Assembly (NCBI GenBank): GCA_040390725.1 | Contig: JAZJXT010000001.1 | Span: forward strand, 152,586 to 216,585 | Source of the DNA: Patescibacteria group bacterium | GTDB lineage: Bacteria; Patescibacteriota; Minisyncoccia; Phycocordibacterales; UBA9973 | Direction of reading: 5' to 3' | DNA length: 64,000 nucleotides | Shown here: positions 1 through 64,000 of the stretch, one piece after another | How positions within the stretch are numbered: position 1 is the first letter of the stretch | Layout of the letters: the number at the start of each line of letters is the position of its first letter | The notes under the pieces: model-generated | Database searches by the model: none | What the model saw: the letters and a program-made list of their open reading frames with translations, nothing else | Told to the model about the DNA's origin: nothing | Made by a program: the position numbers and the translations under genes

Positions 1-103
1 GCCGACCAGTCGCTCACCGGTGCTTCAGCACAATTAGGACTTTTATTAGGTAGCTAAAATATTTGTATTTGTTATAATATATTTAATATATTTCGATAAA
101 ATC

Positions 104-1498
104 ATGTCCCAAAAAATTTCAAAATTTTTAATTCTCACTTTGGCATTTGCGTCATTTATTTTTCTACCGAGTTTTTCTTCAGCTCAAGCAACATCATATT
201 ACTATAATTGGTATTTAGATACTGATACAACAGGTACAAAAGGACCATTTACATCACTAGAGCTTTGTGAGCAGGATGCTAGTGCGGGAGTATCTTCCGG
301 GGCGTATCAATCAACAGATCCTTGTTATACTGCTGCTACGCCATTAGGTTTGAGTTCTGGAAATTTAACTCCAAATTCTGCCGATGTTATAGCCACAGGT
401 CTTATTCCGAATACTGCATATCGTATCAGTATTTATTGGAAAAATAATCCTACAGATCAAGGTTATAGCAGGAAAGATGTGAGTTTTACCGCTAATAATT
501 CAGGCACTGAGACGGCATCTTTTTCTTCTATTCCTCCATCAATATCTTATGATGCTCGTTTATATAAAGTTTCAACGGGGCAGGTATTAAAAACTACAAC
601 TTTTACTACTAAAGCATTGCAAATAAGTGTGACACTTAGAGATTTAACAGCGACATCCAGTGAATTAATAGCCGGCGGGCTTTTCCCATACGGTACTGAT
701 TCGTATCTTTTTACTGTTTTAGTTACTTCTCCCGGTACTGCTTCAAATACTCAAAAACAAACAGTGACTCCCAGCAATAGCAATATAGCTACGGCTACAT
801 TTTCTGATTTGATTCCAGGGGTTTCATACACATTGATTATTTCCCATGGCAATCAAGACGATTTAAAAGAATTTGATTTTACAAAAGCTTTTCATGGTAT
901 TTGTGGTTCTGCCAATGGTCAATCTTTTCAAACAGCACCCACCGGGGATACGAATCTCTGCTCTGTAGGTATTTCTGATTCAATGACTGAAGACATAGCT
1001 TCATGGACATGGACATGTAAAATAAAAGATTCAAATGATTCTTCTACCAGTCAATATTGCTCCGCCACTAAGGCAGGGAATCCACCTCCGCCGACTCCTC
1101 CGACACCTCCATCATCAGGAGGCAAGGGTTTTGTCGGTGCTTTAGTTCCTTGCGGAATAAGTGAAAACAAGCTCAATACCAATGCGGTCACGGGCGCTCA
1201 GACGGGAGGAGGGGTCACACAGCCTTGCGGTTTTTATGATCTCCTAACTCTTGTAAATAACGTTGTAAGATTTATTATTTTTAATTTAGCTTTGCCCATA
1301 GCTGCTATCATGTTTGCTTATGCGGGTTTTCTACTTATCACTGCGGGGGGAGAGTCTGGTCAAATGACAAAAGCAAAAGGTATTTTTTCCGCAGTTGTGA
1401 TGGGCCTTATTTTTGTCGCGGCTGCATGGCTCATAGTGAAGCTCATTTTGGTTGTATTGGGTTACAAATCCGATTGGATAACTTGGTTTGGATTTTGA
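104..1498 (+). CDS. Secreted multidomain protein: signal peptide, FN3-like beta modules, Cys-rich region, Pro-rich linker (PPPPTPPTPP) and a C-terminal VirB2/TrbC-like pilin domain (two TM helices)
   Basis: ORF track 464 aa. N-terminal signal peptide ending SSAQA. The C-terminal about 110 aa have the same Cys-pair, two-TM architecture as the five downstream small paralogs. The stop overlaps the next start. Confidence 0.6.
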   Translation: MSQKISKFLILTLAFASFIFLPSFSSAQATSYYYNWYLDTDTTGTKGPFTSLELCEQDASAGVSSGAYQSTDPCYTAATPLGLSSGNLTPNSADVIATGLIPNTAYRISIYWKNNPTDQGYSRKDVSFTANNSGTETASFSSIPPSISYDARLYKVSTGQVLKTTTFTTKALQISVTLRDLTATSSELIAGGLFPYGTDSYLFTVLVTSPGTASNTQKQTVTPSNSNIATATFSDLIPGVSYTLIISHGNQDDLKEFDFTKAFHGICGSANGQSFQTAPTGDTNLCSVGISDSMTEDIASWTWTCKIKDSNDSSTSQYCSATKAGNPPPPTPPTPPSSGGKGFVGALVPCGISENKLNTNAVTGAQTGGGVTQPCGFYDLLTLVNNVVRFIIFNLALPIAAIMFAYAGFLLITAGGESGQMTKAKGIFSAVVMGLIFVAAAWLIVKLILVVLGYKSDWITWFGF

Positions 1499-1895
1499 AA
1501 TAATGTATAATAAAGATATGAATTTTAAATTAAAAAATTTTATAGGAATGTTCACAGTCGGTATTTTTGCTTTTTTTATTTTAGTTTTGCCGGTTGTTTC
1601 TCTTGCTAATACCGACAATACAGCTCCTGCTACTGTTCAAGTCGTCAATCCTATCAGCGTGAATGATCTAAATGGTTTTCTTAAAGTTATTTTAGAAGGC
1701 GTAGTTAAAATCGGTATGCCTATTATTGCCCTTGCTATTATTTATTGTGGCTTTCTTTTTGTTTCCGCTCAAGGCAACACAGCTGAGCTAGAAACAGCCA
1801 AGAAATCTCTGATGTATACTCTCATAGGAGCAGCATTATTATTAGGCGCTTGGGCTATAGCTCAGCTCATAACAGAGACTATTACAAGCCTTTAA
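1488..1895 (+). CDS. VirB2/TrbC-like T4SS pilin family protein (paralog 1)
   Basis: 135 aa: signal peptide, then two hydrophobic helices separated by a short polar loop (PIIALAIIYCGFLFVSAQGNTAELETAKKSLMYTLIGAALLLGAWAIAQLI). The start is ambiguous (ATG at 1488, 1503 or 1518). Confidence 0.55.
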   Translation: MDFEIMYNKDMNFKLKNFIGMFTVGIFAFFILVLPVVSLANTDNTAPATVQVVNPISVNDLNGFLKVILEGVVKIGMPIIALAIIYCGFLFVSAQGNTAELETAKKSLMYTLIGAALLLGAWAIAQLITETITSL

Positions 1896-1899
1896 AATT

Positions 1900-2265
1900 A
1901 TGAAGAAATTTATTTTATTTTCTTTAATTTCTCTTACTCCTTCATTTGTTTTTGCGCAGGCTTCGAGTCCCGTATGCAGTATCGGTACAAACTTCAAAGA
2001 TCTTGTTAATTATATATCTTGCCTTATAGAAGGGTCGGTGATTCCTTTTATATTCGGTTTAGCTGTCGTTGCATTTGTCTGGGGTGTTGTGAAGTTCCTC
2101 ATGAGTGCTGAGGATGAAACTCAAAAATCCCAAGGCAAACAATTCATGCTTTGGGGCATCATAGCTTTGGCTGTGATGGTGTCCATCTGGGGTTTGGTAA
2201 AATTACTGACCAATACTTTCGGAGTAAAATATGTTATTCCTCAGGTTCAAAATAAATCACAATAA
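1900..2265 (+). CDS. VirB2/TrbC-like T4SS pilin family protein (paralog 2)
   Basis: 121 aa: signal peptide, a Cys pair before TM1 and the conserved core ...FVWGVVKFLMSAEDE..KQFMLWGIIALAVMVSIWGLVKLLTNTF. Confidence 0.6.
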   Translation: MKKFILFSLISLTPSFVFAQASSPVCSIGTNFKDLVNYISCLIEGSVIPFIFGLAVVAFVWGVVKFLMSAEDETQKSQGKQFMLWGIIALAVMVSIWGLVKLLTNTFGVKYVIPQVQNKSQ

Positions 2266-2281
2266 CAATAACAATAACAAT

Positions 2282-2890
2282 ATGAAAAAATTTATAATTT
2301 TATTTTGTATAATAGTTCTGGCATTATCTTTTAAAATGGCTTTTGCTCAGTACAGCTGGAATTGGACTAATTATTCCGGGACTAATCAAAATATGAATGG
2401 ATCTGGCCTCACTACTCAGGGTACAAATACATGGGGAGGTACTACTCCTACGAATCCTTGGGGTTGGGGTTTTGGCTGGGGTAATGTAGCGCCTGTGATG
2501 AAGGTCCAAGGCCAGAAGCAAGTCGTCGGGGATAAACAAATCGTCGGCTCTACCAGTGATGCTATTACAGGTTCCGCTATGCCTTTTTCCTGTGCATTTA
2601 ATAACAATAATCCTACAGCCAAAGATATATTTAATTATGGTACCTGCGTACTAGGGAATTCTATTATTCCTCTTTTATTTTTATTTGCTTCTATTGTTTT
2701 TATGTGGGGTGTCATCCAATACGTTATCGGTGGACAAGAAGAAGCAAAAAAGGATAAAGGAAAGCAGTTTATGTTTTGGGGCATTATTGCCCTTTTTGTG
2801 GCTGTTTCGGTATGGGGATTAGTAGGTATTTTAACCGGTACATTTAATCTGAAAACCACTGCGCCGTCAGTACAGCCGGTTTCCGAGTAG
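2282..2890 (+). CDS. VirB2/TrbC-like T4SS pilin family protein (paralog 3) with a Gly/Trp/Asn-rich N-terminal extension
   Basis: The start is taken at MKKFIILF (ATG 2282) rather than the track start at 2231. The C-terminal core FMWGVIQYVIGGQEEAKKDKGKQFMFWGIIALFVAVSVWGLVGILTGTFNL matches the paralogs. Confidence 0.6.
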   Translation: MKKFIILFCIIVLALSFKMAFAQYSWNWTNYSGTNQNMNGSGLTTQGTNTWGGTTPTNPWGWGFGWGNVAPVMKVQGQKQVVGDKQIVGSTSDAITGSAMPFSCAFNNNNPTAKDIFNYGTCVLGNSIIPLLFLFASIVFMWGVIQYVIGGQEEAKKDKGKQFMFWGIIALFVAVSVWGLVGILTGTFNLKTTAPSVQPVSE

Positions 2891-3010
2891 TCCACAGTAT
2901 TGTTTGCAGGCTGTGAGATGGTTGTGATACAATATACGTGCCTAATATTTTAGGAAATTATTATTAACAGGTCGTTTATTATTATAAATTAAGATTTAAG
3001 AATTTTTATT

Positions 3011-3397
3011 ATGAAAAAGAAATTTATCGTGTTGGGTAGCGTTTTGTCTTTTGCGCCGATGCTTGCTTTCGCGCAGACAGTTTGTACTACAAATGTTGGA
3101 ACTATCGACTGGCTATTGTGTAGAGTGGGAGATTTACTAAACACAGTTGTGCCTGTGCTTATCGCTTTAGGTGTTGTTTACTTCATCTGGGGTGTCGTTA
3201 CTTATGTAGTTGCAGGTGATGAAGAAGCAAAGAAGACAGGACGAGACAGAATGATCTACGGTATCATCGGTCTAGTTGTTATCGTGTCTATCTGGGGATT
3301 GGTTAGTATCTTGAAGAGTACATTCAATCTTTCAAGTTCAAACCCTGGCACTGTGCAAGTTCCTTGTATTCCTATCCCTCCAAACGTAACTTGTTAA
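3011..3397 (+). CDS. VirB2/TrbC-like T4SS pilin family protein (paralog 4)
   Basis: 128 aa: signal peptide, Cys pair and the core YFIWGVVTYVVAGDEEAKKTGRDRMIYGIIGLVVIVSIWGLVSILKSTFNL. Confidence 0.6.
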   Translation: MKKKFIVLGSVLSFAPMLAFAQTVCTTNVGTIDWLLCRVGDLLNTVVPVLIALGVVYFIWGVVTYVVAGDEEAKKTGRDRMIYGIIGLVVIVSIWGLVSILKSTFNLSSSNPGTVQVPCIPIPPNVTC

Positions 3398-3413
3398 TTT
3401 AATTTTTAATTAG

Positions 3414-3770
3414 ATGAATTTATTTTCTGTAAACATAGCTTATGCTGCGACTTCAAGATTTGATACATTTATCAGCAATGTTGATAGCAAAATTATCAAT
3501 CCGCTTATAATTTTATTATTTGTCTTGGCTATCGCTTATTTTTTGTGGGGAGTCTTTCAATTTATCTCCAATCAAGATAATGAAGAAAAAAAGACCGACG
3601 GCAAAAATCATATGATTTATGGAATATTGGGGCTGGTTATCATGATCAGTGTCTGGGCTATTCTTCAGGTTATTTTAAACACCTTGGATATACAAAAGTC
3701 TGGTCAGATAAATCCTGAAGAGGGAACAGTGCACTTAAATGATTACAATCCTCCATCATCTAATAATTAA
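3414..3770 (+). CDS. VirB2/TrbC-like pilin family protein (paralog 5, divergent, no obvious leader)
   Basis: 118 aa with the core AYFLWGVFQFISNQDNEEKKTDGKNHMIYGILGLVIMISVWAILQVILNTL. It is followed by a strong terminator. Confidence 0.5.
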   Translation: MNLFSVNIAYAATSRFDTFISNVDSKIINPLIILLFVLAIAYFLWGVFQFISNQDNEEKKTDGKNHMIYGILGLVIMISVWAILQVILNTLDIQKSGQINPEEGTVHLNDYNPPSSNN

Positions 3771-3840
3771 AAACGCAAAAAAAGAAAAAAATATAGGCGT
3801 ACCGAAAGGTACGCCTATTGCGTTTTTACGCGTTTTTTTA
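3770..3840. terminator. Bidirectional rho-independent terminator between convergent genes
   Basis: Nested inverted repeats aaaacgca.../taggcgtacc-gaaa-ggtacgccta/...tgcgtttt with T-runs on both strands. Confidence 0.6.
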
Positions 3841-4401
3841 TTGCCAGACTTCAAATTCTGTGAAGCCTGATTTTTCCTCCGACCGGAATATATAAGTTCC
3901 GGGCGGGTCATGGCGGTTTAATTTAATGCCTGGCGCATCATGGTAAGTTTCCCCGTCCGGGGTAGTTACCTTGACTTTGCCATACATTACTGTCGACGAC
4001 TCGTAAGTTTTCACAATAACCTTTGTGCCGTCTTTAGTGGCAACATATGAGGTTCTTACTTTTCCTACGGGGACAGTATTTGTACTTCCAGTGTTTCCAG
4101 TACCATCTTTTTTTGGTGCTGGATCAGAATGCCAAAACATAAATTTAAATATCCAGGCCATAATCATAAAGGCCAATGTAATTGGAACCCATTTTGAGAA
4201 CCATGACCCGAAACTAAACTTATGACCGTGACCACTTGCGTGACCACCAGAATGAGCATCACCATGTTCAGATTTGGAAACTGCTTTTTTGACAGCTTTG
4301 CCTGCTCCTGAAAATAGTTTTCTAAGAACAGAACCAAAGAACAACAAGGCAATCAGGGCAAGAATTACCCAGGGGGTGAGATTTATGAATATTAAATTCA
4401 T
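3838..4401 (-). CDS. Hypothetical membrane protein with a His/Gly-rich loop
   Basis: 187 aa: N-terminal TM, a HGDAHSGGHASGHGHK loop and a second TM. It overlaps the upstream gene by 4 nt, so an operon is likely. Confidence 0.45.
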   Translation of the reverse strand: MNLIFINLTPWVILALIALLFFGSVLRKLFSGAGKAVKKAVSKSEHGDAHSGGHASGHGHKFSFGSWFSKWVPITLAFMIMAWIFKFMFWHSDPAPKKDGTGNTGSTNTVPVGKVRTSYVATKDGTKVIVKTYESSTVMYGKVKVTTPDGETYHDAPGIKLNRHDPPGTYIFRSEEKSGFTEFEVWQ

Positions 4402-5786
4402 ATTGCACCTCCCTTGGCTTCTGTGATAGCGCTAGCTATCATCAGTGCGATTTTGTCATAATCGTTTCCTGACCCACTTCGGCTTGTCAGATAGGTGTGT
4501 TTGCTTTTTTCGAATGCTGTTACTTCTGCTTGAAGTTCCATCATTCTTGTGGCATCAACACCAGCGTTTTTGGCTTCTTCTAAGTAAGCCTTTAGTGCAA
4601 GTGCCTTACCTTCACCTTCTTGTGTCAGTCTAACTTTTTCACCTTCAGCAACTTGTATTGCCTTAAGTTTGTCTCCCTTACCAGCAATTTCTTTTTTGTC
4701 AGAGACAAAAACTTCGGCTAAGGCGTCGTTGACAGCATCATGGATACTTTTGGAAGCACCCAGGGCAATAACACGAGAATCCAGACAATCGAGCCCTAAT
4801 TTACCTTTTTCAATGAGAGTTTTAACATCTCTGGTAAGTGCCTTATCAAGTACGTCTTTGGTCTGAAGAAATATCAACATCGCATAAGTGTACTTTTTGA
4901 ATTCTGTATTAATTGTGCTTTTCACCATTAACGCTACTTGGCGCCCAAATTCCTTTTTGCGCTTTTCTGGATTTTCACCTGCAACGTTTTCAACATACAG
5001 TACTAAATTACTTTTTTTTGTAGTGATTACTACTGTTGGCTGTAAAACAATTTGCTTGTGGTTTGGGTCTTTCAAAATCCTCTTCTTGTCTTCTTCAGAA
5101 AAGATAAGATTACCATTTTCATCTTTTTCTTCCCAATTTACTAATTCAGGACTTCCTGTTGTGACATCATTTAAGTGATGGATCATAAGATTTTCCTGTT
5201 CTTCTTTAGAAAAATCTTTGTCTATCTCTGCTTGCTCCACTGCTGTTATCATGTCTACAAGATTAGTATTTGTGTCTTTGCTTATACTCATCAATCCGGG
5301 ACAAATTAAACAGGGATGTCCCGCATTAGTTGTTCCGAGAGCTAAGCCTCGAGCAAAGTAAATTACTGCAATTTCGTCTGGCTCTTGACTGTTCCATGAC
5401 AATTTAATAATGGCAATTGGCCAAATAAAAAGTAAAACAGCCCACAAGTTTAAGCGAAATCCAGGGAATTCAAATGCCATGAAACTTAGATCTATGGTAG
5501 ATTTTCCTATCTCGAATTGTCCGAGATTATGATGAAAAATCCATACCCACATAACAAATAACCAGGGCAGGGCCATTCCAAAAAAGTTCAGGAACCAGAA
5601 AATCTTTATACGATCTTCTCTTCCTTCTATTGGATTAGGATACAAACTCCTCAGAGCCTTACCTATTGTCTTTAGGTTACTTGAAAACCAAGCACTGATT
5701 TTATTTAGTTTGCCGATAAGCCAAAATAGGCTGACCGCTAACCATTTGAGAGCTTTGTCTCCCATCTTTTTCATAAGATTTTTCAT
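4398..5786 (-). CDS. Hypothetical membrane protein with a possible SPFH/band-7-like C-terminal region
   Basis: 462 aa: N-terminal TM helices; the C-terminal half is charged and helical (..EGEGKALALKAYLEEAKNAG..). The domain assignment is tentative. Confidence 0.4.
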   Translation of the reverse strand: MKNLMKKMGDKALKWLAVSLFWLIGKLNKISAWFSSNLKTIGKALRSLYPNPIEGREDRIKIFWFLNFFGMALPWLFVMWVWIFHHNLGQFEIGKSTIDLSFMAFEFPGFRLNLWAVLLFIWPIAIIKLSWNSQEPDEIAVIYFARGLALGTTNAGHPCLICPGLMSISKDTNTNLVDMITAVEQAEIDKDFSKEEQENLMIHHLNDVTTGSPELVNWEEKDENGNLIFSEEDKKRILKDPNHKQIVLQPTVVITTKKSNLVLYVENVAGENPEKRKKEFGRQVALMVKSTINTEFKKYTYAMLIFLQTKDVLDKALTRDVKTLIEKGKLGLDCLDSRVIALGASKSIHDAVNDALAEVFVSDKKEIAGKGDKLKAIQVAEGEKVRLTQEGEGKALALKAYLEEAKNAGVDATRMMELQAEVTAFEKSKHTYLTSRSGSGNDYDKIALMIASAITEAKGGAI

Positions 5787-6021
5787 AACACTATATATTA
5801 AAAATTAAAATTGATTACTCATTAAAGTCTTTTGTTTTTTTACCCCACCACTTCAGGTGCAAATAAAAAATGTTTTATTAAAAGACTTATTCTGAGCAAC
5901 CAATCAAATTTAAATTTTTGTCAAAGGACGGAGTCCAGCAATAGTGTATCACAATCAAACGAAAAAGTCAACCCTTGTGGGGCTGACTTTTTATGTTGAA
6001 ATATAAGGCTAGATTTCGAGA

Positions 6022-6816
6022 TTATTCGTGTTTCATTGGTTCGTTGTGAAAGTCTTTTTCAAAAAAACCTTTTCTGATTATTAACACTAATACTAGGATA
6101 AGAATCGCAAGCAATAACCATTGAAACAAAGTCGAAGGCAAGAATCCGTGCCATGCAAAGAGGGAATTAGCAGCTAGGTTTGATTTGTCTACAGTAGCGC
6201 TGGCAGGGGTTTCTGTTTTTGCTGTGGTTTTTGTCGAAGTGCTTTTTGATACAGTTTGTGTTGGTGCAGGGCTCGGTGCAGGGTTTACATAAGCTACCAC
6301 CGAAGCTGTAGTGACCGTGAAGAATACTCCATTTGAAGTTCCTCCGCTCGGCATCGGGTTAAAAACACTGATCACATATTTACCGGGAGTCATGACGTCA
6401 CTTGCATTTAAGGTGACTGTTAATTTACCAGAGTTGTTATAGCTGGTAGGGCGGTATGAATTATTGAATTCAGCCATTGAGCCGGGGATAAAGTTTGACC
6501 CTGTTAAAACTACAGCCATGTTTCCGCTTATTTCCGTGACTTCATTTGGACTTACGGAATAAAGTATAGGCATAGGGTTTGAAGTGTTTGAGTTGGTATT
6601 ATTGGTATTGTTGTAATTATAAGTACCGTTTTGATTGTAGTTGTAGTTATAAGATCCATCAGTAGCTCCGCTTTCATAAGAGTATGAATCGCTATATGAT
6701 GCATTTACTTTCATGGGCATTGCTACCAAGGCTAGGGCTAGCACTGCTAATACTCCAAAGCTTTTAAATATTAAGTTTTTATTTATTGATGTATTCATAT
6801 ATAGAAAGTATAGCAC
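6022..6816 (-). CDS. Secreted Asn/Tyr-rich protein with an IPT/TIG-like beta domain and a C-terminal TM anchor
   Basis: 264 aa: signal peptide, low-complexity N/Y/T stretch, PILYSVSPNEV..GKLTVTLNASDV..GKYVISVFNP..FFTVTT and a C-terminal hydrophobic anchor. Confidence 0.5.
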   Translation of the reverse strand: MLYFLYMNTSINKNLIFKSFGVLAVLALALVAMPMKVNASYSDSYSYESGATDGSYNYNYNQNGTYNYNNTNNTNSNTSNPMPILYSVSPNEVTEISGNMAVVLTGSNFIPGSMAEFNNSYRPTSYNNSGKLTVTLNASDVMTPGKYVISVFNPMPSGGTSNGVFFTVTTASVVAYVNPAPSPAPTQTVSKSTSTKTTAKTETPASATVDKSNLAANSLFAWHGFLPSTLFQWLLLAILILVLVLIIRKGFFEKDFHNEPMKHE

Positions 6817-6881
6817 CTTTCAATCTAAATGTCAAGCTTTTTTGCTTACATTTTTACCCTTATTTTATAAGGTTTAAATTG

Positions 6882-6963
6882 TGCCCGGAGTGGGGGTCGA
6901 ACCCACATCCCTTGCGAGACACGATTTTAAGTCGTGCGCGTATACCAATTCCGCCATCCGGGC
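6882..6963 (-). tRNA. tRNA-Leu (anticodon UAA), type II with long variable arm; CCA not encoded
   Basis: Cloverleaf read by eye: acceptor GCCCGGA/TCCGGGC, D-arm GCGGAATTGGTATACGC identical to bacterial tRNA-Leu, anticodon loop CTTAAAA. Confidence 0.8.
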
Positions 6964-6977
6964 ATTATTCAGTTTTG

Positions 6978-7049
6978 AGGCCTAGGACGGAATCGAACCG
7001 TCGTATAAAGATTTTGCAGATCTTTGCCTTACCACTTGGCGACTAGGCC
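6978..7049 (-). tRNA. tRNA-Cys (anticodon GCA); CCA not encoded
   Basis: Acceptor GGCCTAG/CTAGGCC, anticodon stem AGAT/ATCT with loop CTGCAAA, T-arm GACGGTTCGATTCCGTC. Confidence 0.8.
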
Positions 7050-7214
7050 TTATTTATTTATTTTACAAATATATCTCCAATTTTAATATCTGCGCAGATC
7101 TTTGACTATTAACCCACTTGGCGACTAGGCCTTATTTATTTATTTTACAAATATATCTCCAATTTTAATATCTGCGCAGATCTTTGACTATTAACCCACT
7201 TGGCTACTAGGCCG
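7014..7214. repeat. Tandem roughly 80-bp direct repeats of the tRNA-Cys 5' half plus its upstream flank (about 2.5 copies)
   Basis: gcagatctttg..cacttggcgactaggccttatttatttattttacaaatatatctccaattttaatatc recurs at about 7016, 7094 and 7177 (last copy partial, ggctactaggccg variant). Confidence 0.8.
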
Positions 7215-7291
7215 TTTGTATAATCTAACATTTTTTTAAAAACTTTCAAAATATAAATAATTATGCTAAATTAAATATGAGTTAAAAACAT

Positions 7292-7367
7292 GCACCCATA
7301 ACTCAGCTGGTAGAGTAGCTCCCTCTTAAGGAGAATGTCGGAGGTTCGATCCCTCCTGGGTGCACCA
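7292..7367 (+). tRNA. tRNA-Lys (anticodon CUU), CCA encoded
   Basis: Acceptor GCACCCA/TGGGTGC, D-arm ACTCAGCTGGTAGAGT, anticodon loop CTCTTAA, T-arm GGAGGTTCGATCCCTCC. Confidence 0.75.
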
Positions 7368-7368
7368 T

Positions 7369-7459
7369 GCTGGAGTGGCGGAATTGGTATACGCGCTAGT
7401 CTTAGGAACTAGTACCGCAAGGTTTGAGGGTTCGAGTCCCTCCTCCAGCACAATTGTAA
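7369..7459 (+). tRNA. tRNA-Leu (anticodon UAG), type II; CCA not encoded
   Basis: Acceptor GCTGGAG/CTCCAGC, Leu-type D-arm GCGGAATTGGTATACGC, anticodon stem CTAGT/ACTAG with loop CTTAGGA, long variable arm. Confidence 0.8.
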
Positions 7460-7461
7460 AA

Positions 7462-7785
7462 TTACTTTTCTCGAAGCAATTCGTCAATTTTTTGACGATT
7501 CTTTTCACCGCGGTCTATTTGGATGTCGATGAAGGGTATTGTTTTTACTTCCATATTTTTTTTCAAGAAATCTCGCAGGTCCGCTCTTTTTCTTTTTGCA
7601 AAGTCGAGTGCATCATGCTCTTTTGACTCAGGAAGTACTGTTATAAATATCGTTGCCTTTTTTAAATCAGGGGAACATGTCGCGGATGTCACAGTCACAA
7701 GGGAAGTCCTGTTATTTTCCCGCCCTAAAAACTCAGCGGAAAGCTTTTTTATAAATTGCGCAATTTTTTCATTTCTTTGTATCAT
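7462..7785 (-). CDS. rbfA: Ribosome-binding factor A
   Basis: 107 aa. TSLVTVTSATCSPDLKKATIFITVL...DLRDFLKK.MEVKTIPFIDIQID matches the RbfA KH-like pattern, and it sits immediately downstream of infB. Confidence 0.75.
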   Translation of the reverse strand: MIQRNEKIAQFIKKLSAEFLGRENNRTSLVTVTSATCSPDLKKATIFITVLPESKEHDALDFAKRKRADLRDFLKKNMEVKTIPFIDIQIDRGEKNRQKIDELLREK

Positions 7786-7867
7786 GTGTGTAGTGAATTG
7801 TGAAGATTTTCGCCTGCGGGCACTGGCCCCGTTTTGTCCGCCAGAAAATTTTCACAATTCATGAAAC

Positions 7868-9397
7868 TTATCTTTGTGTCACTGAAAATGATTCCAAGAC
7901 ATCTCCGGAAACAATTTCAATTTTTGATTCGACCATAGTTCCAAATTCCGAACCTTCTTCTACCTCGCTTACTTTTGCTTTACTCTTTTCCAAATTCACT
8001 ATCTTGCCTTTACCTATTTCGAAATCTCGGCGCATTATTTTAACAGTTTCACCTAGGGTAATTTTACCCTCAGTAACTTTCCCTCCGACTATTTGTCTTT
8101 CTTTTGTTCTGCTAAAAGCTTTGATGATTTTTGCTTTGCCTTTTGTCTCAGTAGTTTCTACTCGCGGGCGTCTTTTTTCCATTTCTTCCGCGAGCCATTC
8201 TGTCATTTTGTAAATGATGTCAAAGTGGTTTATTGTGATGCCTCTATTCAATGCTAGCTCGGTGGCATTTTTATCTATTTTTACATTGAAGCCTATTACC
8301 AATACATCACCCGGAATAGTGATATTTTTAATATCTGATTCCAATATTGGTCCTGTGCCTTTTTGAATTATTTTAAATTCTGCGCCGTCACTTTTTATTT
8401 TAGCTATTTCTTTTTCCACGGCTTCGAGTGAGCCGGCAACATCTGTTTTAATAACTATCGGAATGATTTTATTGCCTAACTTGGGAGCTGAGCTCCCAAG
8501 TGGGAGCTCAGCTCCCAAGTTCTTGAAATTCTCAACATATTTCTCAGCATCCTGTTTCTTGTCGAAAGTTTTAAACTCTGCACCGATTTTAGGTACTTTG
8601 TCGAAGCCTACGAGCCTGATGGGGGATGAGAAGCTAGCATCGTTTACCATTTTACCTAAAAAGTTTTCTATGATGCGAGTGGAGCACATAGCATCTTCTA
8701 CCACTACAGTCATACCATTTTTAAGCGAGCCATTTTTGATAATAAGGGTGGCTTGGATTCCGCGTTTTGAGTCTAGGTGAGCTTCGATGACGTAGCCTGA
8801 AGCATTTTCATCAAGAGTGCCGGTGAAGTTTTCAAGTTCCGCTAAAATTAAAATAAGTGAAAGCAAATTGTCTACACCTGCCCCAGTCTTTGCAGATATT
8901 TCCGCAAAAGGAGTTTTGCCCCCGTAATTTTCCAAATAAATTTCATTCTCAGCTAGGCTCATTTTTGTTCTTTCGATGTCCGCACCCGGTTTGTCTATTT
9001 TATTTATTGCTACGATGCAAGGGGTATTACTAGCAACTATTGTCTTCCATGCTTCAACTGTCTGTGGCTTGACGCCGTCTTCTGCTGATACTACGAGTAT
9101 CGCGATATCGGCGAGCTTTGCTCCGCGTTCACGCATTTTAGAAAAGGCTTCATGTCCCGGTGTATCCAAAAATGTAATTTTTTTTATGTGCTCGCCTGCC
9201 CCGTTGAAAGTACTCTTTCCTTCGGGGTCTTTATGAATAACTTCATAAGCAGAAATATGCTGAGTGATGCCTCCGGCTTCGCGTTCTACGACATTTGATT
9301 TACGGATGTAATCCAAAAGAGTCGACTTGCCGTGGTCGATATGTCCCATCACTGCCACTACCGGTGGTCTTTCAATTGTATTTTTTTCTTTTTCCAT
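7868..9397 (-). CDS. infB: Translation initiation factor IF-2 (short form lacking the long N-terminal region)
   Basis: GTPase motifs VAVMGHIDHGKSTLLD, FLDTPGHEAF, NKIDK; beta-barrel domains follow. Confidence 0.9.
   Translation of the reverse strand: MEKEKNTIERPPVVAVMGHIDHGKSTLLDYIRKSNVVEREAGGITQHISAYEVIHKDPEGKSTFNGAGEHIKKITFLDTPGHEAFSKMRERGAKLADIAILVVSAEDGVKPQTVEAWKTIVASNTPCIVAINKIDKPGADIERTKMSLAENEIYLENYGGKTPFAEISAKTGAGVDNLLSLILILAELENFTGTLDENASGYVIEAHLDSKRGIQATLIIKNGSLKNGMTVVVEDAMCSTRIIENFLGKMVNDASFSSPIRLVGFDKVPKIGAEFKTFDKKQDAEKYVENFKNLGAELPLGSSAPKLGNKIIPIVIKTDVAGSLEAVEKEIAKIKSDGAEFKIIQKGTGPILESDIKNITIPGDVLVIGFNVKIDKNATELALNRGITINHFDIIYKMTEWLAEEMEKRRPRVETTETKGKAKIIKAFSRTKERQIVGGKVTEGKITLGETVKIMRRDFEIGKGKIVNLEKSKAKVSEVEEGSEFGTMVESKIEIVSGDVLESFSVTQR
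8480..8519. repeat. Tandemly duplicated GC-rich palindrome (cttgggagctgagctcccaag x2) in frame within infB
   Basis: Read directly. It encodes LGAELPLGSSAPKLG and its composition differs sharply from the flanking AT-rich coding sequence. Confidence 0.7.
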
Positions 9398-9409
9398 TTT
9401 ATTTTCTTT

Positions 9410-9880
9410 TTACTTTATTTTTGCTTTTTCCAGAACCCCTTTTTCTTCTTCAGTGAGTTCGTATTCTGATTTGCCGTTTTTAATCGGCTTGGCGAATACG
9501 CTCATCCTGTCCCTGGAATACAAACTAGAAATTATTACTCCGTCGTTTTCTTCATTTATCATGCCGATAGCAAAGCTTTGGTTACTGCCTTGGTCAGGAA
9601 AAGGGTTGAAGCGTAAAGTTTCGAGTCCGCGAATACTTTTTTTTAATTTAGCATTCATTATTGCATTTTCTTTTTCAAAATTTTCTTTCGCTTGTTTTAG
9701 TTTTGTGATTTCATCTTGCATACTAGCGATAGTATCTTCTAAGTCTTGCGCTTTTTTGCCTAGGAAAAATCTTTTCAATCGGGATTCTGTTTTGACAACC
9801 CAAAAAATACCTATTATTATGGCTATGCTGGTTAAAATAAAAAAAACCAAAACAAACATGTCGGGGAGCTTTATATTCAT
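9410..9880 (-). CDS. Membrane-anchored coiled-coil protein (possibly DUF4446-like) upstream of infB
   Basis: 156 aa with an N-terminal TM and a coiled coil (DLEDTIASMQDEITKLKQAKENFEKE). The family assignment is uncertain. Confidence 0.45.
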   Translation of the reverse strand: MNIKLPDMFVLVFFILTSIAIIIGIFWVVKTESRLKRFFLGKKAQDLEDTIASMQDEITKLKQAKENFEKENAIMNAKLKKSIRGLETLRFNPFPDQGSNQSFAIGMINEENDGVIISSLYSRDRMSVFAKPIKNGKSEYELTEEEKGVLEKAKIK

Positions 9881-9937
9881 ACCATTTCAATATATACTAC
9901 TTTTATGCGAAAATCAACCAAAAAACCAAATAAAATC

Positions 9938-11041
9938 TATATGGACTACGCGTCTTCTTTTTCACCGAACCCGAGCTCTATACATGGTTTGGGTGTTGAG
10001 GCTAAAAAGAAACTAGAAAATGCTCGCAAGGAAACGGCGGAGCTTTTATATGCGCGTCCGGATGAAATTATTTTTACTAGCGGAGGAACGGAAAGTAATA
10101 ATCTTGCCATTTTAGGAGTTTTTAAAAATTTAAAAAATCCGCATATCATTACTACAAACATAGAACATGCTTCAGTACTAGAAGTTTTTAAACATTTGGA
10201 AAAAACAAAACAAGCGGAAGTTACTATTGTTCCAGTTGAAACAAATGGCATAGTTGATCCGAAAAAAATCAAAAAAGCGATTAAGGAAAATACTGTTTTA
10301 ATTTCTGTAATGTATGCGAATAATGAAATAGGAACTATTCAACCGATTCGTGAAATTGTGAAAGAGGTGAGGCATTATAGAAAAAATGCAAAAAGTACTT
10401 TTCCTTTTGTACATACCGATGCAGTGCAGGCGGGTAATTATTTGGATTTGAATGTTGAAAGGCTAGGTGTAGATATGATGTCTTTGAGTGGTTCAAAAAT
10501 TCAAAATGCTGGCAGAGTTGGGGTGTTGTATACAAAAAGAAAAACACCAATTAGTTCGATAATGTTTGGTGGTGATCAAGAAGGGGGACTTCGACCAGGT
10601 ACAGAAAATTTGCCGGCAATTTTGGATTTCGTAAAAGCATTTAAAGAAGTTAGAAAAATAAAAGATAAAGAAATAAAAAGATTAACAAAGTTGAGAGATT
10701 ATTTTATTCAGAAATTATTACATTCTAACATTATCAATAATGTCATAATGTTAAATGGCGACGCGAAAGAAAGATTGCCAAATAATATAAATATAACAAT
10801 ATCAAAAATACCTAGCGACCTTTTGGTGCTCGAGCTTTCCGCGCGAGGTATATATGTTTCTGAAAAAAGCGCTTGCAAGTCAGGGGATACAGAATCTTCT
10901 CACGTCATCCGTGCAATTTGCAAAAAAGATTCTCAATCCTTGCGCTTTTCTATGGGCAGATCAACAGCCAAAGCCGACATTGATTACACATTAAAATCCC
11001 TTTCCCAAATTTTGCAAAAATTAAAAAAGTGGTATACTTAA
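9938..11041 (+). CDS. Cysteine desulfurase / class V aminotransferase family protein (NifS/IscS-like)
   Basis: IFTSGGTESNNLAIL.., HTDAVQA.., the PLP-Lys region SLSGSKIQNAGRVGVLY, and ..GTENLPAI. The start could be 9905 or 9938. Confidence 0.7.
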   Translation, partial: YMDYASSFSPNPSSIHGLGVEAKKKLENARKETAELLYARPDEIIFTSGGTESNNLAILGVFKNLKNPHIITTNIEHASVLEVFKHLEKTKQAEVTIVPVETNGIVDPKKIKKAIKENTVLISVMYANNEIGTIQPIREIVKEVRHYRKNAKSTFPFVHTDAVQAGNYLDLNVERLGVDMMSLSGSKIQNAGRVGVLYTKRKTPISSIMFGGDQEGGLRPGTENLPAILDFVKAFKEVRKIKDKEIKRLTKLRDYFIQKLLHSNIINNVIMLNGDAKERLPNNINITISKIPSDLLVLELSARGIYVSEKSACKSGDTESSHVIRAICKKDSQSLRFSMGRSTAKADIDYTLKSLSQILQKLKKWYT

Positions 11042-11052
11042 GTGTAAATAAT

Positions 11053-11916
11053 ATGAAAGAAGCAGATTTTAACCAATTAAATAAAGATTTTACTGAAGCT
11101 CAGGAAAAAGCAAACAAAGCTATCAAGCCAAATGCTAAAGATTTAAAAGTTCTCGACGACGCAAGGGGTTCTTTTATTAAGGCTGCACGCTTGGATTATA
11201 TTAAGACTCGTGAGTTGCAACTCTCAGAAGCGCAAAATTTAAGTCTTCCTAATGCCGTTGATAAAAAAAAATATAATACTCAGCAATCCCAAAAAGAAAT
11301 AGATCCGGAAAAATTAGAAAAAGAAGTGTGTGATATAGCACGGGAATTGCTTCATAGATTACCTGAATGTACAGAGGCAGAGGTAAATAATGCAAAAATT
11401 TCCATAATTACAAAATTGCCACCTTCTGAATTAAAAGATTATAAAAATACAAGCGAGGTTAATCAAGGGTTTGGAAAATGCTCATATAATTCAAAAACAT
11501 TTGCTGTTGATTATATGGAAAAACAGGAAAAACCAAAAGTACAGCTTCTCGGCGGGCAATATATTATGGAGAATTTTTCTTTTTCGGATGTTCACAATCC
11601 CAGGTATGAAGCCATTCATATTTTATCAGGGAAATATGAAGACAACGAAAATAATGCAGACAATCGTCGTTTCCCAGATGTCAGGGACATTATGTACTTT
11701 CTTAATCTGGAAAAAGATAAAATTCCAGAAGAAATGAAAGTAAAAGGAAAAAAGTACTATTTTCCAGGGTCATTTTTTTATAATAAATATAATACCGCTC
11801 ATCTTTTTTGTTTAATATGGAATGGCGAGGATTTTGAGTTAAGATCAGAAGCACTAAAGGGGGATCTTATGAATGATGATGTTATTGTTCTTATTGCTTC
11901 ATCTAAAAATAAATAA
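11053..11916 (+). CDS. Hypothetical protein
   Basis: Long ORF with no recognisable motif; start chosen at MKEADF. Confidence 0.4.
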   Translation: MKEADFNQLNKDFTEAQEKANKAIKPNAKDLKVLDDARGSFIKAARLDYIKTRELQLSEAQNLSLPNAVDKKKYNTQQSQKEIDPEKLEKEVCDIARELLHRLPECTEAEVNNAKISIITKLPPSELKDYKNTSEVNQGFGKCSYNSKTFAVDYMEKQEKPKVQLLGGQYIMENFSFSDVHNPRYEAIHILSGKYEDNENNADNRRFPDVRDIMYFLNLEKDKIPEEMKVKGKKYYFPGSFFYNKYNTAHLFCLIWNGEDFELRSEALKGDLMNDDVIVLIASSKNK

Positions 11917-11952
11917 TTTTACAAAAAAATAATAGGGGAGTATAATTGAATT

Positions 11953-12534
11953 ATGGATATAAAAGAATTAAATAGGACACAAATGATCATGTTGGCTTTA
12001 CTTTTGAGCTTTGTCACTTCTATTGCCACGGGGATAACTACAGTGACTTTGATGCAACAAGCACCGAGTTCTGTAACTGTACCTATTAATCGTATTGTCA
12101 GGGAGACAGTTGAAAAAGTAGTACCGGCGGATACCTTGAATAAGATTCCAGCATTATCAACAGATCAACAGCAATTGCTCGAAGACTTGAAAGCTATCAA
12201 GCCTCTCACTGTTTCTTTATTTTTAAAAGGCATGAAAGATGATGGTAGTGATGACAAAATTTTGGGCACCGGATTGTTTTTAGGTAATGACAAAGTCGTG
12301 ATAGCTTCAGTAATATCTGCACCAAAAGAAGGCGAGGTGTACGTAGTAAAAAGTGTTTTAGGCGAACAAAAGATTTTAAAAGTTACAGCTGAGAAAGATT
12401 TTACAATTGTTGAACTTGTAAATAATGACACTACTGTTACTCCTGATGCTGGTAAAAAAACTGATACCACCACAGCGCCTGCCGGCACGACTACCACACC
12501 GGATACAACTCAAAATACAGCACCTGCTCAGTAG
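11953..12534 (+). CDS. Hypothetical membrane-anchored protein with a Thr-rich C-terminus
   Basis: 193 aa with an N-terminal TM and a C-terminal TTTAPAGTTTTPDTTQNTAPAQ tail. Confidence 0.45.
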   Translation: MDIKELNRTQMIMLALLLSFVTSIATGITTVTLMQQAPSSVTVPINRIVRETVEKVVPADTLNKIPALSTDQQQLLEDLKAIKPLTVSLFLKGMKDDGSDDKILGTGLFLGNDKVVIASVISAPKEGEVYVVKSVLGEQKILKVTAEKDFTIVELVNNDTTVTPDAGKKTDTTTAPAGTTTTPDTTQNTAPAQ

Positions 12535-12578
12535 ATTTAGGTATTTGACTTTTTATTATTATATGTTATATTATAAAT

Positions 12579-15251
12579 ATGCCTCCATTAAATAAATTTA
12601 CAACAAAAGCCAAAGACGCAATAAAAAAGGCTCACGAGCTGGCCATTGAGCGCGGGCAAAATCACGTGTCTTCTTTGCACCTACTCGCTTCGCTTTTACT
12701 CCAAGAAGAAAGTATGGTGAATTCTATTTTAGATAAATTGGAAATAGATGTAATGCTTTTGACTGACAATGTTTTGGATTCTATTGAATTACCGGAATCT
12801 CGCAGTACTCTTTCACCGGCTTATCAGATTTATTTGAATCCTGACTTGGCGCAAGTCATAGAGCTTTCAGCAAAATTAGCAGAATCATTAAAGGATGATT
12901 TTGTTTCGACCGAACATCTTTTTATCGCGATATTAGACGTGCCGAGTGAAGCACGAGAGACCTTGGCGCGTTTTAGAATACACAAAGATCCTGTGATGAA
13001 AGTTTTAGAAGAACTTCGCAGTCAAAATATCACTGATGTTTCAGAAACTAAAAAGTTTCGATTCTTACCGAAATATACTCGCAATTTGAGCAAGCTCGCA
13101 AAGGAAGACAAGCTCGACCCTGTCATCGGACGCGACAATGAAATAATGCGCATAATGCAAATCCTTTCTCGAAGGACAAAAAATAATCCTATCTTGATAG
13201 GTGAGGCCGGCACCGGTAAAACTGCCGTAGTAGAAGGCCTCGCGCAAAGGATTGCTAAAAATGATGTCTCTGAATCTTTGAAAGATAAAGAATTAGTTTC
13301 GCTTGATTTAGGTTCTTTGATTGCCGGTACAAAATATCGTGGAGAGTTTGAAGAACGCTTGAAGGGAATCATGAAAGAAGTAGAACGCGCTGATGGAAAA
13401 ATAATTTTATTTATCGACGAGATACACACTATAGTTGGCGCAGGAGGTGCAGAAGGCACCATGGATGCTTCAAATATGTTGAAGCCTGCTTTAGCTCGCG
13501 GAGAATTGCGCGCAATAGGGGCTACTACTTTGCGCGAATACCAAAAACATATTGAAAAAGACCCCGCCCTCGCAAGACGTTTTCAGCCTGTATATATTGA
13601 TGAGCCTAGTATTGAGGATGCGATTGCAATTTTGCGCGGATTAAAAGAAAAATACGAACTTTTTCACGGTGTGCGTATCACTGATGATGCGATTCTTTCT
13701 GCGGTGAATCTTTCTTCACGATATATTACAAACAGATTTTTACCAGACAAAGCAGTGGATTTGATCGATGAAGCATCTTCTTCTTTGAAAATTGCATTGG
13801 AAAATAAACCACCTGTCCTAGAAGAAGCGCACAGAAAAATAATGCGTTTGGAAATTGAAAAAGAAGCATTAAAAAAAGAAACTGAAAATAAAGATGCCAA
13901 GAATCGCGTAAAAGATATCGATAAAGAAATAGGCAACCTTCATGAAAAAACAAAAGAGCTCGAATTAAAATGGCAAAATGAAAAAACAATCGTCATAGAA
14001 ATTCGTGCTATTAAAAAAGAATTAGAATCACTTCGTCTAGAAGCCGAGAATGCCGAAATGCGCGCCGATCTTTCTCGCGCCGCAGAGATTCGTTATGGTA
14101 AAATTCCTGAATTAAAAAAGGAACTTGAAATAAAACTTCTTCGTTTAAAGAAATTACAAAAATCTCGCAGGATTTTAAAAGAAGAAATTACTGCGGAAGA
14201 TATTGCCGAAGTTGTAGCTCGTTGGACAGGTATTCCTCTTGTAAAAATGCTCGAAGAAGAACGTGCAAAACTCGAGAGGATGGAAGGCGAACTCGCAAAA
14301 CGAATAGTCGGTCAAGAAGAAGCCGTAAAAAGAGTTGCGGATGTTATTCGTCGTTCGCGCGCGGGTATTTCTGATCCAAACAGACCTATCGGTTCATTTA
14401 TTTTTCTTGGTCCTACCGGTGTGGGTAAAACAGAGCTCACAAAGGCTTTGAGTCAGTTTATGTTCAATGATGACAGAGCACTTATCCGTGTGGATATGTC
14501 TGAATATATGGAAAGACATTCTACTTCGAAACTTATCGGTTCGCCTCCGGGTTATGTGGGACACGATGAAGCTGGACAGCTCACTGAGGCAGTGCGTCAC
14601 CGTCCATATTCAGTGATACTTTTTGACGAGATTGAAAAAGCGCATCCGGAAGTTTTCAATATGCTTTTACAAGTTCTCGATGACGGCAGACTGACTGATG
14701 GAAAAGGCCGAGTAGTTAATTTTAAAAATACAATAATAATTTTGACTTCAAATATCGGTTCGCAATTTGTGGAGAAAATGGAATCCATCGGTTTTTCCAA
14801 TCACTCTGATGTTGAAAATTACGGCGCGATGAAAGAAAAAGTGACCGAAGCGTTAAAGGATCATTTTCGTCCTGAATTTTTGAATCGGTTGGATGAAGTT
14901 ATTATTTTTGATATTTTGCCGGAGAAAGCTATCAAGGAAATTGTAGGCTTGCGTGTGAAAGTCGTTGAAGACCGCCTGGCTACCAAAGGCATTAATTTCC
15001 AAATTTCAAATGATGCTTTGGCCTACCTCGCAAAAGAAGGCTACAATCCGCATTACGGCGCGCGACCATTAAATAGACTTATTCAAAATAAAATTCTTAA
15101 TCCTGTAGCTTCACACATTATTTCCAACGGCGTAAAGAAAGGGGATACAGTCTTTGTGTCAGTAAAAAATAACGAGCTTGTTATTGAAACTAAGAAAAAT
15201 AAAATCAAAAGCTCGATGAAAGTAAAAACCGCCTCGCCATATGCGGTATAA
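12579..15251 (+). CDS. clpB: ATP-dependent chaperone ClpB
   Basis: 890 aa: Clp N-domain, NBD1 Walker [10 protein letters not shown], a long middle coiled coil, NBD2 Walker [10 protein letters not shown] and the sensor motifs. Confidence 0.95.
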
Positions 15252-15259
15252 TTAAAATT

Positions 15260-17011
15260 ATGGGTAAATTTGATAAAGGTCCAATTGAAAATATTAATGA
15301 AGCGCATGATTATGCTAATGCTGAAAAGGCATTTAAGGAATTACCTGCATTTATAACTCTTGATAAGAGTGATCCAAAAATAGCAGAAGCTATTAATTTT
15401 CTTGCGGAAGAAGTGGCAGAACAATCGAGGTTGGCTTATATAAATAGGCATCAATTTGATCTTGGCAGTCGAGAAGCTATTAAAAAATCCAGAGAAATAA
15501 AGGTCGAGGCATCAGGTAGAGGAATTAAAACTAGCGCAAACCCTGGTAAGTATTTTAAAGCCATTTATGAAAGAGTAGCTAATGCAATTGATCAGATGAT
15601 TACTGACAATGCAAGATGGGTTTCAGTTCAAGAAAAAAAAGTTCTCGATATATTGCCTGAAGAAGATCCAAGAGAAATACATGATTTTTTTGGGCATGGA
15701 TTAAAGATGTTTTTTCTTCAGCAATTTAGATTAGAAAGTTTGCAGAGTAAAGAACATAGTAAGGAAAAGGTTTCTATTTCTCTTCAGGATCCTCAATATA
15801 TAAAGGATCAAATTTTTGCTTACAGCTTTGATTTTATTCAGTCGTTAAAAGAGTCAGCAAGAGAAGAAGTTACACCTAGGCAAGCCTTGCGACTTGCTGA
15901 GTTAACTTATCAATATAATCCCGGCGTACTGCAAGAATTTATGAAAAAGTATCCGCAAATTGAAAAAGGCGTTATTTTAGTGGTTTTGACCGCTTATCGT
16001 AATCCGGAAGAATTTCTTAATTCTTACATTACTAGAGTTGAAGAATTGACGAAAAAGTATAAAGGTAAGGTTGGTAAAGGTGTAATCAGTCAAGCAGCTT
16101 TAGGTTATGCTCCGACTAAAAAGAACCCTAATAATTCTGAAAAATTTATTGAGACATATATGTTAGAGGTAATTAGGTTGCGGGGTTTATATCCTGGTGT
16201 CAGTAATACTGTCCTGCATGATGCTGCTAGTAATCATCCTAATAGTAAGGAAAATCCTAGGAATTCCGAGAATTCTCTTGATTCATATTTATTAGCATTA
16301 AAAACTTTGTCAGCAAATTATCCAAAAGTAGATACACATGTTATTCAACAATTTATTTTAAAATATCGAGCTAATGCAAAAGATGTTATTGATAGATATA
16401 TAAACAAATTGCCGGAATTAATGAAAAAATATAAAGAACTTGGTGTTAATAATTATGCAATAAGATTTATTTGTATGTCTACTCCTTCAACTAAATATCA
16501 TCCAGATAGACCAGAGAAAAATCTCGATTCTTATATTGAAAAGTTAGATGATCTGAGGAAAAGGTATGGAAAAAATGAAAATAAAAAAGATGAAGGTGTC
16601 GATGATATTGTTTTAAAATATGCTATTTTTGCGAATTTGAGCAATTCTGAAGGTTATATTAAAAATTATATTCAGTTTTTGGGTGAATTAAAAAAGAATT
16701 ATGATGGTGTTGTTGATAAACGAGCACTTAATCATGCAAGTCGTAGATATTGTCTCAAGGAAGATGGGCTTGAAAAAGCTAAAAATTTTCTTAATAAATA
16801 TATTACTGAAGTTGAAAGATTGTTGAAAAAATATTTAGGATTTGAAAAAGATACTACTCTATACGCCGCGCTTAAACATCCAGATGACCCTGATACTTAC
16901 ATTGAAGAATGCCAAAAAGGTCTTCATCCAAAAGAAGAACAAGAAGCCGATTTAAATAACCCAGATGTTATTGGTGATTTATCTGAGATTGATATTGAAA
17001 ATATTGAATAG
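15260..17011 (+). CDS. Hypothetical helical-repeat protein (degenerate roughly 55-aa repeats of the form ..SYI..L.EL.KKY.G..)
   Basis: 583 aa with about eight degenerate repeats visible by eye (YITRVEELTKKYKG, YINKLPELMKKYKE, YIEKLDDLRKRYGK, YIQFLGELKKNYDG, YITEVERLLKKYLG). Confidence 0.5.
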   Translation: MGKFDKGPIENINEAHDYANAEKAFKELPAFITLDKSDPKIAEAINFLAEEVAEQSRLAYINRHQFDLGSREAIKKSREIKVEASGRGIKTSANPGKYFKAIYERVANAIDQMITDNARWVSVQEKKVLDILPEEDPREIHDFFGHGLKMFFLQQFRLESLQSKEHSKEKVSISLQDPQYIKDQIFAYSFDFIQSLKESAREEVTPRQALRLAELTYQYNPGVLQEFMKKYPQIEKGVILVVLTAYRNPEEFLNSYITRVEELTKKYKGKVGKGVISQAALGYAPTKKNPNNSEKFIETYMLEVIRLRGLYPGVSNTVLHDAASNHPNSKENPRNSENSLDSYLLALKTLSANYPKVDTHVIQQFILKYRANAKDVIDRYINKLPELMKKYKELGVNNYAIRFICMSTPSTKYHPDRPEKNLDSYIEKLDDLRKRYGKNENKKDEGVDDIVLKYAIFANLSNSEGYIKNYIQFLGELKKNYDGVVDKRALNHASRRYCLKEDGLEKAKNFLNKYITEVERLLKKYLGFEKDTTLYAALKHPDDPDTYIEECQKGLHPKEEQEADLNNPDVIGDLSEIDIENIE

Positions 17012-17065
17012 GAAATCTTATAAAAAGATGCAAAAAATTTAATTTTGTGGTATTTTGTATTGCAT

Positions 17066-17148
17066 GCGTCGGTGGTGGAGTGGTCTATCACAACAGACTG
17101 TAAATCTGTCGCCTTCGGGCTTCGTAGGTTCGAATCCTACCCGGCGCA
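17066..17148 (+). tRNA. tRNA-Tyr (anticodon GUA), type II long variable arm; CCA not encoded
   Basis: Acceptor GCGTCGG/CCGGCGC, anticodon stem-loop CAGACTGTAAATCTG as in bacterial tRNA-Tyr, variable arm CGCCTTCGGGCTTCG. Confidence 0.8.
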
Positions 17149-17220
17149 CAAGAATTATACACTCAATATCCACTTTTATTTTGTATATCTATTGTGTATC
17201 TGTGCAATTTATACTAAAAT

Positions 17221-19068
17221 ATGAATATGAGTAAATTTAATAAATTTTATTTAAAAGGACTTATTTTTAGTTTGTCATTTTTAATATCAAGTACGCCGTT
17301 TTTTACATTTGCCGCTTTTCATCCAGGAGATACTTTTAATCCAAATTGTTCACCGGTTGATCCGGATTGTACTGTATTGATGAGTACATCGAGCTGGTCT
17401 GCTGTCAGCGCCAAGCCGACAACTGTCGCAGGTTTTGGTATTACGGATGCATTTACTGGAAATTATTCCGACCTCACAAACAAGCCGACACTTTTTTCCG
17501 GAGATTATAATGACTTAACAAATAGACCGACTTTATTTTCTGGAAATTATTCTGACCTTGTCGGTACGCCTCCTCCAGTATCTGTAACAATTAAAAATAC
17601 TTATGTCGTGGACGATGAAGCCGCACGAGATGCTTTGACCGGTGTTTTGTCGGGAGATGTGGCAGTCCTGACAAATTCAAATACTACATATATTCGCACA
17701 CAAAATGATACTTGGCAGCAACTTTTAACATCGAGTACAAATGCAGTGGATTCTGTAAATGGCAAGACAGGAGTCGTGAGCTTAAATTCGGATGACATAG
17801 CTCAAGGTGCTACTAATAAATATTTCTCTGGAAATTATTCTGATTTAACAAATCTTCCGACTTTATTTTCTGGAGATTATAATGATTTAACAAACAAGCC
17901 TACTTCATTATCATTCGATGGTAATTTCTCAAGCCTTGCCAATAAGCCCACAACACTCGCAGGGTATGGCATAACTGATGGTAATAGTGGCAGTCCTGAT
18001 TGGTCCAGCATAACAGGTAAGCCAAGTTTTGCAACAGTGGCAACCAGCGGTTCGTATTCTGATTTAACAAATAGACCTACTTTATTTTCTGGAGCATATT
18101 CCGACCTCACCGGTAAACCAAGTTTATTTTCAGGAAGCTACACAGATCTCACAAACAAGCCGACATTATTTGATGGTAATTTCTCAAGTTTAACAAACAA
18201 ACCCACAACACTCGCAGGGTATGGCATAACTGATGGTAATAGTGGCAGTCCTGATTGGAGTTCTATTTTAAATAAACCAACGACTCTTTTGGGCTATGGT
18301 ATTACAGATGCATTAAAAACAACAAATAATCTATCTGATTTAATTAGTGCTGGAACGGCTAGAACTAATTTAGGATTAGGAAGTTTGGCCACACAATCAG
18401 GAATTTTTTCCGGCACTTCTTCCGGTACAAATACCGGCGATCAGACTATTACACTTACAGGAAATGTGACGGGTTCAGGCACCGGTTCATTTGCGACGAC
18501 CATTGGGTCAGGAGTAGTTACCAATGCCATGTTGGCTGGAAGTATCGATCTCACTTCAAAAGTTACCGGGAATTTACCGATTACAAATTTGGTTTCAGCT
18601 ACAAACAGAGATGCCAGTCACTTCTTGAGAGGAGATGGTACATGGCAGAGCTCTACGACTACAAGTGTTCCTAATAATGTTAAAAATTCTACTGGTACTG
18701 CAGCTGTTGCACTCGCAACCACTGAATCACAAGTCACCACTGTAGCTATTACTCCCTCTAGTGCTTCTAATAGAATTATGATTACAGGATTTCAACAATT
18801 TGATAAATCCGCGACCACTCCTGTCACGACTGATACAGTGCGAATAGAAAGAGGTGGTACGGCTTGTGCGACTGGTTCTACTCAAGTAGGTGTGGACGCA
18901 GGCGCTAATTCTAAAGGAGCTGCTACTGATAAAAATAATGTAGGATATAGTTTTGTTGATAGTCCGGCTACTACAAGTGCTACGACTTACCGTGTTTGCG
19001 TTGTCGGAAGTGCTGTAAACAGCTCTGCTACTAATTACTCGATAGTTGTTGCTGAAGTAGGGCCATAA
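17221..19068 (+). CDS. Secreted repeat protein with about 15 copies of a 13-14 aa (G)xYxDLTNKPTLFSG motif (phage-tail-fibre-like) and a Ser/Thr-rich C-terminal domain
   Basis: 615 aa with a signal peptide; repeats such as GNYSDLTNKPTLFSGDYNDLTNRPTLFSG and KPTTLAGYGITDGNSGSPDWSSI alternate; the C-terminus ...LSDLISAGTARTNLGLGSLATQ continues into a beta-rich domain. Confidence 0.55.
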   Translation: MNMSKFNKFYLKGLIFSLSFLISSTPFFTFAAFHPGDTFNPNCSPVDPDCTVLMSTSSWSAVSAKPTTVAGFGITDAFTGNYSDLTNKPTLFSGDYNDLTNRPTLFSGNYSDLVGTPPPVSVTIKNTYVVDDEAARDALTGVLSGDVAVLTNSNTTYIRTQNDTWQQLLTSSTNAVDSVNGKTGVVSLNSDDIAQGATNKYFSGNYSDLTNLPTLFSGDYNDLTNKPTSLSFDGNFSSLANKPTTLAGYGITDGNSGSPDWSSITGKPSFATVATSGSYSDLTNRPTLFSGAYSDLTGKPSLFSGSYTDLTNKPTLFDGNFSSLTNKPTTLAGYGITDGNSGSPDWSSILNKPTTLLGYGITDALKTTNNLSDLISAGTARTNLGLGSLATQSGIFSGTSSGTNTGDQTITLTGNVTGSGTGSFATTIGSGVVTNAMLAGSIDLTSKVTGNLPITNLVSATNRDASHFLRGDGTWQSSTTTSVPNNVKNSTGTAAVALATTESQVTTVAITPSSASNRIMITGFQQFDKSATTPVTTDTVRIERGGTACATGSTQVGVDAGANSKGAATDKNNVGYSFVDSPATTSATTYRVCVVGSAVNSSATNYSIVVAEVGP

Positions 19069-19078
19069 TTCATTGTAA

Positions 19079-19936
19079 ATGAAAAGAAAAATTATTTTTA
19101 TTTTAATAATGTTGTGTATTGTGCCTTGGGTTTCTTTTGCATCTTCGACTGATGGCATTATTGATTCTGATTCGGCACATCATTATGCTTGGAGTGAAAA
19201 TTACGGTTGGTTTAATTTTTTTGCTAATCAAGGTGATATTCATGTTACCGACTCTGTGCTTACCGGAAATATTTGGAATACAAATATAGGTTGGATAAAT
19301 TTGTCGCCAAATAATTCCGGAGTTAGGAATGATGGGGAGGGGAATCTTTCAGGATCTGCTTGGAATACAAATATTGGATGGGTTAATTTTTCAGGAATTA
19401 CTATAGATTCCAATGGATTATTTCATGGATTTTTAACTGTTACAAATGCCGGTAGGATAACTTTTGATTGTGATCATTGCAGTGTCAAAACTGACTGGCG
19501 CCCGGCAAGTGTTCGCAATGTTGTTCAACAGAATAATGTTCAGGCGAATACAGGTGTTAGAAATAGCGGAAATATTCTTGCTAATCAGACTACAAGTCAA
19601 ACTAATTCTACGGATACAAGTCCTGCCTCAACTCCTGAAACTTCCACACCTCCGTCTGTCATGGCACAAGAAATTATTCCTGCCGGTGACATTTCTTTTA
19701 ATGCTCCGACTGCAACTGAATCTATTAAAAATAATGCCCCAGTGGCAGGAAATATCACTTCAGGAATTACTGAAGTATCAGATCAAGCCCCTTCGCTTTT
19801 TGATGTTACTGCAGAGCCAGTTTTACAAATAAAAAAACAATATTCCTTTTCTCCCATTACTATTTCAGTTTTAGCGGGATTATTATTGGCCCTACTTGCT
19901 TTATTGGCCATTAAGAAATTTTCAAATTTTAAATGA
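19079..19936 (+). CDS. Secreted protein with W.N.NIGW.N.S repeats and a C-terminal TM anchor
   Basis: 285 aa: signal peptide, repeats AWSENYGWFNF / IWNTNIGWINLS / AWNTNIGWVNFS, a Ser/Thr/Pro linker and a C-terminal hydrophobic anchor. Confidence 0.5.
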   Translation: MKRKIIFILIMLCIVPWVSFASSTDGIIDSDSAHHYAWSENYGWFNFFANQGDIHVTDSVLTGNIWNTNIGWINLSPNNSGVRNDGEGNLSGSAWNTNIGWVNFSGITIDSNGLFHGFLTVTNAGRITFDCDHCSVKTDWRPASVRNVVQQNNVQANTGVRNSGNILANQTTSQTNSTDTSPASTPETSTPPSVMAQEIIPAGDISFNAPTATESIKNNAPVAGNITSGITEVSDQAPSLFDVTAEPVLQIKKQYSFSPITISVLAGLLLALLALLAIKKFSNFK

Positions 19937-20796
19937 AATCTAAGATAATTTTATTAAATAGTTTCGTGGGTATTTATTTATTTTTTTTGATGATAGGTTT
20001 TATTTTTACTCCGTATGTTGTATCTGCTCAAGAAAGTATAGAAAGGAATGCCACAATAAATGCAGGCAGTAATGGTATCGTGGAAAAGGTGGCAGCAGGA
20101 GAACTCTTGCCTGTTTCTGTTAAATTATCAAATTTTGGAGGAGGCAAAAGTGTAGATGTTTTAATTCAATATGAAATTTTTTCTGACAAGGGAGAGAAAA
20201 TTTATTCTACAAATGAAACCGTGGCAGTAGAGACTACAGCTAACTTTGTTAAAATAATACAAATACCATACGGAACAGCACCGGGGACTTACACAGCCAA
20301 AACTTCTATTATTTACGACGGACAGCTCGTTCCCGCTACTACTCAATTTAATTTTAAAGTTGAGCGAAAAATTCTAGGTTTATTTGAAAGCGCTTTCTTT
20401 TTATACGGAGGTATTACGATTTTTGTAAGTATTTTTATGGTTTTATTTGTGCATCTTTTGACTAGACATAACCGCAAGGTTAGATCTAGTCCGATTGATT
20501 ATTTTGATATTCCCCGCAACGAAAGAACTTTTTATGAAATTTTAAGTGATGTCATAATGGAAATGCGCGAACGTGTAGGTGATAAAGCTATTGATATTGC
20601 AGCAGGTGTCGAGGGACTAAAGATTGATAAAAAATCCGGAAGAGTATTGTCTCTTTCCAGGGATCCTGCGAAAATTATTTCTGACTTAGTTTCAGCTTAT
20701 GAAAAGTTGCTTGGAATAAAAGTTTTGTCTTTGGTGGACCGTACAGGACTCGAACCTGCCACCCCCTCATTGCAAATGAGGTGCTCTACCAGATGA
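19933..20796 (+). CDS. Hypothetical membrane protein; the 3' end (about 60 nt) overlaps tRNA-Ala antisense
   Basis: 287 aa; the start overlaps the upstream stop (ATGA). The last roughly 20 codons are the reverse complement of the tRNA-Ala gene. Confidence 0.4.
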   Translation: MKSKIILLNSFVGIYLFFLMIGFIFTPYVVSAQESIERNATINAGSNGIVEKVAAGELLPVSVKLSNFGGGKSVDVLIQYEIFSDKGEKIYSTNETVAVETTANFVKIIQIPYGTAPGTYTAKTSIIYDGQLVPATTQFNFKVERKILGLFESAFFLYGGITIFVSIFMVLFVHLLTRHNRKVRSSPIDYFDIPRNERTFYEILSDVIMEMRERVGDKAIDIAAGVEGLKIDKKSGRVLSLSRDPAKIISDLVSAYEKLLGIKVLSLVDRTGLEPATPSLQMRCSTR

Positions 20797-20807
20797 GCTA
20801 ACGGCCC
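20735..20807 (-). tRNA. tRNA-Ala (anticodon UGC), G3:U70 present; CCA encoded (to 20732)
   Basis: Acceptor GGGCCGT/ACGGTCC with G3-U70, D-arm AGCTCATCTGGTAGAGC, anticodon loop TTTGCAA, T-arm GGCAGGTTCGAGTCCTGTA. Confidence 0.8.
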
Positions 20808-20843
20808 GTATTATTTTATCAATCAAACTAGCCTATACCCATA

Positions 20844-20886
20844 GTTGCTCTCACGAGGCGCTACAGATGAGTTAACGGCCCGTATT
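20844..20886. repeat. Partial duplicate of the tRNA-Ala 5' half plus upstream flank
   Basis: gctctcacgaggcgctacagatgagttaacggcccgtatt versus the tRNA-region gctctaccagatgagctaacggcccgtatt. Confidence 0.65.
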
Positions 20887-20977
20887 GCTTAACTAAAAAA
20901 CCTAACTAACCCATTCTATAACATTTTATTAAAAATGCAAATTTTTATTTTCGAATTTTTGTGTATAATAGACAATT

Positions 20978-22006
20978 ATGCTTTATAAATTTTTTACTAA
21001 TTCAGAAAGAGCCTGGCAGGCAATGCTCGAAGAGGTTAAGCTTGCTGAGCAATCTATTTATTTAGAAATGTACACTTTTGTGGATGATATTAAGGTTTTT
21101 AATTTTTTGAAACTTTTTGAAGAAAAAGCTAAAAAAGGAGTTGGGGTAAAAATAATTTTAGACTCTTTTGGCAGTTCTACTTTGAGTAAAAAAGCAATAT
21201 TAGGATTGCGTTCTTCTGGAGTAGAACTTCTTTTTCATAGTCATTTTTTTCACAAGACTCATCGCAAGATTTTATTAGTGGATGAAAAAACTGCATTTAT
21301 CGGAGGAGTTAATTTACATAAAAGTGCAAAGAGATGGGCAGATTTGGCCGTGCGGGTGCGTGGGGTTTTAGTACAGAGGATTCTCAGGTCTTTTGCTAAA
21401 GCTTATGCTGATTGCGGCGGAGAAGATAAATACTTATTGAGCCTTAGAAAAGAAACAAAATTTTCAAAAGCCAGGACTTGGCTTTTAGAGCATTCTCCGT
21501 TAAAAAATAAATTTTATTTAAAAAAAATTTATAAAAAAGCACTTCATGAAGCTAAGGCGAATTGTATTTTAGTAAGTCCGTATTTTATGCCAAAGCTTTG
21601 GCTCGAGAGGGAATTGCACCAAGCAGTATTGCGCGGAGTAAGGGTGGAGATACTTATGCCAAATATTTCAGATCTTTTTTGGGTAGACAGAGTAAATCAT
21701 TTTTACATGAAAAAGATGGCAGAGTGCGGAGTTGTTTTTTATTTAGGACGTAAAATGAATCATGCCAAAATATTAATAGTTGATGAAAAAGAAGCATTGG
21801 TGGGTTCTAATAATTTAGACATTTTATCTTTTGAATTTAATACCGAAATTGGTATTTTTATAAAAGACGAGAGGGCTGTGGGTCAAGTTTTAGCAATTAT
21901 CAATAATTGGAAAAAAGAGTCTGTATTATTTGATCCTAAAACTTACAAAAGAAAATGGTTTGACTATATTTTATCGCCTATTTTTCGCCTGTTGTTTTTT
22001 TTGTAA
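20978..22006 (+). CDS. Phospholipase D superfamily protein (cardiolipin synthase-like) with two HKD motifs
   Basis: HRKILLVDEKTAFIGGVNL and HAKILIVDEKEALVGSNNL both fit the H.K....D motif. Confidence 0.75.
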   Translation: MLYKFFTNSERAWQAMLEEVKLAEQSIYLEMYTFVDDIKVFNFLKLFEEKAKKGVGVKIILDSFGSSTLSKKAILGLRSSGVELLFHSHFFHKTHRKILLVDEKTAFIGGVNLHKSAKRWADLAVRVRGVLVQRILRSFAKAYADCGGEDKYLLSLRKETKFSKARTWLLEHSPLKNKFYLKKIYKKALHEAKANCILVSPYFMPKLWLERELHQAVLRGVRVEILMPNISDLFWVDRVNHFYMKKMAECGVVFYLGRKMNHAKILIVDEKEALVGSNNLDILSFEFNTEIGIFIKDERAVGQVLAIINNWKKESVLFDPKTYKRKWFDYILSPIFRLLFFL

Positions 22007-22083
22007 TTTCTGCTAGACTGGAAGTGTTCTTTAATTAGTAAAGAAACATTCGGGAGTAGCTCAGCGGTAGAGCGATCGCCTGT

Positions 22084-22646
22084 GGAAATTTCCTCCCTCT
22101 GGTATAATGTTCTTATGCCAGACAATAGGAAATATGCTGATAGACGCGAAGCACTTATTAAAGCTGTTGCAAAACGACGCAAGAAAATAAAAGTTCTTGC
22201 TGTCGAGTACAAAGGAGGCAAATGCCAAATTTGTGGATATATGAAATGTATCGGTGCTTTGGAACTTCATCATATTATTCCAAAAGATAAAAGTTTTGGA
22301 GTAGGTGATAAGGGATATACACGTGCATGGAGTATAGTGCAAAAAGAGTTAGATAAGTGTGCGCTTCTTTGTGCAAATTGTCACAGAGAAGTCGAGTCAG
22401 GCATTACGCAGCTTTCTATCGAAAGATAGATCGAAAACGAGGTGAATTCGGGGAAGCCCAAGCTTGTCATGAGCGGGTAATCCCGAGCCAAGCTCCGACG
22501 TAAGTCGGAGAAGGTGTAGAGACTATCCCGTAAGGGAGTAGTGTTCCAAATTTTGGAATCCGAAGCGCCTCGCTTCTAAGTCTTTTGAGTAATCAAAGGA
22601 TATGAAGATGATATAGTCCGTACCATTAGTAATAATGGAATAAACG
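22084..22646 (+). ncRNA. Group I intron (putative self-splicing) in the tRNA-Asn anticodon loop, carrying an HNH ORF
   Basis: It follows an exon-terminal U and ends in G immediately before the 3' exon. The P7-like pairing halves GACTA (about 22530) and TAGTC (about 22616) are present. The ORF sits in a 5' peripheral loop. Confidence 0.6.
22115..22429 (+). CDS. HNH homing endonuclease (intron-encoded)
   Basis: CQICGY...LELHHIIPK...CANCHREVE is a His-Asn-His/zinc-finger nuclease motif. The track start 22082 is a GTG inside the exon/intron boundary; ATG 22115 is preferred. Confidence 0.7.
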   Translation: MPDNRKYADRREALIKAVAKRRKKIKVLAVEYKGGKCQICGYMKCIGALELHHIIPKDKSFGVGDKGYTRAWSIVQKELDKCALLCANCHREVESGITQLSIER

Positions 22647-22691
22647 TAAGCGATTGGTCGTAGGTTCGATCCCTACCTCCCGAGCCAGTTA

Positions 22692-22728
22692 GCAAAGCAC
22701 CTCCTTAAGGGAGGTGCTTTGCTTTTTG
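22692..22728 (+). terminator. Rho-independent terminator after tRNA-Asn
   Basis: gcaaagcacctcc-ttaa-ggaggtgctttgc followed by ttttt. Confidence 0.6.
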
Positions 22729-22866
22729 TATCTCGGGAGAGAAAGCCAACTGCTTGGCTTTCGTGTAGGGAGCGAACAACGGAGCAATAAATTTTCAGTA
22801 GAAAATTTTGTGAGTTGGTGCCCAGACAAAATTTTTTGGCGAAAAAATTTTAGTCGAGGGAGATAC

Positions 22867-22881
22867 CCCTACCTCCCGAGC
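22867..22881. repeat. 15-bp direct repeat of the tRNA-Asn 3' end (ccctacctcccgagc), 180 bp downstream of the gene
   Basis: Identical to 22671-22685. The att-like duplication suggests an old or residual integration site. Confidence 0.6.
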
Positions 22882-22959
22882 AATTAAAATAACCTTAATT
22901 TGCAAGGATTATTTATGTATTCTTACGGGGTTTAAAATTTTTATGATATAATTCTTTTT

Positions 22960-23493
22960 ATGATAGAAAATAGCCAGATGAATGATGCAAAGTTTTCTCC
23001 AAAAAGCAACGATGTTGTTTTTACTAAGGGTCAAAAAATAAATGTTGAACTTACTGATGGTTCTTTGAGTGAGCGTACAGTAATAAACGTTCTTAATTCC
23101 CAGAAAGTAGCAGCTGTCATCGGGCTTAAGTTTGATATTAAAACCCCTATACCAGTATTAATTTTAGACAAAAAAATACCGGGAGGTGCTCTTGCGCATT
23201 ACCATCAAAATTTAGATGTTATTTTTGCATATAATGATACAAACCAAAATGTTATGTGTCATGAAATAATTCACTCATTAGCAATAAAGAAGCCTATACC
23301 AGAAGAATTACAAAAGTTTTATGAAAAGGTGCTAGAAGAAATTCCAGATATAACTAATTTACAACCCAACTTTAGACAAAATATCCATGAATTTATTGCT
23401 GATGCGTATTCCAAGGAGGGTTTTATTAATAACCTTAAAAACCATGGGTTATATGAAGAATTTGAAAAACTTACAAAATATATCTTTGAGTAA
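22960..23493 (+). CDS. Hypothetical protein with an HEIIH (HExxH-like) motif
   Basis: 177 aa; ...NVMCHEIIHSLAIKK... is the only recognisable motif. Confidence 0.4.
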   Translation: MIENSQMNDAKFSPKSNDVVFTKGQKINVELTDGSLSERTVINVLNSQKVAAVIGLKFDIKTPIPVLILDKKIPGGALAHYHQNLDVIFAYNDTNQNVMCHEIIHSLAIKKPIPEELQKFYEKVLEEIPDITNLQPNFRQNIHEFIADAYSKEGFINNLKNHGLYEEFEKLTKYIFE

Positions 23494-23526
23494 TAATCGT
23501 GTGAAAGTTGTGAACACTGTGAATTT

Positions 23527-23788
23527 TATGTATCACCTATACATTTTAAAATGCGTTGATGAAACTTTATATACTGGAATTACCACAGATTTAAAACGCA
23601 GACTAAATGAGCATAATAGTACAAAACTTGGCGCGAAATATACTTCCTCTAGGAGGCCGGTCAAAATAGTTTATTCTAAAAAATTTAAAAATAGGTCTTC
23701 TGCATCCAAGGAAGAATCTAGAATAAAAAAGTTAAAAAAAGTTGAGAAGTTGGAATTGATTAAAGAAGGCTATAAAAATAATATATAA
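23527..23788 (+). CDS. GIY-YIG nuclease superfamily protein (small, stand-alone)
   Basis: MYHLYILKCVDETLYTGITTDLKRRLNEHNS is a classical GIY-YIG N-terminal motif. The start is taken at ATG 23527, not the track start 23387. Confidence 0.65.
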
Positions 23789-23844
23789 ATTTAGGTATTT
23801 TTTGTTATTTTAATGGAAGTTTGAATTTATGCTATAATATAATT

Positions 23845-24252
23845 ATGAAAAAATTAGATTCACAAGAACAGCAAAAAAATACAAACAGTGGGGAAAATAT
23901 TGAAAAAATAAATTCATACATAGATACAAATAAAACTGTTAGTGGTTTAGAAAATAAATATAATATAGTTGGTAGAAAGTATAAAGATATTTTTGGTATT
24001 AAGCAACGTAGCCCATTTGAATACAGAGCTAGATTGAAAAATTATAAAGATACATTAATTAGACTGTCTAAAGATGAGTACAAAACACCAAGTTTAAAAA
24101 CTACGGATCAAAAATCAGCCAAGCATTGCCTCAATATCATTACTGATTTGGAGTTTTTTGCTAAAATACAATTAAATAATGCAGGTATTATTGTTGAAGC
24201 GCCGTTGCTTTCAAAACAAAAATATAAAGAATTATTTAATAGTAAGCAATAA
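23845..24252 (+). CDS. Hypothetical protein
   Basis: ORF only; Lys/Asn-rich. Confidence 0.35.
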   Translation: MKKLDSQEQQKNTNSGENIEKINSYIDTNKTVSGLENKYNIVGRKYKDIFGIKQRSPFEYRARLKNYKDTLIRLSKDEYKTPSLKTTDQKSAKHCLNIITDLEFFAKIQLNNAGIIVEAPLLSKQKYKELFNSKQ

Positions 24253-24271
24253 CCTTTCCTGCTTAAACAAA

Positions 24272-25060
24272 ATGAATCCTGAATTTAAACTTGCAAATGA
24301 AAAGTCGTTTCAGTCTCAAGAAAAACATGAAAAATTCCTGTCTTTTTTTAATTTGAATGAGTACGAACTTGCGGAGTTAAAAGAAAGAATCACTAAAGCA
24401 AAAGGCACCATAAGAATGTTCGTGCATCCATTTTTTGATTCTTTAGAGCCTTTTTCTCCGTTAACAACTCCAAAAAATACATTTTTGGGACCCGGGGCCA
24501 TATTTACACGTCTAATCAATTTATCTGATGACAAGACACCCCCTCAATTTATCCTAGAAGAACATGGATCAACTAAATTAGAAAAAATGACTAAAGGGAT
24601 AGTTAATCAAAAATTGTATATTATAGATACTCAGCCGAGTAGTGGTGTTTTGCACCCAGATGAAGCATTGCCTTCAGAGATAAGTAAGCTTTGTCCAAAA
24701 TTTGAGGGTAATCGTTATTACAGCAATGATAAAGATTATAAATTACAATACAACAAAGAACAAAAAATATATGAACAGAAAGTATTTGATTTTTTGGCTG
24801 AAAAATTAAAAAGCCTCGGGGTAGAAAAGGTGCTCATTGGAGGCATGTATTTATGGATCCATGATTTTAGGCGAGAAAGTCTCGATATCAATAGTGACTT
24901 TTTAGATGGTTGCTTATTTTCTCCTATTAAAAATTTAAGCAAGTATTTACAAGTTGAGCTCTCCAATTTTAATAAAAGTGGTTACAATGAGAGCCAAGGA
25001 AATAAATTTAAAAAAGCATTTGGAAAAAGTGTGGGACCCGAGCAACATATGATACAATAA
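24272..25060 (+). CDS. Hypothetical protein
   Basis: ORF of 263 aa starting MNPEFKLANEKSF; no recognisable motif. Confidence 0.4.
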   Translation: MNPEFKLANEKSFQSQEKHEKFLSFFNLNEYELAELKERITKAKGTIRMFVHPFFDSLEPFSPLTTPKNTFLGPGAIFTRLINLSDDKTPPQFILEEHGSTKLEKMTKGIVNQKLYIIDTQPSSGVLHPDEALPSEISKLCPKFEGNRYYSNDKDYKLQYNKEQKIYEQKVFDFLAEKLKSLGVEKVLIGGMYLWIHDFRRESLDINSDFLDGCLFSPIKNLSKYLQVELSNFNKSGYNESQGNKFKKAFGKSVGPEQHMIQ

Positions 25061-25078
25061 ACAACATCTTAGGGTGGC

Positions 25079-25549
25079 TTATTTCTCCTCCAAAATTCTA
25101 ATTATTTTATCCAATTTTTCGCTGTCTATGCGGGCTAGGTCTTTTTGCAGTTTTTCGATTTCGAGTTTTGCTTTTAGGTTTGTGTTGTAGTCATTTTGGG
25201 CTTGGTGGCGATCACGTTCATTTTGGCGATTTTGCGCCATCATTATGATAGGCGCTGCATAGGCTGCCTGTGTTGAGAAAATTAAGTTAAGTAAAATAAA
25301 AGGGTAGGGGTCCCAGTGGCTGATGTAAGCAACGACATTTAAAATCATCCACAAGATGACTATGATAGTTTGAATAATAATGAAATTCCAAGAGCCCATA
25401 TTGTTGGCTACAGAGTCCGCAATGCGATCACCGAAAGTCTGCGTGCTTTTATATTTTTCATGCCATGTTTTCTTGTCTTCCTGTCCAAGTACTTCTTTTT
25501 TTATTTCTTCCATATGCTTATAGTATATTACTATTGCCCAGAAATGCAA
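25079..25549 (-). CDS. DUF1003 family membrane protein
   Basis: ...DPYPFILLNLIFSTQAAYAAPIIMMAQNRQNERDR... matches the DUF1003 signature; the C-terminus is a coiled coil. Confidence 0.6.
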   Translation of the reverse strand: MHFWAIVIYYKHMEEIKKEVLGQEDKKTWHEKYKSTQTFGDRIADSVANNMGSWNFIIIQTIIVILWMILNVVAYISHWDPYPFILLNLIFSTQAAYAAPIIMMAQNRQNERDRHQAQNDYNTNLKAKLEIEKLQKDLARIDSEKLDKIIRILEEK

Positions 25550-25631
25550 AAGAAAATTATCGTTGTTGAATTATTTATCAAATTAGGGTATACTCATATT
25601 ATCTTATTAATTAACAAACAAAAATAATTTT

Positions 25632-25757
25632 ATGGCAAAAAGAGGAACAACACTTAGCATAAGGCCTAGATCAAGGCATGCAAAAAAGACAAAGAAGCGC
25701 TTGGCTATCAAAGGTGCAATGCTTGCAAAAAAATCTACAAAGAAGAGAGGTTAAAAT
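25632..25757 (+). CDS. Small basic protein (41 aa), unassigned
   Basis: MAKRGTTLSIRPRSRHAKKTKKRLAIKGAMLAKKSTKKRG lies in an otherwise empty 225-bp intergenic gap and is not in the ORF track (under 60 aa). Confidence 0.25.
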
Positions 25758-25774
25758 AAACAAGCTTTCTTGTT

Positions 25775-26998
25775 CTATAATTTTAAATTATTCTTGATGC
25801 TTTTTACAGCTTTCTCGATATCTTTTTTATGTCCGAAAGCAGAAAGGCGGATGTAGCCTTCGCCTTGTGAGCCAAAGCCCGAGCCGGGCGTAGACACTAC
25901 GTGTGTTTCATTTAAAAGTTTATCAAAAAATTCCCAAGAGCTCAGAGCATTCGGAGTTTTTACCCAAAGGTATGGAGCATTGTCTCCGCCATAAACTGTG
26001 AAGCCGAGTTCAGTCAGACCTTTTTTGATAATTTTTGCATTGTTCATATAATACGCAATCATTTTTTTGCTTTCTTTTTGTCCTGCGTGGGAGAGTACTG
26101 CAAGTCCGCCTTCTTGGGAAATATTTGACGCACCGTTGAAAGTCGTAGATTTAAAACGATGCCATAAGTTATTTATTTTACCCTTCTCAGTGCCTTCTAT
26201 GGCCAAGTCTTTGGGAACAATAGCCCAGCCTAGGCGCACTCCGGTAAAACCCGCCCATTTCGAAAAACTGCTTATTTCTATCGCGCATTTTTTTGCGCCC
26301 TCTATTTCATAAATACTTTTTGGTAAATTTTTATCAGAAATATATTCAGCATAAGCAGAATCAAAAATAATTACCGATTTATTTTTCAAAGCATAGTTCA
26401 CAAATTTTTTTAATTGTTCTTTTGTCGCCACTGCGCCGGTGGGGTTGTTCGGACTACAAACATAAATCAAATCAGTTTTTTCTTTTGGAGGAGTCGGGAT
26501 AAATCCGTTTTTCTCATTACATTCCATATAAATCAAACCCTCATATTTTCCATTTTTAAATTCTCCCGTCCTTCCTGCCATGACATTACTGTCCACATAG
26601 ACAGGGTAGACAGGGTCCCCGATGGCGACTTTATTGTCCAAGCCGAAAATATTTTGGATGTCTGCAGTGTCGCCTTTGGCACCTTCACTGATGAAAAATT
26701 CATCAATATCTAAATCCACTCCCATTTTTTTATAATAATCTACAAATGCTTTACGTAGGCGTGTATCACCCTGACCTATGCCATATCCTGTATATGTTTT
26801 TTCTTTGGAAAGTTTTTCTACGCCTTTTTTTAATCCCTTTATTATGGTTGGAGTTAGGGGTTCGGTAGTGTCGCCAATTCCTAAGCGCAGTATCTCAATA
26901 TCCGGATTTTTTTTCATAAAGTCTGCTGTGCGTTTTGCTATTTCTATGAAAAGATATCCTGCTTGCAGTTTGTCGTAATTTTTATTTATTGTCGTCAT
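25775..26998 (-). CDS. dapL: LL-diaminopimelate aminotransferase
   Basis: 407 aa; the N-terminus NKNYDKLQAGYLFIEIAKR and overall aminotransferase class I/II features; dapA and dapB are adjacent. Confidence 0.8.
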   Translation of the reverse strand: MTTINKNYDKLQAGYLFIEIAKRTADFMKKNPDIEILRLGIGDTTEPLTPTIIKGLKKGVEKLSKEKTYTGYGIGQGDTRLRKAFVDYYKKMGVDLDIDEFFISEGAKGDTADIQNIFGLDNKVAIGDPVYPVYVDSNVMAGRTGEFKNGKYEGLIYMECNEKNGFIPTPPKEKTDLIYVCSPNNPTGAVATKEQLKKFVNYALKNKSVIIFDSAYAEYISDKNLPKSIYEIEGAKKCAIEISSFSKWAGFTGVRLGWAIVPKDLAIEGTEKGKINNLWHRFKSTTFNGASNISQEGGLAVLSHAGQKESKKMIAYYMNNAKIIKKGLTELGFTVYGGDNAPYLWVKTPNALSSWEFFDKLLNETHVVSTPGSGFGSQGEGYIRLSAFGHKKDIEKAVKSIKNNLKL

Positions 26999-27006
26999 TT
27001 ATTTTT

Positions 27007-27909
27007 TTATATAAGTTTCAAATCTTTCAAAGTTTTTTCCACGACGATTCTGTTTTTATCTTCAATGTTTGTCAAAGGCAATCTGAAATTTTCTTCAATC
27101 ATTCCCATTTTTGCCAAAGCTGTTTTGACTGGGATAGGGTTTGACTCGATAAAGTTTACATTCATTAGTTCTATAATTTTATAATGCAAATCTTTTGCTT
27201 TTGTAAAATCTCCCGCCATTGCAAAGTGTGTCATATCAGAGAATAATTTTGGTATTTCATTGCAAACTACGGAGATGCAACCTTGCCCGCCCAGTGCAAT
27301 CAAAGGTACAGTGAGAGCATCATCACCGGATAAAACCACAAAATCTTTTGGACCGTTTTTATTTACTTCATTTATGATGTCCATTATTTGTATCAACGAG
27401 CCCGAAGCTTCTTTAACAGTGCGTACTTGTGGCACTTCGCGCGCGATGCGCAAAATAGTCATAGGCATAGCATTTGAGCCAGTTCTGCCTGGAACATTGT
27501 AAAGAATAATAGGCATATCTACGGCTTTTGCAATCGCTTTAAAATGTAAAATTAGCCCGTTTATCGTAGGTTTATTATAAAAAGGTGTCACATGCAGTAA
27601 TGCATCTGCTCCGGCCTTTTTTGCAAGTATGGAAAAATTAACCGCCTTTTTTGTGTCATTTGATCCGGCTCCCGCTATGACTGGCACCTTGCCTGCGACT
27701 TCTTTCACAACTGTTTTAATAACTTCTACGTATTCTTGTTCGTTTAGAGTTGCCGCTTCACCAGTAGAACCACAAGCCACTATGCCGTCCACTCCGCCGG
27801 CGAGTTGATAGCGAACTAATTTTTTAAGAGCTGGTAAATCAAGTGCGCCATTTTTTTTAAATGGTGTGATTATCGCTGGTATGGAACCTGTTATTTTTAT
27901 ATTTTTCAT
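27007..27909 (-). CDS. dapA: 4-hydroxy-tetrahydrodipicolinate synthase
   Basis: GSIPAIITPF...GVDGIVACGSTGEAATL...; 300 aa; part of the dap operon. Confidence 0.9.
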   Translation of the reverse strand: MKNIKITGSIPAIITPFKKNGALDLPALKKLVRYQLAGGVDGIVACGSTGEAATLNEQEYVEVIKTVVKEVAGKVPVIAGAGSNDTKKAVNFSILAKKAGADALLHVTPFYNKPTINGLILHFKAIAKAVDMPIILYNVPGRTGSNAMPMTILRIAREVPQVRTVKEASGSLIQIMDIINEVNKNGPKDFVVLSGDDALTVPLIALGGQGCISVVCNEIPKLFSDMTHFAMAGDFTKAKDLHYKIIELMNVNFIESNPIPVKTALAKMGMIEENFRLPLTNIEDKNRIVVEKTLKDLKLI

Positions 27910-27914
27910 ATTTT

Positions 27915-28673
27915 TTATGTTAACTTGTCAAAGATTTCCTCAAAAGAGTAAAAACCTTTTTTATTATTAATAAATTTCGCCGCGACTAGTGCCCCCGTGG
28001 CAAAGCCGGTTCGATTGTGCGCTTGATGTGAAAGTTTTACTGAGTCCGCATCGCTTTCAAATACGACTTCATGAAAACCCGGATTCCTACCACCGCGTAT
28101 TGATGCGAAATGAAGCTCGTCAGAATTTATTTGCCTGTCTAGTTTTTCAACTTGCAGAGATTTTTTGTTAGGGAAGTTTCCTATTATTTCTTCGGCGATT
28201 TTTAATGCCGTTCCAGAAGGGCTGTCTTTTTTTGCTATGTGATGAATCTCTAATCCATAAACATCATAGCCAGAGAATTTTGCAAAAAGTTTTGAAGCGA
28301 AAGCCGTCATTTTGAAAAATATATTTGCGCCGATAGAAAAATTTTTCCCATAAACCAAACCGATTTTATTTTTACTAACTAATTTTTTTACTATATTAGT
28401 ATTGTCATACCAGCCCGTAGTTCCTATAACCATGTTTTTCCCAAGTTTTGAAATTGTCTCGATATTTTTCATTACTTGCTCTGGCGCAGTAAAATCTATA
28501 GCGACGTCTGCTTTTTTAATTCCGGAAATATCTAAATCTTCATTAATAGAATTTTTATAGCTAATGCTGACAACTTCAAGATCACTGGACTCGTCGCAAA
28601 GTCGAGCTATTTCCTTACCCATTTTTCCATAACCTATCAAAGCTATTTTTATTTTTTGTATTTTTTTGCTCAT
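27915..28673 (-). CDS. dapB: 4-hydroxy-tetrahydrodipicolinate reductase
   Basis: KIALIGYGKMGKEI Rossmann N-terminus; 252 aa; first gene of the dapB-dapA-dapL operon. Confidence 0.85.
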   Translation of the reverse strand: MSKKIQKIKIALIGYGKMGKEIARLCDESSDLEVVSISYKNSINEDLDISGIKKADVAIDFTAPEQVMKNIETISKLGKNMVIGTTGWYDNTNIVKKLVSKNKIGLVYGKNFSIGANIFFKMTAFASKLFAKFSGYDVYGLEIHHIAKKDSPSGTALKIAEEIIGNFPNKKSLQVEKLDRQINSDELHFASIRGGRNPGFHEVVFESDADSVKLSHQAHNRTGFATGALVAAKFINNKKGFYSFEEIFDKLT

Positions 28674-28777
28674 ATTACTGCTTTATTTAGTACTATATAA
28701 ATATAGCTTACAAAGCAACTAAATACAAATTTTTTGAGTTTTTTAACAAAATGCGGGAGTGATGTAAAAATTGGCAA

Positions 28778-28813
28778 AAAAATACACAGGAGAAACTATG
28801 TTTTCCTGTGTAT
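28778..28813 (-). terminator. Rho-independent terminator (minus strand) after a small GC-rich gene
   Basis: acacaggagaaac-tatg-ttttcctgtgt hairpin followed on the minus strand by a T-run. Confidence 0.5.
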
Positions 28814-28816
28814 GCT

Positions 28817-28999
28817 TTAATGAATCCCGGGGTAGGATGGTTTTGTTCCCCGATTTTGACCTAATAGGTCAAGAGGGTCCGGGTCTGGTGGCTCCGGCTG
28901 CTCATCGTCTAAAAGAGGTCTATCCGGAGTATCCGGCACCTCAACCTTTGCTTCAGGTCCATTTGAGGACCCAGATTTATCACTTACTATTTTTCCCAT
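28817..28999 (-). CDS. Small acidic, proline-rich protein (60 aa) in a locally GC-rich patch; an sRNA is the alternative
   Basis: MGKIVSDKSGSSNGPEAKVEVPDTPDRPLLDDEQPEPPDPDPLDLLGQ...; it has its own terminator. An overlapping plus-strand ORF also exists, so the coding strand is uncertain. Confidence 0.3.
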   Translation of the reverse strand: MGKIVSDKSGSSNGPEAKVEVPDTPDRPLLDDEQPEPPDPDPLDLLGQNRGTKPSYPGIH

Positions 29000-29086
29000 A
29001 AAAATTACTAAATGGACTTTAGTATATCATAAAATATTATAAAATCCACTTTTAAAAATGAATAAATTGTTTTTTTATAAAAGCTT

Positions 29087-29098
29087 TGTGGTATAATT
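29087..29098 (+). promoter_or_regulatory. Extended -10 promoter (TGgTATAAT) 7 nt upstream of the cupin ATG, so a leaderless mRNA is possible
   Basis: tgtggtataattatcgacATG read directly. Confidence 0.35.
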
Positions 29099-29104
29099 AT
29101 CGAC

Positions 29105-29455
29105 ATGTCAGAATTTAAAATATTTCAAGTTGAACGTCCGTGGGGGAATTTCCGGCAATATAATCACAATAGCCCTTGTACGGTAAAAATAATCACAGTT
29201 AAGCCGAATGAAATCTTGAGTTTGCAAAGCCATCAAAAGCGTGCGGAATTTTGGCATGTGCTTTCAGGGGACGGTACGATTCAAATAAATGAAAATAAAT
29301 ACGAGGTTAAAGACGGCGACGAGTATCATATTCCAATAGGCGCAAAACACAGAATGTCTGGGGGTTCTTCCGGTCTTGAAATTTTAGAAATTTCCACTGG
29401 TGATTTTGATGAAGCAGATGTAGTTCGTTATGAAGATAAATATGGCAGGTCTTAA
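29105..29455 (+). CDS. Cupin-domain protein (mannose-6-phosphate isomerase type II C-terminal-like)
   Basis: RPWGNFRQY...LSLQSHQKRAEFWHVLSGDGTIQIN matches the ManC/PMI cupin signature. Confidence 0.65.
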   Translation: MSEFKIFQVERPWGNFRQYNHNSPCTVKIITVKPNEILSLQSHQKRAEFWHVLSGDGTIQINENKYEVKDGDEYHIPIGAKHRMSGGSSGLEILEISTGDFDEADVVRYEDKYGRS

Positions 29456-29458
29456 ATT

Positions 29459-30617
29459 TATGGCAAAAACTTCCGTAAAAAAAGTAACTAAAAAAGTTGT
29501 AAAAAAAGTTGCACAAACTAAGATAAAAACTCGTGCCAAAAAGATTGTTAGAAAATTAATTAAAAAAACAACAAATAAAAAACCTGTAAAAAAAGTTGTA
29601 AAAAAACCATCTCCAGTAAAACTCGAAAGAGCAAAACATAATCCTATAATAAAACCGCGAATGTATTCATGGGAATCAAAAGCTACGTTTAATCCCACGG
29701 CATTTTTGGACGGCAGTGATGTGCATATTGTCTACAGGGCAATAGGGGAGAGTGACTCTTCGGTATTGGGGTATGCTCTTTCTCATGATGGCTACCATAT
29801 CCTCGAGAGACCAACTTATTTTATTTATAAACGTTTTTCGGATCTTTCTCCAGTGGGCGAGCCGATTGATTATATTTCTGGCGGAGGATGGAGTGGAGGC
29901 TGTGAAGATCCACGCATTACTAGGATAGGTGATATGGTATACATGCTTTATACTGCTTTTGATGGGTGGGGTTCGGTACGTATTGCTTTTACTTCGATGC
30001 CTCTTGAAAATTTTAAGAAAAAGAAATGGCATTGGAAAAAACCGGTTTTTATTTCTCCACCGGGGAAGGTACAGAAAAATTGGGTTTTATTTCCAGAAAA
30101 AATAAATGGGAAATACGCAATATTGCATAGCATGTCGCCTAGAGTTATGATTGCTTATTTTGATAGCTTGGATGAATTGAATGGTAAAAAATTTATAGAA
30201 AGTTTTCGAAAAGTAGATCCGGAATGGCAAAATTCTTGGGATACATGGGTACGAGGTATCGGTCCTGCACCTATTAAAACAAAACTCGGCTGGCTCTTGC
30301 TTTATCACGCAATGGACAAAAATGATCCTGACAGATACAAGCTCGGTGCGATAATCACGGACATAAAAGATCCGACAAGAATTTTATATCATTCCGATAA
30401 TCCTATCTTGGAGCCGGATGAGCATTATGAGAATCATGGACATGCGCATGGAGTTGTTTATTGTTGCGGAGCAATAGTAAAAGATAAAAAACTTTTTGTG
30501 TATTATGGCGGAGCGGATAAGTATACATGCGTAGCATCTGTGTCGCTCGAAGAACTTTTAGAAGATTTGCAAACTGGAAAAGTTGCGAAGTTAAATAAAT
30601 TAAAAAAGAAAAAATAA
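29459..30617 (+). CDS. Glycoside hydrolase family 130 (DUF377) protein with a Lys-rich N-terminal tail
   Basis: HNPIIKP..WESKATFNPTAFLDG..VHIVYRAIG and GGCEDPRITRIG are GH130 phosphorylase/hydrolase hallmarks. Confidence 0.65.
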
Positions 30618-30618
30618 T

Positions 30619-32547
30619 ATGTACGTAGTAAAAAGATTAGAAGAAAATCCGATTTTAGCGCCAAATGGAGACCGGTATTGGGAAGCATTTGCTACTTTTA
30701 ATCTTTGCCCTGTAAGGCATGGTAAATATATTTATGGATTGTTTAGAGCCATTTCCGCTGTGGATACGTTGCAGACTCCTCGTCAGATGTCTGTTATTGG
30801 AATAGGGAAAAGTAAAGACGGCGTGCATTTTGAAGATAGAGTGCCATTTATAATTCCGGAAGAAGAATGGGAACAATTCGGTTGCGAAGACCCAAGAGTT
30901 ACTTTTTTTGAGGGAACTTTCTACACTTTTTACACAGCACTTTCAAAATATCCTTTTGGCGCTGAAGGCATCAAGGTGGCTGTCGCTCTTTCTCGAGACT
31001 TAAAAACAGTTTATGAAAAGCATTTCGTTACACCCTTTAATGCCAAAGCCATGACTCTTTTTCCGGAGAGGGTAAATGGTAAAGTCACAGTTATTTTTTC
31101 TGCCCATACTGATTCTCCTCCTGCAAAAATGGTAATAGCGCAAGTAAATAAAATTGAAGAGTTATGGGACAATAAATTTTGGGAAAAGTGGGAAGAAAAA
31201 ATTGACGAGCATACAATTGATCCTCGCAGAAATGAATATGACCACGTAGAAGTCGGAGCTACTCCAATAAAAACAAAGCATGGTTGGCTTTTAATTTATT
31301 CGCATATTCAAAATTATTTTCGTTCACCGGAAAATCTCGATAGAATTTTTGGCGTCTCAGCTTTGTTGCTTGATTTGAATGATCCTAAGAAAATAATCGG
31401 TCGCACTCGCGGGCCATTACTAGTACCACAGGAGACATATGAGCTTTCCGGAGATATTCCCGATGTTATTTTTCCAAGCGGAACATTGATAGAAAAGGAT
31501 ACCCTTACTATATACTACGGCGCCGCGGACACTACGGTGTGTTCGGCGCGAGTTAATCTGACAGACTTGATTTCCAGCATGAGCTTGGAGCATTCTGATA
31601 AATGGCATTTTTTGCGAGCGAAAGAAAATCCGATTATAATTCCAAAAATAGAACATTCGTGGGAAGCGCAGGGGACTCTGAATCCGGCGGCAATTTTACT
31701 GAAAGGCAAAACTCATATTTTATATAGAGCTTTTTCTTCGGACAATACTTCGAATATCGGGTATGCAGTATCTGATGATGGTATAAATATCACAGAAAGA
31801 TTAGCGGAGCCAATATACGTACCACGTGAGGATTTTGAAAGTAAAAAAATAAATAATGGATATTCTGGTTGTGAAGATCCTCGTCTGACGAAAATCGGTA
31901 AAAATATTTATATGTGTTACACGGCATTTGATAGCGTGGGGCCTCCACGTGTGGCGATAACATCTATTACCGAGAAAGACTTTTTGGCGCGCAACTGGAA
32001 ATGGGAAAAACCATTTTTAATTACACCGGAAGGTTTTGATGACAAAGACACATGTCTTTTCCCTGATAAATTTAAGCAAGGTTATTTTATTTTACATCGT
32101 GTGGGTGATGAAATTTGTGGAGATTATTTAAAGTCTCTTGATTTTAAGAGTGAAATTATTAGAAAATGTATTCATGTTTTAGGCCCGAGACGGAATGCTT
32201 GGGATAGCGCCAAAGTCGGTATTACTGCTCCACCCATAAAAACAAAATACGGCTGGCTTTTATTGTATCACGGTGTTTCAAAAAGCCACGGTACATATCG
32301 TGTAGGGGCGGTATTGCTCGATTTGAAAGATCCGGCGATAGTTTTATCACGTAGCACTGATCCTATTTTTGAGCCGGAAATGGAATATGAAAAAGTTGGT
32401 TTTGTGAAAAATGTTGTTTTTCCTTGTGGAATGACCGAAAAAAATGGGATTTTGTATATATATTATGGTGGGGCTGATAAGGTAGTGGGTGTAGCTACTA
32501 TGGATCTCAATATTATCTTAAAAGCCTTGTTAAATGGGATTAAATAG
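30619..32547 (+). CDS. Tandem double GH130 (DUF377) domain protein
   Basis: Two copies of ENPI..P....WEA.ATFN..., FGCEDPRVT / SGCEDPRLT and YIYYGGAD. Confidence 0.65.
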   Translation: MYVVKRLEENPILAPNGDRYWEAFATFNLCPVRHGKYIYGLFRAISAVDTLQTPRQMSVIGIGKSKDGVHFEDRVPFIIPEEEWEQFGCEDPRVTFFEGTFYTFYTALSKYPFGAEGIKVAVALSRDLKTVYEKHFVTPFNAKAMTLFPERVNGKVTVIFSAHTDSPPAKMVIAQVNKIEELWDNKFWEKWEEKIDEHTIDPRRNEYDHVEVGATPIKTKHGWLLIYSHIQNYFRSPENLDRIFGVSALLLDLNDPKKIIGRTRGPLLVPQETYELSGDIPDVIFPSGTLIEKDTLTIYYGAADTTVCSARVNLTDLISSMSLEHSDKWHFLRAKENPIIIPKIEHSWEAQGTLNPAAILLKGKTHILYRAFSSDNTSNIGYAVSDDGINITERLAEPIYVPREDFESKKINNGYSGCEDPRLTKIGKNIYMCYTAFDSVGPPRVAITSITEKDFLARNWKWEKPFLITPEGFDDKDTCLFPDKFKQGYFILHRVGDEICGDYLKSLDFKSEIIRKCIHVLGPRRNAWDSAKVGITAPPIKTKYGWLLLYHGVSKSHGTYRVGAVLLDLKDPAIVLSRSTDPIFEPEMEYEKVGFVKNVVFPCGMTEKNGILYIYYGGADKVVGVATMDLNIILKALLNGIK

Positions 32548-32647
32548 TAGATTCGGGCAAAAAAGCTTGCTTTTTTATTTGGAGTATGCTATACTTTCTT
32601 TGTGAGTGTGAGGTTTGTCTCACATTAATCGTAACAACATAAGTGCC

Positions 32648-32676
32648 GCAAAAAACGCCGAAAGGCGTTTTTTGTT
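32648..32676. terminator. Bidirectional terminator between convergent genes
   Basis: aaaaaacgcc-gaaa-ggcgtttttt. Confidence 0.55.
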
Positions 32677-33930
32677 TTAGTTTTTACTTACCCAGCTTCC
32701 TGCCACATATCCGGTAGTCCAGCAGAGTTGCAAGCTGTATCCGCCCGTGGGCCTATCTATATTTAAAATATCACCAACGAAATAAAGGTTTGGATAAATT
32801 TTCGAATGCATAGTTTTAAAATCAACTTCATCTAGCGACACTCCACCGCTCGTGATGATGGCTTTTTCTACTCCCAAAAGTTTGTCCACTTGCATACGCA
32901 AATCTTTCAATAAATGCGTAAGCTTTTTTCTTTCTTCTTTTGTGACACTATTGCAGTTTTTCTCCGGGTCTATTTTTGAAAGTTCCACGATGACCGGCGC
33001 CATGGCGGACGGCACCAATTCTTTTAAAGAATTTTTAAATTTCTTTTTGTCGTTTACTTTAAATATTTCTTGCAGTTTTTTATCTATCATTCCGTGGTCT
33101 TGTTTGGGCAACAAATCGAGCGATATATTTACATCGCCATATTTCAAAAGCTCGCCTATGTCTTTGCTCATATTTAAAATTGTCGGACCACTCACGCCCA
33201 CGTGCGTGAAAAGCATTTTGCCTATTTTCATATCTTGCTTTTTGTCATTTTGAAAAACTGTGATTTTAATATCAGAGAGGCTCACCCCTGCGAGCTTTTT
33301 TATCCAAGTATCCTTGATGACGAGTGGCACGAGCGATGGCGCGGGAATAATAATTTTATGCCCGATGTCTTTCAGCCATTTATATGCATCACCGGTCGAG
33401 CCTGTCTCCGGGCGAGATGTGCCTCCCGTAGCTATCACAATATTTTTTCCATATACCACTTTGTTTTTTGTTTTTACTCCGACAATTTTTCCATCTTCAC
33501 GAATAATTTCTGTGACAGGGGAATCAGACAAAACACTCACTTTATTTTTCTTCATATTTTCTACCAGCACATCCCATACGCTTTGCGCTGAGTTTGAAAC
33601 AGGGAATGTCCGCAATTCATTCTCCACTTTTGTGTTCATTCCTTTCATATGAAAAAATTCCAAAGTTTCCTTCACTGCCCATTGCGAAAAACTGGAAAAG
33701 AGGAATTTCCCATTATCTTTGAATTTTAGTAAAAGCTTACGAGTATCAAATTCCGAATTCGTCACATTGCACCTGCCTCCGCCGGTGATGAGCAATTTCT
33801 TGCCGAGCGTTTTGTTTTTCTCAATTACTAAAACTTTCGCGTCATTTTCCCCAGCCGTGCCCGCGCACATCATACCCGCAGCCCCTCCACCGACTATTAT
33901 CACATCCCAGATTATTTCCTTATTTAACAT
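32677..33930 (-). CDS. NAD(P)/FAD-dependent oxidoreductase, HI0933/YhiN family
   Basis: DVIIVGGGAAGMMCAGTAG...VLVIEKNKTLGKKLLITGGGRCNVTN is the family N-terminal signature. Confidence 0.8.
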   Translation of the reverse strand: MLNKEIIWDVIIVGGGAAGMMCAGTAGENDAKVLVIEKNKTLGKKLLITGGGRCNVTNSEFDTRKLLLKFKDNGKFLFSSFSQWAVKETLEFFHMKGMNTKVENELRTFPVSNSAQSVWDVLVENMKKNKVSVLSDSPVTEIIREDGKIVGVKTKNKVVYGKNIVIATGGTSRPETGSTGDAYKWLKDIGHKIIIPAPSLVPLVIKDTWIKKLAGVSLSDIKITVFQNDKKQDMKIGKMLFTHVGVSGPTILNMSKDIGELLKYGDVNISLDLLPKQDHGMIDKKLQEIFKVNDKKKFKNSLKELVPSAMAPVIVELSKIDPEKNCNSVTKEERKKLTHLLKDLRMQVDKLLGVEKAIITSGGVSLDEVDFKTMHSKIYPNLYFVGDILNIDRPTGGYSLQLCWTTGYVAGSWVSKN

Positions 33931-34063
33931 AATATTATCTTAACAGAAAATGACATTTTTGGTTAGGATTTGTATAAAAAACGTAAATATTAGTCATTTT
34001 AACCCTCAATTTACGTTTTTCTTGACAAAAATTATAAATCGACTATAATATAGATGTATATTT

Positions 34064-34954
34064 ATGAATAAAGTAAATAAAAAAGTTCAAAATTTAATAG
34101 ACTTGAAAAAGACTTTTGATTCTCTTAAAAAGGGTAAGGAGTCTCTTTTGGCTGTTTTAGGTGAAGTGGAGCTTGCTGAGTCGGTTTATAACTCAAATGC
34201 TATTGAGAATAGTACTTTAACTCTTCCTGATACAGAAAAAATACTTCTGGATTTAGAAGTTTCAAAAGATTATTCACTTCGCGAAGTTTTTGAGGCAAAG
34301 AATTTAGCTCGCGTATATGAATATGTAAAAAATAAAAAAGATAATATTGTCTTAAATCAAGACACGCTTCTTTTTATCCACGGTTTACTTATTGGTGGTA
34401 TTGATGATTCTATCGCCGGCAGATTCAGAAAAGCTCATGAATTTGTGAGAGTGGGTAAACATATCGCGCCTGCTCCGGAGCATATCATGCGCATGATAGA
34501 AGTTTTAATAAATGAATATAAAACAAATCATGATTTAAATATTTTTAAAAAAATAGCGTATTTTCATTTACAATTTGAAACAATTCACCCGTTTTGTGAC
34601 GGCAATGGACGTATTGGTCGCGTTCTTATAAACTTACAGCTTCAAGAGTTCGGTTATCCGAATATAATTATTCGTGACAAAGAAAAGAAAATTTATTATA
34701 AAACCTTTTCACAATTTAGAGATGAAAAATCCACGAAGCAAATGGAGCAAGTAATATATTTATCTCTTTCAGAAAGTTTAAATAAAAGAATTGCATATTT
34801 ACAAGGAAAAGAAATTATAACTTTAGCCGAGTATTCAAAAGATAAATCTTTATCTTTGGCTGGACTTATAAACTCCGGCAGGCGTCAGACTATTCCTGCA
34901 TTTCGTGAAAAAGGTGTTTGGAAAATCAGCAATAGCTATGTCGTGGAAAAATAA
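34064..34954 (+). CDS. Fic family protein (AMPylase type) with an N-terminal inhibitory motif
   Basis: Fic motif HPFCDGNGRIGR, plus S-x-x-x-E-N (SNAIEN) in the N-terminal helix. Confidence 0.85.
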   Translation: MNKVNKKVQNLIDLKKTFDSLKKGKESLLAVLGEVELAESVYNSNAIENSTLTLPDTEKILLDLEVSKDYSLREVFEAKNLARVYEYVKNKKDNIVLNQDTLLFIHGLLIGGIDDSIAGRFRKAHEFVRVGKHIAPAPEHIMRMIEVLINEYKTNHDLNIFKKIAYFHLQFETIHPFCDGNGRIGRVLINLQLQEFGYPNIIIRDKEKKIYYKTFSQFRDEKSTKQMEQVIYLSLSESLNKRIAYLQGKEIITLAEYSKDKSLSLAGLINSGRRQTIPAFREKGVWKISNSYVVEK

Positions 34955-35239
34955 ATGAGCTACTACGCAGATAAAGGGAATAAATATCCGCAAAATCCTG
35001 AATTAGTTTTGGACTTTCACGGCTACACGACGATGGAGTGCAAAGAAGAACTCGATGAGCTTATTGGAAATAGTGAATACTCGCATATCCGCATCATCGT
35101 AGGCAAAGGGCAAAATAGCGCAAACGGACCCATCCTCCCAGACTTTGTCCGCAATTATCTCACAACCCGCAACATCCGCTTTAATCAATCCAAAATTCAA
35201 GCCGGCGGCGCAGGTGCCTTGGAGGTGTTTTTGGATTAG
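34955..35239 (+). CDS. Smr domain protein
   Basis: LDFHGYT..E....L...IG..EY.HIRIIVGKGQNS fits the Smr pattern. The start abuts the Fic stop (TAAATG). Confidence 0.6.
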   Translation: MSYYADKGNKYPQNPELVLDFHGYTTMECKEELDELIGNSEYSHIRIIVGKGQNSANGPILPDFVRNYLTTRNIRFNQSKIQAGGAGALEVFLD

Positions 35240-35277
35240 AATTTTTTTAAAAAATGATGTAGAATCTATAAGTTATA

Positions 35278-37985
35278 TGATAAGCCTTAATGAAATTAAA
35301 AATCGAGCAGTTACTTTTTCAAAAGAGTGGGAACGCGAAGTAAGTGAAGATGCAGAAGCTAAAAGCTTTTGGGATGGATTTTTTGATGTGTTTGGTATGT
35401 CTCGTCGCCGCGTGGCTTCTTTTGAGCATCAAGTAAAAAAGCGTGATGGCTCTCAAGGATATATAGATGTATTTTGGAAGGGTGTAATGCTTGCCGAACA
35501 TAAATCTCGCGGTAAAAGCTTGGATAAAGCATTTACTCAAGCAAAAGATTATTTTCCTGGACTTAAGGAAGATGAATTACCAAGATATGTAATAGTTTCA
35601 GATTTTGAAAAAATTAGAGTTTATGATTTAGATAAAGAAACTGAAAAAGAATTTTCACTAGGGGATCTTTCAAAGAATATAGATTTATTTGATTTTATTT
35701 CTGGACATAATTCTATTGTTGATTATGCAAAAGAAGAAATGGCAAGCATTAAAGTTGCTCGCCTTATGGCTGATTTTCATAATGAAATTGCTAAGACGGG
35801 TTATTCTGGGCATGATTTAGAAGTATTTTTGATTAGAATTTTATTTTGTCTTTTTGCAGATGATACTGAAATTTTTCCAAAAAATAGTTTTAAAAATTAC
35901 ATAGAAACTAAGACAAATATAGACGGCTCTGACTTAGGTTTACACTTAGGTCAAATTTTTGATGTTTTAAATACTCCAAATAATAAACGACAAACAAATT
36001 TAGATGAACAGTTAAAGCAATTTCCGTATATCAATGGTGGAATTTTTTCTGAACAGATACGCCCAGTATCTCTTGATGCCGGAGCACGCTTGAAACTCAT
36101 AATATGTTGTAATGCTGATTGGTCAGAAATATCCGCTTCAATTTTCGGATCTTTGTTTCAGGGTGTTATGAATGAAAAGGAGAGACGACAGCTTGGTGCG
36201 CATTATACATCTGAAGCCAATATTTTAAAACTCATACACCCTCTTTTTCTTGATGAGCTTTATATAGAATTCGATGAAGTAAAATATGATATAAAAAAGT
36301 TAGATATTTTCCATAAGAAACTTACCACGTTAACTTTCTTAGATCCCGCCTGTGGTTGTGGTAATTTTTTGGTGGTGGCATACAGAGAACTTCGTAAATT
36401 AGAACTCGAGGTTTTGAAACGAAAAGATAAAATAGGTCAAATGATGCTTTTGGGTGCGCAAGATTTATCTATTGTAAATGTGAATCAATTTTATGGCATA
36501 GAGATAGAAGAATTCCCGACGCTTGTCGCTCGCGTAGCTATGTATTTAGTTGACCATCAAATGAACACGGAACTTTCAAAAACATTTGGGCACGTGTATG
36601 CTCGTATTCCGCTACGTGAACCGGCAAGTATAGTAAATGATGATGCTCTTACTACTGATTGGGAAAGTGTTGTTCCAAAAAATAAACTTTCTTATATTCT
36701 TGGTAACCCACCATTTATAGGTAGTAAATTAATGTCTGAACAGCAACGAAAAAATCTTATTGCTTGTTTTGATAATAATGATGGTGTAGGTGTTCTTGAT
36801 TTTGTTACAGCGTGGTATGCAAAGGCTGCAAAATATATTAATGATACCGATATAAAAGTTGCTTTTGTTTCCACGAATTCTATATCACAAGGTGAACAAG
36901 TTGGTATACTTTGGAGCTATTTAAATACTTTTAAGATTGAAATTCAATTTGCCCATCAAACTTTCAAGTGGAATAATGATGCACCGGGCGTCGCTGCTGT
37001 TTTTTGTGTAATTATTGGTTTTAGTAATAAAAATAAAAATGAAAAATATCTTTATGAGTATGAAAATGTAAAATCTGAACCGAAAGAAAGCATGGTGTCT
37101 CATCTTAATGCCTATTTAGTAAAAGGAGATGATGTTTTTATAAAAAAAAGATCAAAACCTATATGTGAAGTGCCTGAAATGAGTTTCGGCAATATGCCTC
37201 TTGATGGTGGTAATTTATTGTTTACAAATTCAGAAAAGGAAGAATTTATACTGAATGAACCAGGGGCAGAAAAATTTATTCGTCCACTTATTAGTGCAAA
37301 AGAATTTTTGAATAATGAAAAACGGTGGTGTTTATGGCTTGTAGGAGTAGAACCACAAAAATTAAGAGAAATGTCTTTGGTATTAGAACGAATTCAAAAA
37401 GTAAAAGAATTTCGTGAAGCAAGTGTTGCACCTTCTACTAAAAAATTTGCATCAATTCCAAGCCTTTTTAGAGATAAAAATAATCCGGATTCTACTATTG
37501 TTATTCCTAGAGTTTCTTCAGAAAATAGAAAATATATACCTATGGGATTTTTTACTAAAGAATCAATTGTAAGTGATACTTGTATGTCTTTACCAAATGG
37601 AAATTTGTATCATTTCGGAATTTTAGAATCAGATATGCATATGATATGGGTTAATTATACTTGTGGAAGATTAAAAAGTGATTATCGCTATTCAAAAGAT
37701 ATTGTTTATAATAATTTTCCTTGGCCGGAATTTAAAGAAGTTGTTTTAACAAATGAAGCTAAATTCAAAGTTTCTGAATGCGCGCAAGCTGTTCTTGACG
37801 CAAGGGCTAGGTTTCCAAATAGCTCACTTGCGGATTTGTATGATTCGAATACTATGCCACCGGATTTAGTAGAAGCACATAATAATCTAGATAGGGCAGT
37901 GGATGCCTGTTATGGTAGAAAGTTTAAAAACAAAGAGGAGAGAATAGAATTTTTGTTTGAGTTGTATAAGGTGTATACTAAATGA
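35278..37985 (+). CDS. MmeI-family Type IIL (IIG) restriction-modification enzyme (endonuclease plus N6-adenine methyltransferase plus TRD in one polypeptide)
   Basis: The N-terminus FSKEWERE..AKSFWDGFFDVFGMSRRRVASFEHQVKK...LPRYVIVSDFEKIRVYDL closely parallels MmeI. MTase motif I is LDPACGCGNFLVVAYRELR and motif IV is ILGNPPFIGS. The track start 35145 is rejected. Confidence 0.85.
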
Positions 37986-37986
37986 T

Positions 37987-38208
37987 ATGGAAACAAGAAT
38001 GAATTTCAATGAAATATTTAATACTCACGTAGACGGTTCTATTGAACCGCGTCGTCTAATTCAAGTTGGGGGAGTATCTTTTGGTCCAGGTGTTAGATTT
38101 AATAGAGGTGTTTCTTTTTCAGGAATAGATTTTTCTCTTTTTATAGGTAGGGAGTTTCAAGTTAGAGATGAAAATGGAGTAATAAATATACTAGGTGTTT
38201 TTCAATAA
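37987..38208 (+). CDS. Hypothetical small protein (74 aa)
   Basis: ORF starting METRMNFNEIF immediately after the RM gene stop. Confidence 0.35.
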   Translation: METRMNFNEIFNTHVDGSIEPRRLIQVGGVSFGPGVRFNRGVSFSGIDFSLFIGREFQVRDENGVINILGVFQ

Positions 38209-38214
38209 ATTTTT

Positions 38215-38553
38215 ATGTCAAAATCACAAGAACAACCTGAATTTAAGATTAATGAGTTAAGGATAATTTCTGAGGCAGTTAATCAATCAAAAGATTATGC
38301 AAAATCTTATTCTGATGATAAAGTAAAAAATATTAATTGGTTAATGGCTGGTGTTGTTATTGTTTGCTTACTTGGTTTCTTGCAATTAATTATTGATTCT
38401 TTTCATATAAATTCTGCAACTTATAAGGAGTATTCTCAAAAAACTGAAGAGATAGAAACTACACAAAAAATTAATAAAGAGTTATTAGATAAAAATATTA
38501 AAAATCAAGAAATTATAATTGACTTACTACGGAAACAATCTTTTAAAGAATAA
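38215..38553 (+). CDS. Hypothetical membrane/coiled-coil protein
   Basis: 112 aa with a central TM (NWLMAGVVIVCLLGFLQLII) flanked by charged helical segments. Confidence 0.4.
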   Translation: MSKSQEQPEFKINELRIISEAVNQSKDYAKSYSDDKVKNINWLMAGVVIVCLLGFLQLIIDSFHINSATYKEYSQKTEEIETTQKINKELLDKNIKNQEIIIDLLRKQSFKE

Positions 38554-38583
38554 TATAATGGTAAAAAAAGATGAAAAAATTGT

Positions 38584-39426
38584 ATGAAAATAGAAATCAT
38601 ACAATCGCTTGTAAATAATTTTGAATCTTATGCCAAAAAAACTGAAGAAGGTGTGGAATTTTGGCTTGCTAGAGATTTGCAACAACTTTTAGGATATGAC
38701 AAGTGGGATAATTTTTTGAATGTGATTTCAAAAGCTAAAATTGCTTGCGAAAATACAGGACACAATACTTCTGATCATTTTGCCGACGCTGGGAAAATGA
38801 TAGATTTAGGTAAGGGGGCACAAAGAGAAGTCTCAGATATAATGCTTACGAGATATGCTTGCTATTTGATTGCTCAAAATGGTGATCCAAGAAAAGAGGA
38901 AATTGCTTTTGCTCAGAACTATTTTGCACTTCAAACTAGGAAATTTGAAATTATTGAAAAAAGAATTCAAGAGTTTGAAAGAGTGAAGGCACGTCACAAA
39001 CTTTCTGAAACAGAAAAAGAATTATCTAGTGTTATTTTTCAACAAACTCGTAGCGATAAAAATTTCGCTCTAATTCGCAGTAAGGGAGATAAGGCTCTTT
39101 TTGGATACGGAACAAGTGAAATGAAATTGAAATTAGGTGTTCCTCAAGGTAGAGCCCTTTCTGATTTTCAACCAACTATTCTTTTGAAAGCAAAAGATTT
39201 TGCAACAGAAATTACAATTTTTAATACAAAAGCAAAAAATTTAAGAACAGAACAGTCGATTTCAGACGAACATATTATAAACAACAGGAGTGTTCGAAAA
39301 ACACTCCTGTCTCGTGGTATTAGACCTGAAAGTTTACCAAAAGAAGAAGATATTAAAAAAGTAGAACGAAAATTGTCATCTGATGAAAAGAAAAATTTAA
39401 AGAAACCAGATAAGCTTAAAAAATAA
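38584..39426 (+). CDS. DNA-damage-inducible protein D (DinD) homologue
   Basis: EFWLARDLQQLLGYDKWDNF..SDHFADAGKMIDLGKGAQREVSDIMLTRYACYLIAQNGDPRKEEIAFAQNYFALQTRK aligns by eye with the E. coli DinD N-terminal half. Confidence 0.7.
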   Translation: MKIEIIQSLVNNFESYAKKTEEGVEFWLARDLQQLLGYDKWDNFLNVISKAKIACENTGHNTSDHFADAGKMIDLGKGAQREVSDIMLTRYACYLIAQNGDPRKEEIAFAQNYFALQTRKFEIIEKRIQEFERVKARHKLSETEKELSSVIFQQTRSDKNFALIRSKGDKALFGYGTSEMKLKLGVPQGRALSDFQPTILLKAKDFATEITIFNTKAKNLRTEQSISDEHIINNRSVRKTLLSRGIRPESLPKEEDIKKVERKLSSDEKKNLKKPDKLKK

Positions 39427-39481
39427 TATTAAAATAGATTTACATAAAATAAAAAAGTCAAAGTTATCCATAAGTATTATT

Positions 39482-40030
39482 ATGCAAACCCTCAAACAAC
39501 TAAACGGACTTTTTTATCGGGTGCGGAATACGGCGCGGGGGAGGAAAGTTTTGATAAGTATTGCGGGGGATGGGGCGGTGAATGTATCGAAAGGCTCGCG
39601 GGTGAGTTTGGAAAGTGTGGAGAAAATAATGCGGGAGAAGTTTGATTGGATTATGAGCAAGGTGTCGGAGCAGAAGGCTAAACCGCAGAAAATATTGGCG
39701 CATTATTCGGTGAAGGATTTCAGGGAGAATAAGAATCGGGCGCATGTACTAGTACGTGATAGGTTGGAATTTTTTAATAAATTCTATGGTTATAAAATAG
39801 GGAGGGTGAGCATACGCAATCAAAAATCGCGCTGGGGAAGCTGTTCCGGAAAAGGAAATTTGAGTTTTAATTACAAAATAGTTTTCTTGCCTCTCGAGCT
39901 CGCTGACTACATAATAGTGCACGAGCTTTGCCATTTAAAAGAGATGAATCATTCCGTAAAATTCTGGTCCCTCGTCGCCGAACAAATCCCGGATTATAAG
40001 CAGAGAAGAAAATCCATAAAATTATATTAA
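39482..40030 (+). CDS. DUF45 / YgjP-like zinc metallopeptidase (M48/WLM-like)
   Basis: ..YKIVFLPLELADYIIVHELCHLKEMNHS..FW contains an HExxH zinc-binding motif in the YgjP family context. The 5' half of the gene is conspicuously G-rich. Confidence 0.65.
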   Translation: MQTLKQLNGLFYRVRNTARGRKVLISIAGDGAVNVSKGSRVSLESVEKIMREKFDWIMSKVSEQKAKPQKILAHYSVKDFRENKNRAHVLVRDRLEFFNKFYGYKIGRVSIRNQKSRWGSCSGKGNLSFNYKIVFLPLELADYIIVHELCHLKEMNHSVKFWSLVAEQIPDYKQRRKSIKLY

Positions 40031-40057
40031 AATTTCGGCAGTAATGTTTTTTAATTT

Positions 40058-40088
40058 ACTTATTCGTACGAATAGGTAAATGGAGGTT
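40058..40088. promoter_or_regulatory. Palindromic operator-like site 1 (TATTCGTACGAATA plus GGTAAATGG) upstream of the ArsR-family gene
   Basis: A perfect 14-bp palindrome read directly; the same extended motif occurs at two other sites. Confidence 0.55.
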
Positions 40089-40108
40089 TTAGTGATATTA
40101 TTATATAT

Positions 40109-40369
40109 ATGAAAGATCATGAAAAAATATTAAAGGCTTTGGCAAATCATCGGCGTTTAAAGATTTTAAAATATCTTAGGGATAAAAAAATTGCTTCAGT
40201 GTCTATTCTTGCTGAACATTTGAATTTATCCTTTAAATCAACATCAAAACATCTTGCCGTATTATTCGGAGCGGGGATTGTGGAAAAAGAACAAAAGAAT
40301 CTTTCTATGCTTTATTCACTAGCGAATCCTTTGCCAAAAGTTGCAAAACAAGTTATTGGGCTTATTTAA
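40109..40369 (+). CDS. ArsR/SmtB family winged-helix transcriptional regulator
   Basis: LKALANHRRLKILKYL....ASVSILAEHLNLSFKSTSKHLAVLFGAGIV. Confidence 0.7.
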   Translation: MKDHEKILKALANHRRLKILKYLRDKKIASVSILAEHLNLSFKSTSKHLAVLFGAGIVEKEQKNLSMLYSLANPLPKVAKQVIGLI

Positions 40370-40404
40370 GATAATCATATTTATTTGGGTTTTAGTTGTA
40401 TTTA

Positions 40405-40435
40405 CCTATTCGTACGAATAGGTGTATGGTAAATA
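40405..40435. promoter_or_regulatory. Palindromic operator-like site 2 (CCTATTCGTACGAATAGG plus TGTATGGTAAATA)
   Basis: Perfect 18-bp palindrome between the ArsR gene and the downstream small-ORF operon. Confidence 0.55.
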
Positions 40436-40490
40436 CATTATCAGAAAAAGAGTCTCAAGTGTGCTGGACTGATACATTAGCTTGACGTGC

Positions 40491-40506
40491 AGAGAGAGAG
40501 AGAGAG
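40491..40506. repeat. (AG)8 dinucleotide microsatellite in the 5' region of the 40547 operon
   Basis: agagagagagagagag read directly. Confidence 0.8.
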
Positions 40507-40546
40507 TAATATTAGCCTATTACAAATTAGGCTTTATTTTAATTTT

Positions 40547-40699
40547 ATGACAGACGAAGAAATAAAAAATCTCACTCAAAAGGTGAAAGATGGCACAGCG
40601 ACACCCGAAGAAGAGCTTTCGTTCTTGCAAATCTTGAACGAATCTCTGGAAGGTCTTCAGGCTATTATTACACAAGCTAAATTGGCGAAAGCCGAATAA
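40547..40699 (+). CDS. Hypothetical small protein (50 aa)
   Basis: MTDEEIKNLTQKVKDG...; the track start 40487 lies inside the (AG)n tract and is rejected. Confidence 0.35.
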   Translation: MTDEEIKNLTQKVKDGTATPEEELSFLQILNESLEGLQAIITQAKLAKAE

Positions 40700-40703
40700 T
40701 TTT

Positions 40704-41174
40704 ATGAGAGAACTATTTGGACAAGAAAAAGCTATTTTAAAGAAATCTCCTGAGGAACAAACCCCAGACGAAATACGGTATTTAGCAATTATTGAAGATG
40801 CAAATAAGGCAAATATTAATATTGAAAAATTAAAACAACAAATTATTGATGCTGGTGGTCCAGAGGCTGTAGAAGAAAAATTCGGTGGTGGATATGGAGA
40901 TCATATTGTAAAAACAAAGTTAGAAAATTCAGATTATTTCGAAAAAGTTAGAAATTGGTTGATTCCAGTATCAACAATAGCATTAGTTTTAGCTGGTGGA
41001 AATGAGGCATCCAGAAATCCAGAGGGTGTGCCGTCTTTACTTGAAGCTTTAACGTTTATCTTAGGTAGCGGTGGAATGCTTAGTGGAGTACTTGCTGAAA
41101 TTGAAAGACGTGCTTCTAAGAAAACAGCAATGGAGACAGACATTAAAATGCGGATGGTTGAGGTGAAAGAATAA
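40704..41174 (+). CDS. Hypothetical protein
   Basis: ORF of 156 aa with a C-terminal hydrophobic segment. Confidence 0.4.
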   Translation: MRELFGQEKAILKKSPEEQTPDEIRYLAIIEDANKANINIEKLKQQIIDAGGPEAVEEKFGGGYGDHIVKTKLENSDYFEKVRNWLIPVSTIALVLAGGNEASRNPEGVPSLLEALTFILGSGGMLSGVLAEIERRASKKTAMETDIKMRMVEVKE

Positions 41175-41233
41175 AAACATTAGTAAAATTACTAATAGTA
41201 TTTTAGGGTTAAAATAATATTTTTATAAATCTT

Positions 41234-41398
41234 ATGACCAAAGAAGAACAAGTCAAAAAAATAAAGGAAATAATGCAAAAAACTTTAGCTAAGTTGAATG
41301 ATTTAAAATTGAAACACAAAAATGCTATGAAAGCGTATTTAGAAGAAAAAAGACAAAACAAAATAAACTCGATTAAAAAAGATTTATTATCAAAATAA
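41234..41398 (+). CDS. Hypothetical small coiled-coil protein (54 aa)
   Basis: MTKEEQVKKIKEIMQKTLAKLNDLKLKHKNAMKAYLEEKRQ... fills the gap between annotated ORFs and is not in the track (under 60 aa). Confidence 0.3.
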   Translation: MTKEEQVKKIKEIMQKTLAKLNDLKLKHKNAMKAYLEEKRQNKINSIKKDLLSK

Positions 41399-41412
41399 TT
41401 ATTAAAAAATTT

Positions 41413-42588
41413 ATGGGAAATGAAAGGTTTAATCAAATACAATCATTACAAGAACAAGGCGGGGAAGATGCCATTAAAAAGCTTCAGGAAATTCAAACAG
41501 AAGCTGAACTTGGTTTTGAAGGAGACGTAGAAAAAGCCGCAGCTGATGCAATTGAGGCGATAAATAATGCAGGAAAGGCAACAACAGAAGGAATAGAAAA
41601 CGAAGCTCAAAATACTGCCAATAAGGCAGAATCTATGGGTGGAACAACACAAGAAGTTAATGAAGTTTCTGGGCCTATTGAAAATGAAGTTAGTGGTGCA
41701 GTTGAGACTGGCAATGAAGAAGTTGTATCTGTGAATACATCAAAGGATGCAGAAGTTGACGGAGAGCATCAACTTGAAAGTAAAAAACAGGAAAAGTTTA
41801 ATCAATTTCAAAAATGGTTTGATGAAGAATCTAAGAAAAAATCAGAAAATCCAGAAAGTTTGGTTAATAGAATATCAAAATCATCTGAAGGGTATAAAGA
41901 AATATTAAATGAGCAAATAAATAATCTTAGTACTAGTTCATCTGATTATAATTTAAAAAATAAATTTAATACAACACGTGAAGAGTTGGAGTTATCATTA
42001 CCTGAATTATACCAAAAGGGAGTGCTCTCAGAGGATAGATATGCATACTATATTAAAATGCAATCTCTAGATGGGAATAATTTACAGATTCAAAAGTTAA
42101 ATCAATTTGTGGAAAATACTCCTTCAGAAGTACTCAATAAACTTAGAAGTAAAGATCAGAACTTAAAGTCACTTCTTGATAATTGGAACGAATCAATTAG
42201 TAAAGAAATTGGTAAGGAATTAGGTAATAAAACAGAATTAAATTCTGGGACAGAAACTTTTCGTGAGCCGGAAAAATTATTAAACTTAGTTTCTAGCGCA
42301 GCGCGTTTTCAAAATAAAGATAAGGTGAAGGAAACTGTTGCAAAAGTTGTAGATGCATATTTAACGTCAAGTAGTAATTTAGGTAAAATTAGGAGTAAAC
42401 AAGATACTTTTCCTGTTTTAGAAAATTTATGTCAAGCAGGATTTTCTGATCAGGCTTTAAAAATAGCAGAAAAAGGAATTACGCAGGGGAGTCTTGGCTA
42501 TAGCGCTATTTTTCAGCTTAAGCAAAAGGGGTATATTTCTGAAGTTCAAGCTAAAGATCTTTTGGAAAAAGTTGGAAAATTAAATTAA
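41413..42588 (+). CDS. Hypothetical protein with an acidic disordered N-terminus and a helical C-terminal domain
   Basis: ORF of 391 aa with no known motif. Confidence 0.4.
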   Translation: MGNERFNQIQSLQEQGGEDAIKKLQEIQTEAELGFEGDVEKAAADAIEAINNAGKATTEGIENEAQNTANKAESMGGTTQEVNEVSGPIENEVSGAVETGNEEVVSVNTSKDAEVDGEHQLESKKQEKFNQFQKWFDEESKKKSENPESLVNRISKSSEGYKEILNEQINNLSTSSSDYNLKNKFNTTREELELSLPELYQKGVLSEDRYAYYIKMQSLDGNNLQIQKLNQFVENTPSEVLNKLRSKDQNLKSLLDNWNESISKEIGKELGNKTELNSGTETFREPEKLLNLVSSAARFQNKDKVKETVAKVVDAYLTSSSNLGKIRSKQDTFPVLENLCQAGFSDQALKIAEKGITQGSLGYSAIFQLKQKGYISEVQAKDLLEKVGKLN

Positions 42589-42622
42589 AATCTTGAGGAA
42601 AAAATAGAAAGTTAATTATGTT

Positions 42623-42655
42623 CTTATTCGTACGAATAGGTAAATGGTAAATAAG
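42623..42655. promoter_or_regulatory. Palindromic operator-like site 3 (TTATTCGTACGAATAGG plus TAAATGGTAAATA) upstream of ychF
   Basis: Same motif as sites 1 and 2, about 50 bp upstream of the ychF start. Confidence 0.55.
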
Positions 42656-42702
42656 AAAAAAGTAAATTTTGAAAATCTGCACATTTCTGCTATATTTTAG
42701 CA

Positions 42703-43704
42703 ATGTCATTAAGTATAGGAATTGTGGGGTTACCGAACGTGGGGAAGTCCACGCTTTTTAATGCGCTGACTAAGAAGGGGGTGCCGGCGGAGAATTATCC
42801 TTTTTGTACTATTGATCCGTCTGTGGGCATTGTGCCTGTGCCGGATGAACGCGTGGGCAAGCTTGCTGACTTTTCTAAAACAAAAAAAACAATTCCGGCG
42901 GTGATAGAATTTGTGGATATTGCGGGGCTCGTCGCGGGAGCTTCCAAGGGTGAAGGCTTGGGTAATAAATTTCTTTCAAATATTCGCGAAGTGGATGCGA
43001 TACTGGAAGTCGTGCGCGTGTTTGAAGATAAAGACATCATTCACGTGGCGAACAAAGTGGACCCGCTCCAAGATATTTCTGTGATAAATCTGGAACTCAT
43101 TTTAGCTGATTTGGAAACTGTGACAAAAAGACTTTTGAATATTAATCGCGAGGTGAAACGAGGCGATAAAGAATCCGTCGCAGAAGATGCCGTTTTGAGA
43201 AAAGTGGAAAAAGTTTTAGGGGATTCGAAGATGGCAAATTCTTTAGAACTTGATCCGAAGGAACAAGAAATTTTAAAAAGCATGCATTTACTTTCTGCCA
43301 AGCCGATACTATATGCGCTCAATGCTTCGGAAGTCGCGGAGAATGTGATTGAAAAAGTGGCGCAAAATATTCCGGGGAAATATGTCGTCATCGATGCCGT
43401 GTTTGAAAAAGGTTTTGATGAAATGATACGAGCGAGTTATGACTTGCTCGGGCTGGAAACATTTTTAACAACTGGAGTCGAAGAAACTCGCGCGTGGACT
43501 ATAAAAAAAGGAAGTACTGCACCGATAGCCGGCACTGCGATACATACGGATTTTAAAGATAAATTTATCCGCGCGGAAGTTGTGGCTTGTGATGATTTAC
43601 TCGAAGCTGGTTCATACGCCGAAGCTCGCGCCAAAGGCAAAGTCCGTACCGAAGGCAAGGAATATATAGTCAAAGATGGGGATGTGATTGAGTTTAAGAT
43701 ATAA
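42703..43704 (+). CDS. ychF: Ribosome-binding ATPase YchF
   Basis: GIVGLPNVGKSTLFNALT, ..FVDIAGLV.GAS.GEGLGN.FL, and a TGS-like C-terminus (..VKDGDVIEFKI). Locally GC-rich. Confidence 0.9.
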   Translation: MSLSIGIVGLPNVGKSTLFNALTKKGVPAENYPFCTIDPSVGIVPVPDERVGKLADFSKTKKTIPAVIEFVDIAGLVAGASKGEGLGNKFLSNIREVDAILEVVRVFEDKDIIHVANKVDPLQDISVINLELILADLETVTKRLLNINREVKRGDKESVAEDAVLRKVEKVLGDSKMANSLELDPKEQEILKSMHLLSAKPILYALNASEVAENVIEKVAQNIPGKYVVIDAVFEKGFDEMIRASYDLLGLETFLTTGVEETRAWTIKKGSTAPIAGTAIHTDFKDKFIRAEVVACDDLLEAGSYAEARAKGKVRTEGKEYIVKDGDVIEFKI

Positions 43705-43705
43705 A

Positions 43706-44803
43706 ATGTTTAAAAAAGTATTTTTATTTTATTTGAGTTATCTGGTGGCGTTGACTTATAGTCAGACGCTTTTGATGCTTTGGTTTTTAACCAACGGAGT
43801 TTCTTATTTGCAGATGTTATTTTATTTCTTAGTTCTTTATGTGTCGGTCTTGGTGACATTTTTTTTACTGCGCAATATAAATTTCTCCAGCAAGTTTGCT
43901 CTTGTTTTTGGGGTGACGACGAGCGCCTTGGGGGTATTGGTGGCTAATTTTATGACACAGCCTGCACATATATTTATCACGGCAATTTTGTTTGGTTTCA
44001 ATATCGTTTTCTTTTGGACAATATACAATTCTCTTCATTTTAAATACAGCCAGAGTAATGAGAATGGATACAAAAGTGGAGCGTACTTTTTATTTATGCC
44101 GATATTTTCCGCAGTGCTTGCGCCCCTGGCTGGCTTTGTGGCGACGAAGCTAGGCTATCACTTTTTATTTTTAAGCGGAATTGTTCTGTATATTTTGCCT
44201 TTTTATTTTGCTTTTCATATGCCGAAGTTTGATTTTAAATTTAATTTCATAAATTCAGCTCGTAATATGGAGAACAAATTATTGATTGCATTTCAAGGGT
44301 ATAATGAAATGTTGAGTTATAACATCGTGCCCATATTTACTTTATTTTTTATAAATACGCCTGGCAAGCTCGGCAATTTCTTTGGCTATTTGGCTATACT
44401 TTCCGCAGTCACGGCTTTTTTAAATTCTAAAATTTCCGACAAGTTTAAAAATCGTAAGTTATTTTTTTATTTATTTATCAGCTTGCATTCTCTGAGTTAC
44501 ATACCGCTCGCGCTTGTAAATTCGTTGGCAGGATGGAGAATATTTGCCGGTATCAGTAATTTTACTTTTGGACTAGCGAATCCGTTTAATTTAGCTCTTG
44601 CCGTGGATCATGCAAAAGGGGAAACAGTAGACACAATGCTCGGCAGGGAGATTTATTTGAATTCCGGAAGAGTGGTGATGATTTTGGTTGCGCTTACTGT
44701 ATTTTTCTTTTCTCATTCTTTGAAGGTGGCATTGTTATTAAGTGTCTTGGCCTCATTGCTTTACCCAGTAGTTGCTTATTTTAAAAAAGTTTATTTAAAA
44801 TAA
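43706..44803 (+). CDS. Polytopic membrane protein (possible transporter)
   Basis: About 10-12 predicted TM helices; no diagnostic motif. Confidence 0.4.
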   Translation: MFKKVFLFYLSYLVALTYSQTLLMLWFLTNGVSYLQMLFYFLVLYVSVLVTFFLLRNINFSSKFALVFGVTTSALGVLVANFMTQPAHIFITAILFGFNIVFFWTIYNSLHFKYSQSNENGYKSGAYFLFMPIFSAVLAPLAGFVATKLGYHFLFLSGIVLYILPFYFAFHMPKFDFKFNFINSARNMENKLLIAFQGYNEMLSYNIVPIFTLFFINTPGKLGNFFGYLAILSAVTAFLNSKISDKFKNRKLFFYLFISLHSLSYIPLALVNSLAGWRIFAGISNFTFGLANPFNLALAVDHAKGETVDTMLGREIYLNSGRVVMILVALTVFFFSHSLKVALLLSVLASLLYPVVAYFKKVYLK

Positions 44804-44805
44804 AA

Positions 44806-45357
44806 ATGAAACAAGACATAAATAAAATAATAAAGATTTTAAAGTCTGGTGGGATGGGGGTGATGCCGACGGATACTTTATATGGGTTGGTGGGGAGCGC
44901 TTTGTCTAAAAAAACCGTAGAGAGAATTTATAAAATAAAAGGGCGGAATGAAAAGAAGCCTTTGATAATTTTAATTTCTGGTTTTGAGGACTTTGTTAGT
45001 TTTGGGTTAAATATTTCTAAATTTGTTTGGCCGGAGAAAACATCTATTATTTTTTCTTGTCCGAAAACAAAATTAAAAAAGTTCTTATATTTACACAGGG
45101 GCACAGGTGACTTGGCATTTAGATTGCCGGCAAAAAAATCATTGATTGAAATTTTGAAAAAGACGGGTCCGCTGGTGGTGCCCAGTGTGAATCCGGAAGG
45201 TTTGCCTCCGGCGAAAAATATTAAAGAAGCACAAAAATATTTCGGAGAAAAAATGGATTTTTATTTGGATAGTGGAACTTTAAAATCAGAACCATCGACT
45301 TTAATTAGAGTTAATAAGAGTGGGGAAATAGAAGTGTTGCGTGGTATACTCAAGTAA
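44806..45357 (+). CDS. tsaC: L-threonylcarbamoyladenylate synthase (YrdC/TsaC-type)
   Basis: GGMGVMPTDTLYGLVGSA....V.RIYKIKGR...KPLIILIS is the YrdC/Sua5 signature; 183 aa (YrdC-only form). Confidence 0.7.
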   Translation: MKQDINKIIKILKSGGMGVMPTDTLYGLVGSALSKKTVERIYKIKGRNEKKPLIILISGFEDFVSFGLNISKFVWPEKTSIIFSCPKTKLKKFLYLHRGTGDLAFRLPAKKSLIEILKKTGPLVVPSVNPEGLPPAKNIKEAQKYFGEKMDFYLDSGTLKSEPSTLIRVNKSGEIEVLRGILK

Positions 45358-45366
45358 TAAAATAAT

Positions 45367-46260
45367 ATGATAAAAGAAATTAAAATTTTTACAGCAAAAA
45401 ATTGGGTAGTATCGTCTGATTATGAAATGCTTGATACTGGTGAGGGCGAGAAGCTTGAAAAATTTGGGCAGCATGTTTTAGTGCGACCGTATGAAGACGC
45501 CGTATGGAATAAAACTTTGCCGGTTAAGGAATGGGATAAAAATGACGGAAAATTCTACAGTTCAAAAGGCGGGTCAAAAGCAGGGTGGAAAATGAGTAAA
45601 AAAATAAATGAGAAATTTGAAATGTCATACAATGGCGTGAAATTCTGGGCTATGCCTACGCCTTTTCGGCATTTAGGGTTTTTCCCGGAACAAGCAAGTC
45701 ATTGGGACTTTATTGAAAATAAAATTAAAGAAGCAGAAAAACCTGTGAAGTTTTTAAATCTTTTCGGCTACACCGGCGTAGCGAGTTTGTTTGCATTGAG
45801 TGCAGGGGCGGAAGTCACGCATATTGATGCTTCGAAAAGTTCCTTGGCGTGGCTAAAAGAAAATCAAAATCTGGCAGGACTGGACGATATGCCGATGCGA
45901 ATTATTTTAGACGACGTGATGAAATTTTTAGAAAGAGAAATAAAACGCGGAAATAAATATGATGCTGTCATAATGGACCCGCCGAAATTCGGCCGTGGAC
46001 CAAAAGGTGAGACTTGGAAAATAGAAGAAAATCTAGCGAAACTTTTAAATAATGTAAAAAGAGTTTTATCTGACAAACCGCTTTTTGTAATTTTAAATTC
46101 TTATGCGATAGATGCATCATCACTCTCGCTCGGTTATGCATTGGAAAATGCAATGATGGAAATGAAAGGTGAAGTTTCTTGCGGGGAATTGTGTTTATTG
46201 GAAAAATCAAAAGGTAGAAATATCCCACTTTCAAATACCGCTATTTGGGAAGCTAAATAA
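45367..46260 (+). CDS. Class I SAM-dependent methyltransferase (RlmI/YccW-like rRNA MTase family)
   Basis: FLNLFGYTGVASLFA...HIDAS, ..DAVIMDPPKFGRGPKGE.W fit the COG1092-type MTase fold motifs. Confidence 0.6.
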   Translation: MIKEIKIFTAKNWVVSSDYEMLDTGEGEKLEKFGQHVLVRPYEDAVWNKTLPVKEWDKNDGKFYSSKGGSKAGWKMSKKINEKFEMSYNGVKFWAMPTPFRHLGFFPEQASHWDFIENKIKEAEKPVKFLNLFGYTGVASLFALSAGAEVTHIDASKSSLAWLKENQNLAGLDDMPMRIILDDVMKFLEREIKRGNKYDAVIMDPPKFGRGPKGETWKIEENLAKLLNNVKRVLSDKPLFVILNSYAIDASSLSLGYALENAMMEMKGEVSCGELCLLEKSKGRNIPLSNTAIWEAK

Positions 46261-46264
46261 TTAT

Positions 46265-46774
46265 TTATTTTTTAGATTTTAAATCTGAGATTTCTTGCAT
46301 CAAGTCACGCAGGCTGTTTTCAATTTTTGAAAAAATTTCTTTTTGTTTTTCTTCGTCTTTTTGTTCTTCACTGCTAGCTTCTTCTATTTCCTCCACGTCT
46401 TCCTGAATCTCTCCCATGTCTTCTTGGATCTCATCGACGTCTTTCTGAATTTCCTCCACGTCTTCCTGAATCTCCCCGATGTCTTCGGAGACTTCTTCGA
46501 GGTCTTCACCTTGTTTGTTGACAGTCATTTGAATAAAAATAGCAAGGTAAATCGCTTCCAAGGAAACCATTGTATTAAAAATAAGTATAACCTTGTCAAA
46601 TCCTATTCCTGAAAAAGTCAGTATGACCATTATGCTAAAAAAAATGGTATGCACAATGAGCGACTCTGTAGAGCCGATCCATTTTACGATCTTGTCTGAC
46701 GCCCTTTCTATTTTTTTTTGACGGTCTTTTGATGTCATATATATAAAATAAAACCCCCTTCGGGTCATTTCCAT
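46265..46774 (-). CDS. DUF1003-like membrane protein with a C-terminal acidic tandem-repeat tail
   Basis: Core ...GFDKVILIFNTMVSLEAIYLAIFIQMTVNKQGE resembles the DUF1003 paralog at 25079-25549; the tail is EDIGEIQEDVEEIQKDVDEIQEDMGEIQEDVEEIEE. Confidence 0.45.
   Translation of the reverse strand: MEMTRRGFYFIYMTSKDRQKKIERASDKIVKWIGSTESLIVHTIFFSIMVILTFSGIGFDKVILIFNTMVSLEAIYLAIFIQMTVNKQGEDLEEVSEDIGEIQEDVEEIQKDVDEIQEDMGEIQEDVEEIEEASSEEQKDEEKQKEIFSKIENSLRDLMQEISDLKSKK
46370..46510. repeat. Tandem 27-nt coding repeats (E[ED][IVM].EIQED units)
   Basis: tcctccacgtcttcctgaatctc... recurs at least four times on the plus strand. Confidence 0.7.
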
Positions 46775-46786
46775 TATAGCACAGAT

Positions 46787-47380
46787 ATGGTATACTTTGG
46801 CAATATGGAAAATATAAAAACTGTGGAAATAAAAAAAGAAAATAAATTTATCAAGTGGGCTTTAATTTTTGGGATAGTTGTCGTTTTGAATTTATTTTTT
46901 AATTATGCGGTGGCGCTAGTTTATAAACAGCCGGTTTATGAGGATTATTTTCGTGCTGAGCAAATAGTGGAGCCTATTATAAATAAAGAAGATTGCGTGA
47001 AAGTCGGTGGGCAGTGGACAGAGCAGAATTATACATATTATGACAAGACTGCCCCAATGCCTGTGAGCCCTGACGGTAAGCCGATAAAAGGATATTGTGA
47101 TCCGAATTTCACTAAGCAACAAGAATTTAATTCTGCGCAAAAAATTTACGATAGAAATGTTTTTATTACATTAGTTATTCTAGGTGTCATATCTCTTGCA
47201 ATAGGATTATTTACAAGTATTGAACTTCTCTCGACTGCGCTTTCTTTTGGCGGAGTACTTTCATTTATTATTGCATCTTCGAGGTATTGGTCATCAGCGG
47301 ATAATTTAATAAAAGTTATAATTTTAGCAATCGCATTAGCAGCTCTCATCTGGCTCGCAGTTAAAAAATTCGGGAAATAA
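46787..47380 (+). CDS. Hypothetical membrane protein
   Basis: 197 aa with N- and C-terminal TM segments. Confidence 0.4.
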   Translation: MVYFGNMENIKTVEIKKENKFIKWALIFGIVVVLNLFFNYAVALVYKQPVYEDYFRAEQIVEPIINKEDCVKVGGQWTEQNYTYYDKTAPMPVSPDGKPIKGYCDPNFTKQQEFNSAQKIYDRNVFITLVILGVISLAIGLFTSIELLSTALSFGGVLSFIIASSRYWSSADNLIKVIILAIALAALIWLAVKKFGK

Positions 47381-47434
47381 AAAACAGGACACGCGCTGGG
47401 GCTGTGTCCTGTGATTGGGATGGATAAGGTGAGA

Positions 47435-47890
47435 TTAAAGGTGGATAATTTCTACCATTACTCCTGAAAAAGGAAATGGAAAAGATGATGACGATTCGTG
47501 TTCTGGGGAAAGGTAAACGACCTTAAACCCTTCACGAATTCCAAAACCCGATGTTTTGGAGGGTTCAGATTTAACACTTTCCCATAGTAGATTTTTTAGT
47601 GCTTCTGCCTGTCTCTCAATCTTACTAAGTTTTTTTTCCTCCTTACTGCCGACCTTAAACCGTGATGCATTTGCATCTTCAAAGATTTTTTTAGCCTCTT
47701 TTGTTTTTTGTTCAATAAGAGAATAAATTACTTTTTCAAATACAGACATCTCCCTGACAAATTCCTCACCGTCTTGGGTTTCACTGTCGGGACTAATAAA
47801 AGGGGTTTGCTCGCTTTCCTCAAATGTGAGGATTTCATAAAGCAGGGTGCCTTTCGTCACCCATTCTGGCAATACTAAGTTTTTTTGCAT
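47435..47890 (-). CDS. Hypothetical protein
   Basis: ORF of 151 aa. Confidence 0.35.
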   Translation of the reverse strand: MQKNLVLPEWVTKGTLLYEILTFEESEQTPFISPDSETQDGEEFVREMSVFEKVIYSLIEQKTKEAKKIFEDANASRFKVGSKEEKKLSKIERQAEALKNLLWESVKSEPSKTSGFGIREGFKVVYLSPEHESSSSFPFPFSGVMVEIIHL

Positions 47891-47920
47891 AGAACTAAAT
47901 AAAATTTAAATTTGAACCCA

Positions 47921-47941
47921 TACTACTACTACTACTACTAC
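47921..47941. repeat. (TAC)7 trinucleotide microsatellite in a divergent intergenic region
   Basis: tactactactactactactac read directly, between the 47435-47890 (-) gene and leuS (+). Confidence 0.85.
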
Positions 47942-48028
47942 CTATTGTCAAGTTTTAAATAACACACAATTAGCGTATAATCAAAATACCTTTATTTAAA
48001 GGACTAAATTTAATTTTTACGAAAAATA

Positions 48029-50434
48029 ATGAAAAATTACGATCATAAAATAATTGAAAAAAAGTGGCAGGAGGAATGGGATAAGAATAAAATTTACAAA
48101 GTCGCTGATGAAGTAAAAGGCAAAGAAAATTTCTATCAGCTTGTGGAATTTACTTATCCTTCGGGCAATTTGCACGTGGGGCATTGGTATGCTTTTTCTG
48201 TGCCGGATATTTTTGCTCGTTATAAAAGAATGAGCGGATACAATGTTCTTTACCCGATGGGTTTTGATGCTTTTGGTTTGCCTGCGGAAAATGCGGCGAT
48301 AAAACTCGGCGCGGATCCTAAAATTTGGACTTATGAACATATGGATAAAATGCGTTTACAGCTTCGCTCTATGGGCGCGTCTTTTGATTGGGAAAGGGAA
48401 GTTGTCACTTGTGATCCGAAATATTACAAATGGACGCAATGGATGTTTAATCAATTTTTGAAAAATGATTTGGCGTATCGAGATACTACGAAAGTAAATT
48501 GGTGTCCGAAAGATATGACGATACTTGCAAATGAGCAGGTGACCGACGGTAAATGTGAACGCTGTGGTAATGAGGTAGAGCAACGCGATCAAGAACAGTG
48601 GATGTTGCGCATTTCAAAATACGCGGATAGATTGATAGATGACCTTGATGCTTTAGACTGGCCTCTTGAAATAAAATCCGCGCAGAAAAATTGGATTGGC
48701 AGGAGCGAGGGGAGCGAGATTGAATTTGAGGTTCACCCCCACCCAGCCTCCCCCTTAGCTAAGGGGGAGGTGCCGAAGGCGGAGGGGGTGCGAGTTTTCA
48801 CAACAAGAGCTGATACTCTTTTTGGTGTTAGTTATATTGCAATTGCGCCGGAGCATGAATTAATTTTAAAATTAAAAGATAAAATTGAAAATTATGATGA
48901 AGTAGAAAAATATATTTCAGATACTAAAAAGAAATCTGAACTTGATCGACAGCAATCCAAAGAAAAAACAGGAGTGGAATTAAAAGGAATAAAAGCTATA
49001 AATCCGGCAACTGGCGAATGGCTTTCTGTTTGGACTGCGGACTATGTTTTGGCAGGTTATGGCACAGGTGCAGTGATGGGAGTACCTCAACATGATGAGA
49101 GGGATAATGCTTTTGCTGTAAAATATAATTTACCAATAATTGATAAACCCTTAGTTGATGCAAAAGAAGTTACAGAAAAAGTCGGTGGGAAATTAGTCAG
49201 CACATATAGGTTGCGTGATTGGGGGATTTCTCGGCAGAGGTATTGGGGCGTACCTATACCGATAGTTTACGATACTGAAGGCAAAGCGCATCCGGTGCCG
49301 GATGAACATTTGCCTTGGCTGTTGCCGACAGATGTAGACCACAAGCCTTCGGGTGTCGCTCCTCTTTCAAAGAGTAAAGAACTTTTAGAAAGAACAGAAA
49401 AAATATTTGGAAAAGGCTGGCGTCCGGAAGTCGAAACGATGGATACATTCGTGGATTCTTCTTGGTATTTTTACAGATACTTGGATAATAATAATGACAA
49501 AGAATTTTCCGCAAAAGAAAAAATGGAATCTTGGATGCCGGTTGATTTATATATGGGCGGAGCGGAGCACACCACGATGCATTTACTTTATTCTCGTTTT
49601 TGGGTAAAGGCTTTGTTTGATTTAGGTTTGGTAAAAGATGCCGAGGCGTATAAAGTGCGCAAGAACCGCGGACTTATTTTAGGACCGGATGGAAATAAAA
49701 TGTCCAAGTCAAAAGGCAATGTCATAGATCCGGATGAAATAGTGGACAGGCTCGGCGCTGATACTGTGCGTTTATATTTGGCATTTATGGGTCCGTACGG
49801 AGTGACGGTGAATTATCCTTGGGATCCAAATGGCGTCGTCGGCGTGAGGAGATTCTTAGAAAGGGTTTGGAAGTTGGCAGAAAGAATTACAGCGAAGCCA
49901 GCAAAGGATTTTGGAGCCTTCGCCCTCGGAGACATAGGACAGGGAACCCATGACTCTAAAAATTCTTTGCTGGCTTCGCAATCAAAACTTCTGCATAAAA
50001 CAATCAAAAGCATAAGTGAAGATATGGAGGAACATAAATATAATACTTGTATTTCTAAAATGATGATTCTTTTAAATAGTTTTGATAAAGAAGAAAAAGT
50101 TTCAACAGAAGACTTTAAAACTTTCTTGTGTTTGCTTGCGCCGTTTGCTCCACATATAGCCGAAGAGCTTTGGACAGAGCTTGGTGAAAAAGAAAGCATA
50201 CATCTTTCCCTATGGCCGAAGTATGATGAAAACTTAATTAAAGATGATGAAATAAAAATCGCTGTGCAGGTGAATGGTAAAGTCAGGGGAGAGATAACTA
50301 TCAGCGTGGATGAAAATGAAGAAGAAATAAAAAATAAAGGATTGGCAGATGAAAATGTCGCCCGACATCTCGCCAGCAAGGAAATAAAAAAAGTTATTTA
50401 TGTGAAAGGTAGGCTCATAAGTATTGTGGTTTAA
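48029..50434 (+). CDS. leuS: Leucine--tRNA ligase
   Basis: HIGH-region motif HVGHWYAF, KMSKSKGN, the CP1 editing domain and the anticodon-binding domain; 801 aa. Confidence 0.95.
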   Translation: MKNYDHKIIEKKWQEEWDKNKIYKVADEVKGKENFYQLVEFTYPSGNLHVGHWYAFSVPDIFARYKRMSGYNVLYPMGFDAFGLPAENAAIKLGADPKIWTYEHMDKMRLQLRSMGASFDWEREVVTCDPKYYKWTQWMFNQFLKNDLAYRDTTKVNWCPKDMTILANEQVTDGKCERCGNEVEQRDQEQWMLRISKYADRLIDDLDALDWPLEIKSAQKNWIGRSEGSEIEFEVHPHPASPLAKGEVPKAEGVRVFTTRADTLFGVSYIAIAPEHELILKLKDKIENYDEVEKYISDTKKKSELDRQQSKEKTGVELKGIKAINPATGEWLSVWTADYVLAGYGTGAVMGVPQHDERDNAFAVKYNLPIIDKPLVDAKEVTEKVGGKLVSTYRLRDWGISRQRYWGVPIPIVYDTEGKAHPVPDEHLPWLLPTDVDHKPSGVAPLSKSKELLERTEKIFGKGWRPEVETMDTFVDSSWYFYRYLDNNNDKEFSAKEKMESWMPVDLYMGGAEHTTMHLLYSRFWVKALFDLGLVKDAEAYKVRKNRGLILGPDGNKMSKSKGNVIDPDEIVDRLGADTVRLYLAFMGPYGVTVNYPWDPNGVVGVRRFLERVWKLAERITAKPAKDFGAFALGDIGQGTHDSKNSLLASQSKLLHKTIKSISEDMEEHKYNTCISKMMILLNSFDKEEKVSTEDFKTFLCLLAPFAPHIAEELWTELGEKESIHLSLWPKYDENLIKDDEIKIAVQVNGKVRGEITISVDENEEEIKNKGLADENVARHLASKEIKKVIYVKGRLISIVV
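48747..48770. repeat. Perfect 24-bp GC-rich palindrome (cctcccccttagctaagggggagg) inserted in frame in leuS
   Basis: It encodes part of HPHPASPLAKGEVPKAEGVR, which replaces about 8 residues in the E. coli enzyme between EFEV and VFTTR. Confidence 0.7.
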
Positions 50435-50488
50435 AATATCTTTATGATATAATCACCTAAGTTATAAATTAATATTTTTAATAAATTT

Positions 50489-52585
50489 ATGGTATCAAAT
50501 ATTTTAGATAGAATTTCTTTTTGGGCTTTGTTTGCAGTCATTACATTATTACCGATTTTCTTTTTACCCTTTACAAGTGTTCCCATTGAGACTTCAAAGG
50601 GCTTGCTCTTGATTGTCGGACTTTCTTTGTCTATTATTTTTTGGGCTGCTGCGAGGTTTTCTGATGGGAAAATTATTTTACCTAAATCTAGAATTTTAGT
50701 TGCCGGGCTTGGTATCGTTTTGGCTTTTCTTATTTCAGCTCTTTTTTCTCCGGTTATGAAAGTTTCTTTTTTTGGTGCGATGCTCGATACCGGAACTTTT
50801 TACTTTATGCTTTCTGCCTTTCTCTTGATGCTTGCTTCCGCATTGGTGATGAAAAGTGAAAGAAATACAAGAATGATTGTCTTGGGAACCTTAGCTTCTT
50901 TTGCTGTTTTATTTGTTTTTCAAATTTTACGTTTATTTATGCCTCAAACATTTGCACTCGGAGTTTTAGGCGCAAAGACAGATAATATTTTGGGTTCATG
51001 GAATGCTCTTGGAATGTTTGCAGGATTCGGAGCTGTTACATCTCTTTTTTCTTTAGAATTTTTTGAGCTTGGTAAGGAATTTAAAATACTTCTAGGTTCT
51101 CTTTTGGTCTTGGCATTATTTTTAATTGCTGCTGTTAATTTTTCTTTGGTATGGGCTATACTGGGAGTATTTTCTTTATTTATTTTTGTTTACAAAGTTT
51201 CTTTCTCGGGTAAAGTTCACAGAGAGGGCGAGCCTAGGAGCTTCCCATTAGTTTCATTCGCTGTTGCCATGCTTTCAATTGTATTTTTTATGTCTGGTAA
51301 TTTCCTCGGAGCATATTTACCAAATAGCTTGGGAGTTTCCAATCTTGAAATCAGGCCTTCTTTTACAGCTACTATGATGGTATCAAGAGATGTCTTGGCT
51401 CACAACCCTGTTTTAGGGGCAGGCCCTAATAGATTTCCTGAAATGTGGGCTATGCATAAGCCATTGGTAGTAAATGCTACAAATTTCTGGGATAGTTATT
51501 TCGATTCTGGTATGGGTGTGTTGCCGACATTTATCATCACGACCGGAGGCCTCGGCATTATTTCTTTTCTTATATTTTTCGTGTTATTTTTTATAGCCGG
51601 AGTAAAATGTCTTTTTTATTCTCCTAAGAATAATGCAGTGAACAGCACATCCATGTTGTTATTTTTCTCCGCTTTTTATTTATTCGTTGCATCCTTCTTT
51701 TATTCCACAGGTCCGGCGATATTTCTTTTAGCTTTTGCTTTTACGGGAGCTTTCATTGGAGTTTTTTGGTCAAATAAAACAAATGGATATGCTACTTTTT
51801 CTTTTTTGGATGATCCGCGTAAAAGTTTCTTTTCGATTCTTTTGCTTGTTATCATCATGGCCGTATGTGTAGCTGTTGGCTTTAAATATATAGAGCGTTT
51901 TGCCTCTGTTGCATATTTCCAAAAAACATTTTCTGCTCAGTCCGTAGATGAAGCAGAATTGAATATAAATAAAGCCTTGGCTCTAGTTTCAAATGATTTA
52001 TACCTACGAGCTTATTCACAAGTTTACATTGCTAAAATGAATTCTTTGGTTGCAAAAGGCGCATCTTTGTCTGAGACTGAAAAAGCCGACTTGCGATCTA
52101 GTTTTGAAAATGCAGTTTCAGGTGCTCAATCTGCAATAACTTATGACAAGACTAATTATTTAAACTACAATGCTCTCGGTGGTGTTTATGAAGTCGTTGC
52201 TCCACTAGGCGTAGATGGTGCTTATGATAAAGCCTTTGAAGCGTACAAGAATGCATCAGACCTTAATCCATTTAATCCAGGGTTAAAGCTTTCTCTTGCT
52301 CGTGTTTCTTTTGCAAATAAAAAAGTACAAGATGCAAAAGATTATGCCAATCAAGCTCTCACCTTAAAGCCTGATTACCTCGATGCCTTAATAGTTCTTT
52401 CACAGCTGGCTAGGGGTGAGGGAAATATGAATGATGCATTGTCTTATGCAGAGTCTGCGCTCTCTGTTGCTCCACAAAGTCAACAATTAATAGAATACGT
52501 TAACAGTTTAAAAAATCTCGTATCTATCTCTGCTGTGCCACCAACAATTACCAATGTTACAAAAACTACCGCTAAAAAGAAATAA
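50489..52585 (+). CDS. Polytopic membrane protein (O-antigen ligase/polymerase-like) with C-terminal TPR-like repeats
   Basis: About 12 TM helices over roughly 450 aa, then a helical-repeat C-terminus (AYKNASDLNPFNPGLKLSLARV..., ALTLKPDYLDALIVLSQLARGEGN...). The family assignment is by architecture only. Confidence 0.4.
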   Translation: MVSNILDRISFWALFAVITLLPIFFLPFTSVPIETSKGLLLIVGLSLSIIFWAAARFSDGKIILPKSRILVAGLGIVLAFLISALFSPVMKVSFFGAMLDTGTFYFMLSAFLLMLASALVMKSERNTRMIVLGTLASFAVLFVFQILRLFMPQTFALGVLGAKTDNILGSWNALGMFAGFGAVTSLFSLEFFELGKEFKILLGSLLVLALFLIAAVNFSLVWAILGVFSLFIFVYKVSFSGKVHREGEPRSFPLVSFAVAMLSIVFFMSGNFLGAYLPNSLGVSNLEIRPSFTATMMVSRDVLAHNPVLGAGPNRFPEMWAMHKPLVVNATNFWDSYFDSGMGVLPTFIITTGGLGIISFLIFFVLFFIAGVKCLFYSPKNNAVNSTSMLLFFSAFYLFVASFFYSTGPAIFLLAFAFTGAFIGVFWSNKTNGYATFSFLDDPRKSFFSILLLVIIMAVCVAVGFKYIERFASVAYFQKTFSAQSVDEAELNINKALALVSNDLYLRAYSQVYIAKMNSLVAKGASLSETEKADLRSSFENAVSGAQSAITYDKTNYLNYNALGGVYEVVAPLGVDGAYDKAFEAYKNASDLNPFNPGLKLSLARVSFANKKVQDAKDYANQALTLKPDYLDALIVLSQLARGEGNMNDALSYAESALSVAPQSQQLIEYVNSLKNLVSISAVPPTITNVTKTTAKKK

Positions 52586-52606
52586 TAATTTATAAGTTTG
52601 CACTGA

Positions 52607-54286
52607 ATGGAAAAAATTTTTAGACTTTTCAATAAGGAGTTTCGTAATGTACATCAGGCTGCGCTTCTTTTAGGTCTCTTTACTCTTTGTTCGCAAGTGC
52701 TAGGCCTTTTGAGGGATCGTTCCATCGCGCACTTCATAGGTCCTACTCCGGAGCTCGATTCATATTACGCGGCATTTAGAATTCCTGATTTGATTTTTAT
52801 TTCCATTGCATCACTTGCATCTATCACAGTATTGATTCCTTTTATAGCCAGCAAGATGTCAGGGGATAATGTTACAAAAGAAGCCAAGAAATTCTTGAAT
52901 GATGTTTTTACTGTTTTTTTTATTGCGATGATTTTTGTTTCTGTTTTGGCTTTTTTATTGATGCCATATCTTGCGCACTTAATTGCACCTGGTTTTTCAA
53001 TAGTAATGCAATCTAAAGTAATTTTGCTTTCTCGTGTGATGCTCCTTTCTCCGATTCTTATGGGGCTTTCTAATCTTTTCGGTTCTATTACTCAGCTCTT
53101 TCATAAATTTTTTATTTATTCTTTGAGTCCGATTTTTTATAACCTTGGCATAATCGTCGGTGTTATTTTTCTTTATCCAGTTTTTGGTATTTATGGTTTG
53201 GCGTTTGGGGTAGTCCTAGGGGCATTGATGCATTTTTTAATTCAAGCTGTTGCTTCAGCGAGTTGTGGATTTGCGCCAAAGTTTTCTTTCTCAGTTGATT
53301 TTCCTGAGATAAAACGCGCTGTCTTGATTTCTCTACCTAGGACATTAGGACTGGCCTTCAATAGCATTGCTCTCATTGTTATAGTGGCTCTAGCTTCATT
53401 TTTAAAAGGCGGATCAATTTCTATTTTTAATTTCTCTTGGAATTTACAATCCGTGCCTTTAAATATCATAGGTATTTCTTATGCTGTGGCCGCATTTCCA
53501 ACTTTAGCAAAAGCACATGGAGATGGAAAATATGATGATTTTAAAAATCATTTACGTTCTGCTGGGCGACAAATTGTTTTCTGGTCATTACCTGTCACAT
53601 TTTTATTTATAGTTCTACGCGCGCAGATCACGCGTGTCATTCTAGGCTCGGGTTCTTTTTCTTGGGAGAATACTCGGCTTGTCGCCGCATCACTCGCTAT
53701 TTTTTCTATTTCAGTTTTAGCACAAGGAATGATTGCTCTTTTGTCTCGTGCATATTATGCAAAAGGGGAGACAAAGCGTCCGCTCACTGTTAATTTTATT
53801 TGCTCTGTTTTAATTATTATTTTATCTTACTTATTTATTCATATTTTTGAAAATTTTGCTGGTTTTAGGTATTTTATAGAATCGATGTTAAAAGTTTCTG
53901 ATATACCAGGTACGGAAGTTTTGATGCTTCCACTTGCATATTCTGTCGGTACGATTTTAAATTTTATTTTGCATTTGGTTTTTATCAAGAAAGATTTTAT
54001 GGGACGCGAACCTTTTATAGCTAAAACTTTTTTCCAAAGCCTCGGCGCATCATTTTTCATTGGCCTAGTGTCTTACTTTTGTTTAAATATTCTTTCTCCG
54101 ATTTTTGGCACGACGACTTTCTGGGGAGTATTCTTACAAGGTTTTATTTCAGGAATTATAGGAATTTTTGCAGGACTTATTGTTTTGTATTTACTTAAAA
54201 ATGAAGAACTTAAAGAACTCCTAAAGACATTAAAAACAAAATTTTGGTTAGCCAAAATTATCGCTCCATCTCAAGAAGAATTGTAG
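52607..54286 (+). CDS. murJ: Lipid II flippase MurJ (MviN)
   Basis: N-terminus ...SQVLGLLRDRSIAHFIGPTPELDSYYAAFRIPDLIF... and about 14 TM helices. Confidence 0.8.
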   Translation: MEKIFRLFNKEFRNVHQAALLLGLFTLCSQVLGLLRDRSIAHFIGPTPELDSYYAAFRIPDLIFISIASLASITVLIPFIASKMSGDNVTKEAKKFLNDVFTVFFIAMIFVSVLAFLLMPYLAHLIAPGFSIVMQSKVILLSRVMLLSPILMGLSNLFGSITQLFHKFFIYSLSPIFYNLGIIVGVIFLYPVFGIYGLAFGVVLGALMHFLIQAVASASCGFAPKFSFSVDFPEIKRAVLISLPRTLGLAFNSIALIVIVALASFLKGGSISIFNFSWNLQSVPLNIIGISYAVAAFPTLAKAHGDGKYDDFKNHLRSAGRQIVFWSLPVTFLFIVLRAQITRVILGSGSFSWENTRLVAASLAIFSISVLAQGMIALLSRAYYAKGETKRPLTVNFICSVLIIILSYLFIHIFENFAGFRYFIESMLKVSDIPGTEVLMLPLAYSVGTILNFILHLVFIKKDFMGREPFIAKTFFQSLGASFFIGLVSYFCLNILSPIFGTTTFWGVFLQGFISGIIGIFAGLIVLYLLKNEELKELLKTLKTKFWLAKIIAPSQEEL

Positions 54287-54367
54287 ACCCAGAGCCTAAG
54301 GCTCTGATTATTAAGGCAGAATGATTTTATGTTATAATAAAAAAGAGCGAAATACCATCGCCATTTT

Positions 54368-56125
54368 ATGTCTACTTTCAAGGACACAATTTCATATTTA
54401 AAGCCTATTGTCATGCAATATAAATGGCAATTTTTTCTAATTTTTTTCTTGCAAGCTGGACGACTTGTTTTTAATAGCATTATTAACCCTTTGATTTACA
54501 AAAGGATTATAGATGTGATTTCTAAATCAGGCGTGGATAGGAGTTTGGTGGCGCATTCGTTACTCCAAAATGTTTTTTTTATTGTTATTCTTTTGCCTAT
54601 TGGTTGGTTTTTTGGCAGGGCGACTCAATTTGCAATGTCCAAATTTCAATCCTTGGTGATAAAGGATTTACATGATTTTTCTTTCAAGAAGCTTCATGAC
54701 CACTCTTATATGTTTTTCGCCGATCATTTTTCCGGAGCATTGGTAAATAAATCCAGGAAATTTGTCCGTGCATTTGAAGTAATGCACGATATTTTGATAG
54801 ATAATTTTTGGAATTCTCTTGTCGCCCTTACTGCTGTTTTTGTAGTATTTTTTACACAATCTCACATGATAGCTTTTATTTTCCTAGGGATGGCTGTATT
54901 TTATTTATCTATAGTATTTTTAATGGCAAGGAAAAAGGTCGAATATGACTTAGCTGAAGCTGCTGCGGATTCAAAAGTAACCGCAGTCTTAGCTGATTCT
55001 ATAACGAACTTTTTATCCATTAAATCATCTTCTTCCATCGACAGAGAAGTAAAAAGTTTTAAGGAAACCACAAACCTTGATGAGAAGCTTCGTCTTCGAA
55101 CATGGTATTTCGGTAATAAATTAAATGCGATTCAGTCGGGTATATCTTTTGCCGTTCAGATGATAGTAGCTTTTGTGACTGCATATTTATGGCTTGATGG
55201 TAAGATTTCTGCCGGTGTATTTGTCTTGGTGCAAAGTTATTCTGTGACTATTGGCAATCAATTTTGGGATTTGGGCAAGGCCACTACAAAGTTCACAAAG
55301 TCTATGTCGGACATGAAGGAAATGGTGGATATTTTCAAACAAACATCAGACGTAGTTGATCCTTCTGATCCTGAGGTGTCCAGAATCCAAAATGGAAATA
55401 TAGAAATAAAAAATATTGATTTTATTTATCCAAATGGCACTGACGTTTTTACTAATTTTTCTTTAAAGATAAATAAAGGTGAGAGGGTCGGATTAGTGGG
55501 GCATTCTGGCAGTGGTAAGTCTACCTTCACTAAGTTGATCATGCGTTTTATTGATATTTCTTCCGGTGAAATTTTAATTGACGGGCAAGATATTAGAAAA
55601 ATAAAACAAGATGATTTGCGCAATAACATTTCTTATATTTCTCAAGAGCCAATTTTATTTCATAGAAGTATACGTGAGAATATAGCTTATAGTTTACCTG
55701 AGGCGACCGAAGAACAAATCATAGAAGCTGCTAAAAAGGCGTATGCTCATGAGTTTATCGTAAATCTAAAACATGGTTATGATACAATGGTTGGCGAGCG
55801 AGGGGTCAAGCTCTCGGGCGGACAGAGACAAAGAGTGTCCATAGCCAGGGCGATGCTTAAACCTACTCCTATTATTATGTTGGATGAAGCCACCAGCTCT
55901 CTCGATAGTGTTTCCGAAAAATATATTCAAGATGCTTTTAATAAACTTACAAAAGGCAAAACCACAATAGTAATAGCACACAGACTTTCTACAATTCAAA
56001 AAATGGATAGAATTATTGTTTTGGAAAAAGGTAAAATTGCCGAAGAGGGAACACATATGGAACTTCTAAAAAAGGAAGGTATATATGCCAATCTATGGGG
56101 TCATCAAACCGGCGGTTTTTTGTAA
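54368..56125 (+). CDS. ABC transporter permease/ATP-binding protein (MsbA-like exporter)
   Basis: 6-TM domain followed by Walker A GHSGSGKST, signature LSGGQRQRVSIARA and Walker B IIMLDEATS. Confidence 0.85.
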   Translation: MSTFKDTISYLKPIVMQYKWQFFLIFFLQAGRLVFNSIINPLIYKRIIDVISKSGVDRSLVAHSLLQNVFFIVILLPIGWFFGRATQFAMSKFQSLVIKDLHDFSFKKLHDHSYMFFADHFSGALVNKSRKFVRAFEVMHDILIDNFWNSLVALTAVFVVFFTQSHMIAFIFLGMAVFYLSIVFLMARKKVEYDLAEAAADSKVTAVLADSITNFLSIKSSSSIDREVKSFKETTNLDEKLRLRTWYFGNKLNAIQSGISFAVQMIVAFVTAYLWLDGKISAGVFVLVQSYSVTIGNQFWDLGKATTKFTKSMSDMKEMVDIFKQTSDVVDPSDPEVSRIQNGNIEIKNIDFIYPNGTDVFTNFSLKINKGERVGLVGHSGSGKSTFTKLIMRFIDISSGEILIDGQDIRKIKQDDLRNNISYISQEPILFHRSIRENIAYSLPEATEEQIIEAAKKAYAHEFIVNLKHGYDTMVGERGVKLSGGQRQRVSIARAMLKPTPIIMLDEATSSLDSVSEKYIQDAFNKLTKGKTTIVIAHRLSTIQKMDRIIVLEKGKIAEEGTHMELLKKEGIYANLWGHQTGGFL

Positions 56126-56165
56126 TTTGCTTTTAAAAATTTAAAATAAGTATATAATAAAGAGT

Positions 56166-56711
56166 ATGAATGAAGTAGTAAAAAATTTTACAACTATAAA
56201 AATAGAAAAAAATAGTCTGTCGGAAAAGGAGCCAGGCTGGGAAAGCATAGCCTCTCTACGTTTTACACTTAAGGCAAGCACTCTAAAAATAAAAGAAGCT
56301 ATTGAGATATATAGGCTAGAACATCCAGAGTGGTGTAAAATGTTCAAATTTACCGATAAGCTTGGCAGAACTCATTCAGCAGAGTACTACTCTCCCCAAT
56401 TAAAAGAATTAATAAGAGAATATTTAATTAAAAATAAAAATAAAAATAAAGAAAAAAATTCAGAAAAGAAGCCAGGTTTTAAAAATTGTAGTGAATTGGC
56501 GCAGATTCTAAAAACATCTTATGTGAAAGTTAAAGAATCTGCGAACAAACATAGGGCATCAGAAAATGCTAACGAGTTTTTTCAAAAGTTGTATACTGAT
56601 AACAAAGTATTATTATCTGAAAATTATTCTCCCGAGCTTATTGAGCTAATTGCCAAAGATCTTGGAAGAGAAGAAGAACTTAGGATATATAGAGAAAAAG
56701 AATATGAATAA
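56166..56711 (+). CDS. Hypothetical Lys-rich protein (paralog of the N-terminal domain of 56808-57881)
   Basis: Shared motifs GWESIASLRF / GWETASSLAF and YSPELIELIAKDL / YAPELVELIIEDI with the next gene. Confidence 0.4.
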   Translation: MNEVVKNFTTIKIEKNSLSEKEPGWESIASLRFTLKASTLKIKEAIEIYRLEHPEWCKMFKFTDKLGRTHSAEYYSPQLKELIREYLIKNKNKNKEKNSEKKPGFKNCSELAQILKTSYVKVKESANKHRASENANEFFQKLYTDNKVLLSENYSPELIELIAKDLGREEELRIYREKEYE

Positions 56712-56807
56712 TGGTTCTTGCATTTCAAATTAATTACATCTAATACACAACAGATTGGTATTTTGTTTCAAATTGCTATAAATTAGGTTGTTATATATAC
56801 TATTAGT

Positions 56808-57881
56808 ATGAATTTTAATGAATCAAAAAGATGGCTTTCTCCACACTCAGAAGGTAATGGCGCTAAAAATAGTGAGAATGAAAATGACCATATAGATTTT
56901 AGTAAATTTTCTCTTGAGGAGATAATTGAAGGATTAAAGTATAAAACTTTTAAACCAAACATGTCCACGGTTGACAGGCTTATTGAACTTAAAAAACCGC
57001 ATGAAATTCTTAATTTTCTTTATCAATTTGATGAAAAATATCATAATCAAATAGCTCATAAATTTATTGGGATAGGACGTTCCCTTTGGATTGCAAATCA
57101 CCTTTATGAGCTGGAAGGTCTTGATGACTGGATAAAAGAACGGCTTGATGGGGATGGGTATGGTCACCTTGTCGAAGATAGTCCCGATAGTTTTGGTAAA
57201 TTAGAAGATAATATTATAAATAATATTTCCGAACCCGTACTCGAGTCTAAACCTAAATTTAAACCTGAACCTGAAATCGAAAAAAAATCTACAATTTCAC
57301 CTAATCTTGTTGAGTTATTAAAAATAGATTTAGGGGTTGAGGAAATAAAAAAGATACCAGAAAAGAAGGAAGGTTGGGAAACAGCAAGTTCTTTGGCTTT
57401 TATTTTACAAAGAGATTACGGCTTGAAGGTGTTACACGGGATCCTTTATGGGGATATTAAGAACATTGTTGAAAAATACAGAACAGAAAAAAATTTAGCC
57501 TGGTTTGAAATGCAGAGGGTGGTTGATGAAACTCCCGAATGTTATGCTCCTGAGCTCGTTGAGTTAATTATTGAAGATATAACAAAGAAGTATAATTCTA
57601 GTGAATACATGCCTGTTGCGGAAAATCCTGAAATTGAAAGATTAAAAAATTTATTAGTAATTAAAAATTCTGATGCTCGCGAGTTTTGTGATTATGGTGA
57701 ATATGATTTATTGGCGGATAGACTGGCACGCGGATACAAAATCGATGACTCTATCGCAAATGAGCTTATTGATCATGGTTATGGCAAAAATGTGGGGGAA
57801 TATATGGATAGATTTATACTTAAACAGGAAACCATAAAAAGATTGTTTCTTTTTATTGGGTATGGGGAAAGAGACCAATAA
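56808..57881 (+). CDS. Hypothetical protein (paralogous module shared with 56166-56711)
   Basis: ORF of 357 aa; motifs as above. Confidence 0.4.
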   Translation: MNFNESKRWLSPHSEGNGAKNSENENDHIDFSKFSLEEIIEGLKYKTFKPNMSTVDRLIELKKPHEILNFLYQFDEKYHNQIAHKFIGIGRSLWIANHLYELEGLDDWIKERLDGDGYGHLVEDSPDSFGKLEDNIINNISEPVLESKPKFKPEPEIEKKSTISPNLVELLKIDLGVEEIKKIPEKKEGWETASSLAFILQRDYGLKVLHGILYGDIKNIVEKYRTEKNLAWFEMQRVVDETPECYAPELVELIIEDITKKYNSSEYMPVAENPEIERLKNLLVIKNSDAREFCDYGEYDLLADRLARGYKIDDSIANELIDHGYGKNVGEYMDRFILKQETIKRLFLFIGYGERDQ

Positions 57882-57921
57882 TAAATTTTGAAAAAACGGC
57901 TTTTTCTGATAAGATAGCAGT

Positions 57922-59712
57922 ATGCAGAAACAGCCCTCAACATTATTAAGAATGGCTTTATTTTTTACAGACCGAAAGAGAACGGTCGCTTTTTTGGCTG
58001 TTTTGATTGTTTTTTCACAGGCAGCGAGTATCAGTGTGCCATTTATATCAAAAATTTTAATTGACTCTTTGACTGCGTTTATTAAAAAGGGTGGGGAGAT
58101 GCCGATACATACTTTAATATATTGCGCCTTGGGTATTTTAGTGGCCACACTTATCAGTAGTATTTTGGAGTCATTTTACAATTACAATCTTTTTGAGATG
58201 GTGACAAAAGTAGAAGACAAAGTCCGTAATTTAGCTTTTGAAAAATATCTTCACTTGCATGCACTTTTTCACCATGGAGCTTCGAGTGGGCAAATTATCG
58301 GGCGCATAGAGCGCGGTGGAGTTTCATTTTATACGATTGCAAATGATATAATCGGGCAACACATCGTGCCCTCGATGCTTGTTTTTACCGGAGCATTTAT
58401 AGCATTATTATTTGCGAATGTTTGGATTGCATTTGCTGTTTTAATTCCATTTCCTATTTATCTTTTGGCGACGAGGAAAATTGCCAATAAAATTTATTTG
58501 ATTGAGCAAGAATCAAATGATGCATTTGAAGGAATTTCACGCGAACTTTACGACATCGCCGGCAATGTTTTCACTGTTAAAAAATTCTCGCAAGAAGAAG
58601 CAGAATCACAGCATCATGAAAGATTGGTAAAAAAAGCCAGAGAAATACAATATGGCGCAGAGCGTTTATGGAGCAGGATTGAAAGCATTCAGTCGGCTAT
58701 CGCTATTACCGGACGCATTGGAGTGCTCGCTCTTTCTGCTTGGTTTGTGTTGAACGGCACGGCAACTATTGGGCAATTTGTTTTATATATTACTTTACAA
58801 AATATGGCATACCAACCACTCACGTCATTGTCTTCACTTTTCACTAGAGTTCGCAGAAATCTAACTAGAGTTGAGAGAATGTTTTTTGTTTTAGATGAAT
58901 CCATGAGCGTGCTCGACAAGCCAAATGCGAAAATTCTATCACCGCTCACAAAACAAATTGAATTTAAAAATCTTTTCTTTTCTTATCATAAAAAAGAGGA
59001 GGGGAAAGAATGGGCTTTGAAAAATTTAAATATTACTATTCCGGCCGGTACCAAAGTCGCATTGGTGGGCAGGTCGGGAAGCGGAAAAACTACATTTATA
59101 AATTTGCTTCTTCGTTCTTATGATCCACAAAAAGGCGGAATATATATTGATGGAGTTGATATTCGTGATGTAAAACAAGATTCTTTACGCAGACAAATAG
59201 CCGTCGTTCCGCAGGAGGTTGATTTGTTCTCGAGAACTGTTTATGAAAATATAGCTTATGGTCGCGAAGGTATTCCGCAAGAGCAAATTCAAAATGCCGC
59301 AAAGAATGCATTGGCTCATGATTTTATTATGAAGCTCGACAATGGCTACAATACCGTAGTGGGTGAGCGAGGCATCAAACTTTCCGGCGGAGAAAGACAA
59401 AGAGTAGGTATAGCCCGCGCGATATTGCGTGATCCTAAAATTTTGATTTTAGATGAAGCCACAAGCCACCTAGACACTGAAAGTGAAAAAATAATTACAG
59501 AAGCTACTGATACTCTAGTAAAAAATCGTACATCATTTATCATTGCTCATCGTCTTTCTACTGTTATTCATGCCGACATGATTTTGGTTTTCAAAGATGG
59601 CGAAATAGAAGCCGTAGGCAAGCATTCTGAATTACTGCATTCCAGTCCGACATATGCGCGCTTGCATTCTTTGCAATTCGAAGAAGATGAAACTACGCCG
59701 TTGACGCATTAA
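57922..59712 (+). CDS. ABC transporter permease/ATP-binding protein (second MsbA-like exporter)
   Basis: Walker A GRSGSGKTT, signature LSGGERQRVGIARA and Walker B ILILDEATS. Confidence 0.85.
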   Translation: MQKQPSTLLRMALFFTDRKRTVAFLAVLIVFSQAASISVPFISKILIDSLTAFIKKGGEMPIHTLIYCALGILVATLISSILESFYNYNLFEMVTKVEDKVRNLAFEKYLHLHALFHHGASSGQIIGRIERGGVSFYTIANDIIGQHIVPSMLVFTGAFIALLFANVWIAFAVLIPFPIYLLATRKIANKIYLIEQESNDAFEGISRELYDIAGNVFTVKKFSQEEAESQHHERLVKKAREIQYGAERLWSRIESIQSAIAITGRIGVLALSAWFVLNGTATIGQFVLYITLQNMAYQPLTSLSSLFTRVRRNLTRVERMFFVLDESMSVLDKPNAKILSPLTKQIEFKNLFFSYHKKEEGKEWALKNLNITIPAGTKVALVGRSGSGKTTFINLLLRSYDPQKGGIYIDGVDIRDVKQDSLRRQIAVVPQEVDLFSRTVYENIAYGREGIPQEQIQNAAKNALAHDFIMKLDNGYNTVVGERGIKLSGGERQRVGIARAILRDPKILILDEATSHLDTESEKIITEATDTLVKNRTSFIIAHRLSTVIHADMILVFKDGEIEAVGKHSELLHSSPTYARLHSLQFEEDETTPLTH

Positions 59713-59721
59713 AATAAATTT

Positions 59722-61524
59722 ATGGAATTAAAACAAATTAGAAATTTTTCGATTATAGCGCATATTGACCACGGGAAAAGCACCTTGGCTGATAGAATGC
59801 TCGAGATAACGCATACTATTGAAAAAAGAAAAATGAAAGACCAAGTGCTCGACAATATGGAGCTCGAGCGCGAACGCGGAATCACTATAAAAATGCAACC
59901 AGTGCGGATGGAATTTAAGGCAGGTAATGAGAATTTTATTTTAAATCTTATTGATACTCCTGGGCATATAGACTTTTCTTATGAAGTTTCGCGAGCCTTG
60001 AAAGCAGTAGAAGGTTCTATTTTACTTGTGGACTCTACTCAAGGTGTGCAGGCTCAAACTCTTACTACTTTAAATATGGCGCGTGAGGGTGGACTTAAAA
60101 TTATTCCTGTTTTGTCAAAAATAGATTCTCCTTTAGCTCGAGTAGAAGATGTAAAAGAAGAAGTAGTGAAGCTTTTGAATTGTGATCCGGATGAAATACT
60201 TTTAGTATCAGGGCGCACCGGTGAGGGGGTGGAGGATTTATTAAAAGAAGTTATAAAACGGGTACCTCCACCGAAGGAAACTTATTCCAAGGATGGGAAT
60301 TTACGCGCATTGGTTTTCGATTTTAAATATTCCAATCATCGCGGTGTGACGGTGTATGTGAGGTTGCTCGATGGCGCAGTTTCCAAGGGCGAGAGTTTGA
60401 TTTTCTCCGCATCACAAGAGAAATTTATTCCGCTTGAGGTGGGAATTTTTGCACCGGAAGAAAATGCTCGACCGGAGCTTTTGGTGGGTGAAATAGGTTA
60501 TATTGTTACTGGTATAAAGCAACCCGGCATAGCCAGCGTTGGAGATACTATTACCTTTCTTAAAAATCCATTGCCTCCGCTGTCTGGTTATGAAAAACCT
60601 CGTCCTGTAGTCTGGGCTTCTATTTTCCCTGAAGATGCTGATGACTTTGCTGATTTAAAAGCAGCCCTGGGCAAGCTTCGTCTTTCTGATTCAGCATTTT
60701 CTTATGAAGAAGAATCATCAGGCTCACTTGGGCGTGGATTTCGTTGTGGATTTTTAGGTATGCTTCACTTGGAAATAATTACAGAAAGATTGAAGAGGGA
60801 ATTTGATTTGGAATTGGTTATCACGACGCCGTCTATTACTTATGAAGTAGTAATGAAGGGTGGAAAAAGAGAAAAAATTTATTCCCCGTATTTTTTTCCG
60901 GATGATGGAAATATCCAAGAAGTTTTTGAGCCTTGGGTAGCAGTAAAAATAATTACGCCGTCTACATATATAGGAAATATTATGCAATTACTTTTTGATC
61001 ATGAGGCTGAAATAGGCGAGACGGAAAATTTCGGAGACAATCGTTCCGCTCTTTCATTAAAAATGCCTTTGCGAGAATTGATGCGTAATTTTTTTGACGA
61101 ATTAAAAAGCGCTTCCTCGGGTTATGCTTCGATATCTTACGAAATAGGAGAGATGCGTGAAGCCAATGTTACCCGCTTAGATATATTAGTTGCTGATGAA
61201 CCGGTGCCTGCATTTTCGCGTGTTGTATCTAAAAAGAAAGTGGAAGAAGAAGCCGAAAGAGCGGTGGAAAAACTTCACGGTATTTTGCCGAAACAAATGT
61301 TTACCACAAAAATACAAGGCAAGGCCTTGGGTAGAATTATTTCATCGCGCACTATTCAGGCATTTAAAAAAGACGTTACTCAGCATATGTATGGAGGGGA
61401 CATAACACGCAAAATGAAACTCCGTGAAAAGCAGAAAAAAGGCAAGAAGAAAATGAAAGAACGCGGACGAGTAAATATCCCTCAAGATGTATTCTTGAAG
61501 ATGATGCGTTCAGGGGATAAATAA
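59722..61524 (+). CDS. lepA: Elongation factor 4 (LepA)
   Basis: IRNFSIIAHIDHGKSTLADR, DTPGHIDF, and the LepA-specific C-terminal domain; 600 aa. Confidence 0.9.
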   Translation: MELKQIRNFSIIAHIDHGKSTLADRMLEITHTIEKRKMKDQVLDNMELERERGITIKMQPVRMEFKAGNENFILNLIDTPGHIDFSYEVSRALKAVEGSILLVDSTQGVQAQTLTTLNMAREGGLKIIPVLSKIDSPLARVEDVKEEVVKLLNCDPDEILLVSGRTGEGVEDLLKEVIKRVPPPKETYSKDGNLRALVFDFKYSNHRGVTVYVRLLDGAVSKGESLIFSASQEKFIPLEVGIFAPEENARPELLVGEIGYIVTGIKQPGIASVGDTITFLKNPLPPLSGYEKPRPVVWASIFPEDADDFADLKAALGKLRLSDSAFSYEEESSGSLGRGFRCGFLGMLHLEIITERLKREFDLELVITTPSITYEVVMKGGKREKIYSPYFFPDDGNIQEVFEPWVAVKIITPSTYIGNIMQLLFDHEAEIGETENFGDNRSALSLKMPLRELMRNFFDELKSASSGYASISYEIGEMREANVTRLDILVADEPVPAFSRVVSKKKVEEEAERAVEKLHGILPKQMFTTKIQGKALGRIISSRTIQAFKKDVTQHMYGGDITRKMKLREKQKKGKKKMKERGRVNIPQDVFLKMMRSGDK

Positions 61525-61525
61525 G

Positions 61526-61566
61526 AGGCAAGACCTAACATGTTAGGTCTTGCCTCTTGGTTTTAT
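61526..61566 (+). terminator. Rho-independent terminator after lepA
   Basis: Perfect 14-bp-stem hairpin gaggcaagacctaa-catg-ttaggtcttgcctc followed by tttt. Confidence 0.75.
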
Positions 61567-61698
61567 TTCAAAGTAAATAACGATGCAGAGTAGAGCAATA
61601 TCATACTGATGATGATAAATACGCATAATACTGACCAGATTATCTGCACTTTTTTCTTGTGTTTTTTATTAAAAATCATAGTATAATACTAGCATATT

Positions 61699-62070
61699 AT
61701 GAAGAATTTTCAACAAAAAAGTAAGTTTAAGCTTTTTATGCAATCCAGGCTTGGTTTGACCTTGTTGGGTTTATTTGTTATTTTTTTTGCATATAGTGTT
61801 TTTGGTTTTATGGGTAAGGCAGAGGAAGCAGCAAAAAATAAAAATCTTGCAGAGGAAAAAATAGTAGAGTTGCAGAAAGAAAAAGAAAGGTTGTCCACTG
61901 ATATTCAAAAATTACAAACACCTGAAGGTCAAGAAGAAGCTATCCGTGAAAAATTTGGTTGGACCAAGTCGGGGGAGGGTTTGGTGGTAGTGGTAGATGA
62001 TCAAAATAAAGATATGGGCATAAAGAAAGAAACTGGCTTTTTTTCTTATATAAAAAGTTGGTTTAAATAA
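61699..62070 (+). CDS. Septum formation initiator family protein (FtsB/DivIC-like)
   Basis: N-terminal TM, a coiled coil (..EEKIVELQKEKERLSTDIQKLQ..) and the conserved ..EEAIREKFGWTKSGE.VVV motif. Confidence 0.6.
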   Translation: MKNFQQKSKFKLFMQSRLGLTLLGLFVIFFAYSVFGFMGKAEEAAKNKNLAEEKIVELQKEKERLSTDIQKLQTPEGQEEAIREKFGWTKSGEGLVVVVDDQNKDMGIKKETGFFSYIKSWFK

Positions 62071-62143
62071 CGTTGACAGTCTTGCCTTGTAAATGATATT
62101 ATCTAGTAAATTTAGTTTTTAAAGTTCATTACTTAAATGCTCC

Positions 62144-62554
62144 TTGGAGGGGAGATGTATTATGAAAGTTTTATATAGTATTTTAATTTGCGCTGTGCTT
62201 CTTTGGGTGTCAGGGTTAGTATGGGCCCTCAAGGAAACTGATGCTTACTTTTACACTGAGGAGAAAATTAGCATAATTTTTGGAATTCTGCTTTTTTCCT
62301 ACCTTGCAGTAAAAAGAATAAAAAAAATTTATATTACTGTTGTGTTGTTTTGTTTAGGCTATGCCTTTTGTTTTTATGGCATACCCTCGTTTGGAGAAGC
62401 ATTTATGTCTATTTTTGGAAAATGGACAGCATTACTTATCGGCATCCTTATAAAGGGTTCCTTTGAGTTAATCATAATATGCATTATTTACTTCTGCTTA
62501 TGGTCAATTAATAAATTCATAAATGACCACACACAAAGAGGGGTATCTCTTTAA
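62144..62554 (+). CDS. Hypothetical membrane protein
   Basis: Four predicted TM helices; the start could be MKVLYS at 62162. Confidence 0.4.
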   Translation: MEGRCIMKVLYSILICAVLLWVSGLVWALKETDAYFYTEEKISIIFGILLFSYLAVKRIKKIYITVVLFCLGYAFCFYGIPSFGEAFMSIFGKWTALLIGILIKGSFELIIICIIYFCLWSINKFINDHTQRGVSL

Positions 62555-62616
62555 AAAATTTACAGCAATATTGTATCCAATTCTTAGTCCTCGAATTTTT
62601 CGGGGCTATTTTTTTA

Positions 62617-63684
62617 TCAATTTGTATAAGTAAATAGCTTGTCACTATCAATATTTAGCATGTCTTGCTTTTTGAATTTTAACACTGGTGCTTTGATTCC
62701 TTTTTCCTTTAATTTTTTTTTAGATACAAAATTTTTTATCTCGTCCCAGAGATTATTTTTTATAAAACTATTTAAAAGCGTTGCCCCGCCTTCAACTATT
62801 AGAGATTGTATTTTTCGTGCATAAAGTTCTTTTAGGATTTGTGGGAGTATGTTTTTTTTGAAATTTATTTTTATATATTCTAAATTCTTTTTATTTTCTT
62901 TTGGATTTTTTTTCTTTTCTGCAAAAATAAGTGTAGGTGTTTTTTTATCCAATAAGTGAAAGTTTTTTGGAATTTTTAAATATTGGTCTATGGCGATACG
63001 TATAGGGTTTTTGCCTTTAGTTAGGCGAACAGTGAGCTCGGGATTATCCAATAGGGCAGTATTGGTACCCACTATTATGGCTTGGTTTTCACTGCGCATT
63101 TTGTGAGATAGAATTTTGGATTTCTTATTGCTGATTTGTAAGGGCTTTTTACCGTCACCAAAAGTTCTTTTGGCATCCATAAATCCATTGGCAGTTTGCG
63201 CCCATTTTAAAATAACATACGGGCGTTTTTTTTCTTGATAGGTGAAAAAAGTTTTATTTAAATCTCTCGATTCTTTTTCTAGTACGCCTATTTTTACTTT
63301 TATTCCAGCTTTTAAAAGTTTTTCAATTCCTTGTCCATTTACTTTTGCGAAAGTATCCAGGCATCCAATTACAACATTCGGAATTTTGTGTTTTATTATT
63401 AGGTCTGTGCAAGGGGGAGTCTTGCCGAAATGCGCGCATGGTTCCAAGTTCACATATAGGGTAGACTTTTCCAAAAGCTTCTTATTCTTAACTGACTTTA
63501 CCGCATTTACTTCTGCGTGAGCTTCGCCGTATTTTTGGTGGTAGCCTTTGCCGATTATTTTTTTATCAAATACTATGACACTGCCCACCATAGGGTTCGG
63601 AGCTACATTACCAAGTCCTTTTTCTGCCAGCCTTAGGCAAATACTCATGTATTTTTCATCTTTTTTTACATCCCTTTCTGACAT
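62617..63684 (-). CDS. ribD: Bifunctional riboflavin biosynthesis protein RibD (deaminase/reductase)
   Basis: CMP/dCMP-type deaminase motifs HAEVNA and PCAHFGKTPPC, followed by a RibD C-terminal reductase domain. Confidence 0.8.
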   Translation of the reverse strand: MSERDVKKDEKYMSICLRLAEKGLGNVAPNPMVGSVIVFDKKIIGKGYHQKYGEAHAEVNAVKSVKNKKLLEKSTLYVNLEPCAHFGKTPPCTDLIIKHKIPNVVIGCLDTFAKVNGQGIEKLLKAGIKVKIGVLEKESRDLNKTFFTYQEKKRPYVILKWAQTANGFMDAKRTFGDGKKPLQISNKKSKILSHKMRSENQAIIVGTNTALLDNPELTVRLTKGKNPIRIAIDQYLKIPKNFHLLDKKTPTLIFAEKKKNPKENKKNLEYIKINFKKNILPQILKELYARKIQSLIVEGGATLLNSFIKNNLWDEIKNFVSKKKLKEKGIKAPVLKFKKQDMLNIDSDKLFTYTN

Positions 63685-64000
63685 GATTAAATTATAACAT
63701 ACCCCATAAATTAAATTTCTAAGCAGTTGATTTTTTAGCCAAATGTGATATTGTAATGTAAGAGTTGTTTTTTCAGCTCATTGTAATTTTTTGTAGCGTT
63801 GTTTTACACTTAAAAAATATTTTTATGAGTATCTTTTCAAAGACTTATCGTAAGCCAGGGGTTTTTAGCTTTTTTAGCAATATAAAGAACAATATTCTTT
63901 TTTATATTACTATATTTCCCTATGTTAAAGATGCATTTTTCCAAAAAATTAAAAATAGAAATTGGGAAAATATCTTTAATAAAAAACAAAAAGTAAGTGG

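Follow-up and report, generated by a model that had tools for sequence, protein, structure and literature searches.

The stretch of DNA analysed (64 kb, hereafter the window) belongs to a metagenome-assembled genome (MAG) recorded at NCBI as 'Patescibacteria group bacterium', with relatives among the MAGs of Nomurabacteria/Paceibacterota. Between positions 104 and 3770, six co-oriented orfs on the + strand form a tandem array of VirB2-like pilin genes, separated by gaps of 19, 4, 16, 120 and 16 bp if the inner start sites are used. Ahead of the array lies the 3′ end (1-57, + strand) of a gene encoding a solute-binding protein (SBP) of the SBP_bac_1 family, in frame with position 1 of the window and terminating 46 bp before the first pilin gene (as located on the source-identical contig). 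This gap may hold a promoter, as a candidate extended -10 element, TGTTATAAT (70-78, + strand), can be read in it; the element was missed by the consensus promoter scan because the -35 element is poor. The six genes represent five ortholog types, A to E in order of position, of which type C is duplicated in this array.

The first gene (type A, 104-1498, + strand) encodes a protein of 464 aa, in which a signal peptide (aa 1-27) is followed by a low-confidence segment containing Cys, two FN3-like domains (aa 82-168, nt 347-607, and aa 175-248, nt 626-847, + strand), a Cys-rich segment and polyproline linker (aa 260-337), the pair Cys350/Cys375 and the pilin hairpin (aa 377-451), the pilin module as a whole spanning nt 1139-1495. 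The head scores 23 bits with Pfam fn3 (PF00041), slightly under the cut-off of 25 bits, and AF2 modelled the two FN3-like domains as beta-sandwiches with pLDDT >90, for which the top Foldseek match in the PDB is a tandem FN3 structure (E 3.3e-9, probability 1.00). The model and the structural match confirm the FN3 fold of the head, and the FN3::pilin fusion proposed in the preliminary description is real. The helices of the hairpin (aa 377-413 and 418-451) were modelled with pLDDT of 84-91.

The second gene (type B, 1503-1895, + strand) encodes 130 aa as called on the source-identical contig, with alternative starts at TTG 1488 (the longest orf) and ATG 1518; it is the most TrbC-like paralog, has no Cys pair, and is 49-51% identical to its orthologs in L002, L003 and L005, the relatives used for this comparison. 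The two type C genes are 40% identical in sequence and both find their best match in position-3 orthologs of other genomes. Copy 1 (1900-2265, + strand, 121 aa) consists of a signal peptide, Cys26/Cys41 and the hairpin, and copy 2 (2231-2890, + strand), called as 219 aa, probably starts at ATG 2282 (MKKFIILF), which would give 202 aa. Copy 2 carries a Gly/Trp/Asn-rich insertion on the N-terminal side of its Cys121/Cys139 pair and hairpin, a segment that had been ascribed to the third paralog and has to be moved to the fourth. The type D gene (3011-3397, + strand, 128 aa; orthologs 48-55% identical) encodes a signal peptide, Cys25/Cys37, the hairpin and a Pro-rich C-terminal tail with two further Cys residues, while the type E gene (3414-3770, + strand, 118 aa; orthologs 55-62% identical) encodes an 11-residue leader, the hairpin and a polar C-terminal tail, with no Cys. 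The products of genes 1 and 5 (MES2023204.1 and MES2023208.1), the two that were looked up, are already labelled 'MAG: pilin' by NCBI.

According to alignment and hydropathy, the six proteins have in common a C-terminal module of helix 1, a short charged loop (2-4 Lys/Arg and 1-4 Asp/Glu across the paralogs) and helix 2, with the loop predicted on the cytoplasmic side; two helices and a short charged loop have been given as the hallmarks by which VirB2-like proteins are known (bioRxiv 10.64898/2025.12.18.695078). Gene 1 exceeds the size of a small protein because of its head. The preliminary description made a Cys pair part of the common module along with two transmembrane helices; the helices are present in all six proteins, but the Cys pair only in four (genes 1, 3, 4 and 5, and not in 2 and 6), a division by type that is kept across about 80 species. 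Likewise, a signal peptide of classical form ending in A-x-A precedes the two helices in five of six proteins, the exception being gene 6, which has only its conserved leader of 11 residues, MNLFSVNIAYA. Other conserved features specific to one type are this leader in type E and a WxGF at the C-terminus of type A.

As whole proteins, genes 1-6 score 34.0, 32.0, 31.9, 33.0, 45.5 and 43.2 bits with Pfam T4SS_pilin (PF18895), all above its gathering score of 26.6 bits, in agreement with the earlier assignment of six VirB2/TrbC-like pilin paralogs. Of the two Pfam models by which that assignment was to be checked, TrbC/VirB2 (PF04956, gathering score 27.9 bits) gave only three matches, to gene 2 (24.9 bits, E 2.3e-5), gene 1 (17.6 bits) and gene 6 (15.4 bits), with significant E-values yet under the curated cut-off, and none to genes 3, 4 and 5. 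Gene 6 (41.1 bits) also exceeds the cut-off of 40 bits for NCBIfam NF045849 (Mbov_0395 family pilin-like conjugal transfer protein); genes 2-5 fall under it (23.4-35.2 bits), and gene 1 has no match. When all six frames of the entire window were scanned with a family HMM, the module was confined to these six genes, an occurrence for which this sequence evidence excludes chance. Homology links subgroup A/B to subgroup C/D/E (hhalign probability 96.4%, E 1e-9). VirB2 of Agrobacterium tumefaciens aligned to the A/B and C/D/E profiles with hhalign probabilities of only 1.1% and 2.6%, and no solved pilin chain was matched by sequence or profile search.

On its 3′ side, the pilin operon is separated from a convergent two-gene operon by a bidirectional terminator-like hairpin (3793-3818) with an 11-bp stem including 6 G-C pairs and T-runs on both strands. 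The nearer gene (3838-4401, - strand) encodes a small membrane protein of 187 aa in which hydropathy delineates a TM helix, a His-rich segment, a second TM helix and a beta-rich C-terminal domain; the His-rich membrane protein mentioned earlier on this strand is real. It matched no Pfam family, NfeD included, and an iterative search found 47 orfs (two of them the query itself), positional orthologs among them; it is a conserved convergent neighbour, probably outside the pilin transcription unit. The start of this gene is overlapped by 4 bp by the other (4398-5786, - strand), which encodes an orphan membrane protein of 462 aa (392 aa in the NCBI annotation, V4439_00830) with a single homolog among 5.8 billion proteins. 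Its labelling as putatively SPFH-like was not confirmed: it has no Pfam match, its AF2 model (pLDDT 42.7) is too poor for a fold search, and it aligns with its Band_7-positive positional equivalents with hhalign probability of at most 6.6%. Those equivalents, in L003, L083 (67.9 bits) and L065 (62.3 bits), carry Band_7 (PF01145); the orphan fills a slot that is held by a Band_7/SPFH protein in some relatives only.

The array was compared with 80 related species genomes, mostly of Nomurabacteria/Paceibacterota (172 matched). In nearly all of them, the five ortholog types occur in the fixed order A-B-C-D-E, and this clade-wide operon, as judged from the genomes compared, is new. Across species, modules of one type have a sequence identity of 54-64%, and modules of different types 16-42%, therefore the array is no fast-varying cassette; within the window, the paralogs are 13-25% identical to gene 1. 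By this pattern, the paralogs are old subunits with distinct functions on which purifying selection acts, and hypervariability is limited to the N-terminal head of gene 1: 5-652 residues precede the module of type A in different species, with FN3-like, TSP_1, He_PIG and Big_3 domains among the heads. The diversified cassette envisaged in the preliminary description is a misleading term for these paralogs, which are ancient ortholog types in a set order. Duplications and fusions are found in the B-D slot, and no repeats or switching elements were found. The pilin module also occurs elsewhere as polyproteins of 2-16 modules, and two such polypilin loci have no VirB4 within 10 kb. One of these two loci looks archaeal.

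In every one of the 81 loci whose upstream orf could be scored, a gene of the SBP_bac_1 family lies directly 5′ of the array and in the same orientation, 1-47 bp away. The clade-wide operon is located next to gyrA, a methyltransferase gene and the SBP gene; because the synteny with the SBP gene comes from one clade in which the whole neighbourhood is syntenic, functional coupling of the SBP to the array is not proven by it. VirB4, VirD4 and VirB11, reported missing at first reading, were indeed not found anywhere in the 64 kb, nor was VirB6, and in 84 related loci none of the four is encoded closer than 10 kb to the array.

On balance, the A-E proteins are probably the subunits of a heteromeric pilus or conduit that depends on a T4SS and displays an adhesin on one of its subunits. 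In its favour are the PF18895 scores, the weak TrbC/VirB2 matches, the two-helix hairpin with its charged loop, the homology of the two subgroups, the order, identity and Cys pairs conserved by type, the variable type A heads and the widespread VirB2-like arrays of Patescibacteria (PMC12102498). The chromosomal operon of this Nomurabacteria-like member of Patescibacteria would then supply PF18895 pilins that are exported with the N-terminus out, five of the six by a putatively cleaved Sec-type signal peptide ending in A-x-A, and that reside in the membrane as two-helix hairpins with the short Lys/Glu-rich loop on the cytoplasmic side. By analogy with VirB2 and with PrgF, the VirB2-like protein of a Gram-positive T4SS that is essential for conjugation and has been modelled as a VirB6-based pilus (ter Beek et al. 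2025, bioRxiv 10.64898/2025.12.18.695078), the hairpins would be extracted from the membrane and assembled into a stack on a VirB6-like platform. Extraction would be powered by VirB4 of a Gram-positive-type T4SS whose genes lie elsewhere in the genome, and the polymerised product would be a pilus or conduit directed at the host cell. It would comprise five ancient, conserved types of subunit, with C doubled in this genome, and type A would contribute an exchangeable, adhesin-like N-terminal ectodomain, which here consists of two FN3 domains followed by a Cys-rich module and a stalk of polyproline. Since the filaments of known VirB2 pili have the N-terminus on their outer face, type A may be the host-binding subunit. 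We know of no filament ever seen for these proteins. A strict set of five types is unusual for a pilus subunit that has to be extracted, as are the polyproteins with their 2-16 modules, and both count against a pilus. So do the lack of VirB4, VirD4, VirB11 and VirB6 in the window and near the array in the 84 loci, the missing similarity to A. tumefaciens VirB2 and to solved pilin chains, and the PF04956 scores under the curated cut-off.

Alternatively, the modules might stay in the membrane, independently of any T4SS, and pack as a fixed five-component channel or scaffold, a surface-display anchor that tethers the type A ectodomain and may aid the SBP in nutrient capture. Such a complex would be in keeping with 84 loci that have no T4SS ATPase linked to the array, with the invariable position of the array directly 3′ of a same-strand SBP_bac_1 gene, with a composition constant at five types, with the existence of multi-module polypeptides, whose N-out/C-out topology allows concatenation within the membrane, and with the absence of VirB4 within 10 kb of two polypilin loci, one apparently archaeal. 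The weight of the SBP synteny is reduced by its origin in a single clade with a wholly syntenic neighbourhood, however, and the sub-threshold similarity to TrbC/VirB2 and to the pilin-like family of conjugative elements points away from a complex of this kind. So do the Patescibacteria assemblies, 1,948 in number, that hold VirB2-like pilins as well as VirB4, 1,135 of which have a pilin gene near virB4 (PMC12102498), and the homologous six-pilin array of the Saccharibacteria member Ca. Southlakia epibionticum (SEML1_0006-0019 region), which sits within a T4SS cluster and is essential along with it (Wang et al. 2023, PMC10633639; PMC12857230). A membrane complex is rated as rather unlikely.

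Interchangeability for antigenic variation or host-strain switching has been suggested for the VirB2 paralogs of Bartonella and Anaplasma and speculated upon for Patescibacteria. That the paralogs here are interchangeable variants of one subunit, in a rapidly diversifying pilin/adhesin cassette for antigenic variation or host-strain switching, is a reading proposed for such arrays by the published survey (PMC12102498) and suggested by the low paralog identity, the strong differences among type A heads and the rearrangements of the B-D slot, but it is highly improbable, and for the hairpin modules already largely refuted by the orthology pattern: each paralog has a one-to-one ortholog at the same position in nearly all 80 species, which it resembles far more than it does the adjacent paralogs of its own genome, the Cys pair, E leader and A WxGF are conserved by type, and switching elements and repeats were not found.

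The heteromeric pilus or conduit may be taken further, to an obligately heteromeric VirB2-type filament of single-membrane ultra-small bacteria that is uncoupled from the T4SS locus, co-expressed with a solute-binding protein and fitted with swappable adhesin heads on one subunit, its hairpin being a general building block that is also strung into polyproteins of 2-16 modules, even in an apparent archaeon. Taken as a whole this is speculative and distinctly unlikely; if true, no counterpart of such a pilus or channel architecture has been described, and it would be a concrete candidate structure for the uptake of host material by episymbionts.

Compared with VirB2/TrbC (PF04956; A. tumefaciens VirB2, R388 TrwL), the array shares the leader or signal peptide, two hydrophobic helices, short charged loop and, in genes 2-6, small mature size, but its PF04956 scores are sub-threshold, A. 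tumefaciens VirB2 has no profile match, multiple obligate paralogs take the place of one major pilin plus VirB5, and one member has an ectodomain of about 350 aa. The Patescibacteria host presumably has a single membrane, unlike the Gram-negative hosts of T4SS. In this it resembles the bacteria that possess PrgF (likened here by description) and Mbov_0395 of Mycoplasma ICEs, pilin-like proteins that also have two helices and a charged loop; their T4SS belongs to the MPF-FATA class, to which VirB4 of Patescibacteria is related. In contrast to the six chromosomal genes found here away from T4SS genes, those pilin-like proteins are encoded by single genes adjoining virB6 on mobile elements. The proposed division of labour between structural and adhesin-bearing subunits is analogous, by analogy only, to that of VirB5 minor or tip adhesins, the fold of which is unrelated to VirB2, whereas the putative adhesin of type A is a direct fusion partner of a VirB2-like hairpin.

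The closest systems are the 441 tandem VirB2-like arrays of 2-11 genes described in Patescibacteria, which are most abundant in Microgenomatia and Saccharimonadia and have a mean within-array identity of 25% (Quinonero-Coronel et al. 2025, PMC12102498). The window conforms to the survey's definition of an array, having at least two tandem PF18895/PF04956 genes of low mutual identity (16-42%) in Patescibacteria. As arrays of this sort were already published (PMC12102498, PMC10633639), the arrangement itself is not new and the window holds a well-confirmed, largely ordinary example with a few new details. Its PF18895 pilins, phylum-level group, small divergent tandem genes, chromosomal location and want of a relaxase are all shared with the published arrays. 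The survey (PMC12102498) makes no mention of ectodomain fusions or multi-module pilins. Unlike its arrays, the one described here stands away from a T4SS cluster, within a five-type operon fixed throughout its clade, and its first member has a large head with FN3 domains fused to it.

The first 3.8 kb of the window contain six co-oriented orfs on the forward strand (104-1498, 1488-1895, 1900-2265, 2231-2890, 3011-3397 and 3414-3770; genes 1-6), separated by 19, 4, 16, 120 and 16 bp if inner start codons are used. The predicted protein of every one of them matches PF18895 ("Type IV secretion system pilin") above the curated Pfam cut-off of 26.6 bits (34.0, 32.0, 31.9, 33.0, 45.5 and 43.2 bits for genes 1-6, respectively), a result far beyond chance that bears out the six tandem T4SS-type pilin genes of the preliminary description. 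The other Pfam family that had been proposed, TrbC/VirB2 (PF04956), is matched significantly by three of the six genes, all of them below its curated threshold (the best is gene 2, E-value 2.3e-5, 24.9 bits with a cut-off of 27.9). Genes 2-6 also match NCBIfam NF045849 (a "pilin-like conjugal transfer protein" known from integrative conjugative elements of Mycoplasma), gene 6 with a score above the cut-off. Genes 1 and 5 are identical to GenBank MES2023204.1 and MES2023208.1, both annotated "MAG: pilin [Patescibacteria group bacterium]" and both encoded on a contig of 274,923 bp. When the 64-kb window was translated in six frames and searched with a family HMM, the C-terminal pilin module was found in genes 1-6 and in no other orf; on the grounds of this result, the curated Pfam matches and the conserved type-specific motifs, a hydrophobic low-complexity artefact was rejected. 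Searches further afield identified no close relatives of gene 1 among GTDB species genomes, nothing meaningful for gene 2 in 72,556 plasmids (tblastn), no match of the pilin subgroup profiles to VirB2 of Agrobacterium tumefaciens (pTiC58), and no solved pilin when both subgroup profiles were compared with all PDB sequences, which gave only chance-level membrane matches. The case for a VirB2-like working of the array proteins is built on topology, the Pfam family assignment, weak similarity to TrbC and NF045849, and the published genetics of relatives.

By alignment and hydropathy, the module consists of a short extracellular segment, helix 1, a loop of 10-14 residues rich in Lys and Glu/Asp (e.g., GDEEAKKTGRDR), helix 2 and a polar tail. 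The products of genes 1-5 start with typical signal peptides that have an A-x-A end and are presumably cleaved at SSA/QA, SLA/NT, VFA/QA, AFA/QY and AFA/QT, respectively. In the product of gene 6, there is only a leader of 11 residues (MNLFSVNIAYA), also conserved among the orthologs of this gene. The Cys pair previously ascribed to all six proteins is present in those of genes 1, 3, 4 and 5 and missing from those of genes 2 and 6. The same division is found in about 80 species, with the two Cys columns conserved at 96/99% in type A (the type of gene 1), 83/95% in type C (genes 3 and 4) and 88/90% in type D (gene 5) and lacking in types B (gene 2) and E (gene 6).

Gene 1 (464 aa) had been described as an FN3-pilin fusion, and the FN3 assignment, which falls just short by Pfam alone (23 bits for fn3, cut-off 25), is confirmed by structure prediction. 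The AF2 model, built on 46 homologs, begins with a signal helix (residues 4-24) followed by two beta-sandwich domains (residues 82-168 and 175-248, pLDDT >90), a Cys-rich stretch of low confidence and a polyproline linker, and a helical hairpin (residues 377-413 and 418-451, pLDDT 84-91); its top Foldseek match in the PDB is to tandem fibronectin type III domains (E-value 3.3e-9, probability 1.00). The homologs of gene 1 are 281-583 aa long and conserved in the C-terminal ~20% (34-64% identity, mostly >45%), where PF18895 was found in 43 of the 46. Towards the N-terminus they vary or show no relationship to each other, and the domains present there include fn3, Big_3 and He_PIG. The head of type A, i.e., the residues preceding the module, is shorter than 50 residues in 48 of 79 genes and 50-652 residues long in the other 31, where it bears FN3-like, TSP_1 and other domains.

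Contigs with homologs of gene 1 share one syntenic block. Upstream are gyrA, a methyltransferase gene and an SBP_bac_1 solute-binding-protein gene; the array consists of a large pilin gene and then four or five small ones; downstream, a convergent gene encodes a small membrane protein and is accompanied in most loci by a second one for a membrane protein of 330-480 aa, followed by rbfA, infB and more housekeeping genes, with clpB within reach on two contigs. A mobile-element origin was rejected, given a GC content equal to that of the flanks and, in more than 80 species, synteny with gyrA, infB and clpB. On many long contigs (L008, L022, L026, L033, L039, L054, L070, L076, L083 and L085), no more than 10-60 kb separate the array from an end of the contig, in every case the end on its upstream side. 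Assembly may break recurrently at this place (for instance at an rRNA operon), or the array may be origin-proximal, near the start of circularised genomes.

All-against-all comparison of four genomes revealed positional orthology: the best match of each window gene is the gene in the same position elsewhere, genes 3 and 4 both matching position 3. When GTDB species genomes were scanned with an alignment of type C only, 172 relatives were found, of which 80 were kept, the majority being MAGs from the Parcubacteria group named Candidatus Nomurabacteria/Paceibacterota. Orf and HMM analysis of these relatives placed the types on one strand in the order A-B-C-D-E in nearly all complete loci. Modules of one type share 54-64% identity across species, and modules of different types 16-42%, in the same and in different genomes alike; the A/B and C/D/E subgroups are homologous (hhalign 96.4%, E-value 1e-9). 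Because of this pattern of orthology and of identity within versus between types, the paralogs are considered ancient and individually conserved parts, not a cassette in rapid diversification, and they look like five distinct parts of one assembly, not interchangeable variants.

In all 81 loci with a scorable upstream orf, the SBP_bac_1 gene is the immediate same-strand neighbour before type A, at a distance of 1-47 bp where gene calls exist, and its 3′ end occupies bases 1-57 of the window. No ABC permease or ATPase genes adjoin it, and it may be co-transcribed with the array. The 46-bp gap before gene 1 contains a putative extended -10-like element (TGTTATAAT, 70-78), noted by reading the sequence; a sigma-70 scan was at background (20 sites, 19.2 expected), so no promoter is claimed from the scan. 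Downstream of the array, a hairpin with an 11-bp stem and T-runs on both strands (3793-3818) divides it from two convergent genes on the reverse strand, encoding proteins of 187 aa (3838-4401) and 462 aa (4398-5786), which therefore probably form a separate transcription unit.

In agreement with the preliminary description, the window contains no T4SS ATPases: phmmer searches with A. tumefaciens T4SS proteins found none in the window and none in 84 loci with 10-kb flanks, and VirB4, VirD4, VirB11 and VirB6 are all absent from the 64 kb. In a published survey, pilin genes were near virB4 in 1,135 of 1,948 assemblies (Quinonero-Coronel et al., PMC12102498). According to the same survey, virB4 of Paceibacteria is usually near dnaA/dnaN, so that a pilin operon in a separate place is compatible with the presence of a T4SS. 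On balance, it is rather likely that the products of the operon are subunits of a heteromeric pilus or conduit of the VirB2 type, assembled by a T4SS encoded elsewhere. The subunits would be inserted in the membrane with the N-terminus out and the charged loop in, and a T4SS of the Gram-positive type, driven by VirB4, would afterwards pull them out and stack them on a VirB6-like platform. The analysis demonstrates the family, the architecture, the topology features, the synteny and the orthology of these proteins; we infer that they are exported, that they polymerise, that a T4SS is needed for this and that there is a role in adhesion. Both termini are on the outer face of solved VirB2 pili (bioRxiv 10.64898/2025.12.18.695078), so the FN3, Cys-rich and polyproline head of type A would be displayed outward and could bind the host; the type A subunit is the natural candidate for a host-binding adhesin, and the survey reported no adhesins of the PrgB type in Patescibacteria (PMC12102498).

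A profile of the six window proteins retrieved 50,873 representative clusters (50% identity) at E ≤ 1e-3, in agreement with the reported dominance of PF18895 in freshwater-specific protein clusters. Many of the matches are single polypeptides with 2-16 tandem modules (e.g., proteins P0053, P0070, P0101 and P0127, and loci L090 9925-12387 and L092 10001-15328), and the repeats are genuine in three that were inspected. A protein of 820 aa with 8 modules adjoins further pilin genes and PKD-repeat proteins, and one of 1,775 aa with 16 modules shares its contig with markers of Archaea (ribosomal protein L39e, Csa1/Cas4); VirB4 is absent within 10 kb of both genes. The existence of such polyproteins, the strict five-part composition of the array and the lack of linkage to ATPase genes are features that favour another reading, a fixed membrane complex or anchor, independent of any T4SS and possibly working with the solute-binding protein. 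The pilins of Saccharibacteria are genetically linked and co-essential with the T4SS, which argues against a fixed complex; this is the main alternative to the T4SS-assembled pilus, possible but doubtful.

The array varies in the head of type A and in the slot between types B and D, and nowhere else. In 43 genomes, this slot holds one orf that combines a D-like with a C-like module, and in a few it has three modules (fusions in this slot include L046 9415-10152, L005 7764-8474 and L066 9872-10867); the window has instead two separate C-type genes, 40% identical. The earlier idea of a diversified cassette is contradicted by the orthology pattern, except for the type A head, and is quite improbable as an explanation of the array. 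A run of Asn codons (~2255-2281) lies just ahead of the likely start of gene 4.

Of the two convergent genes, the first encodes a His-rich protein (187 aa) whose family is made up of positional orthologs and has not been assigned in Pfam; a role as NfeD-like partner of an SPFH protein was rejected, there being no NfeD match in 16 family members. The 462-aa membrane protein is an orphan, with one homolog (45% identity) among 5.8 billion proteins and no Pfam match, and its AF2 model (pLDDT 42.7) is too poor for a fold search. Its former label, SPFH-like, is plausible by position alone, as Band_7/SPFH occurs in some positional equivalents (67.9 bits in L083, 62.3 bits in L065, and L003), but no link to SPFH was found by BLASTP against the positional equivalents, local jackhmmer, database search or profile comparison (hhalign). 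In the relatives, at least two mutually unrecognisable protein families occupy this slot, which diverges very fast beside a highly conserved operon. A surface protein (6022-6816, reverse strand) has a CoaZ_rpt_PGGG domain (NF058597, 81.7 bits) and a C-terminal membrane anchor; members of its family were found in 64 of 84 loci, downstream of the array, and the relative in L026 matches TIG/IPT. Secreted or anchored surface proteins without Pfam matches are also encoded by a cluster of three genes on the forward strand. The first (17221-19068, 615 aa) is full of SDLTNKPTLFSG(D/N)Y repeats, the second (19079-19936, 285 aa) has WNTNIGW(I/V)N repeats and is anchored in the membrane at its C-terminus, and the third (19933-20796, 287 aa) is a membrane protein. 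The remaining window is ordinary chromosome (IF2, ClpB, LeuRS, LepA, MurJ, DapA/B, tRNAs, ABC exporters and an MmeI-type restriction enzyme). The MmeI-type restriction-modification enzyme (35145-37985), with all five MmeI domains, is encoded between Fic-domain and Bro-N proteins (34064-34954 and 38584-39426), and the three genes together could be a small island, for defence or mobile, amid housekeeping sequence.

Much of bacterial diversity belongs to the Patescibacteria, which seem to live at the expense of host cells, and how they attach to hosts and extract material from them is an open question. A recent review termed the role of their T4SS "completely unknown" (PMC11665869), and arrays of VirB2-like pilins are essential in the sole species tested, Southlakia epibionticum, in which the pilin series is inside the T4SS cluster (Wang et al., PMC10633639) and numbers six according to a 2025 review (PMC12857230). 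Tandem VirB2-like pilins in a CPR genome are an already described kind of locus, already annotated as pilin: 441 arrays of 2-11 genes, with a mean identity of 25% within arrays, were reported from 383 Patescibacteria assemblies in the survey, which mentions neither ectodomain-fused nor multi-module pilins (PMC12102498); a literature search found no description of the latter. PrgF of a Gram-positive T4SS, a VirB2-like protein with two helices and a charged loop, is essential for conjugation and was modelled as a pilus on VirB6 (bioRxiv 10.64898/2025.12.18.695078, December 2025). Compared with these systems, the array is not of a new kind, and its new content is modest: a fixed operon of five types, a first subunit with an adhesin-like head, and a location detached from the T4SS ATPase genes yet tied to a solute-binding protein. 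The comparison sharpens the question for a large uncultivated clade and yields specific, testable predictions.

Follow-up and report, generated by a model that had tools for sequence, protein, structure and literature searches.

The tandem array that precedes the tRNA-Cys gene in the DNA studied here is probably a slippage-amplified member of a conserved family of upstream pseudo-tRNA repeats, and it is likely transcribed as a leader. The array was studied within a stretch of 64,000 nt, called the window below, which comes from a metagenome-assembled genome. The host lineage is a CPR/Nomurabacteria-like bacterium with a tiny genome. In the collections searched, no strain-level relative of the window was found; the nearest IF2 was 79% identical and was annotated as Candidatus Nomurabacteria. 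An exact look-up of the RbfA of the window in the contig index gave no match.

The genuine tRNA-Cys(GCA) gene occupies positions 6977-7049 on the minus strand (ARAGORN; Rfam tRNA, 64.3 bits). Tandem Repeats Finder reported an array at 7032-7213 with a period of 82, 2.2 copies, 99% matches and a score of 357. In a repeat search of the window, segments 7032-7113 and 7114-7195 were found to be 100% identical, and a partial third copy at 7196-7221 matched at 85%, its part 7196-7213 differing by a single G->T change on the plus strand. Two 82-nt units, each composed of a 44-nt truncated copy of tRNA-Cys and a 38-nt AT-rich spacer, occupy positions 7050-7213. Read in the direction of tRNA-Cys, on the minus strand, the order is promoter, distal (outer) pseudo-copy (7213-7170), spacer (7169-7132), proximal (inner) pseudo-copy (7131-7088), spacer (7087-7050) and tRNA-Cys. 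The two spacers have the same sequence, the proximal one ends at the tRNA-Cys +1, and nt 1-18 of the gene form the third, innermost direct repeat.

On the minus strand, each unit reads GGCCTAGT(C/A)GCCAAGTGG-GTTAATAGT-CAAAGATCTGC-GCAGAT, followed by the spacer. A pseudo-copy is therefore made up of tRNA-Cys nt 1-18, GTTAATAGT, nt 25-35 and the return strand GCAGAT. The D region is altered in the pseudo-copies, where GTTAATAGT replaces TAAGG of the gene; the D-loop segment is GTGGTAAGGC in the gene and GTGGGTTAATAGTC in the copies. GCAGAT closes the anticodon loop of the pseudo-copy into the palindrome ATCTGCGCAGAT (7088-7099, with a second copy at 7170-7181), in which the loop is "zipped" by GCAG in place of AAA. 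Position 9 is C in the proximal pseudo-copy and in the tRNA-Cys gene and A in the distal pseudo-copy (GGCCTAGTAGCC), as in the relative L081. No complete cloverleaf was found in the pseudo-copies: ARAGORN and Rfam RF00005 detected only 6977-7049 in the array stretch, even at E<=10. The original prediction had described tandem repeats of about 80 bp that duplicate the 5' half of tRNA-Cys together with its flank, with minor variants between the gene and the copies. This description was borne out, including the variants that it listed. The repeats were recovered by self-comparison of the stretch, and the similarity across 82 identical nucleotides is far beyond chance.

The array is adjoined by rbfA and a short infB, and ClpB and T4SS-type pilins are encoded at a greater distance. 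Three other tRNA genes, detected by ARAGORN and Rfam, lie nearby. tRNA-Leu(UAA) (6881-6963, minus strand) follows tRNA-Cys on the same strand at a distance of 13 nt, and tRNA-Lys(CUU) (7292-7367, plus strand) and tRNA-Leu(UAG) (7369-7451, plus strand) form a divergent pair. These four tRNA genes follow infB-rbfA in 80 species genomes, in which their order and orientation are highly variable; the divergent layout of the window, with tRNA-Leu(UAG) and tRNA-Lys on one strand and tRNA-Cys and tRNA-Leu(UAA) on the other, was also seen in several metagenome contigs. The tRNA-Cys and tRNA-Leu(UAA) genes are adjacent in most relatives, and we infer that they are co-transcribed.

The tRNA-Cys promoter on the minus strand (7222-7249) consists of TTGAAA (7249-7244), a 16-nt gap and TAGATT (7227-7222), which is preceded by TG. 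The end of its -10 hexamer and the outer pseudo-copy are 8 nt apart, a spacing that is conserved in relatives. On the plus strand, a putative tRNA-Lys promoter, TTTCAA-N17-(TGc)TAAATT (7244-7272), was read from the sequence; it scores below the threshold of the promoter scan and shares its -35 hexamer with the tRNA-Cys promoter. The 78-nt block that contains both promoters (7214-7291) could be aligned with seven relatives, three of which lack the element, giving eight species in total. In element-less relatives, the -10 hexamer ends about 8-10 nt ahead of the tRNA-Cys +1. Where it falls in the end of rbfA, it is TAGGAT or TAATAT and is paired with TTGACG at a distance of 17 nt upstream; in divergent layouts, it is TAGATT, paired with TTGAAA. 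In element-bearing relatives, the same promoter stands at the same spacing ahead of the pseudo-copy. A bipartite promoter with a -10 hexamer ending 5-11 nt upstream was found before the pseudo-copy in 26 of 53 elements and before the real tRNA in four. A proximal promoter within the spacer was also considered and was rejected, since apart from these 4/53 bipartite matches the spacers showed only a weak A/T pattern.

The outer pseudo-copy thus stands 8 nt past a conserved promoter, at the position of the tRNA +1 in relatives, which argues that the 164-nt array is most likely the transcribed 5' leader of a tRNA-Cys/tRNA-Leu(UAA) transcript. The 164-nt array RNA would then be removed from the precursor by RNase P. 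When the precursor was folded in silico, the outer pseudo 5' strand could capture the 3' strand of the tRNA acceptor, and the two palindromes could pair with each other. These predicted pairings represent a possible way in which the leader might interfere with maturation. The folding z-score of the whole precursor was -3.47, which is a trivial effect of the repeated palindromes.

The distribution of the element in related organisms was then considered. Of 69 related species genomes, 13 have the unit directly upstream of tRNA-Cys. In these species, it has a shared architecture: nt 1-18 of the own tRNA, an insert YRTGAGCGTAGCGAA, a variable linker, nt 25-35 of the own tRNA, a return strand that closes the loop, an AT-rich spacer and the true tRNA. 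A self-search of each locus showed that in many relatives the copy of tRNA-Cys nt 1-18 lies 70-100 nt upstream of tRNA-Cys. Metagenomes were scanned with a pattern that required the tRNA 5' end to occur twice at an appropriate distance and left the intervening sequence unspecified. This motif-agnostic scan yielded 66 contigs that carry the unit upstream of tRNA-Cys. The canonical insert YRTGAGCGTAGCGAA was present in about 50 of them, and the variant of the window, GTTAATAGA (GTTAATAGW, without the conserved motif), was present in four (L081, L108, L112 and L130). Two contigs, L142 and L143, contain two tandem Cys elements each. A 14-nt probe, allowed up to one mismatch, detected copies of the tRNA-Cys 5' end upstream in 46 of 103 distinct tRNA-Cys contexts; this sample had been enriched through the scan. 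The same probe gave 0 matches in the controls, downstream and on the reverse strand.

The closest counterpart of the array is found in L081, where tRNA-Cys and its unit align with the window at 80% over 165 nt and synteny extends across rbfA, infB and clpB. Therefore, the unit of the window can be regarded as the orthologue of a single-copy element that is doubled in the window; it is the proximal pseudo-copy that was matched to the L081 element. The element is scattered over the IF2 tree. Although the unit of L130 is the same as that of L081 and resembles that of the window, the IF2 of L130 is far from that of the window on the tree. Identical tRNA-Cys alleles were found with and without the element, and no difference in tRNA-Cys sequence was detected between element-bearing and element-less species. 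The element is dispensable. Some canonical elements are located directly after another tRNA (L067, L075 and L082), and therefore the unit travels with tRNA-Cys rather than with the promoter.

The relationship between pseudo-copies and their genes was assessed in 48 distinct elements by permuting the gene partners 10,000 times. The pseudo-copy agreed with its own gene at 141 of 144 sites for the variable positions 6, 9 and 17 (permutation maximum 117) and at 330 of 336 sites within nt 25-31 (permutation maximum 272); the sequences are related to one another, so these counts carry no formal probability. There were seven alleles at the first set of sites and eight at the second, all with the same insert. 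In the pseudo-copy of L111, the whole anticodon arm resembles that of the gene, as would be expected of a conversion tract. The close match between copy and gene, 141/144, argues for concerted evolution, in which the 18-nt direct repeats would undergo slippage or unequal exchange, a process from which both expansions and frequent losses of units would follow.

The following course of events may be proposed. In the ancestral state, which would persist in L081, the promoter was followed by one truncated pseudo-tRNA-Cys (about nt 1-43), an AT-rich spacer and the real tRNA-Cys; the 3' strand of the D-stem of this pseudo-copy would already have been destroyed and its anticodon loop closed to a hairpin. 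The 18-nt repeat common to the pseudo-copy and the gene would allow slipped-strand mispairing or unequal sister exchange. Such events could add units, as in the window (R-X-R-X-R), could remove a unit cleanly, giving a patchy distribution among species, and could keep the copy identical to its own gene. Because A9 is common to the outer pseudo-copy and L081, the outer copy is likely the older one. C9 in both the inner copy and the gene is what would be expected if the inner unit arose from the end of the gene by unequal exchange. The arrays, the A9/C9 pattern, the clean absence of the element beside identical alleles and the scatter over the IF2 tree all fit slippage or unequal exchange.

Signs of constraint on the element were sought in its sequence and predicted structure. 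In the canonical family, the insert motif showed a mean pairwise identity of 0.905 among 48 distinct elements, compared with 0.934 for nt 1-18, 0.394 for the spacer and 0.372 expected by chance. Because the motif is absent from the tRNA, it could not be maintained by conversion from the tRNA. This 15-nt insert is the only strongly conserved non-tRNA motif, and the variant of the window lacks it. Elsewhere in the loci, the motif matched only by chance, in coding sequence of L140 and in a tRNA-Leu remnant of L025. Relatives retain the anticodon hairpin with varied loops (GCGC, GTGC, GCGT, GGC and others), and in L087 it contains a compensating change. In a structure alignment, 82.7% of the cells were paired. 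Double-sided changes were restricted to the helix inherited from the tRNA anticodon stem, and no double-sided covariation was seen in a helix specific to the element. The sequence GA-GC-NNN-GC-GA, which could be read as a K-turn or mini-hairpin, and the enclosing GGCAT/ATGCC stem showed one-sided changes only, with frequent mismatches. Single units did not fold better than shuffled sequences (z between -0.6 and 0.9), RNAalifold found nothing more than a 2-bp stem in 14 elements, and the element had no match in Rfam.

Two other explanations of the motif and its hairpin were tried and rejected. A micro-ORF (GLVAKWHERSE) was suggested by variation with a three-base period in the motif (CAT GAG CGN AGC GAA), but it has no start codons and is interrupted by stops in L019, L047 and L067. 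An intrinsic terminator or attenuator would require a T-rich tract, but the 8 nt past the hairpin contained a mean of 2.8 T, and only 4 of 48 elements had at least five. No terminators were called in the units of the window.

As to function, it is rather likely that the leader is a tolerated by-product that recycles itself. A role of the leader RNA in cis, for example in how the precursor folds or is processed, or else as a small RNA, is a serious possibility, although we would put it somewhat below an even chance. A broader interpretation is offered tentatively and is, on balance, doubtful: the elements may form a Paceibacteria (CPR) family of promoter-proximal "5' tRNA-linked repeats", transcribed, disabled mimics of the first half of tRNA-Cys or tRNA-Lys and, singly, of tRNA-Ala or tRNA-Leu(UAG), which would tune the folding, RNase P processing or abundance of the next tRNA or would act as small RNAs, with a copy number set by slippage and with YRTGAGCGTAGCGAA as the functional core in most lineages.

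Arrays and units of this kind were also found at other tRNA genes. In relatives, tRNA-Lys has an upstream family of its own, in which nt 1-12 of this tRNA are followed by GTTTTGGTA at -71 to -75. Lys arrays have a period of 71 nt in L142 (2.3 copies, 97% matches), 38 nt in L143 (4.3 copies, 92% matches), 79 nt in L141 (2.2 copies, 100% matches), 36 nt in L044 (3 copies) and 74 nt in L013 (2 copies). The Cys arrays have a period of 96 nt in L142 (2.2 copies, 98% matches) and 79 nt in L143 (2.0 copies, 85% matches). An upstream copy of tRNA-Leu(UAG) was found at one locus, L029. All three versions, Cys, Lys and Leu, have a disabled 3' strand of the D-stem. The related pattern that the original prediction had pointed out at tRNA-Ala was likewise recovered in the window. 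Upstream of tRNA-Ala (20732-20807), a diverged 74-nt duplication comprises part of the flank and nt 1 to about 30. The pseudo-tRNA-Ala 5' part (20848-20881, minus strand) lies 74 nt upstream of the gene and contains a copy of nt 1-18 at 20864-20881 with 94% identity; it appears to be an older, diverged example of such a unit.

Copies of tRNA 3' ends were observed as well. In L043, L045 and L056, 19-nt copies of a tRNA-Leu 3' end, of the classical 3' type, lie about 100 nt downstream, and the 3' end of a tRNA that contains an intron recurs as a copy at window positions 22866-22881.

A purely neutral origin of the array would mean that a duplication of the flank and the tRNA 5' half has been regenerated and homogenised by slippage without any role as DNA or RNA. 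The element is missing from about 80% of related species with identical tRNA-Cys alleles, its distribution on the IF2 tree is patchy, neither structural covariation nor an energy signal was detected, and the variant of the window has lost the conserved motif, all of which would be expected of debris. However, debris would hardly keep a 15-nt motif that is absent from the tRNA 90% identical across 48 elements whose spacers are randomised, or a loop-closing hairpin that tolerates varied loops and shows a compensating change in L087. The same design also recurs at tRNA-Lys in many relatives and singly at tRNA-Leu(UAG) in L029 and at tRNA-Ala in the window. We regard the purely neutral explanation as rather unlikely. 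The suggestion that the repeats are pseudo-tRNA debris left by recombination stood insofar as the array would result from slippage or unequal exchange; it fell short insofar as the unit occurs throughout the lineage, co-evolves with the gene and carries a conserved motif in most relatives. An assembly artefact, in which the assembler duplicated a single true 82-nt unit, would account for 100% identical units in a metagenome-assembled genome. It is highly improbable, since the outer 18-nt copy differs by one base from the inner one, so that at least two pseudo-copies with distinct sequences are present, and since independent assemblies of other species show such arrays with 85-98% identity between units.

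The original prediction had also proposed that the repeats multiply a plus-strand sigma-70 promoter for tRNA-Lys and tRNA-Leu(UAG) or that they are relics of att sites, and neither proposal was supported. TTTACA-N16-TAATAT was indeed present in each unit on the plus strand (7062-7089 and 7144-7171), with 9 of 12 positions matching and directed at tRNA-Lys. However, 9/12 was the minimum of the scan, and matches of this strength are common here: the scan of 700 nt of AT-rich DNA gave seven promoter-like matches where 1.9 were expected. The unit of L081, which has no divergent tRNA, does not retain the match, and canonical elements also stand directly after rbfA or another tRNA, where a reverse promoter would have no target. 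The conserved, putative Lys-side promoter (7244-7272) lies outside the repeats, in the block 7214-7291, and is present in element-less relatives. Multiplication of a promoter is a very improbable explanation. Fragments left by a mobile element that integrated at tRNA-Cys and was then lost would agree with the fact that tRNA genes are common integration sites and that integration leaves partial tRNA copies (PMC9897764). The homology of the pseudo-copies breaks in the anticodon loop, which would also suit such an origin. The anticodon loop is reportedly the classic crossover position, as Williams is said to have described in 2002. Against this, the duplicated part is 5' (nt 1-18 and 25-35) and not 3', and only 38 nt of spacer, and no element, separate the copies. 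A Pfam scan of 18 ORFs (window 104-19068) revealed neither an integrase nor a recombinase domain, and 2.9 million viral contigs gave no matches. In all 66 metagenome matches, the pseudo-copy precedes the next copy by 72-101 nt, a range to be read with the design of the scan, which limited the distance to 83 nt beyond the copy so that larger inserts were undetectable. Relics of att sites can be given hardly any credence. A slippage-amplified member of an upstream pseudo-tRNA repeat family remains the preferred reading of the array.

Several known systems resemble the array in part. In prokaryotes, fragments of tRNA genes are known to arise when elements integrate and to occur as CRISPR spacers (PMC9897764). 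The units resemble att fragments in that a partial copy in direct orientation lies near an intact gene and the homology ends in the anticodon loop. However, att fragments are 3' parts with kilobases of integrase-bearing element DNA between them (PMC9897764), whereas the copies in the window are 5' parts separated by 38 nt without an element. For annotation, this is a warning that such units, which are partial copies of a tRNA, should be taken neither for att sites nor for CRISPR spacers.

In organelle genomes, pseudo-tRNA remnants arise from tandem duplication followed by random loss, and they decay freely. The similarity to the present case lies in the tandem duplication of a tRNA with its flank, the decay of one copy and the rearranged gene cluster. 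In contrast to such remnants, a copy of the type found in the window is identical to the gene at its 5' end and has the same disabled form across many species.

The tRNA-linked repeats (TLRs) of E. coli (Egan & Landy 1978; Rudd 1999; both as summarised in PMC8144298) offer a further comparison. According to that summary, they have been known since 1978, comprise 22 units at ten loci with one to five units per locus, and are mostly without known function, three of them being processed to Hfq/CsrA-binding RNAs; the TLRs that it describes are of the 3', downstream kind only. Like TLRs, which are located in tRNA or rRNA operons, the units of the window lie inside a tRNA operon, here between a conserved promoter and tRNA-Cys. 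The units of E. coli share 18-19 identical bp with one end of the adjacent tRNA, and those of the window share 18 nt. In both cases, the units are tandem: one to five per locus in E. coli, two in the window, and one in most relatives, about two in L142, L143, L141 and L013, three in L044 and 4.3 in the Lys array of L143. However, the repeat of the window precedes the gene and contains the 5' end of the tRNA that it adjoins, as a mirror image of a TLR. Its 18-nt identity lies at the 5' end of the unit, unlike that of the TLRs as defined in E. coli. It also keeps a disabled tRNA portion that extends much further, to about nt 43, and it would stand at the start of transcription and not before a terminator. 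The two kinds of unit were compared by description, and homology in sequence is not expected because of the phylum distance of the CPR host. In a limited literature search, no description of upstream repeats of the tRNA 5' end or 5' half in bacteria or CPR was found.

RNAs from the spacers of tRNA operons, such as the 3'ETS-leuZ sponge and RrA/B/F from TLRs, indicate that processed non-tRNA parts of a precursor can act (PMC8144298). For the present element, which is known from its sequence, they suggest a possible mode of action only. If the leader is functional, it would be a new link between a regulatory RNA and the identity of its tRNA. The elements stand as candidates for a class of tRNA leaders, and the RNA biology of their hosts is almost unexplored. 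They also provide a natural system for slippage-driven concerted evolution on an 18-nt repeat. Taken together, they may be regarded as a 5', upstream counterpart of the TLRs that is widespread in a lineage of the CPR, evolves together with its tRNA, and gains and loses units.

Among the loci of relatives of the window (L001-L146), at least seven arrangements of the tRNA-Cys, tRNA-Leu(UAA), tRNA-Lys(CUU) and tRNA-Leu(UAG) genes were found after infB-rbfA. Both gene order and orientation varied, single-gene inversions included, and this cluster is a rearrangement hot spot. In the window, three ORFs with a T4SS-pilin domain (PF18895) were found a few kb away from the cluster on the plus strand, at 104-1498, 3011-3397 and 3414-3770.

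A back-to-back promoter block was observed at 7214-7291 of the window and was conserved in L008, L045, L052, L060, L096, L129 and L138. In this block, the tRNA-Cys and tRNA-Lys promoters appear to share a single -35 hexamer (TTTCAA/TTGAAA). A different promoter was noted in L012, L024, L032, L066, L072, L079 and other loci, where the last codons of rbfA (…ATTGACGAAYTGCTNNGNGAAAAGTAG/TAA…) doubled as TTGACG-N17-TAGGAT/TAATAT. Because the -10 hexamer ended only 8-10 nt before the tRNA-Cys +1 position in most of these loci, tRNA-Cys transcribed from the rbfA end would, judging from promoter spacing, carry a leader of only approximately 1-3 nt. In L012, the hexamer stopped 21 nt ahead of +1.

Further kinds of pseudo-tRNA-Cys were detected upstream of tRNA-Cys (L083/L088, L104 and L131; L118 and L145; L110). 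In one kind, an almost intact 5' half with the acceptor GGCCACG was followed by CTG and then by a GC-rich hairpin insert, and another kind contained a D region with a CCCCGC…GCGGGG hairpin. In L110, a mini-tRNA-like unit was present in tandem. Two more conserved intergenic elements were rich in hairpins, e.g., CACCTCACCCGTCATCTTATTAAAGATGCCACCCTCTCC…GGAGAGGGTTAGGTGG; they occurred in L039, L043, L049, L051 and L076, where they lay between rbfA and tRNA-Cys, and in L021 and L025. Both filled the slot held by the pseudo-tRNA element in other species. A separate family of upstream pseudo-5' units was found for tRNA-Lys, consisting of its own nucleotides 1-12 and GTTTTGGTA…. These units were often arranged in tandem, with 2 to 4.3 units and periods of 36-79 nt (L141, 1370-1540; L142, 7003-7165; L143, 4812-4985; also L044 and L013).

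A split tRNA that was absent from the ARAGORN calls was found at 22050-22690 of the window (plus strand). Its 5' exon started with TCGGGAGTAGCTCAGCGGTAGAGCGATCGCCTGTGG and had the anticodon loop CTGTGGA (His-like GUG), and its 3' exon terminated in AGCGATTGGTCGTAGGTTCGATCCCTACCTCCCGAGCCA. The intervening intron, approximately 560 nt long, contained an HNH-like ORF (...CALLCANCHREVE...); a group I ribozyme within it, at 22369-22639, matched RF00028 with 70.8 bits.

The 3' end of this tRNA was copied approximately 190 nt downstream (CCCTACCTCCCGAGC, 22866-22881), which in arrangement is a classical 3'-type tRNA-linked repeat. Since CTCGGGAG at 22732 is complementary to this copy, the segment 22732-22881 (approximately 150 nt) could close as a long hairpin; the 8-mer occurred 4 times in the window versus 0.49 expected. 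Exact 19-nt copies of the tRNA-Leu 3' end were also located approximately 100 nt downstream of the gene in L043 (7599-7617), L045 (7570-7588) and L056 (7200-7218), and this arrangement is the one that defines the tRNA-linked repeats of E. coli.

Follow-up and report, generated by a model that had tools for sequence, protein, structure and literature searches.

GC-rich palindromes in frame in infB and leuS of a Patescibacteria genome: probable mobile repeats of two families, one of them linked to RAYT-type transposase genes

Why would genes for essential proteins in a low-GC (~36%) Patescibacteria genome carry long, GC-rich palindromes that are translated along with the rest of the protein? The genomes of Patescibacteria are tiny, tightly packed and usually deemed poor in mobile DNA. 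Here, we explored this question in a 64-kb stretch of one such genome (64,000 nt, hereafter the window), in which one palindrome lies in frame in infB, encoding IF-2, and another lies in frame in leuS. We consider it probable (about 0.8) that both palindromes belong to non-autonomous mobile repeats, capable of forming hairpins, whose insertion sites are surface loops or linkers of essential proteins. The elements would persist there because the reading frame is kept, no stop codon is introduced and the repeats are translated as short, flexible peptides. The mobility of the repeats is something we infer from their distribution in the sequences of the window and its relatives.

Structure and polymorphism of the two elements

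The infB element (Table 1) is a perfect inverted repeat of 44 nt, with 21-nt arms that are 100% complementary and a 2-nt spacer, and its mRNA strand is predicted to fold with -42.4 kcal/mol (z = -9.5). Both arms are near-palindromic in themselves: the unit, which we denote the family-A REP, is a 23-nt palindrome, ACTTGGGAGCT-N-AGCTCCCAAGT, and infB carries two copies of it. The first-pass annotation had described a tandem duplication of a 20-nt palindrome at this site. Two units are indeed present, but unit 1 has a central G and unit 2 a central C, so that the duplication is inverted rather than tandem. The doublet codes for IF-2 residues 293-307 (NLGAELPLGSSAPKL), within a linker that has domain II (199-276) on one side and C1 (309-400) on the other and that is hypervariable across 120 homologues. 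The closest relative, a Candidatus Nomurabacteria MAG with 79% identical IF-2, has no such element; its linker is AT-rich and Lys/Asn-rich and of the same length as that of the window, so that the exact boundaries of the insertion cannot be drawn at infB.

The leuS element is a composite, in which a pair of outer arms encloses an inner palindrome and a mini-hairpin. The 77-nt stretch around it (48725-48801) folds with -40.2 kcal/mol (z = -3.7), and the element codes for approximately residues 236-254, a beta-turn that immediately precedes FTTRADT at the editing-domain entry. The same closest relative, with 87% identical LeuS, lacks this element as well, with 8 codons at the site versus 20 in the window (EIEFGIKNVEEKIKVFT versus EIEFEVHPHPASPLAKGEVPKAEGVRVFT), and most of 120 LeuS homologues have a loop of 4-5 residues there. 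Thus, the earlier description of a perfect palindrome lying inside an insertion in leuS is accurate on both counts, and the alignment of IF-2 and LeuS with those of relatives, proposed at the time as a test for insertion polymorphism, yields a closest sister without either element.

Table 1. Coordinates of the features discussed, in positions of the window
Feature	Position	Strand	Basis or remark
infB (IF-2, 509 aa), host gene	7868..9397	-	domain assignment and homologue comparison
Family-A REP doublet (REPIN-like)	8478..8521	.	inverted-repeat search and folding
Doublet unit 1	8479-8501	.	ACTTGGGAGCTGAGCTCCCAAGT
Doublet unit 2	8502-8520	.	inverted, without its first bases
IF-2 peptide spanning the hairpin			LGAELPLGSSAPK
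Class V aminotransferase, 378 aa	9905..11041	+	'empty' in the window; reference for the insert-bearing gene of relatives
Hairpin and T run after intron-containing tRNA-Asn	22691..22723	+	intrinsic-terminator-like
leuS (801 aa), host gene	48029..50434	+	domain assignment and homologue comparison
Family-F composite hairpin element, 57 nt	48734..48790	+	palindrome search, folding, sister comparison
Outer arm CACCCCC	48734-48740	+	leuS element
Inner palindrome, perfect 12+12 (24 nt)	48747-48770	+	leuS element
Mini-hairpin TGCCGAAGGCG	48771-48781	+	leuS element
Outer arm GGGGGTG	48784-48790	+	leuS element
LeuS peptide spanning the hairpin			ASPLAKGEVPK
Empty leuS site			GAATTTGGAATAAAAAATGTTGAAGAAAAGATAAAAGTATTT
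Perfect palindrome, 18+18, intergenic	61523..61558	.	AAGAGGCAAGACCTAACA/TGTTAGGTCTTGCCTCTT; resembles family-E core GAGGCAAGACCTC, one mismatch

Perfect stems of this kind are not expected by chance. When the window was shuffled 100 times with its dinucleotides preserved, stems of at least 12 occurred 0.09 times per shuffle and stems of at least 18 never, against an observed maximum of 21. Accordingly, the presence of GC-rich palindromes in frame in both genes, as first noted, is real, with the closest sister free of both.

Two further hairpins in the window deserve consideration. The first-pass annotation had attributed the same arm type to the hairpin after tRNA-Asn(GTT), a tRNA gene split by a group I intron, and had regarded the arms of all three hairpins as related. 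The hairpin exists and a T run follows it, but the feature fits a plain intrinsic terminator, with no repeat family to which it could be assigned, and the proposed kinship of the arms comes down to a shared 5-mer. We therefore rejected a single family for all three hairpins, given that this 5-mer is their only common motif and that family A has its own transposase, whereas none was found for family F. The infB and leuS elements belong to two separate families, A, which is RAYT-linked, and F, for which no RAYT was found. The second hairpin, the intergenic palindrome that directly follows the ORF at 59722..61524, is terminator-like and, judging from its similarity to the family-E core, is probably a third REP-type element. 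Motif searches of the window with one mismatch allowed returned the infB doublet, the leuS element and this palindrome alone, with no further copies of family A or F in the 64 kb. Thus, of the earlier proposal of one mobile palindrome family in this genome, the dispersed, polymorphic and in-frame character of the repeats stands, but not the single family, nor is there a second copy of either within the window. Listing the GC-rich 30-mers of the window was not discriminating.

Dispersal of family A and its RAYT-type transposase genes

Family A is dispersed as singlets and inverted doublets at many loci in related genomes and contigs, with a single doublet in the window. Among relatives, sampled as 80 species-level IF-2 loci (1.2 Mb), family-A doublets, which in the window type read TTGGGAGC..GCTCCCAA, twice and inverted, occur in infB (L003 and L033), in typA (L020) and in an aminotransferase gene (L032, L072 and L076). 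The doublets are compact, at 38-48 nt with a spacer of 0-6 nt. An exact-match scan located the 19-mer TTGGGAGCTNAGCTCCCAA in 110 metagenome stretches, on low-GC contigs, several of which contain multiple family-A copies, including four on one 12-kb stretch. The copies also reside in frame in 18 other host families, verified with Pfam, and, overall, in more than 20 unrelated housekeeping families, among them purA, uvrD, uvrB, polA, ligA, recJ, folD, fmt, trmD, mnmA, rnhB, asnB, alr and PIF1, and they are read in all three frames, as LGA(K/E)LP, WELSSQ and GS(L/S)APK.

Family A is not alone in this behavior. Other double-palindrome families are found in typA, an aminotransferase and a glycosyltransferase of relatives, and the class V aminotransferase gene beside infB, which is empty in the window, carries in relatives, at four loops where insertion recurs, one to several inserts that are GC-rich and mostly palindromic. 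The infB linker that holds the doublet in the window contains perfect palindromes with arms of 18-22 nt in L003, L010, L019, L033 and L049; the arms vary among species and are complementary inside each genome. When RAYT flanks are left aside and genic is taken to mean a stop-free stretch of at least 150 codons, 32 of the 42 sites in relatives (~76%, all families) fall into long ORFs, as do 26 of 28 (93%) for families A-E; such stretches make up 84% of the bases, so that the repeats are not excluded from genes. A GTAG/CGTC tetranucleotide was not seen at the foot of the hairpins, where the flanks are ACTT, TTTT, ATGTTT or CCCCCATT. Two other identities for the repeats were dismissed: DNA uptake sequences, given the many families and low copy number, and elements excised at the RNA level, given that long ORFs stay open through all copies.

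Family A is also physically linked to a RAYT-type gene. In several contigs, two family-A palindromes ~715-730 nt apart enclose an ORF of 220 aa with the motifs FYHIYNRG, NQNHYHFILEP (the HUH motif) and YVNLN. The two ORFs tested against the Pfam profile PF01797 (Y1_Tnp), those of L152 and L111, scored 30 and 35.5 bits, with a cutoff of 23, and the 2.05 Mb examined contain 24 Y1_Tnp ORFs. In 18 of the 19 for which the flanks were checked, a matching palindrome of a single family lies beside the gene, and in 12 of these cases on both sides, usually inverted. Family A accompanies 12 Y1_Tnp genes; TGTCAA(A/G)G..C(T/C)TTGACA is found at nine, in Paceibacteria MAGs, with eight of these genes 6.5-10 kb downstream of infB; and GAGGCAAGACCTC (family E) and CCTAGGTCGGACCTAGG accompany the remaining three. 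Besides A, the families associated with Y1_Tnp are B, E and G. In L070 and L120, RAYTs have family-E REPs at their flanks. The family-B transposase gene is located 6.5-10 kb downstream of infB in L003, L008, L033, L048, L050, L052, L060 and L073, and closer to infB in L032 and L070, a recurrent position that suggests vertical inheritance of these genes.

The repeats next to the transposase genes and those inside housekeeping genes can be the same sequences. In L155, the REP inside the transposase ORF is identical to unit 1 of the window and the REP just upstream of the gene matches unit 2, whereas the typA doublets of L015, L061 and L064 equal the two transposase flanks of L073 placed head to head. 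REPs reside in frame even within the transposase ORF itself, in a region where the structural model is disordered. Furthermore, the transposase homologue P0250 and L076, which has an intragenic doublet, are named to the same MAG, RIFOXYB1_FULL_39_16.

The histidines of the HUH motif and one tyrosine, Tyr143, are invariant in these transposases. The AF2 model (pLDDT 81.3) has as its top Foldseek match in the PDB 4ER8, E. coli TnpA-REP with a REP hairpin (E = 7e-5), followed by the TnpA proteins of IS608 and ISDra2. At the sequence level the relationship is remote: a single-sequence search of the PDB returned no matches, a profile search returned 4ER8 alone (E = 0.54), and the NCBIfam RAYT model NF047646 scored 16.1 bits, below its cutoff of 80. 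Homologues of the transposase number 4,112; NCBI names the best of them to Nomurabacteria, Paceibacterota, Campbellbacteria or Parcubacteria, and JGI labels some 'REP element-mobilizing transposase RayT'. The window itself contains no Y1 transposase or RAYT gene, the source contig (274,923 bp) is not among the best 120 of the 4,112 homologues, and a 1.6-kb segment flanked by two identical hairpins in L019 carries no transposase. Given the location of family A beside Y1 HUH genes and the model fold nearest to 4ER8, we assign the infB element to a REP/REPIN-RAYT system, and the doublet itself is, as such systems imply, a short palindrome predicted to form a stable hairpin.

By analogy with TnpA-REP and IS608, the transposase would bind the folded REP hairpin in single-stranded DNA at the replication fork and would then cut and rejoin the DNA, moving the repeat in trans. 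Purifying selection presumably removes insertions other than in-frame, stop-free copies in tolerant loops.

Family F, DUF559 and the rival explanations

Family F, to which the leuS element belongs, is a polypyrimidine/polypurine hairpin, CCCTCTCCTT-NNN-AAGGAGAGGG or CCTCCCCCT..AGGGGGAGG, often with outer arms CACCTCACCC/GGGTGAGGTG and a TGCYGAARGCG mini-hairpin. The same composite architecture is found in L033 (8835-8899) and L075 (8921-8985), with covarying arms; a MAFFT alignment of the family does not hold the outer arms in register. The relatives contain 28 copies in 1.25 Mb, of which 17 lie in ORFs, and no Y1 transposase was found with family F in the 2.05 Mb examined. The leuS loop of L199 contains a partial F-type element, and in L082 and L083 the same loop contains, in frame and between F-type hairpins, a DUF559 endonuclease.

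These occurrences raise the possibility, which we hold at less than even odds, that the leuS element and family F are non-autonomous derivatives of a DUF559 endonuclease element, bounded by hairpins and homing in frame into conserved genes. Four DUF559 genes were found in CPR-like DNA, and every one of them is enclosed by inverted polypyrimidine/polypurine hairpins: two of them, in L082 and L083, sit in frame at exactly the leuS loop of the window, and the free-standing genes in L152/L159 and L179 are bracketed likewise. Moreover, the outer arms in L082 form a terminal inverted repeat of ~30 nt, and the 5' parts of the inserts in the window, L199, L082 and L083 share their position, frame and the motif SPxP..P..KG. 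Nevertheless, the independent cases of the association number only three or four, the 80 IF-2 loci contain no DUF559 despite their 28 F-type hairpins, and viral contigs offered no close relatives of these genes and five distant ones without flanking hairpins. The hairpins around DUF559 could be mere terminators of a small selfish gene, and a literature search returned no paper on DUF559 with palindromes. No DUF559 gene is present in the 64-kb window. The more specific proposal, that family F is the miniature of an undescribed mobile unit consisting of a DUF559 (Vsr-like PD-(D/E)xK) gene and inverted hairpins that inserts in frame at specific loops, appears doubtful to us; if true, such a unit would be homing-like without an intron or intein, being simply translated through. 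The presence of DUF559 at the leuS loop is the best clue to the mobilizing enzyme of family F, as a lead rather than a proof.

Alternatively, the hairpins could be under selection as structures that act in cis, at the RNA or DNA level, on infB and leuS themselves, such as a ribosome pause at a domain boundary, an RNase III site or an mRNA stabilizer. Indeed, the stems are perfect and very stable, a palindrome of some family occupies the infB linker in at least 10 of the 80 relatives and the leuS loop in at least four lineages, and the arms change among species yet remain complementary. That palindromes recur at these two sites in separate lineages, with perfectly matched arms inside each genome, could reflect either structural selection or homogenization of the arms in situ. 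However, a structure serving these two genes is hard to reconcile with identical sequence in more than 20 unrelated genes, in intergenic DNA and beside a transposase gene, with the lack of both elements in the nearest relative, and with the occupation of one site by different families in different species, so that we regard this explanation as improbable.

Still less credible is an origin in place, through template switching or fold-back replication errors followed by homogenization of the arms, with no movement at all. A singlet and a doublet alternate at an aminotransferase site that seems to be one and the same in related contigs (L099 versus L093, L185 and L188), and in each genome the stem runs into variable flanks; given these observations, some duplication or deletion of units in situ seems real. 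Such a process, however, cannot explain why dozens of unrelated genes, as well as the DNA beside a dedicated transposase, should share one 19-23-mer. Finally, fold-back chimeras in a metagenome-assembled genome can practically be discounted: although the window IF-2 protein is recorded, with 100% identity, from one NCBI assembly only and an 8.7-kb Logan contig (run SRR26324628) with the window genes stops ~1 kb before infB, elements of these types are found in frame in assemblies made independently (NCBI, JGI, ENA and Logan), where they preserve long ORFs.

Relation to known systems and implications

Among known systems, the mobile repeats described here come closest to REP elements with RAYT (TnpA-REP) transposases, reportedly described by Nunvar in 2010. 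As in REP/REPIN-RAYT systems, the repeats are short, GC-rich hairpins, present singly or as inverted doublets; the repeat brackets, mostly in inverted orientation, a Y1 HUH gene with a fold nearest to 4ER8; and there are several families, each with its own transposase, the position of the gene being roughly conserved in most carriers. The differences lie in the host, here Patescibacteria; in the location of most copies in long ORFs, whereas REPs are typically extragenic; in the compact doublets, which lack the GTAG/CGTC tag of the Di Nocera super-families; and in the transposase, which is so divergent that the NCBIfam RAYT model fails and which carries REPs in frame within its own ORF. Systems of the REP/REPIN-RAYT kind are as such familiar (Bertels & Rainey 2011, PMC3116915; Di Nocera 2013, PMC3733652), and a 2013 catalogue lists intragenic REPs from Proteobacteria and Opitutus (PMC3733652). 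Our literature search yielded no paper on REP/RAYT in CPR.

The first-pass annotation had likened the palindromes to Rickettsia palindromic elements (RPE), selfish repeats said to have been found by Ogata et al. in 2000 in frame in functional protein genes. RPEs are ~100-150 bp in length and form Rickettsia-specific families; to our knowledge, they have no transposase. The analogy holds for in-frame residence: in both cases, selfish palindromes occupy functional, often essential genes of a small genome, at surface loops that tolerate them. It does not extend further. The elements described here are 23-57 nt long (44 nt in infB and 57 nt in leuS), shorter than the RPE-1 to RPE-8 families in a comparison by length and description, and at least four of the families have a cognate Y1 transposase. 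The closest system is REP/REPIN with RAYT. RPEs are described in PMC3733652.

With the IS200/IS605 elements, the family-A system shares a Y1 HUH transposase that recognizes subterminal hairpins in single-stranded DNA. By contrast, both flanking hairpins are here copies of one palindrome that is itself dispersed alone, and the gene occupies a roughly syntenic locus across species, which may set it apart from a multicopy IS, and is not accompanied by tnpB. A further parallel is provided by the GC-rich palindromic clusters, or double-hairpin elements, of fungal mitochondria, some of which are in-frame insertions into protein-coding sequence. Both cases combine GC-rich hairpins with a compact, AT-rich genome and share the double-hairpin architecture, but the fungal clusters are organellar, unrelated in sequence and without an associated transposase. 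Thus, what is known is the kind of selfish DNA, including intragenic REPs and RPEs; what is unusual is the intragenic majority of the copies, the compact doublets, the divergent transposase and the missing tags.

Several REP families with their own transposases are common in Nomurabacteria and Paceibacteria, members of a group in which there is almost no intergenic space, so that the repeats reside mainly inside housekeeping genes. There, they diversify the loops and linkers of conserved proteins and explain unusual peptides of GC-rich origin (LGAKLP, WELSSQ and GSLAPK, for instance) in alignments of CPR proteins. Long perfect palindromes are also a practical hazard to assembly and alignment. 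The system offers a natural test bed for the target choice of REPINs, and the DUF559 link, if it holds, would provide a role for a very widespread domain of unknown function.

Recurrent hairpins in the window and related DNA

A hairpin lying between two minus-strand ORFs of the window, with a TTGT loop (Table), was found again, with one-sided G-T wobble, in at least 9 related loci; its role may be that of a conserved terminator or of a small RNA. A conserved hairpin, CGCACAAAGCATG..CATGCTTTGTGCG, is syntenic in many relatives, approximately 600-800 nt downstream of infB, and is absent from the window. The element AATTGGGAGCT(A/T)AGCTCCCAATT, which is common to AT-rich human-gut and viral contigs, occurs there in a conserved intergenic context and is probably an unrelated phage terminator matching our search pattern by chance.

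The intron-split tRNA-Asn and a cluster with T4SS_pilin matches

A group I intron (Rfam RF00028, 70.8 bits), itself containing an HNH-type endonuclease ORF, interrupts the anticodon loop of the tRNA-Asn(GTT) of the window; ARAGORN made no call for this split tRNA. The acceptor and T-arm ends recur just downstream of the tRNA (TCGGGAG...CCCTACCTCCCGAGCA), in what looks like a partial duplicate. Elsewhere in the window, six clustered genes match T4SS_pilin (PF18895), judging by how the matching Logan contig is annotated.

Genes and segments bracketed by hairpins

Inverted polypyrimidine/polypurine hairpins stand on both sides of the DUF559 genes in all 4 cases found in CPR-like DNA; 5 distantly related DUF559 genes, carried on the viral contigs L201-L205, showed no such bracketing. 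Two identical CCTCCCCTTATCAGGGGAGG hairpins bracket a segment of approximately 1.6 kb in the related locus L019; it contains ORFs of 282 and 126 aa, lacks a transposase, and may be an inserted island.

In-frame insertions in RAYT and LeuS

In L135, L144, L155, L157, and L170, copies of the transposase's own REP lie in frame within the RAYT ORF itself and encode (L/F)GS(L/S)APK; this loop corresponds to segment 55-67, which has low confidence in the AF2 model. A NUDIX domain (PF00293) is present in about half of the LeuS homologues and missing from the LeuS of the window. Furthermore, whole domains, namely, a DUF559 endonuclease, ASCH, and an alpha/beta hydrolase, are inserted in frame in relatives at the LeuS loop just before FTTRADT. 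This loop is a hot spot for in-frame domain insertion among relatives.

Table. Locations of the features described in the window, related loci (L) and homologous proteins (P)
Feature	Source	Position
T4SS_pilin-matching cluster	window	104-3770
Hairpin AAAAAGTCAACCC-TTGT-GGGGCTGACTTTTT	window	5961-5992
Intron-split tRNA-Asn region	window	22050-22690 (and 22733-22882)
HNH-type ORF	window	22082..22429
infB-downstream hairpin	L023, L027, L039, L056, L064, L066, L068, L076	
Gut/viral contig element	L194-L197, L084, L118, L119, L132, L133, L167	
Bracketed DUF559 gene	L152 (= L159)	834-1258 (= 6345-6772)
Bracketed DUF559 gene	L179	753-1183
Bracketed DUF559 genes	L082, L083	
Hairpin-bracketed segment	L019	15448-17040
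leuS, domain insertion	L082	10697-11173
leuS, domain insertion	L083	4623-5096
LeuS homologues, domain insertion	P0139, P0186, P0152, P0218, P0208, P0215

Follow-up and report, generated by a model that had tools for sequence, protein, structure and literature searches.

A candidate phage-derived surface fibre and its putative barrel anchor in a three-gene cassette of a Patescibacteria bacterium

What does a gene whose repeats recall phage tail fibres do on a Patescibacteria chromosome: does it belong to a phage, or does it encode a fibre of the cell itself and, if so, how is that fibre held at the surface? The window that we analysed, a stretch of 64,000 nucleotides, contains such a gene, followed by genes for two further surface or membrane proteins. 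A sequence-only reading of the window had suggested a host-attachment fibre of an episymbiont or a domesticated phage fibre. We favour, with moderate confidence, a cellular, phage-derived fibre that would be docked by an N-terminal motif onto an envelope-anchored barrel. More telling than any other feature, and overlooked in the sequence-only reading, is that the pairing of the fibre's N-terminal motif with the barrel family of the second protein is conserved across Patescibacteria.

The cassette and its flanks

The locus at 17221-20796 is a tight cassette of three genes (P1, P2 and P3) on the same strand of a Patescibacteria chromosome (Table 1). The ORF list and ARAGORN agree with the earlier description of three open reading frames between tRNA-Tyr and tRNA-Ala, and the source organism is a Patescibacteria bacterium, in line with the suggested episymbiont. 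The overlapping stop and start codons that had been placed between P1 and P2 are instead found at the P2/P3 junction (ATGA), whereas P1 and P2 are separated by a 10-nt gap. P1 corresponds with 100% identity to 'MAG: hypothetical protein V4439_00905 [Patescibacteria group bacterium]', and its NCBI entry begins two codons further in (613 aa). For P2, we favour the start at 19079 over the database call (275 aa) because homologues align from residue 1. The last 65 nt of the P3 reading frame lie antisense within tRNA-Ala, and its resemblance to homologues stops near aa 264 (nt 20724), just short of that gene.

Table 1. Features of the cassette and its flanking tRNA genes (positions in the window)
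Feature	Position	Strand	Basis
tRNA-Tyr (GTA), upstream flank	17066..17149	+	ARAGORN
P1, fibre gene, 615 aa	17221..19068	+	ORF
P1 aa 1-32, signal-peptide-like N-terminus	17221..17316	+	hydropathy and sequence by eye
P1 aa 35-52, PGDTFNPNCSPVDPDCTV, two-cysteine N-terminal motif, proposed docking element	17323..17376	+	
P1 aa 59-118, repeat block 1, 4 units (one then GFGITD)	17395..17574	+	
P1 aa 120-205, small beta domain (YVVDDEAARDAL...TWQQL) then SVNGKTGVVSLNSDDI	17578..17835	+	
P1 aa 206-365, repeat block 2, 9 units (three then GYGITD)	17836..18315	+	
P1 aa 366-475, NNLSDL..ARTNLGLGSLATQ and SGTNTGDQTITLTGNVTGSGTG modules	18316..18645	+	
P1 aa ~495-615, predicted C-terminal TNF/C1q-like jelly-roll head	18703..19065	+	
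P2, anchor gene, 285 aa	19079..19936	+	ORF
P2 aa 21-150, predicted eight-stranded beta-barrel, W-x-x-N-x-G-W-I-N-F hairpins	19139..19528	+	
P2 aa 151-259, Ser/Thr/Pro/Asn-rich linker	19529..19855	+	sequence
P2 aa 260-278, C-terminal transmembrane anchor, then KKFSNFK	19856..19912	+	hydropathy 2.81
P3, membrane protein gene, 287 aa as ORF	19933..20796	+	ORF
P3 aa ~45-145, extracellular domain	20065..20367	+	conserved block, alignment A4
P3 aa 155-177, transmembrane segment, basic residues after	20395..20463	+	hydropathy
P3 aa 185-264, conserved cytoplasmic domain, FYE.LSD.I..MR...GD.A	20485..20724	+	alignment A4
tRNA-Ala (TGC), convergent with P3	20732..20807	-	ARAGORN

The position between two tRNA genes had been taken as typical of an island, and this view was upheld only in part. 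Downstream sequence of at least 9 kb is available for about 30 of 80 ClpB loci from relatives (68-89% identity), and within 10 kb downstream of ClpB in these we found no cassette, 583-aa gene or PLD gene; the proposed synteny comparison thus shows the cassette to be missing from the equivalent position. In all 12 relatives compared in detail, tRNA-Tyr lies just downstream of ClpB and is followed by another, shared gene block, and the synteny break at tRNA-Tyr may represent a larger rearrangement instead of a 3.6-kb insertion. The other marks of an island are absent: there is no integrase or recombinase among ten Pfam-scanned neighbours (7868-26998), no direct repeat pairs the two cassette borders, and the composition of the cassette (GC 0.355-0.402, GC3 0.224-0.267) is inside the range of the other 23 genes of the window, with a dinucleotide distance of 0.097 vs 0.105-0.110 in the top windows. 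The only tRNA-derived repeat sits beyond the cassette, at 20864-20904.

Modules of the fibre protein and the phage question

P1 starts with a Lys-rich stretch and a hydrophobic core (aa 14-32) ending in ...TFA/AF, so that by eye and by hydropathy its N-terminus is signal-peptide-like, in agreement with the earlier call of a secreted protein. The stalk contains 13 units of the pattern [FYW][SNT][DSA][LIV]xx[KRLT]P, mostly spaced by 14 residues, which is close to the 'about 15' short repeats claimed before (chance expectation in 5000 shuffles: mean 0.014, maximum 1). The YxDLTNKPTLFSG type accounts for ten of the units; (A/L)G(Y/F)GITD follows four of them, and SGSPDW stands before two. The first repeat block corresponds to the DNA repeat family D1. 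Because the copies are only 62-78% alike in DNA, Tandem Repeats Finder misses them; the exception is a 94-nt pair in the second block (D2 copies at 17910-18003 and 18165-18258, 90% identical), which we read as a recent internal duplication. The TNLGLGSLATQ segment that had been pointed out is located at aa 382-392.

The small beta domain between the repeat blocks has AlphaFold pLDDT values of 86-94 over aa ~120-172, matches PHROG tail, minor tail and virion structural families over aa 125-201 (E 2e-5 to 8e-3), and occurs in one to four copies in the partner proteins at three other loci (L001, L002 and L005). The modules at aa 366-475 account for most of the matches to P1 among representative proteins (2976 at E <= 0.001) and are often multicopy. 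The C-terminal domain is confidently predicted to be a TNF/C1q-like head as on trimeric fibres, and it is the probable receptor-binding tip. In contrast, the repeat stalk has a pLDDT of 35-67 in a monomer model. Disordered repeats and the absence of a fibre fold had been named as observations that would speak against a fibre: the low confidence of the repeats in the monomer model speaks neither for nor against one, and the head is predicted to be TNF/C1q-like. A structure sequence search returned no solved structure with the P1 repeat, and the fibre form of P1 is therefore deduced from its relatives and the head fold.

The likeness to phage tail fibres noticed earlier was borne out by several comparisons. 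A tblastn search with P1 matched 38 phage records (27-68% identity across 15-44% of P1), and the matched genes lie within phage genomes, where their annotation reads tail fibre, minor tail or structural protein. The repeat region, which is common to more than 4500 proteins and is also matched by PHROG families, has counterparts annotated as tail fibre or minor tail in the cultured phages S-H34, phiRSL1, PA5oct and CHOED and in Arthrobacter phages; the 14-residue repeat, GYGITD, SVNGKTG and ARTNLGLG are shared with receptor-binding proteins, tail fibres among them, of such phages as Synechococcus phage S-H34 ('tail fiber protein'), Ralstonia phage phiRSL1 and Pseudomonas phage PA5oct and with Arthrobacter minor tail proteins. 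Like phage receptor-binding proteins, P1 is a shuffled mosaic with a variable tip, and its relatives elsewhere carry Peptidase_S74 and tailspike modules. The Pfam check recommended before (Phage_fiber_2, collagen-like and tail-fibre chaperone domains) gave nothing for P1: zero families matched even at E <= 1, including Phage_fiber_2, Collagen and Peptidase_S74, although 11 related proteins at other loci do have Peptidase_S74. The idea of a domesticated phage fibre is thus supported by the tail-fibre modules and the cellular context, and not by any of the Pfam fibre families named for it.

Could the cassette nevertheless be what is left of a prophage, or else an active phage module, with P1 as a tail fibre, P2 as a lysis-type wall-binding protein and P3 as a holin-like membrane protein? 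Such a reading would accommodate the tail-fibre modules in P1 and its relatives, the tRNA gene with its synteny break, the HNH and GIY-YIG nuclease genes 1.3-3 kb downstream, and the PG_binding_1, LysM, SH3 and SLH domains of P2 relatives, which are also found in phage lysins. We regard it as barely credible. Pfam scans of the ten neighbours (ClpB, the 583-aa protein of unknown function, a PLD-like enzyme and the two nucleases are, with the tRNAs, what surrounds the cassette) found no capsid, portal, terminase, tail or integrase family; the same families, tail tube included, are missing near four other loci (L001, L002, L167 and L168), and at all five loci the surroundings are housekeeping or envelope genes. 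A search of 2.9 million viral contigs (IMG/VR) confirmed neither the N-motif nor the barrel. Signal-peptide-like N-termini are present on 34 of 34 fibre proteins of the family, whereas virion proteins assemble in the cytoplasm, and the P2 barrel has no enzyme-like fold match; the missing direct repeats and the ordinary GC and GC3 also argue against a prophage.

Unlike phage tail fibres, P1 is encoded among housekeeping genes, has a signal-peptide-like N-terminus followed by a cellular N-motif that replaces the virion-attachment domain, and has a partner gene that is missing from viral contigs. From these features P1 looks like a secreted cellular protein. Two candidates were rejected: a virion tail fibre, on account of the export-signal-like hydrophobic N-terminus (hydropathy) and the lack of a phage structural module nearby, and a prophage, for want of phage genes among the neighbours.

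Linkage of the N-motif to the barrel family

P2 had been described as a W.NTNIGW-repeat protein with a C-terminal anchor, and both parts were recovered: the W-x-N-x-x-x-G-W-x-N-[FL] unit occurs three times, twice as an exact WNTNIGW, and the hydrophobic segment lies near the C-terminus. The repeats fall within the predicted barrel (pLDDT 92.8), and P2 matches the profile of the barrel family with E 5.5e-59. In this family the barrel is always N-terminal and is fused to membrane or cell-wall anchors: 32 of the 79 members at the loci have a C-terminal hydrophobic segment, and other members have PG_binding_1, SLH, SH3, LysM or dockerin in its stead. We consider P2 new: its predicted eight-stranded barrel is specific to Patescibacteria and is carried on a Ser/Thr/Pro linker that leads to a C-terminal membrane anchor. 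The nearest folds are eight-stranded barrels that bind ligands. Compared with the small soluble barrels of surface proteins (hemophilin, the HpuA and TbpB barrel domains, YceI and avidins), the P2 barrel has 5-14% identity and no sequence-level match; it differs from them in consisting of four Trp-rich hairpin repeats and in coming from bacteria thought to lack an outer membrane.

The segment PGDTFNPNCSPVDPDCTV of P1, after the hydrophobic N-terminus, fits the pattern [PL][GNL]x[TSE]xxPxCxPxxxxCxV of a two-cysteine loop with the consensus PGxTxNPxCxPxDxxCxV (the N-motif). We found 34 N-motif ORFs, each after a hydrophobic segment, at 32 loci, that is, at 29 of 80 genome barrel loci plus L001, L002 and the window; similar gene pairs exist in at least 29 other species-representative Patescibacteria genomes. 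There were 31 N-motif ORFs in 0.95 Mb of barrel loci vs 0 in 1.09 Mb of the relatives' ClpB loci. The N-motif protein ends 3 nt (L001) and 17 nt (L002) before the barrel gene, and at one locus (L015) three N-motif genes in tandem precede one barrel gene. Motif similarity follows barrel similarity (Mantel r 0.357, reached by 0 of 2000 permutations), a correlation that shared ancestry alone could yield. The bodies behind the motif are diverse and have the look of phage receptor-binding proteins: Peptidase_S74, a tail-fibre chaperone domain, is present in 11 of 33 scanned N-motif proteins, and there are others with PHROG matches to tail fibre, tailspike, virion structural or pectin-lyase families, with YadA_head or with a GDSL lipase.

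A different reading of this linkage is that P1 and P2 are adjacent and independent: P1 would be a fibre or lectin that is secreted or only loosely attached, P2 would be a separate surface protein, either the adhesin itself or one with a barrel for a small ligand or a glycan, as in hemophilin, YceI and avidin-type barrels, and the linkage would reflect co-regulation of surface proteins. Of the 80 genome barrel loci, no more than 29 (~36%) have an N-motif gene within about 8 kb and ~64% have no detected N-motif neighbour, although some loci are on truncated contigs, so the barrel may have a broader or different job; many barrel proteins are long (590-850 aa), with other domains and a different conserved downstream gene of ~120 aa. 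We nevertheless think independence rather unlikely, as neither P1 nor its relatives carry an anchor, the N-motif is the sole part kept among otherwise unrelated fibre bodies and is seen only beside barrel genes, and all 34 N-motif genes share the strand of their barrel gene, with gaps of 0-60 nt in many cases.

Proposed docking and comparison with known systems

In the docked-fibre arrangement that we favour, P1 would be exported by the Sec pathway and probably trimerise into a fibre, with a stalk that is a mosaic of modules also found in phage tail fibres and with the TNF/C1q-like head as the likely ligand-binding end. The C-terminal helix of P2 would sit in the membrane, its Ser/Thr/Pro linker would space the barrel away from it, and the two-cysteine loop, the first mature residues of P1, may plug into the barrel at the outer end of P2. 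Across Patescibacteria, the barrel (the proposed socket) and the N-motif (the proposed plug) are conserved and the fibre bodies, made of tail-fibre, tailspike, lectin or enzyme modules, are freely exchanged, an arrangement that fits the recognition of varied targets. For a tiny, probably host-dependent organism, these targets would most plausibly be host or prey cell surfaces, and such gene pairs may be how Patescibacteria grip other cells. In the literature, no cultured organism or experiment ties members of the system to attachment, and other adhesin candidates have been named.

The fibre-then-partner order and the tight spacing also mimic phage fibre-chaperone pairs such as those with Tfa, and P2 could accordingly be read as an assembly chaperone for the fibre instead of an anchor. 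We find this very improbable: phage chaperones match the variable tip, whereas here the conserved partner co-occurs with a conserved N-terminus while the tips vary; the wall or membrane anchors of P2 relatives, on long linkers, would be needless for a chaperone; and 11 of the fibres bring their own intramolecular chaperone.

In BclA, a short N-terminal region attaches to a separate anchoring protein, the basal-layer ExsFA/BxpB. This anchor-and-fibre logic of the exosporium nap raises the idea that the cassette makes a protective or structural coat, a hair-like nap on the envelope acting as a barrier, for instance to phages or host defences. A coat seems decidedly unlikely to us given the high diversity of the fibre bodies, some of which include lectin-like, tailspike or enzyme modules, a pattern that suits recognition proteins better than a uniform coat, and given the locus with three alternative fibres. 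A TNF/C1q-like fold at the tip, as predicted for P1, is found in BclA, in Pgp3 and in some phage fibres. However, unlike BclA of the Bacillus anthracis exosporium and F-BclA of ENA fibres, the P1 stalk has no GXY repeats and no Pfam Collagen match, the proposed anchor P2, a beta-barrel protein that has a membrane helix, is unrelated, and the host of the cassette is a non-sporulating bacterium. Chlamydia Pgp3 differs in that its stalk is a triple-helical coiled coil and a partner anchor is lacking; its identity to P1 is 16%, and nothing suggests common descent beyond the fold. The 14-residue YxDLTNKPTLFSG repeats set the P1 stalk apart from the stalks of C1q/BclA and Pgp3 alike.

The same docking logic as we propose for the N-motif and the barrel is known from branched receptor-binding systems. 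There, a docking peptide conserved at the N-terminus of an interchangeable receptor-binding protein of podophages of Klebsiella, namely KP32, K11 and KP34, plugs into a dedicated domain of another protein (PMC13352976). Those are virion systems with unrelated sequences, whereas docking in the cassette is deduced.

P3 would be a third, less widely conserved component, a single-pass protein with a domain outside and a conserved domain inside. Its N-terminal and central hydrophobic segments agree with the membrane protein that had been assigned to the third gene. The outside block is probably, from its sequence, a beta-sandwich; the Pfam match of P3 to Alph_Pro_TM is weak (23.7 bits, below the 24.5 cut-off), and the cytoplasmic domain has no sequence match in the PDB. 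Homologues of P3 lie directly after the barrel gene at two other loci (L010, 46% identity; L038, 44%), and the three-gene order is accordingly also found in Doudnabacteria (L010) and Magasanikiibacteriota (L038).

The cassette and the modular, putative fibre protein P1

The cassette locus probably encodes a bacterial surface fibre built of phage receptor-binding modules. It consists of three open reading frames on the same strand, encoding the fibre protein P1, the barrel-anchor protein P2 and the membrane protein P3, and is flanked by genes for tRNA-Tyr and tRNA-Ala, as the sequence-only reading had observed. The stop/start overlap, which that reading placed after P1, belongs to the next junction: P1 and P2 are separated by a 10-nt gap, and it is P2 and P3 that overlap (ATGA). 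Promoter-like and terminator-like sites at the cassette were no more frequent than in shuffled sequence, so that only the gene spacing points to a transcription unit. The P3 reading frame enters the antisense strand of tRNA-Ala by 65 nt, and the similarity of P3 to its homologues ends at about residue 264, just ahead of this tRNA gene. A 41-nt direct repeat (78% identity) is also found here. Its unit comprises the 5' end of tRNA-Ala and 23 nt upstream, and the second copy, at which ARAGORN predicted no second tRNA, is located 74 nt further upstream, between tRNA-Ala and a PLD-like gene.

Features of the cassette and its surroundings (nucleotide positions in the window; aa, residues of P1)
Feature	Position	Strand	Description
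583-aa protein	15260-17011		between ClpB and tRNA-Tyr
tRNA-Tyr	17066-17149	+	one cassette flank
P1	17221-19068	+	615-aa ORF
P1 N-motif	aa 35-52		two-cysteine motif, PGDTFNPNCSPVDPDCTV
P1 repeat blocks	aa 59-118; aa 206-365 (both within 17395-18315)		short repeats
P1 small domain	aa 120-205		between both repeat blocks
P1 modules	aa 366-475		NNLSDL..ARTNLGLG and SGTNTGDQTITLTG
P1 C-terminal domain	last ~120 residues		separate domain
P2	19079-19936	+	285-aa ORF
P3	19933-20796	+	287-aa ORF
End of P3 ORF	20732-20796		final 22 codons, tRNA-Ala antisense
tRNA-Ala	20732-20807	-	other cassette flank
41-nt repeat, copy 1	20790-20830
41-nt repeat, copy 2	20864-20904
HNH nuclease gene	22082-22429
GIY-YIG nuclease gene	23387-23788

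The P1 sequence is 100% identical to the NCBI record 'MAG: hypothetical protein V4439_00905 [Patescibacteria group bacterium]', encoded on a 274,923-bp contig. Its N-terminus (residues 1-32) resembles a Sec signal peptide in being Lys-rich at the start and in having a hydrophobic core at aa 14-32, as judged from sequence and hydropathy only. The short repeats reported in the sequence-only reading proved to be real: 13 units fit the pattern [FYW][SNT][DSA][LIV]xx[KRLT]P with a spacing of mostly 14 residues, compared with a mean of 0.014 and a maximum of 1 in 5000 protein shuffles. The sequence (A/L)G(Y/F)GITD comes after four of the units, and SGSPDW precedes two. At the DNA level the repeat copies are 62-78% identical, and because of this divergence Tandem Repeats Finder was silent within the P1 gene; it detected zero tandem repeats in any of the cassette genes. 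One 94-nt pair with 90% identity is a recent internal duplication.

The earlier interpretation of P1 as a fibre was borne out in part. The Pfam families named for it were not found in P1, which matched zero families in Pfam and NCBIfam even at E <= 1, whereas tail-fibre modules were present and a fibre-type head was predicted. The repeat region matched translated phage genomes in 38 records, in genes annotated as tail fibre, minor tail or structural protein, including those of Synechococcus phage S-H34, Ralstonia phage phiRSL1, Pseudomonas phage PA5oct and its relatives, Vibrio phage CHOED and Arthrobacter phages. In the two phage records that were checked, the matched genes were confirmed to lie inside phage genomes. 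PHROG profiles also matched the repeats, and the matches at aa 125-201 were labelled tail, minor tail and virion structural protein. The repeat region is common to more than 4500 proteins among 8000 candidates scored, and the modules at aa 366-475 occur in thousands of proteins, often in multiple copies. The 14-residue repeat YxDLTNKPTLFSG (aa 59-365) is likewise present in thousands of phage and bacterial proteins, and searches of Pfam and of PDB sequences returned neither a Pfam model nor a solved structure for it.

The AlphaFold model of P1, a monomer predicted from a 32-row alignment, was confident in two regions only, aa ~120-172 (pLDDT 86-94) and aa ~500-615 (pLDDT 70-91). The pLDDT of the repeats (35-67) speaks neither for nor against a fibre shaft, since a monomer model cannot assess an obligate oligomer. 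The structural matches of the C-terminal head were the Chlamydia Pgp3 C-domain (score, 9.6), a Photorhabdus TNF-like lectin (8.7), the Cyanopodophage Pan3 needle (8.5), the Cyanophage A4 tail fibre (8.0), BclA (7.9), the F-BclA tip of ENA fibres (7.6) and several members of the TNF and C1q families (7-8.3). All of these are trimeric heads, and the predicted P1 head is thus structurally similar to fibre folds. Foldseek comparison of the P1 model with viral structures gave many fibre-type matches (collagen-like, T7 tail fibre, lambda Stf repeat and Mtd N-terminal domain), but the model gives the stalk no structure, so that the TM-scores are low (0.06-0.15) and the matches are qualitative only. 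Among PDB sequences, neither P1 nor the profiles of the repeat and the small domain had a credible match. A homologue search with just the P1 tip gave only weak matches to short proteins (E >= 3e-7) and missed P1 itself and P0248.

The barrel family and its upstream partners

The family of P2 is defined by the N-terminal ~130 residues past the signal peptide, predicted to form an eight-stranded beta-barrel domain (barrel). Searches of Pfam and NCBIfam with P2 gave nothing useful, and the barrel and P3 profiles had no credible match among PDB sequences. A choline-binding or GW-type wall-binding repeat was considered for P2 and rejected, since Pfam gave no match and the fold was predicted to be a closed barrel. 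Barrel loci were scanned with a 7-sequence alignment, a 24-sequence alignment being too diverse. The family has at least 549 loci among species-representative genomes, and the matches listed are almost only from records named as Patescibacteria lineages. Eight loci in records titled Bacteroidales or 'uncultured Gammaproteobacteria' (L044, L045, L053, L065, L067, L075, L078 and L082) are either on mis-binned Patescibacteria contigs or true occurrences outside the group.

The barrel domain is N-terminal in every member of the family. A C-terminal membrane helix, as in P2, is present in 32 of the 79 barrel proteins in loci and in 21 of 120 database matches; PG_binding_1 is C-terminal in about 25 of the 120, and other members end in SLH, SH3, LysM, dockerin or Ig-like domains. 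Among the Pfam domains, PG_binding_1, Dockerin_1, SH3_3 and Pur_ac_phosph_N were named in the search outputs. We take P2 to be an envelope-tethered protein in which a Ser/Thr/Pro-rich stalk carries the barrel as its head.

On two other contigs, the barrel gene is directly preceded by the gene of a large secreted protein (894 aa at L001 and 1148 aa at L002), which has in common with P1 the N-motif, the repeats, the ARTNLGLG module and the small domain (four copies in each partner). When 80 barrel loci of species-representative genomes were scanned with the N-motif pattern [PL][GNL]x[TSE]xxPxCxPxxxxCxV, the matching ORFs numbered 34, distributed over 32 loci (L001, L002 and the window in addition to 29 of the 80). 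All 34 are on the strand of the barrel gene and have a hydrophobic segment just upstream of the motif, and the gap to the barrel gene is often 0-60 nt. The motif was found in 31 ORFs within 0.95 Mb of barrel loci, compared with 0 in 1.09 Mb around ClpB of relatives. Similarity between N-motifs tracks that between the neighbouring barrels (Mantel r 0.357, reached by 0 of 2000 permutations), a correlation that co-evolution would give, as would shared ancestry.

Outside the motif, the partners are mosaics unrelated to one another. Peptidase_S74, which serves endosialidase and tail fibres as an intramolecular chaperone, is present in 11 of 33 N-motif proteins, and six match a PHROG tail fibre family. 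Further ones match tail spike, virion structural protein and pectin-lyase PHROG families, and YadA_head repeats, a GDSL lipase and a laminin-G-like lectin domain are found in one protein each. At L015, a single barrel gene (7911-9101) is preceded by a tandem array of three fibre genes (659, 568 and 533 aa; 2173-7857) with nearly identical N-motifs; the one fibre inspected there has a body unlike that of P1.

P3 consists of an N-terminal hydrophobic segment, a conserved outside domain of ~100 residues, one membrane helix, basic residues and a conserved inside domain of ~80 residues. Homologues (44-46% identity) are encoded directly behind the barrel gene in Doudnabacteria (L010) and Magasanikiibacteriota (L038), each with an upstream N-motif fibre gene, so that this gene order recurs in distant lineages. 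P3 is missing from most barrel loci.

Genomic setting of the cassette

A set of 2.9 million viral contigs gave no confirmed match to either the barrel or the N-motif. Genes around the cassette encode ClpB, a 583-aa protein, a PLD-like enzyme and nucleases of the HNH and GIY-YIG types. At four other loci (L001, L002, L167 and L168), ABC transporter, protease, RecG, two-component, type IV pilus, sortase-pilin, GatC/amidase and similar genes surround the pair. None of the neighbours at these five loci belonged to a capsid, portal, terminase or integrase family. A prophage was rejected, no gene of these kinds being found among the neighbours scanned and no barrel or N-motif being confirmed in the viral contigs.

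The earlier proposal of a tRNA-flanked island held as far as a synteny breakpoint is concerned. Relatives with ClpB at 68-89% identity keep the entire upstream block, and tRNA-Tyr is located just after ClpB in all 12 relatives scanned, but past it they hold another gene set, common among themselves; the cassette is therefore at a breakpoint. The cassette, the 583-aa gene and the PLD gene were found in none of the relatives within 10 kb of ClpB. This breakpoint may have arisen by a small insertion or by a larger rearrangement. However, no direct repeats pair the two cassette borders, no integrase was found among the scanned neighbours, and there is no compositional shift, GC and GC3 being ordinary. 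A classical integrative island was rejected because border repeats were missing and the composition was ordinary.

The 583-aa protein has no signal peptide or Pfam family, looks like a helical-repeat protein by eye, and is absent from all 80 related ClpB loci. The HNH and GIY-YIG genes, 1.3-3 kb past the cassette, may be homing-endonuclease-like elements in a region non-syntenic with relatives. The strand of tRNA-Tyr varies among relatives (L086-L130) at a constant position after ClpB, which suggests repeated local inversions at the breakpoint.

Putative docking of the fibre and its analogues

P1 would be exported and would trimerise, as suggested by its TNF/C1q-type head and by trimer-specific modules in relatives. 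From the gene linkage, and because P1 has no anchor of its own, we infer that its N-terminal Cys-loop motif would insert into or onto the P2 barrel, holding P1 on the cell. The TNF-like head would then bind a target, most plausibly on another cell. Such a fibre-anchor pair has two nearest analogues. In the Bacillus exosporium, it is the pair formed by BclA and its partner in the basal layer. The other is in Klebsiella podophages, in which, according to PMC13352976, secondary receptor-binding proteins have a conserved docking peptide, similar to the docking proposed for the N-motif.

It is possible, but rather doubtful, that these pairs represent a lineage-wide plug-and-socket display of Patescibacteria, in which a conserved socket (the eight-stranded barrel tethered to membrane or cell wall) and a plug (the N-terminal disulphide-loop motif) would mount interchangeable fibres and spikes captured from phages, among them depolymerase-like bodies and others that bring a tail-fibre chaperone domain of their own. 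If so, an exchange or stacking of fibre genes, like the triple at L015, would shift the host cells recognised by an episymbiont, much as phages change host range by swapping receptor-binding fibres. If the fibre-barrel pair works as proposed, it would be a concrete candidate, amenable to testing, for what determines the host range of episymbionts and a clear case of cells re-using phage receptor-binding proteins, and the N-motif would serve as a short sequence tag for finding such proteins in metagenomes. For attachment in Patescibacteria, the literature searched points to type IV pili and, as adhesin candidates, to a few proteins that have VCBS, dockerin or fibronectin domains, and nowhere does it describe the fibre-barrel pair. 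The pairing is apparently undescribed so far, yet widespread in Patescibacteria, and it bears on the little-understood matter of how these ultrasmall cells recognise and hold their hosts.

Two variants of the arrangement were also observed. A Cupin_2 gene, which the window cassette does not have, is directly upstream of the N-motif fibre gene on two unrelated contigs (L002, 4093-4590; L167, 7920-8429), and histidine kinase genes are near the pair in both, a vicinity that hints at a regulated unit. Long-form barrel proteins of 590-850 aa often have a C-terminal membrane helix in a W..DWKT motif, and at many loci (for example L012, L013, L017 and L022, and also L028, L039 and L051) an ORF of ~120 aa follows their genes within about 0-60 nt; within the barrel family, this combination may represent another type of cassette, distinct from the first.
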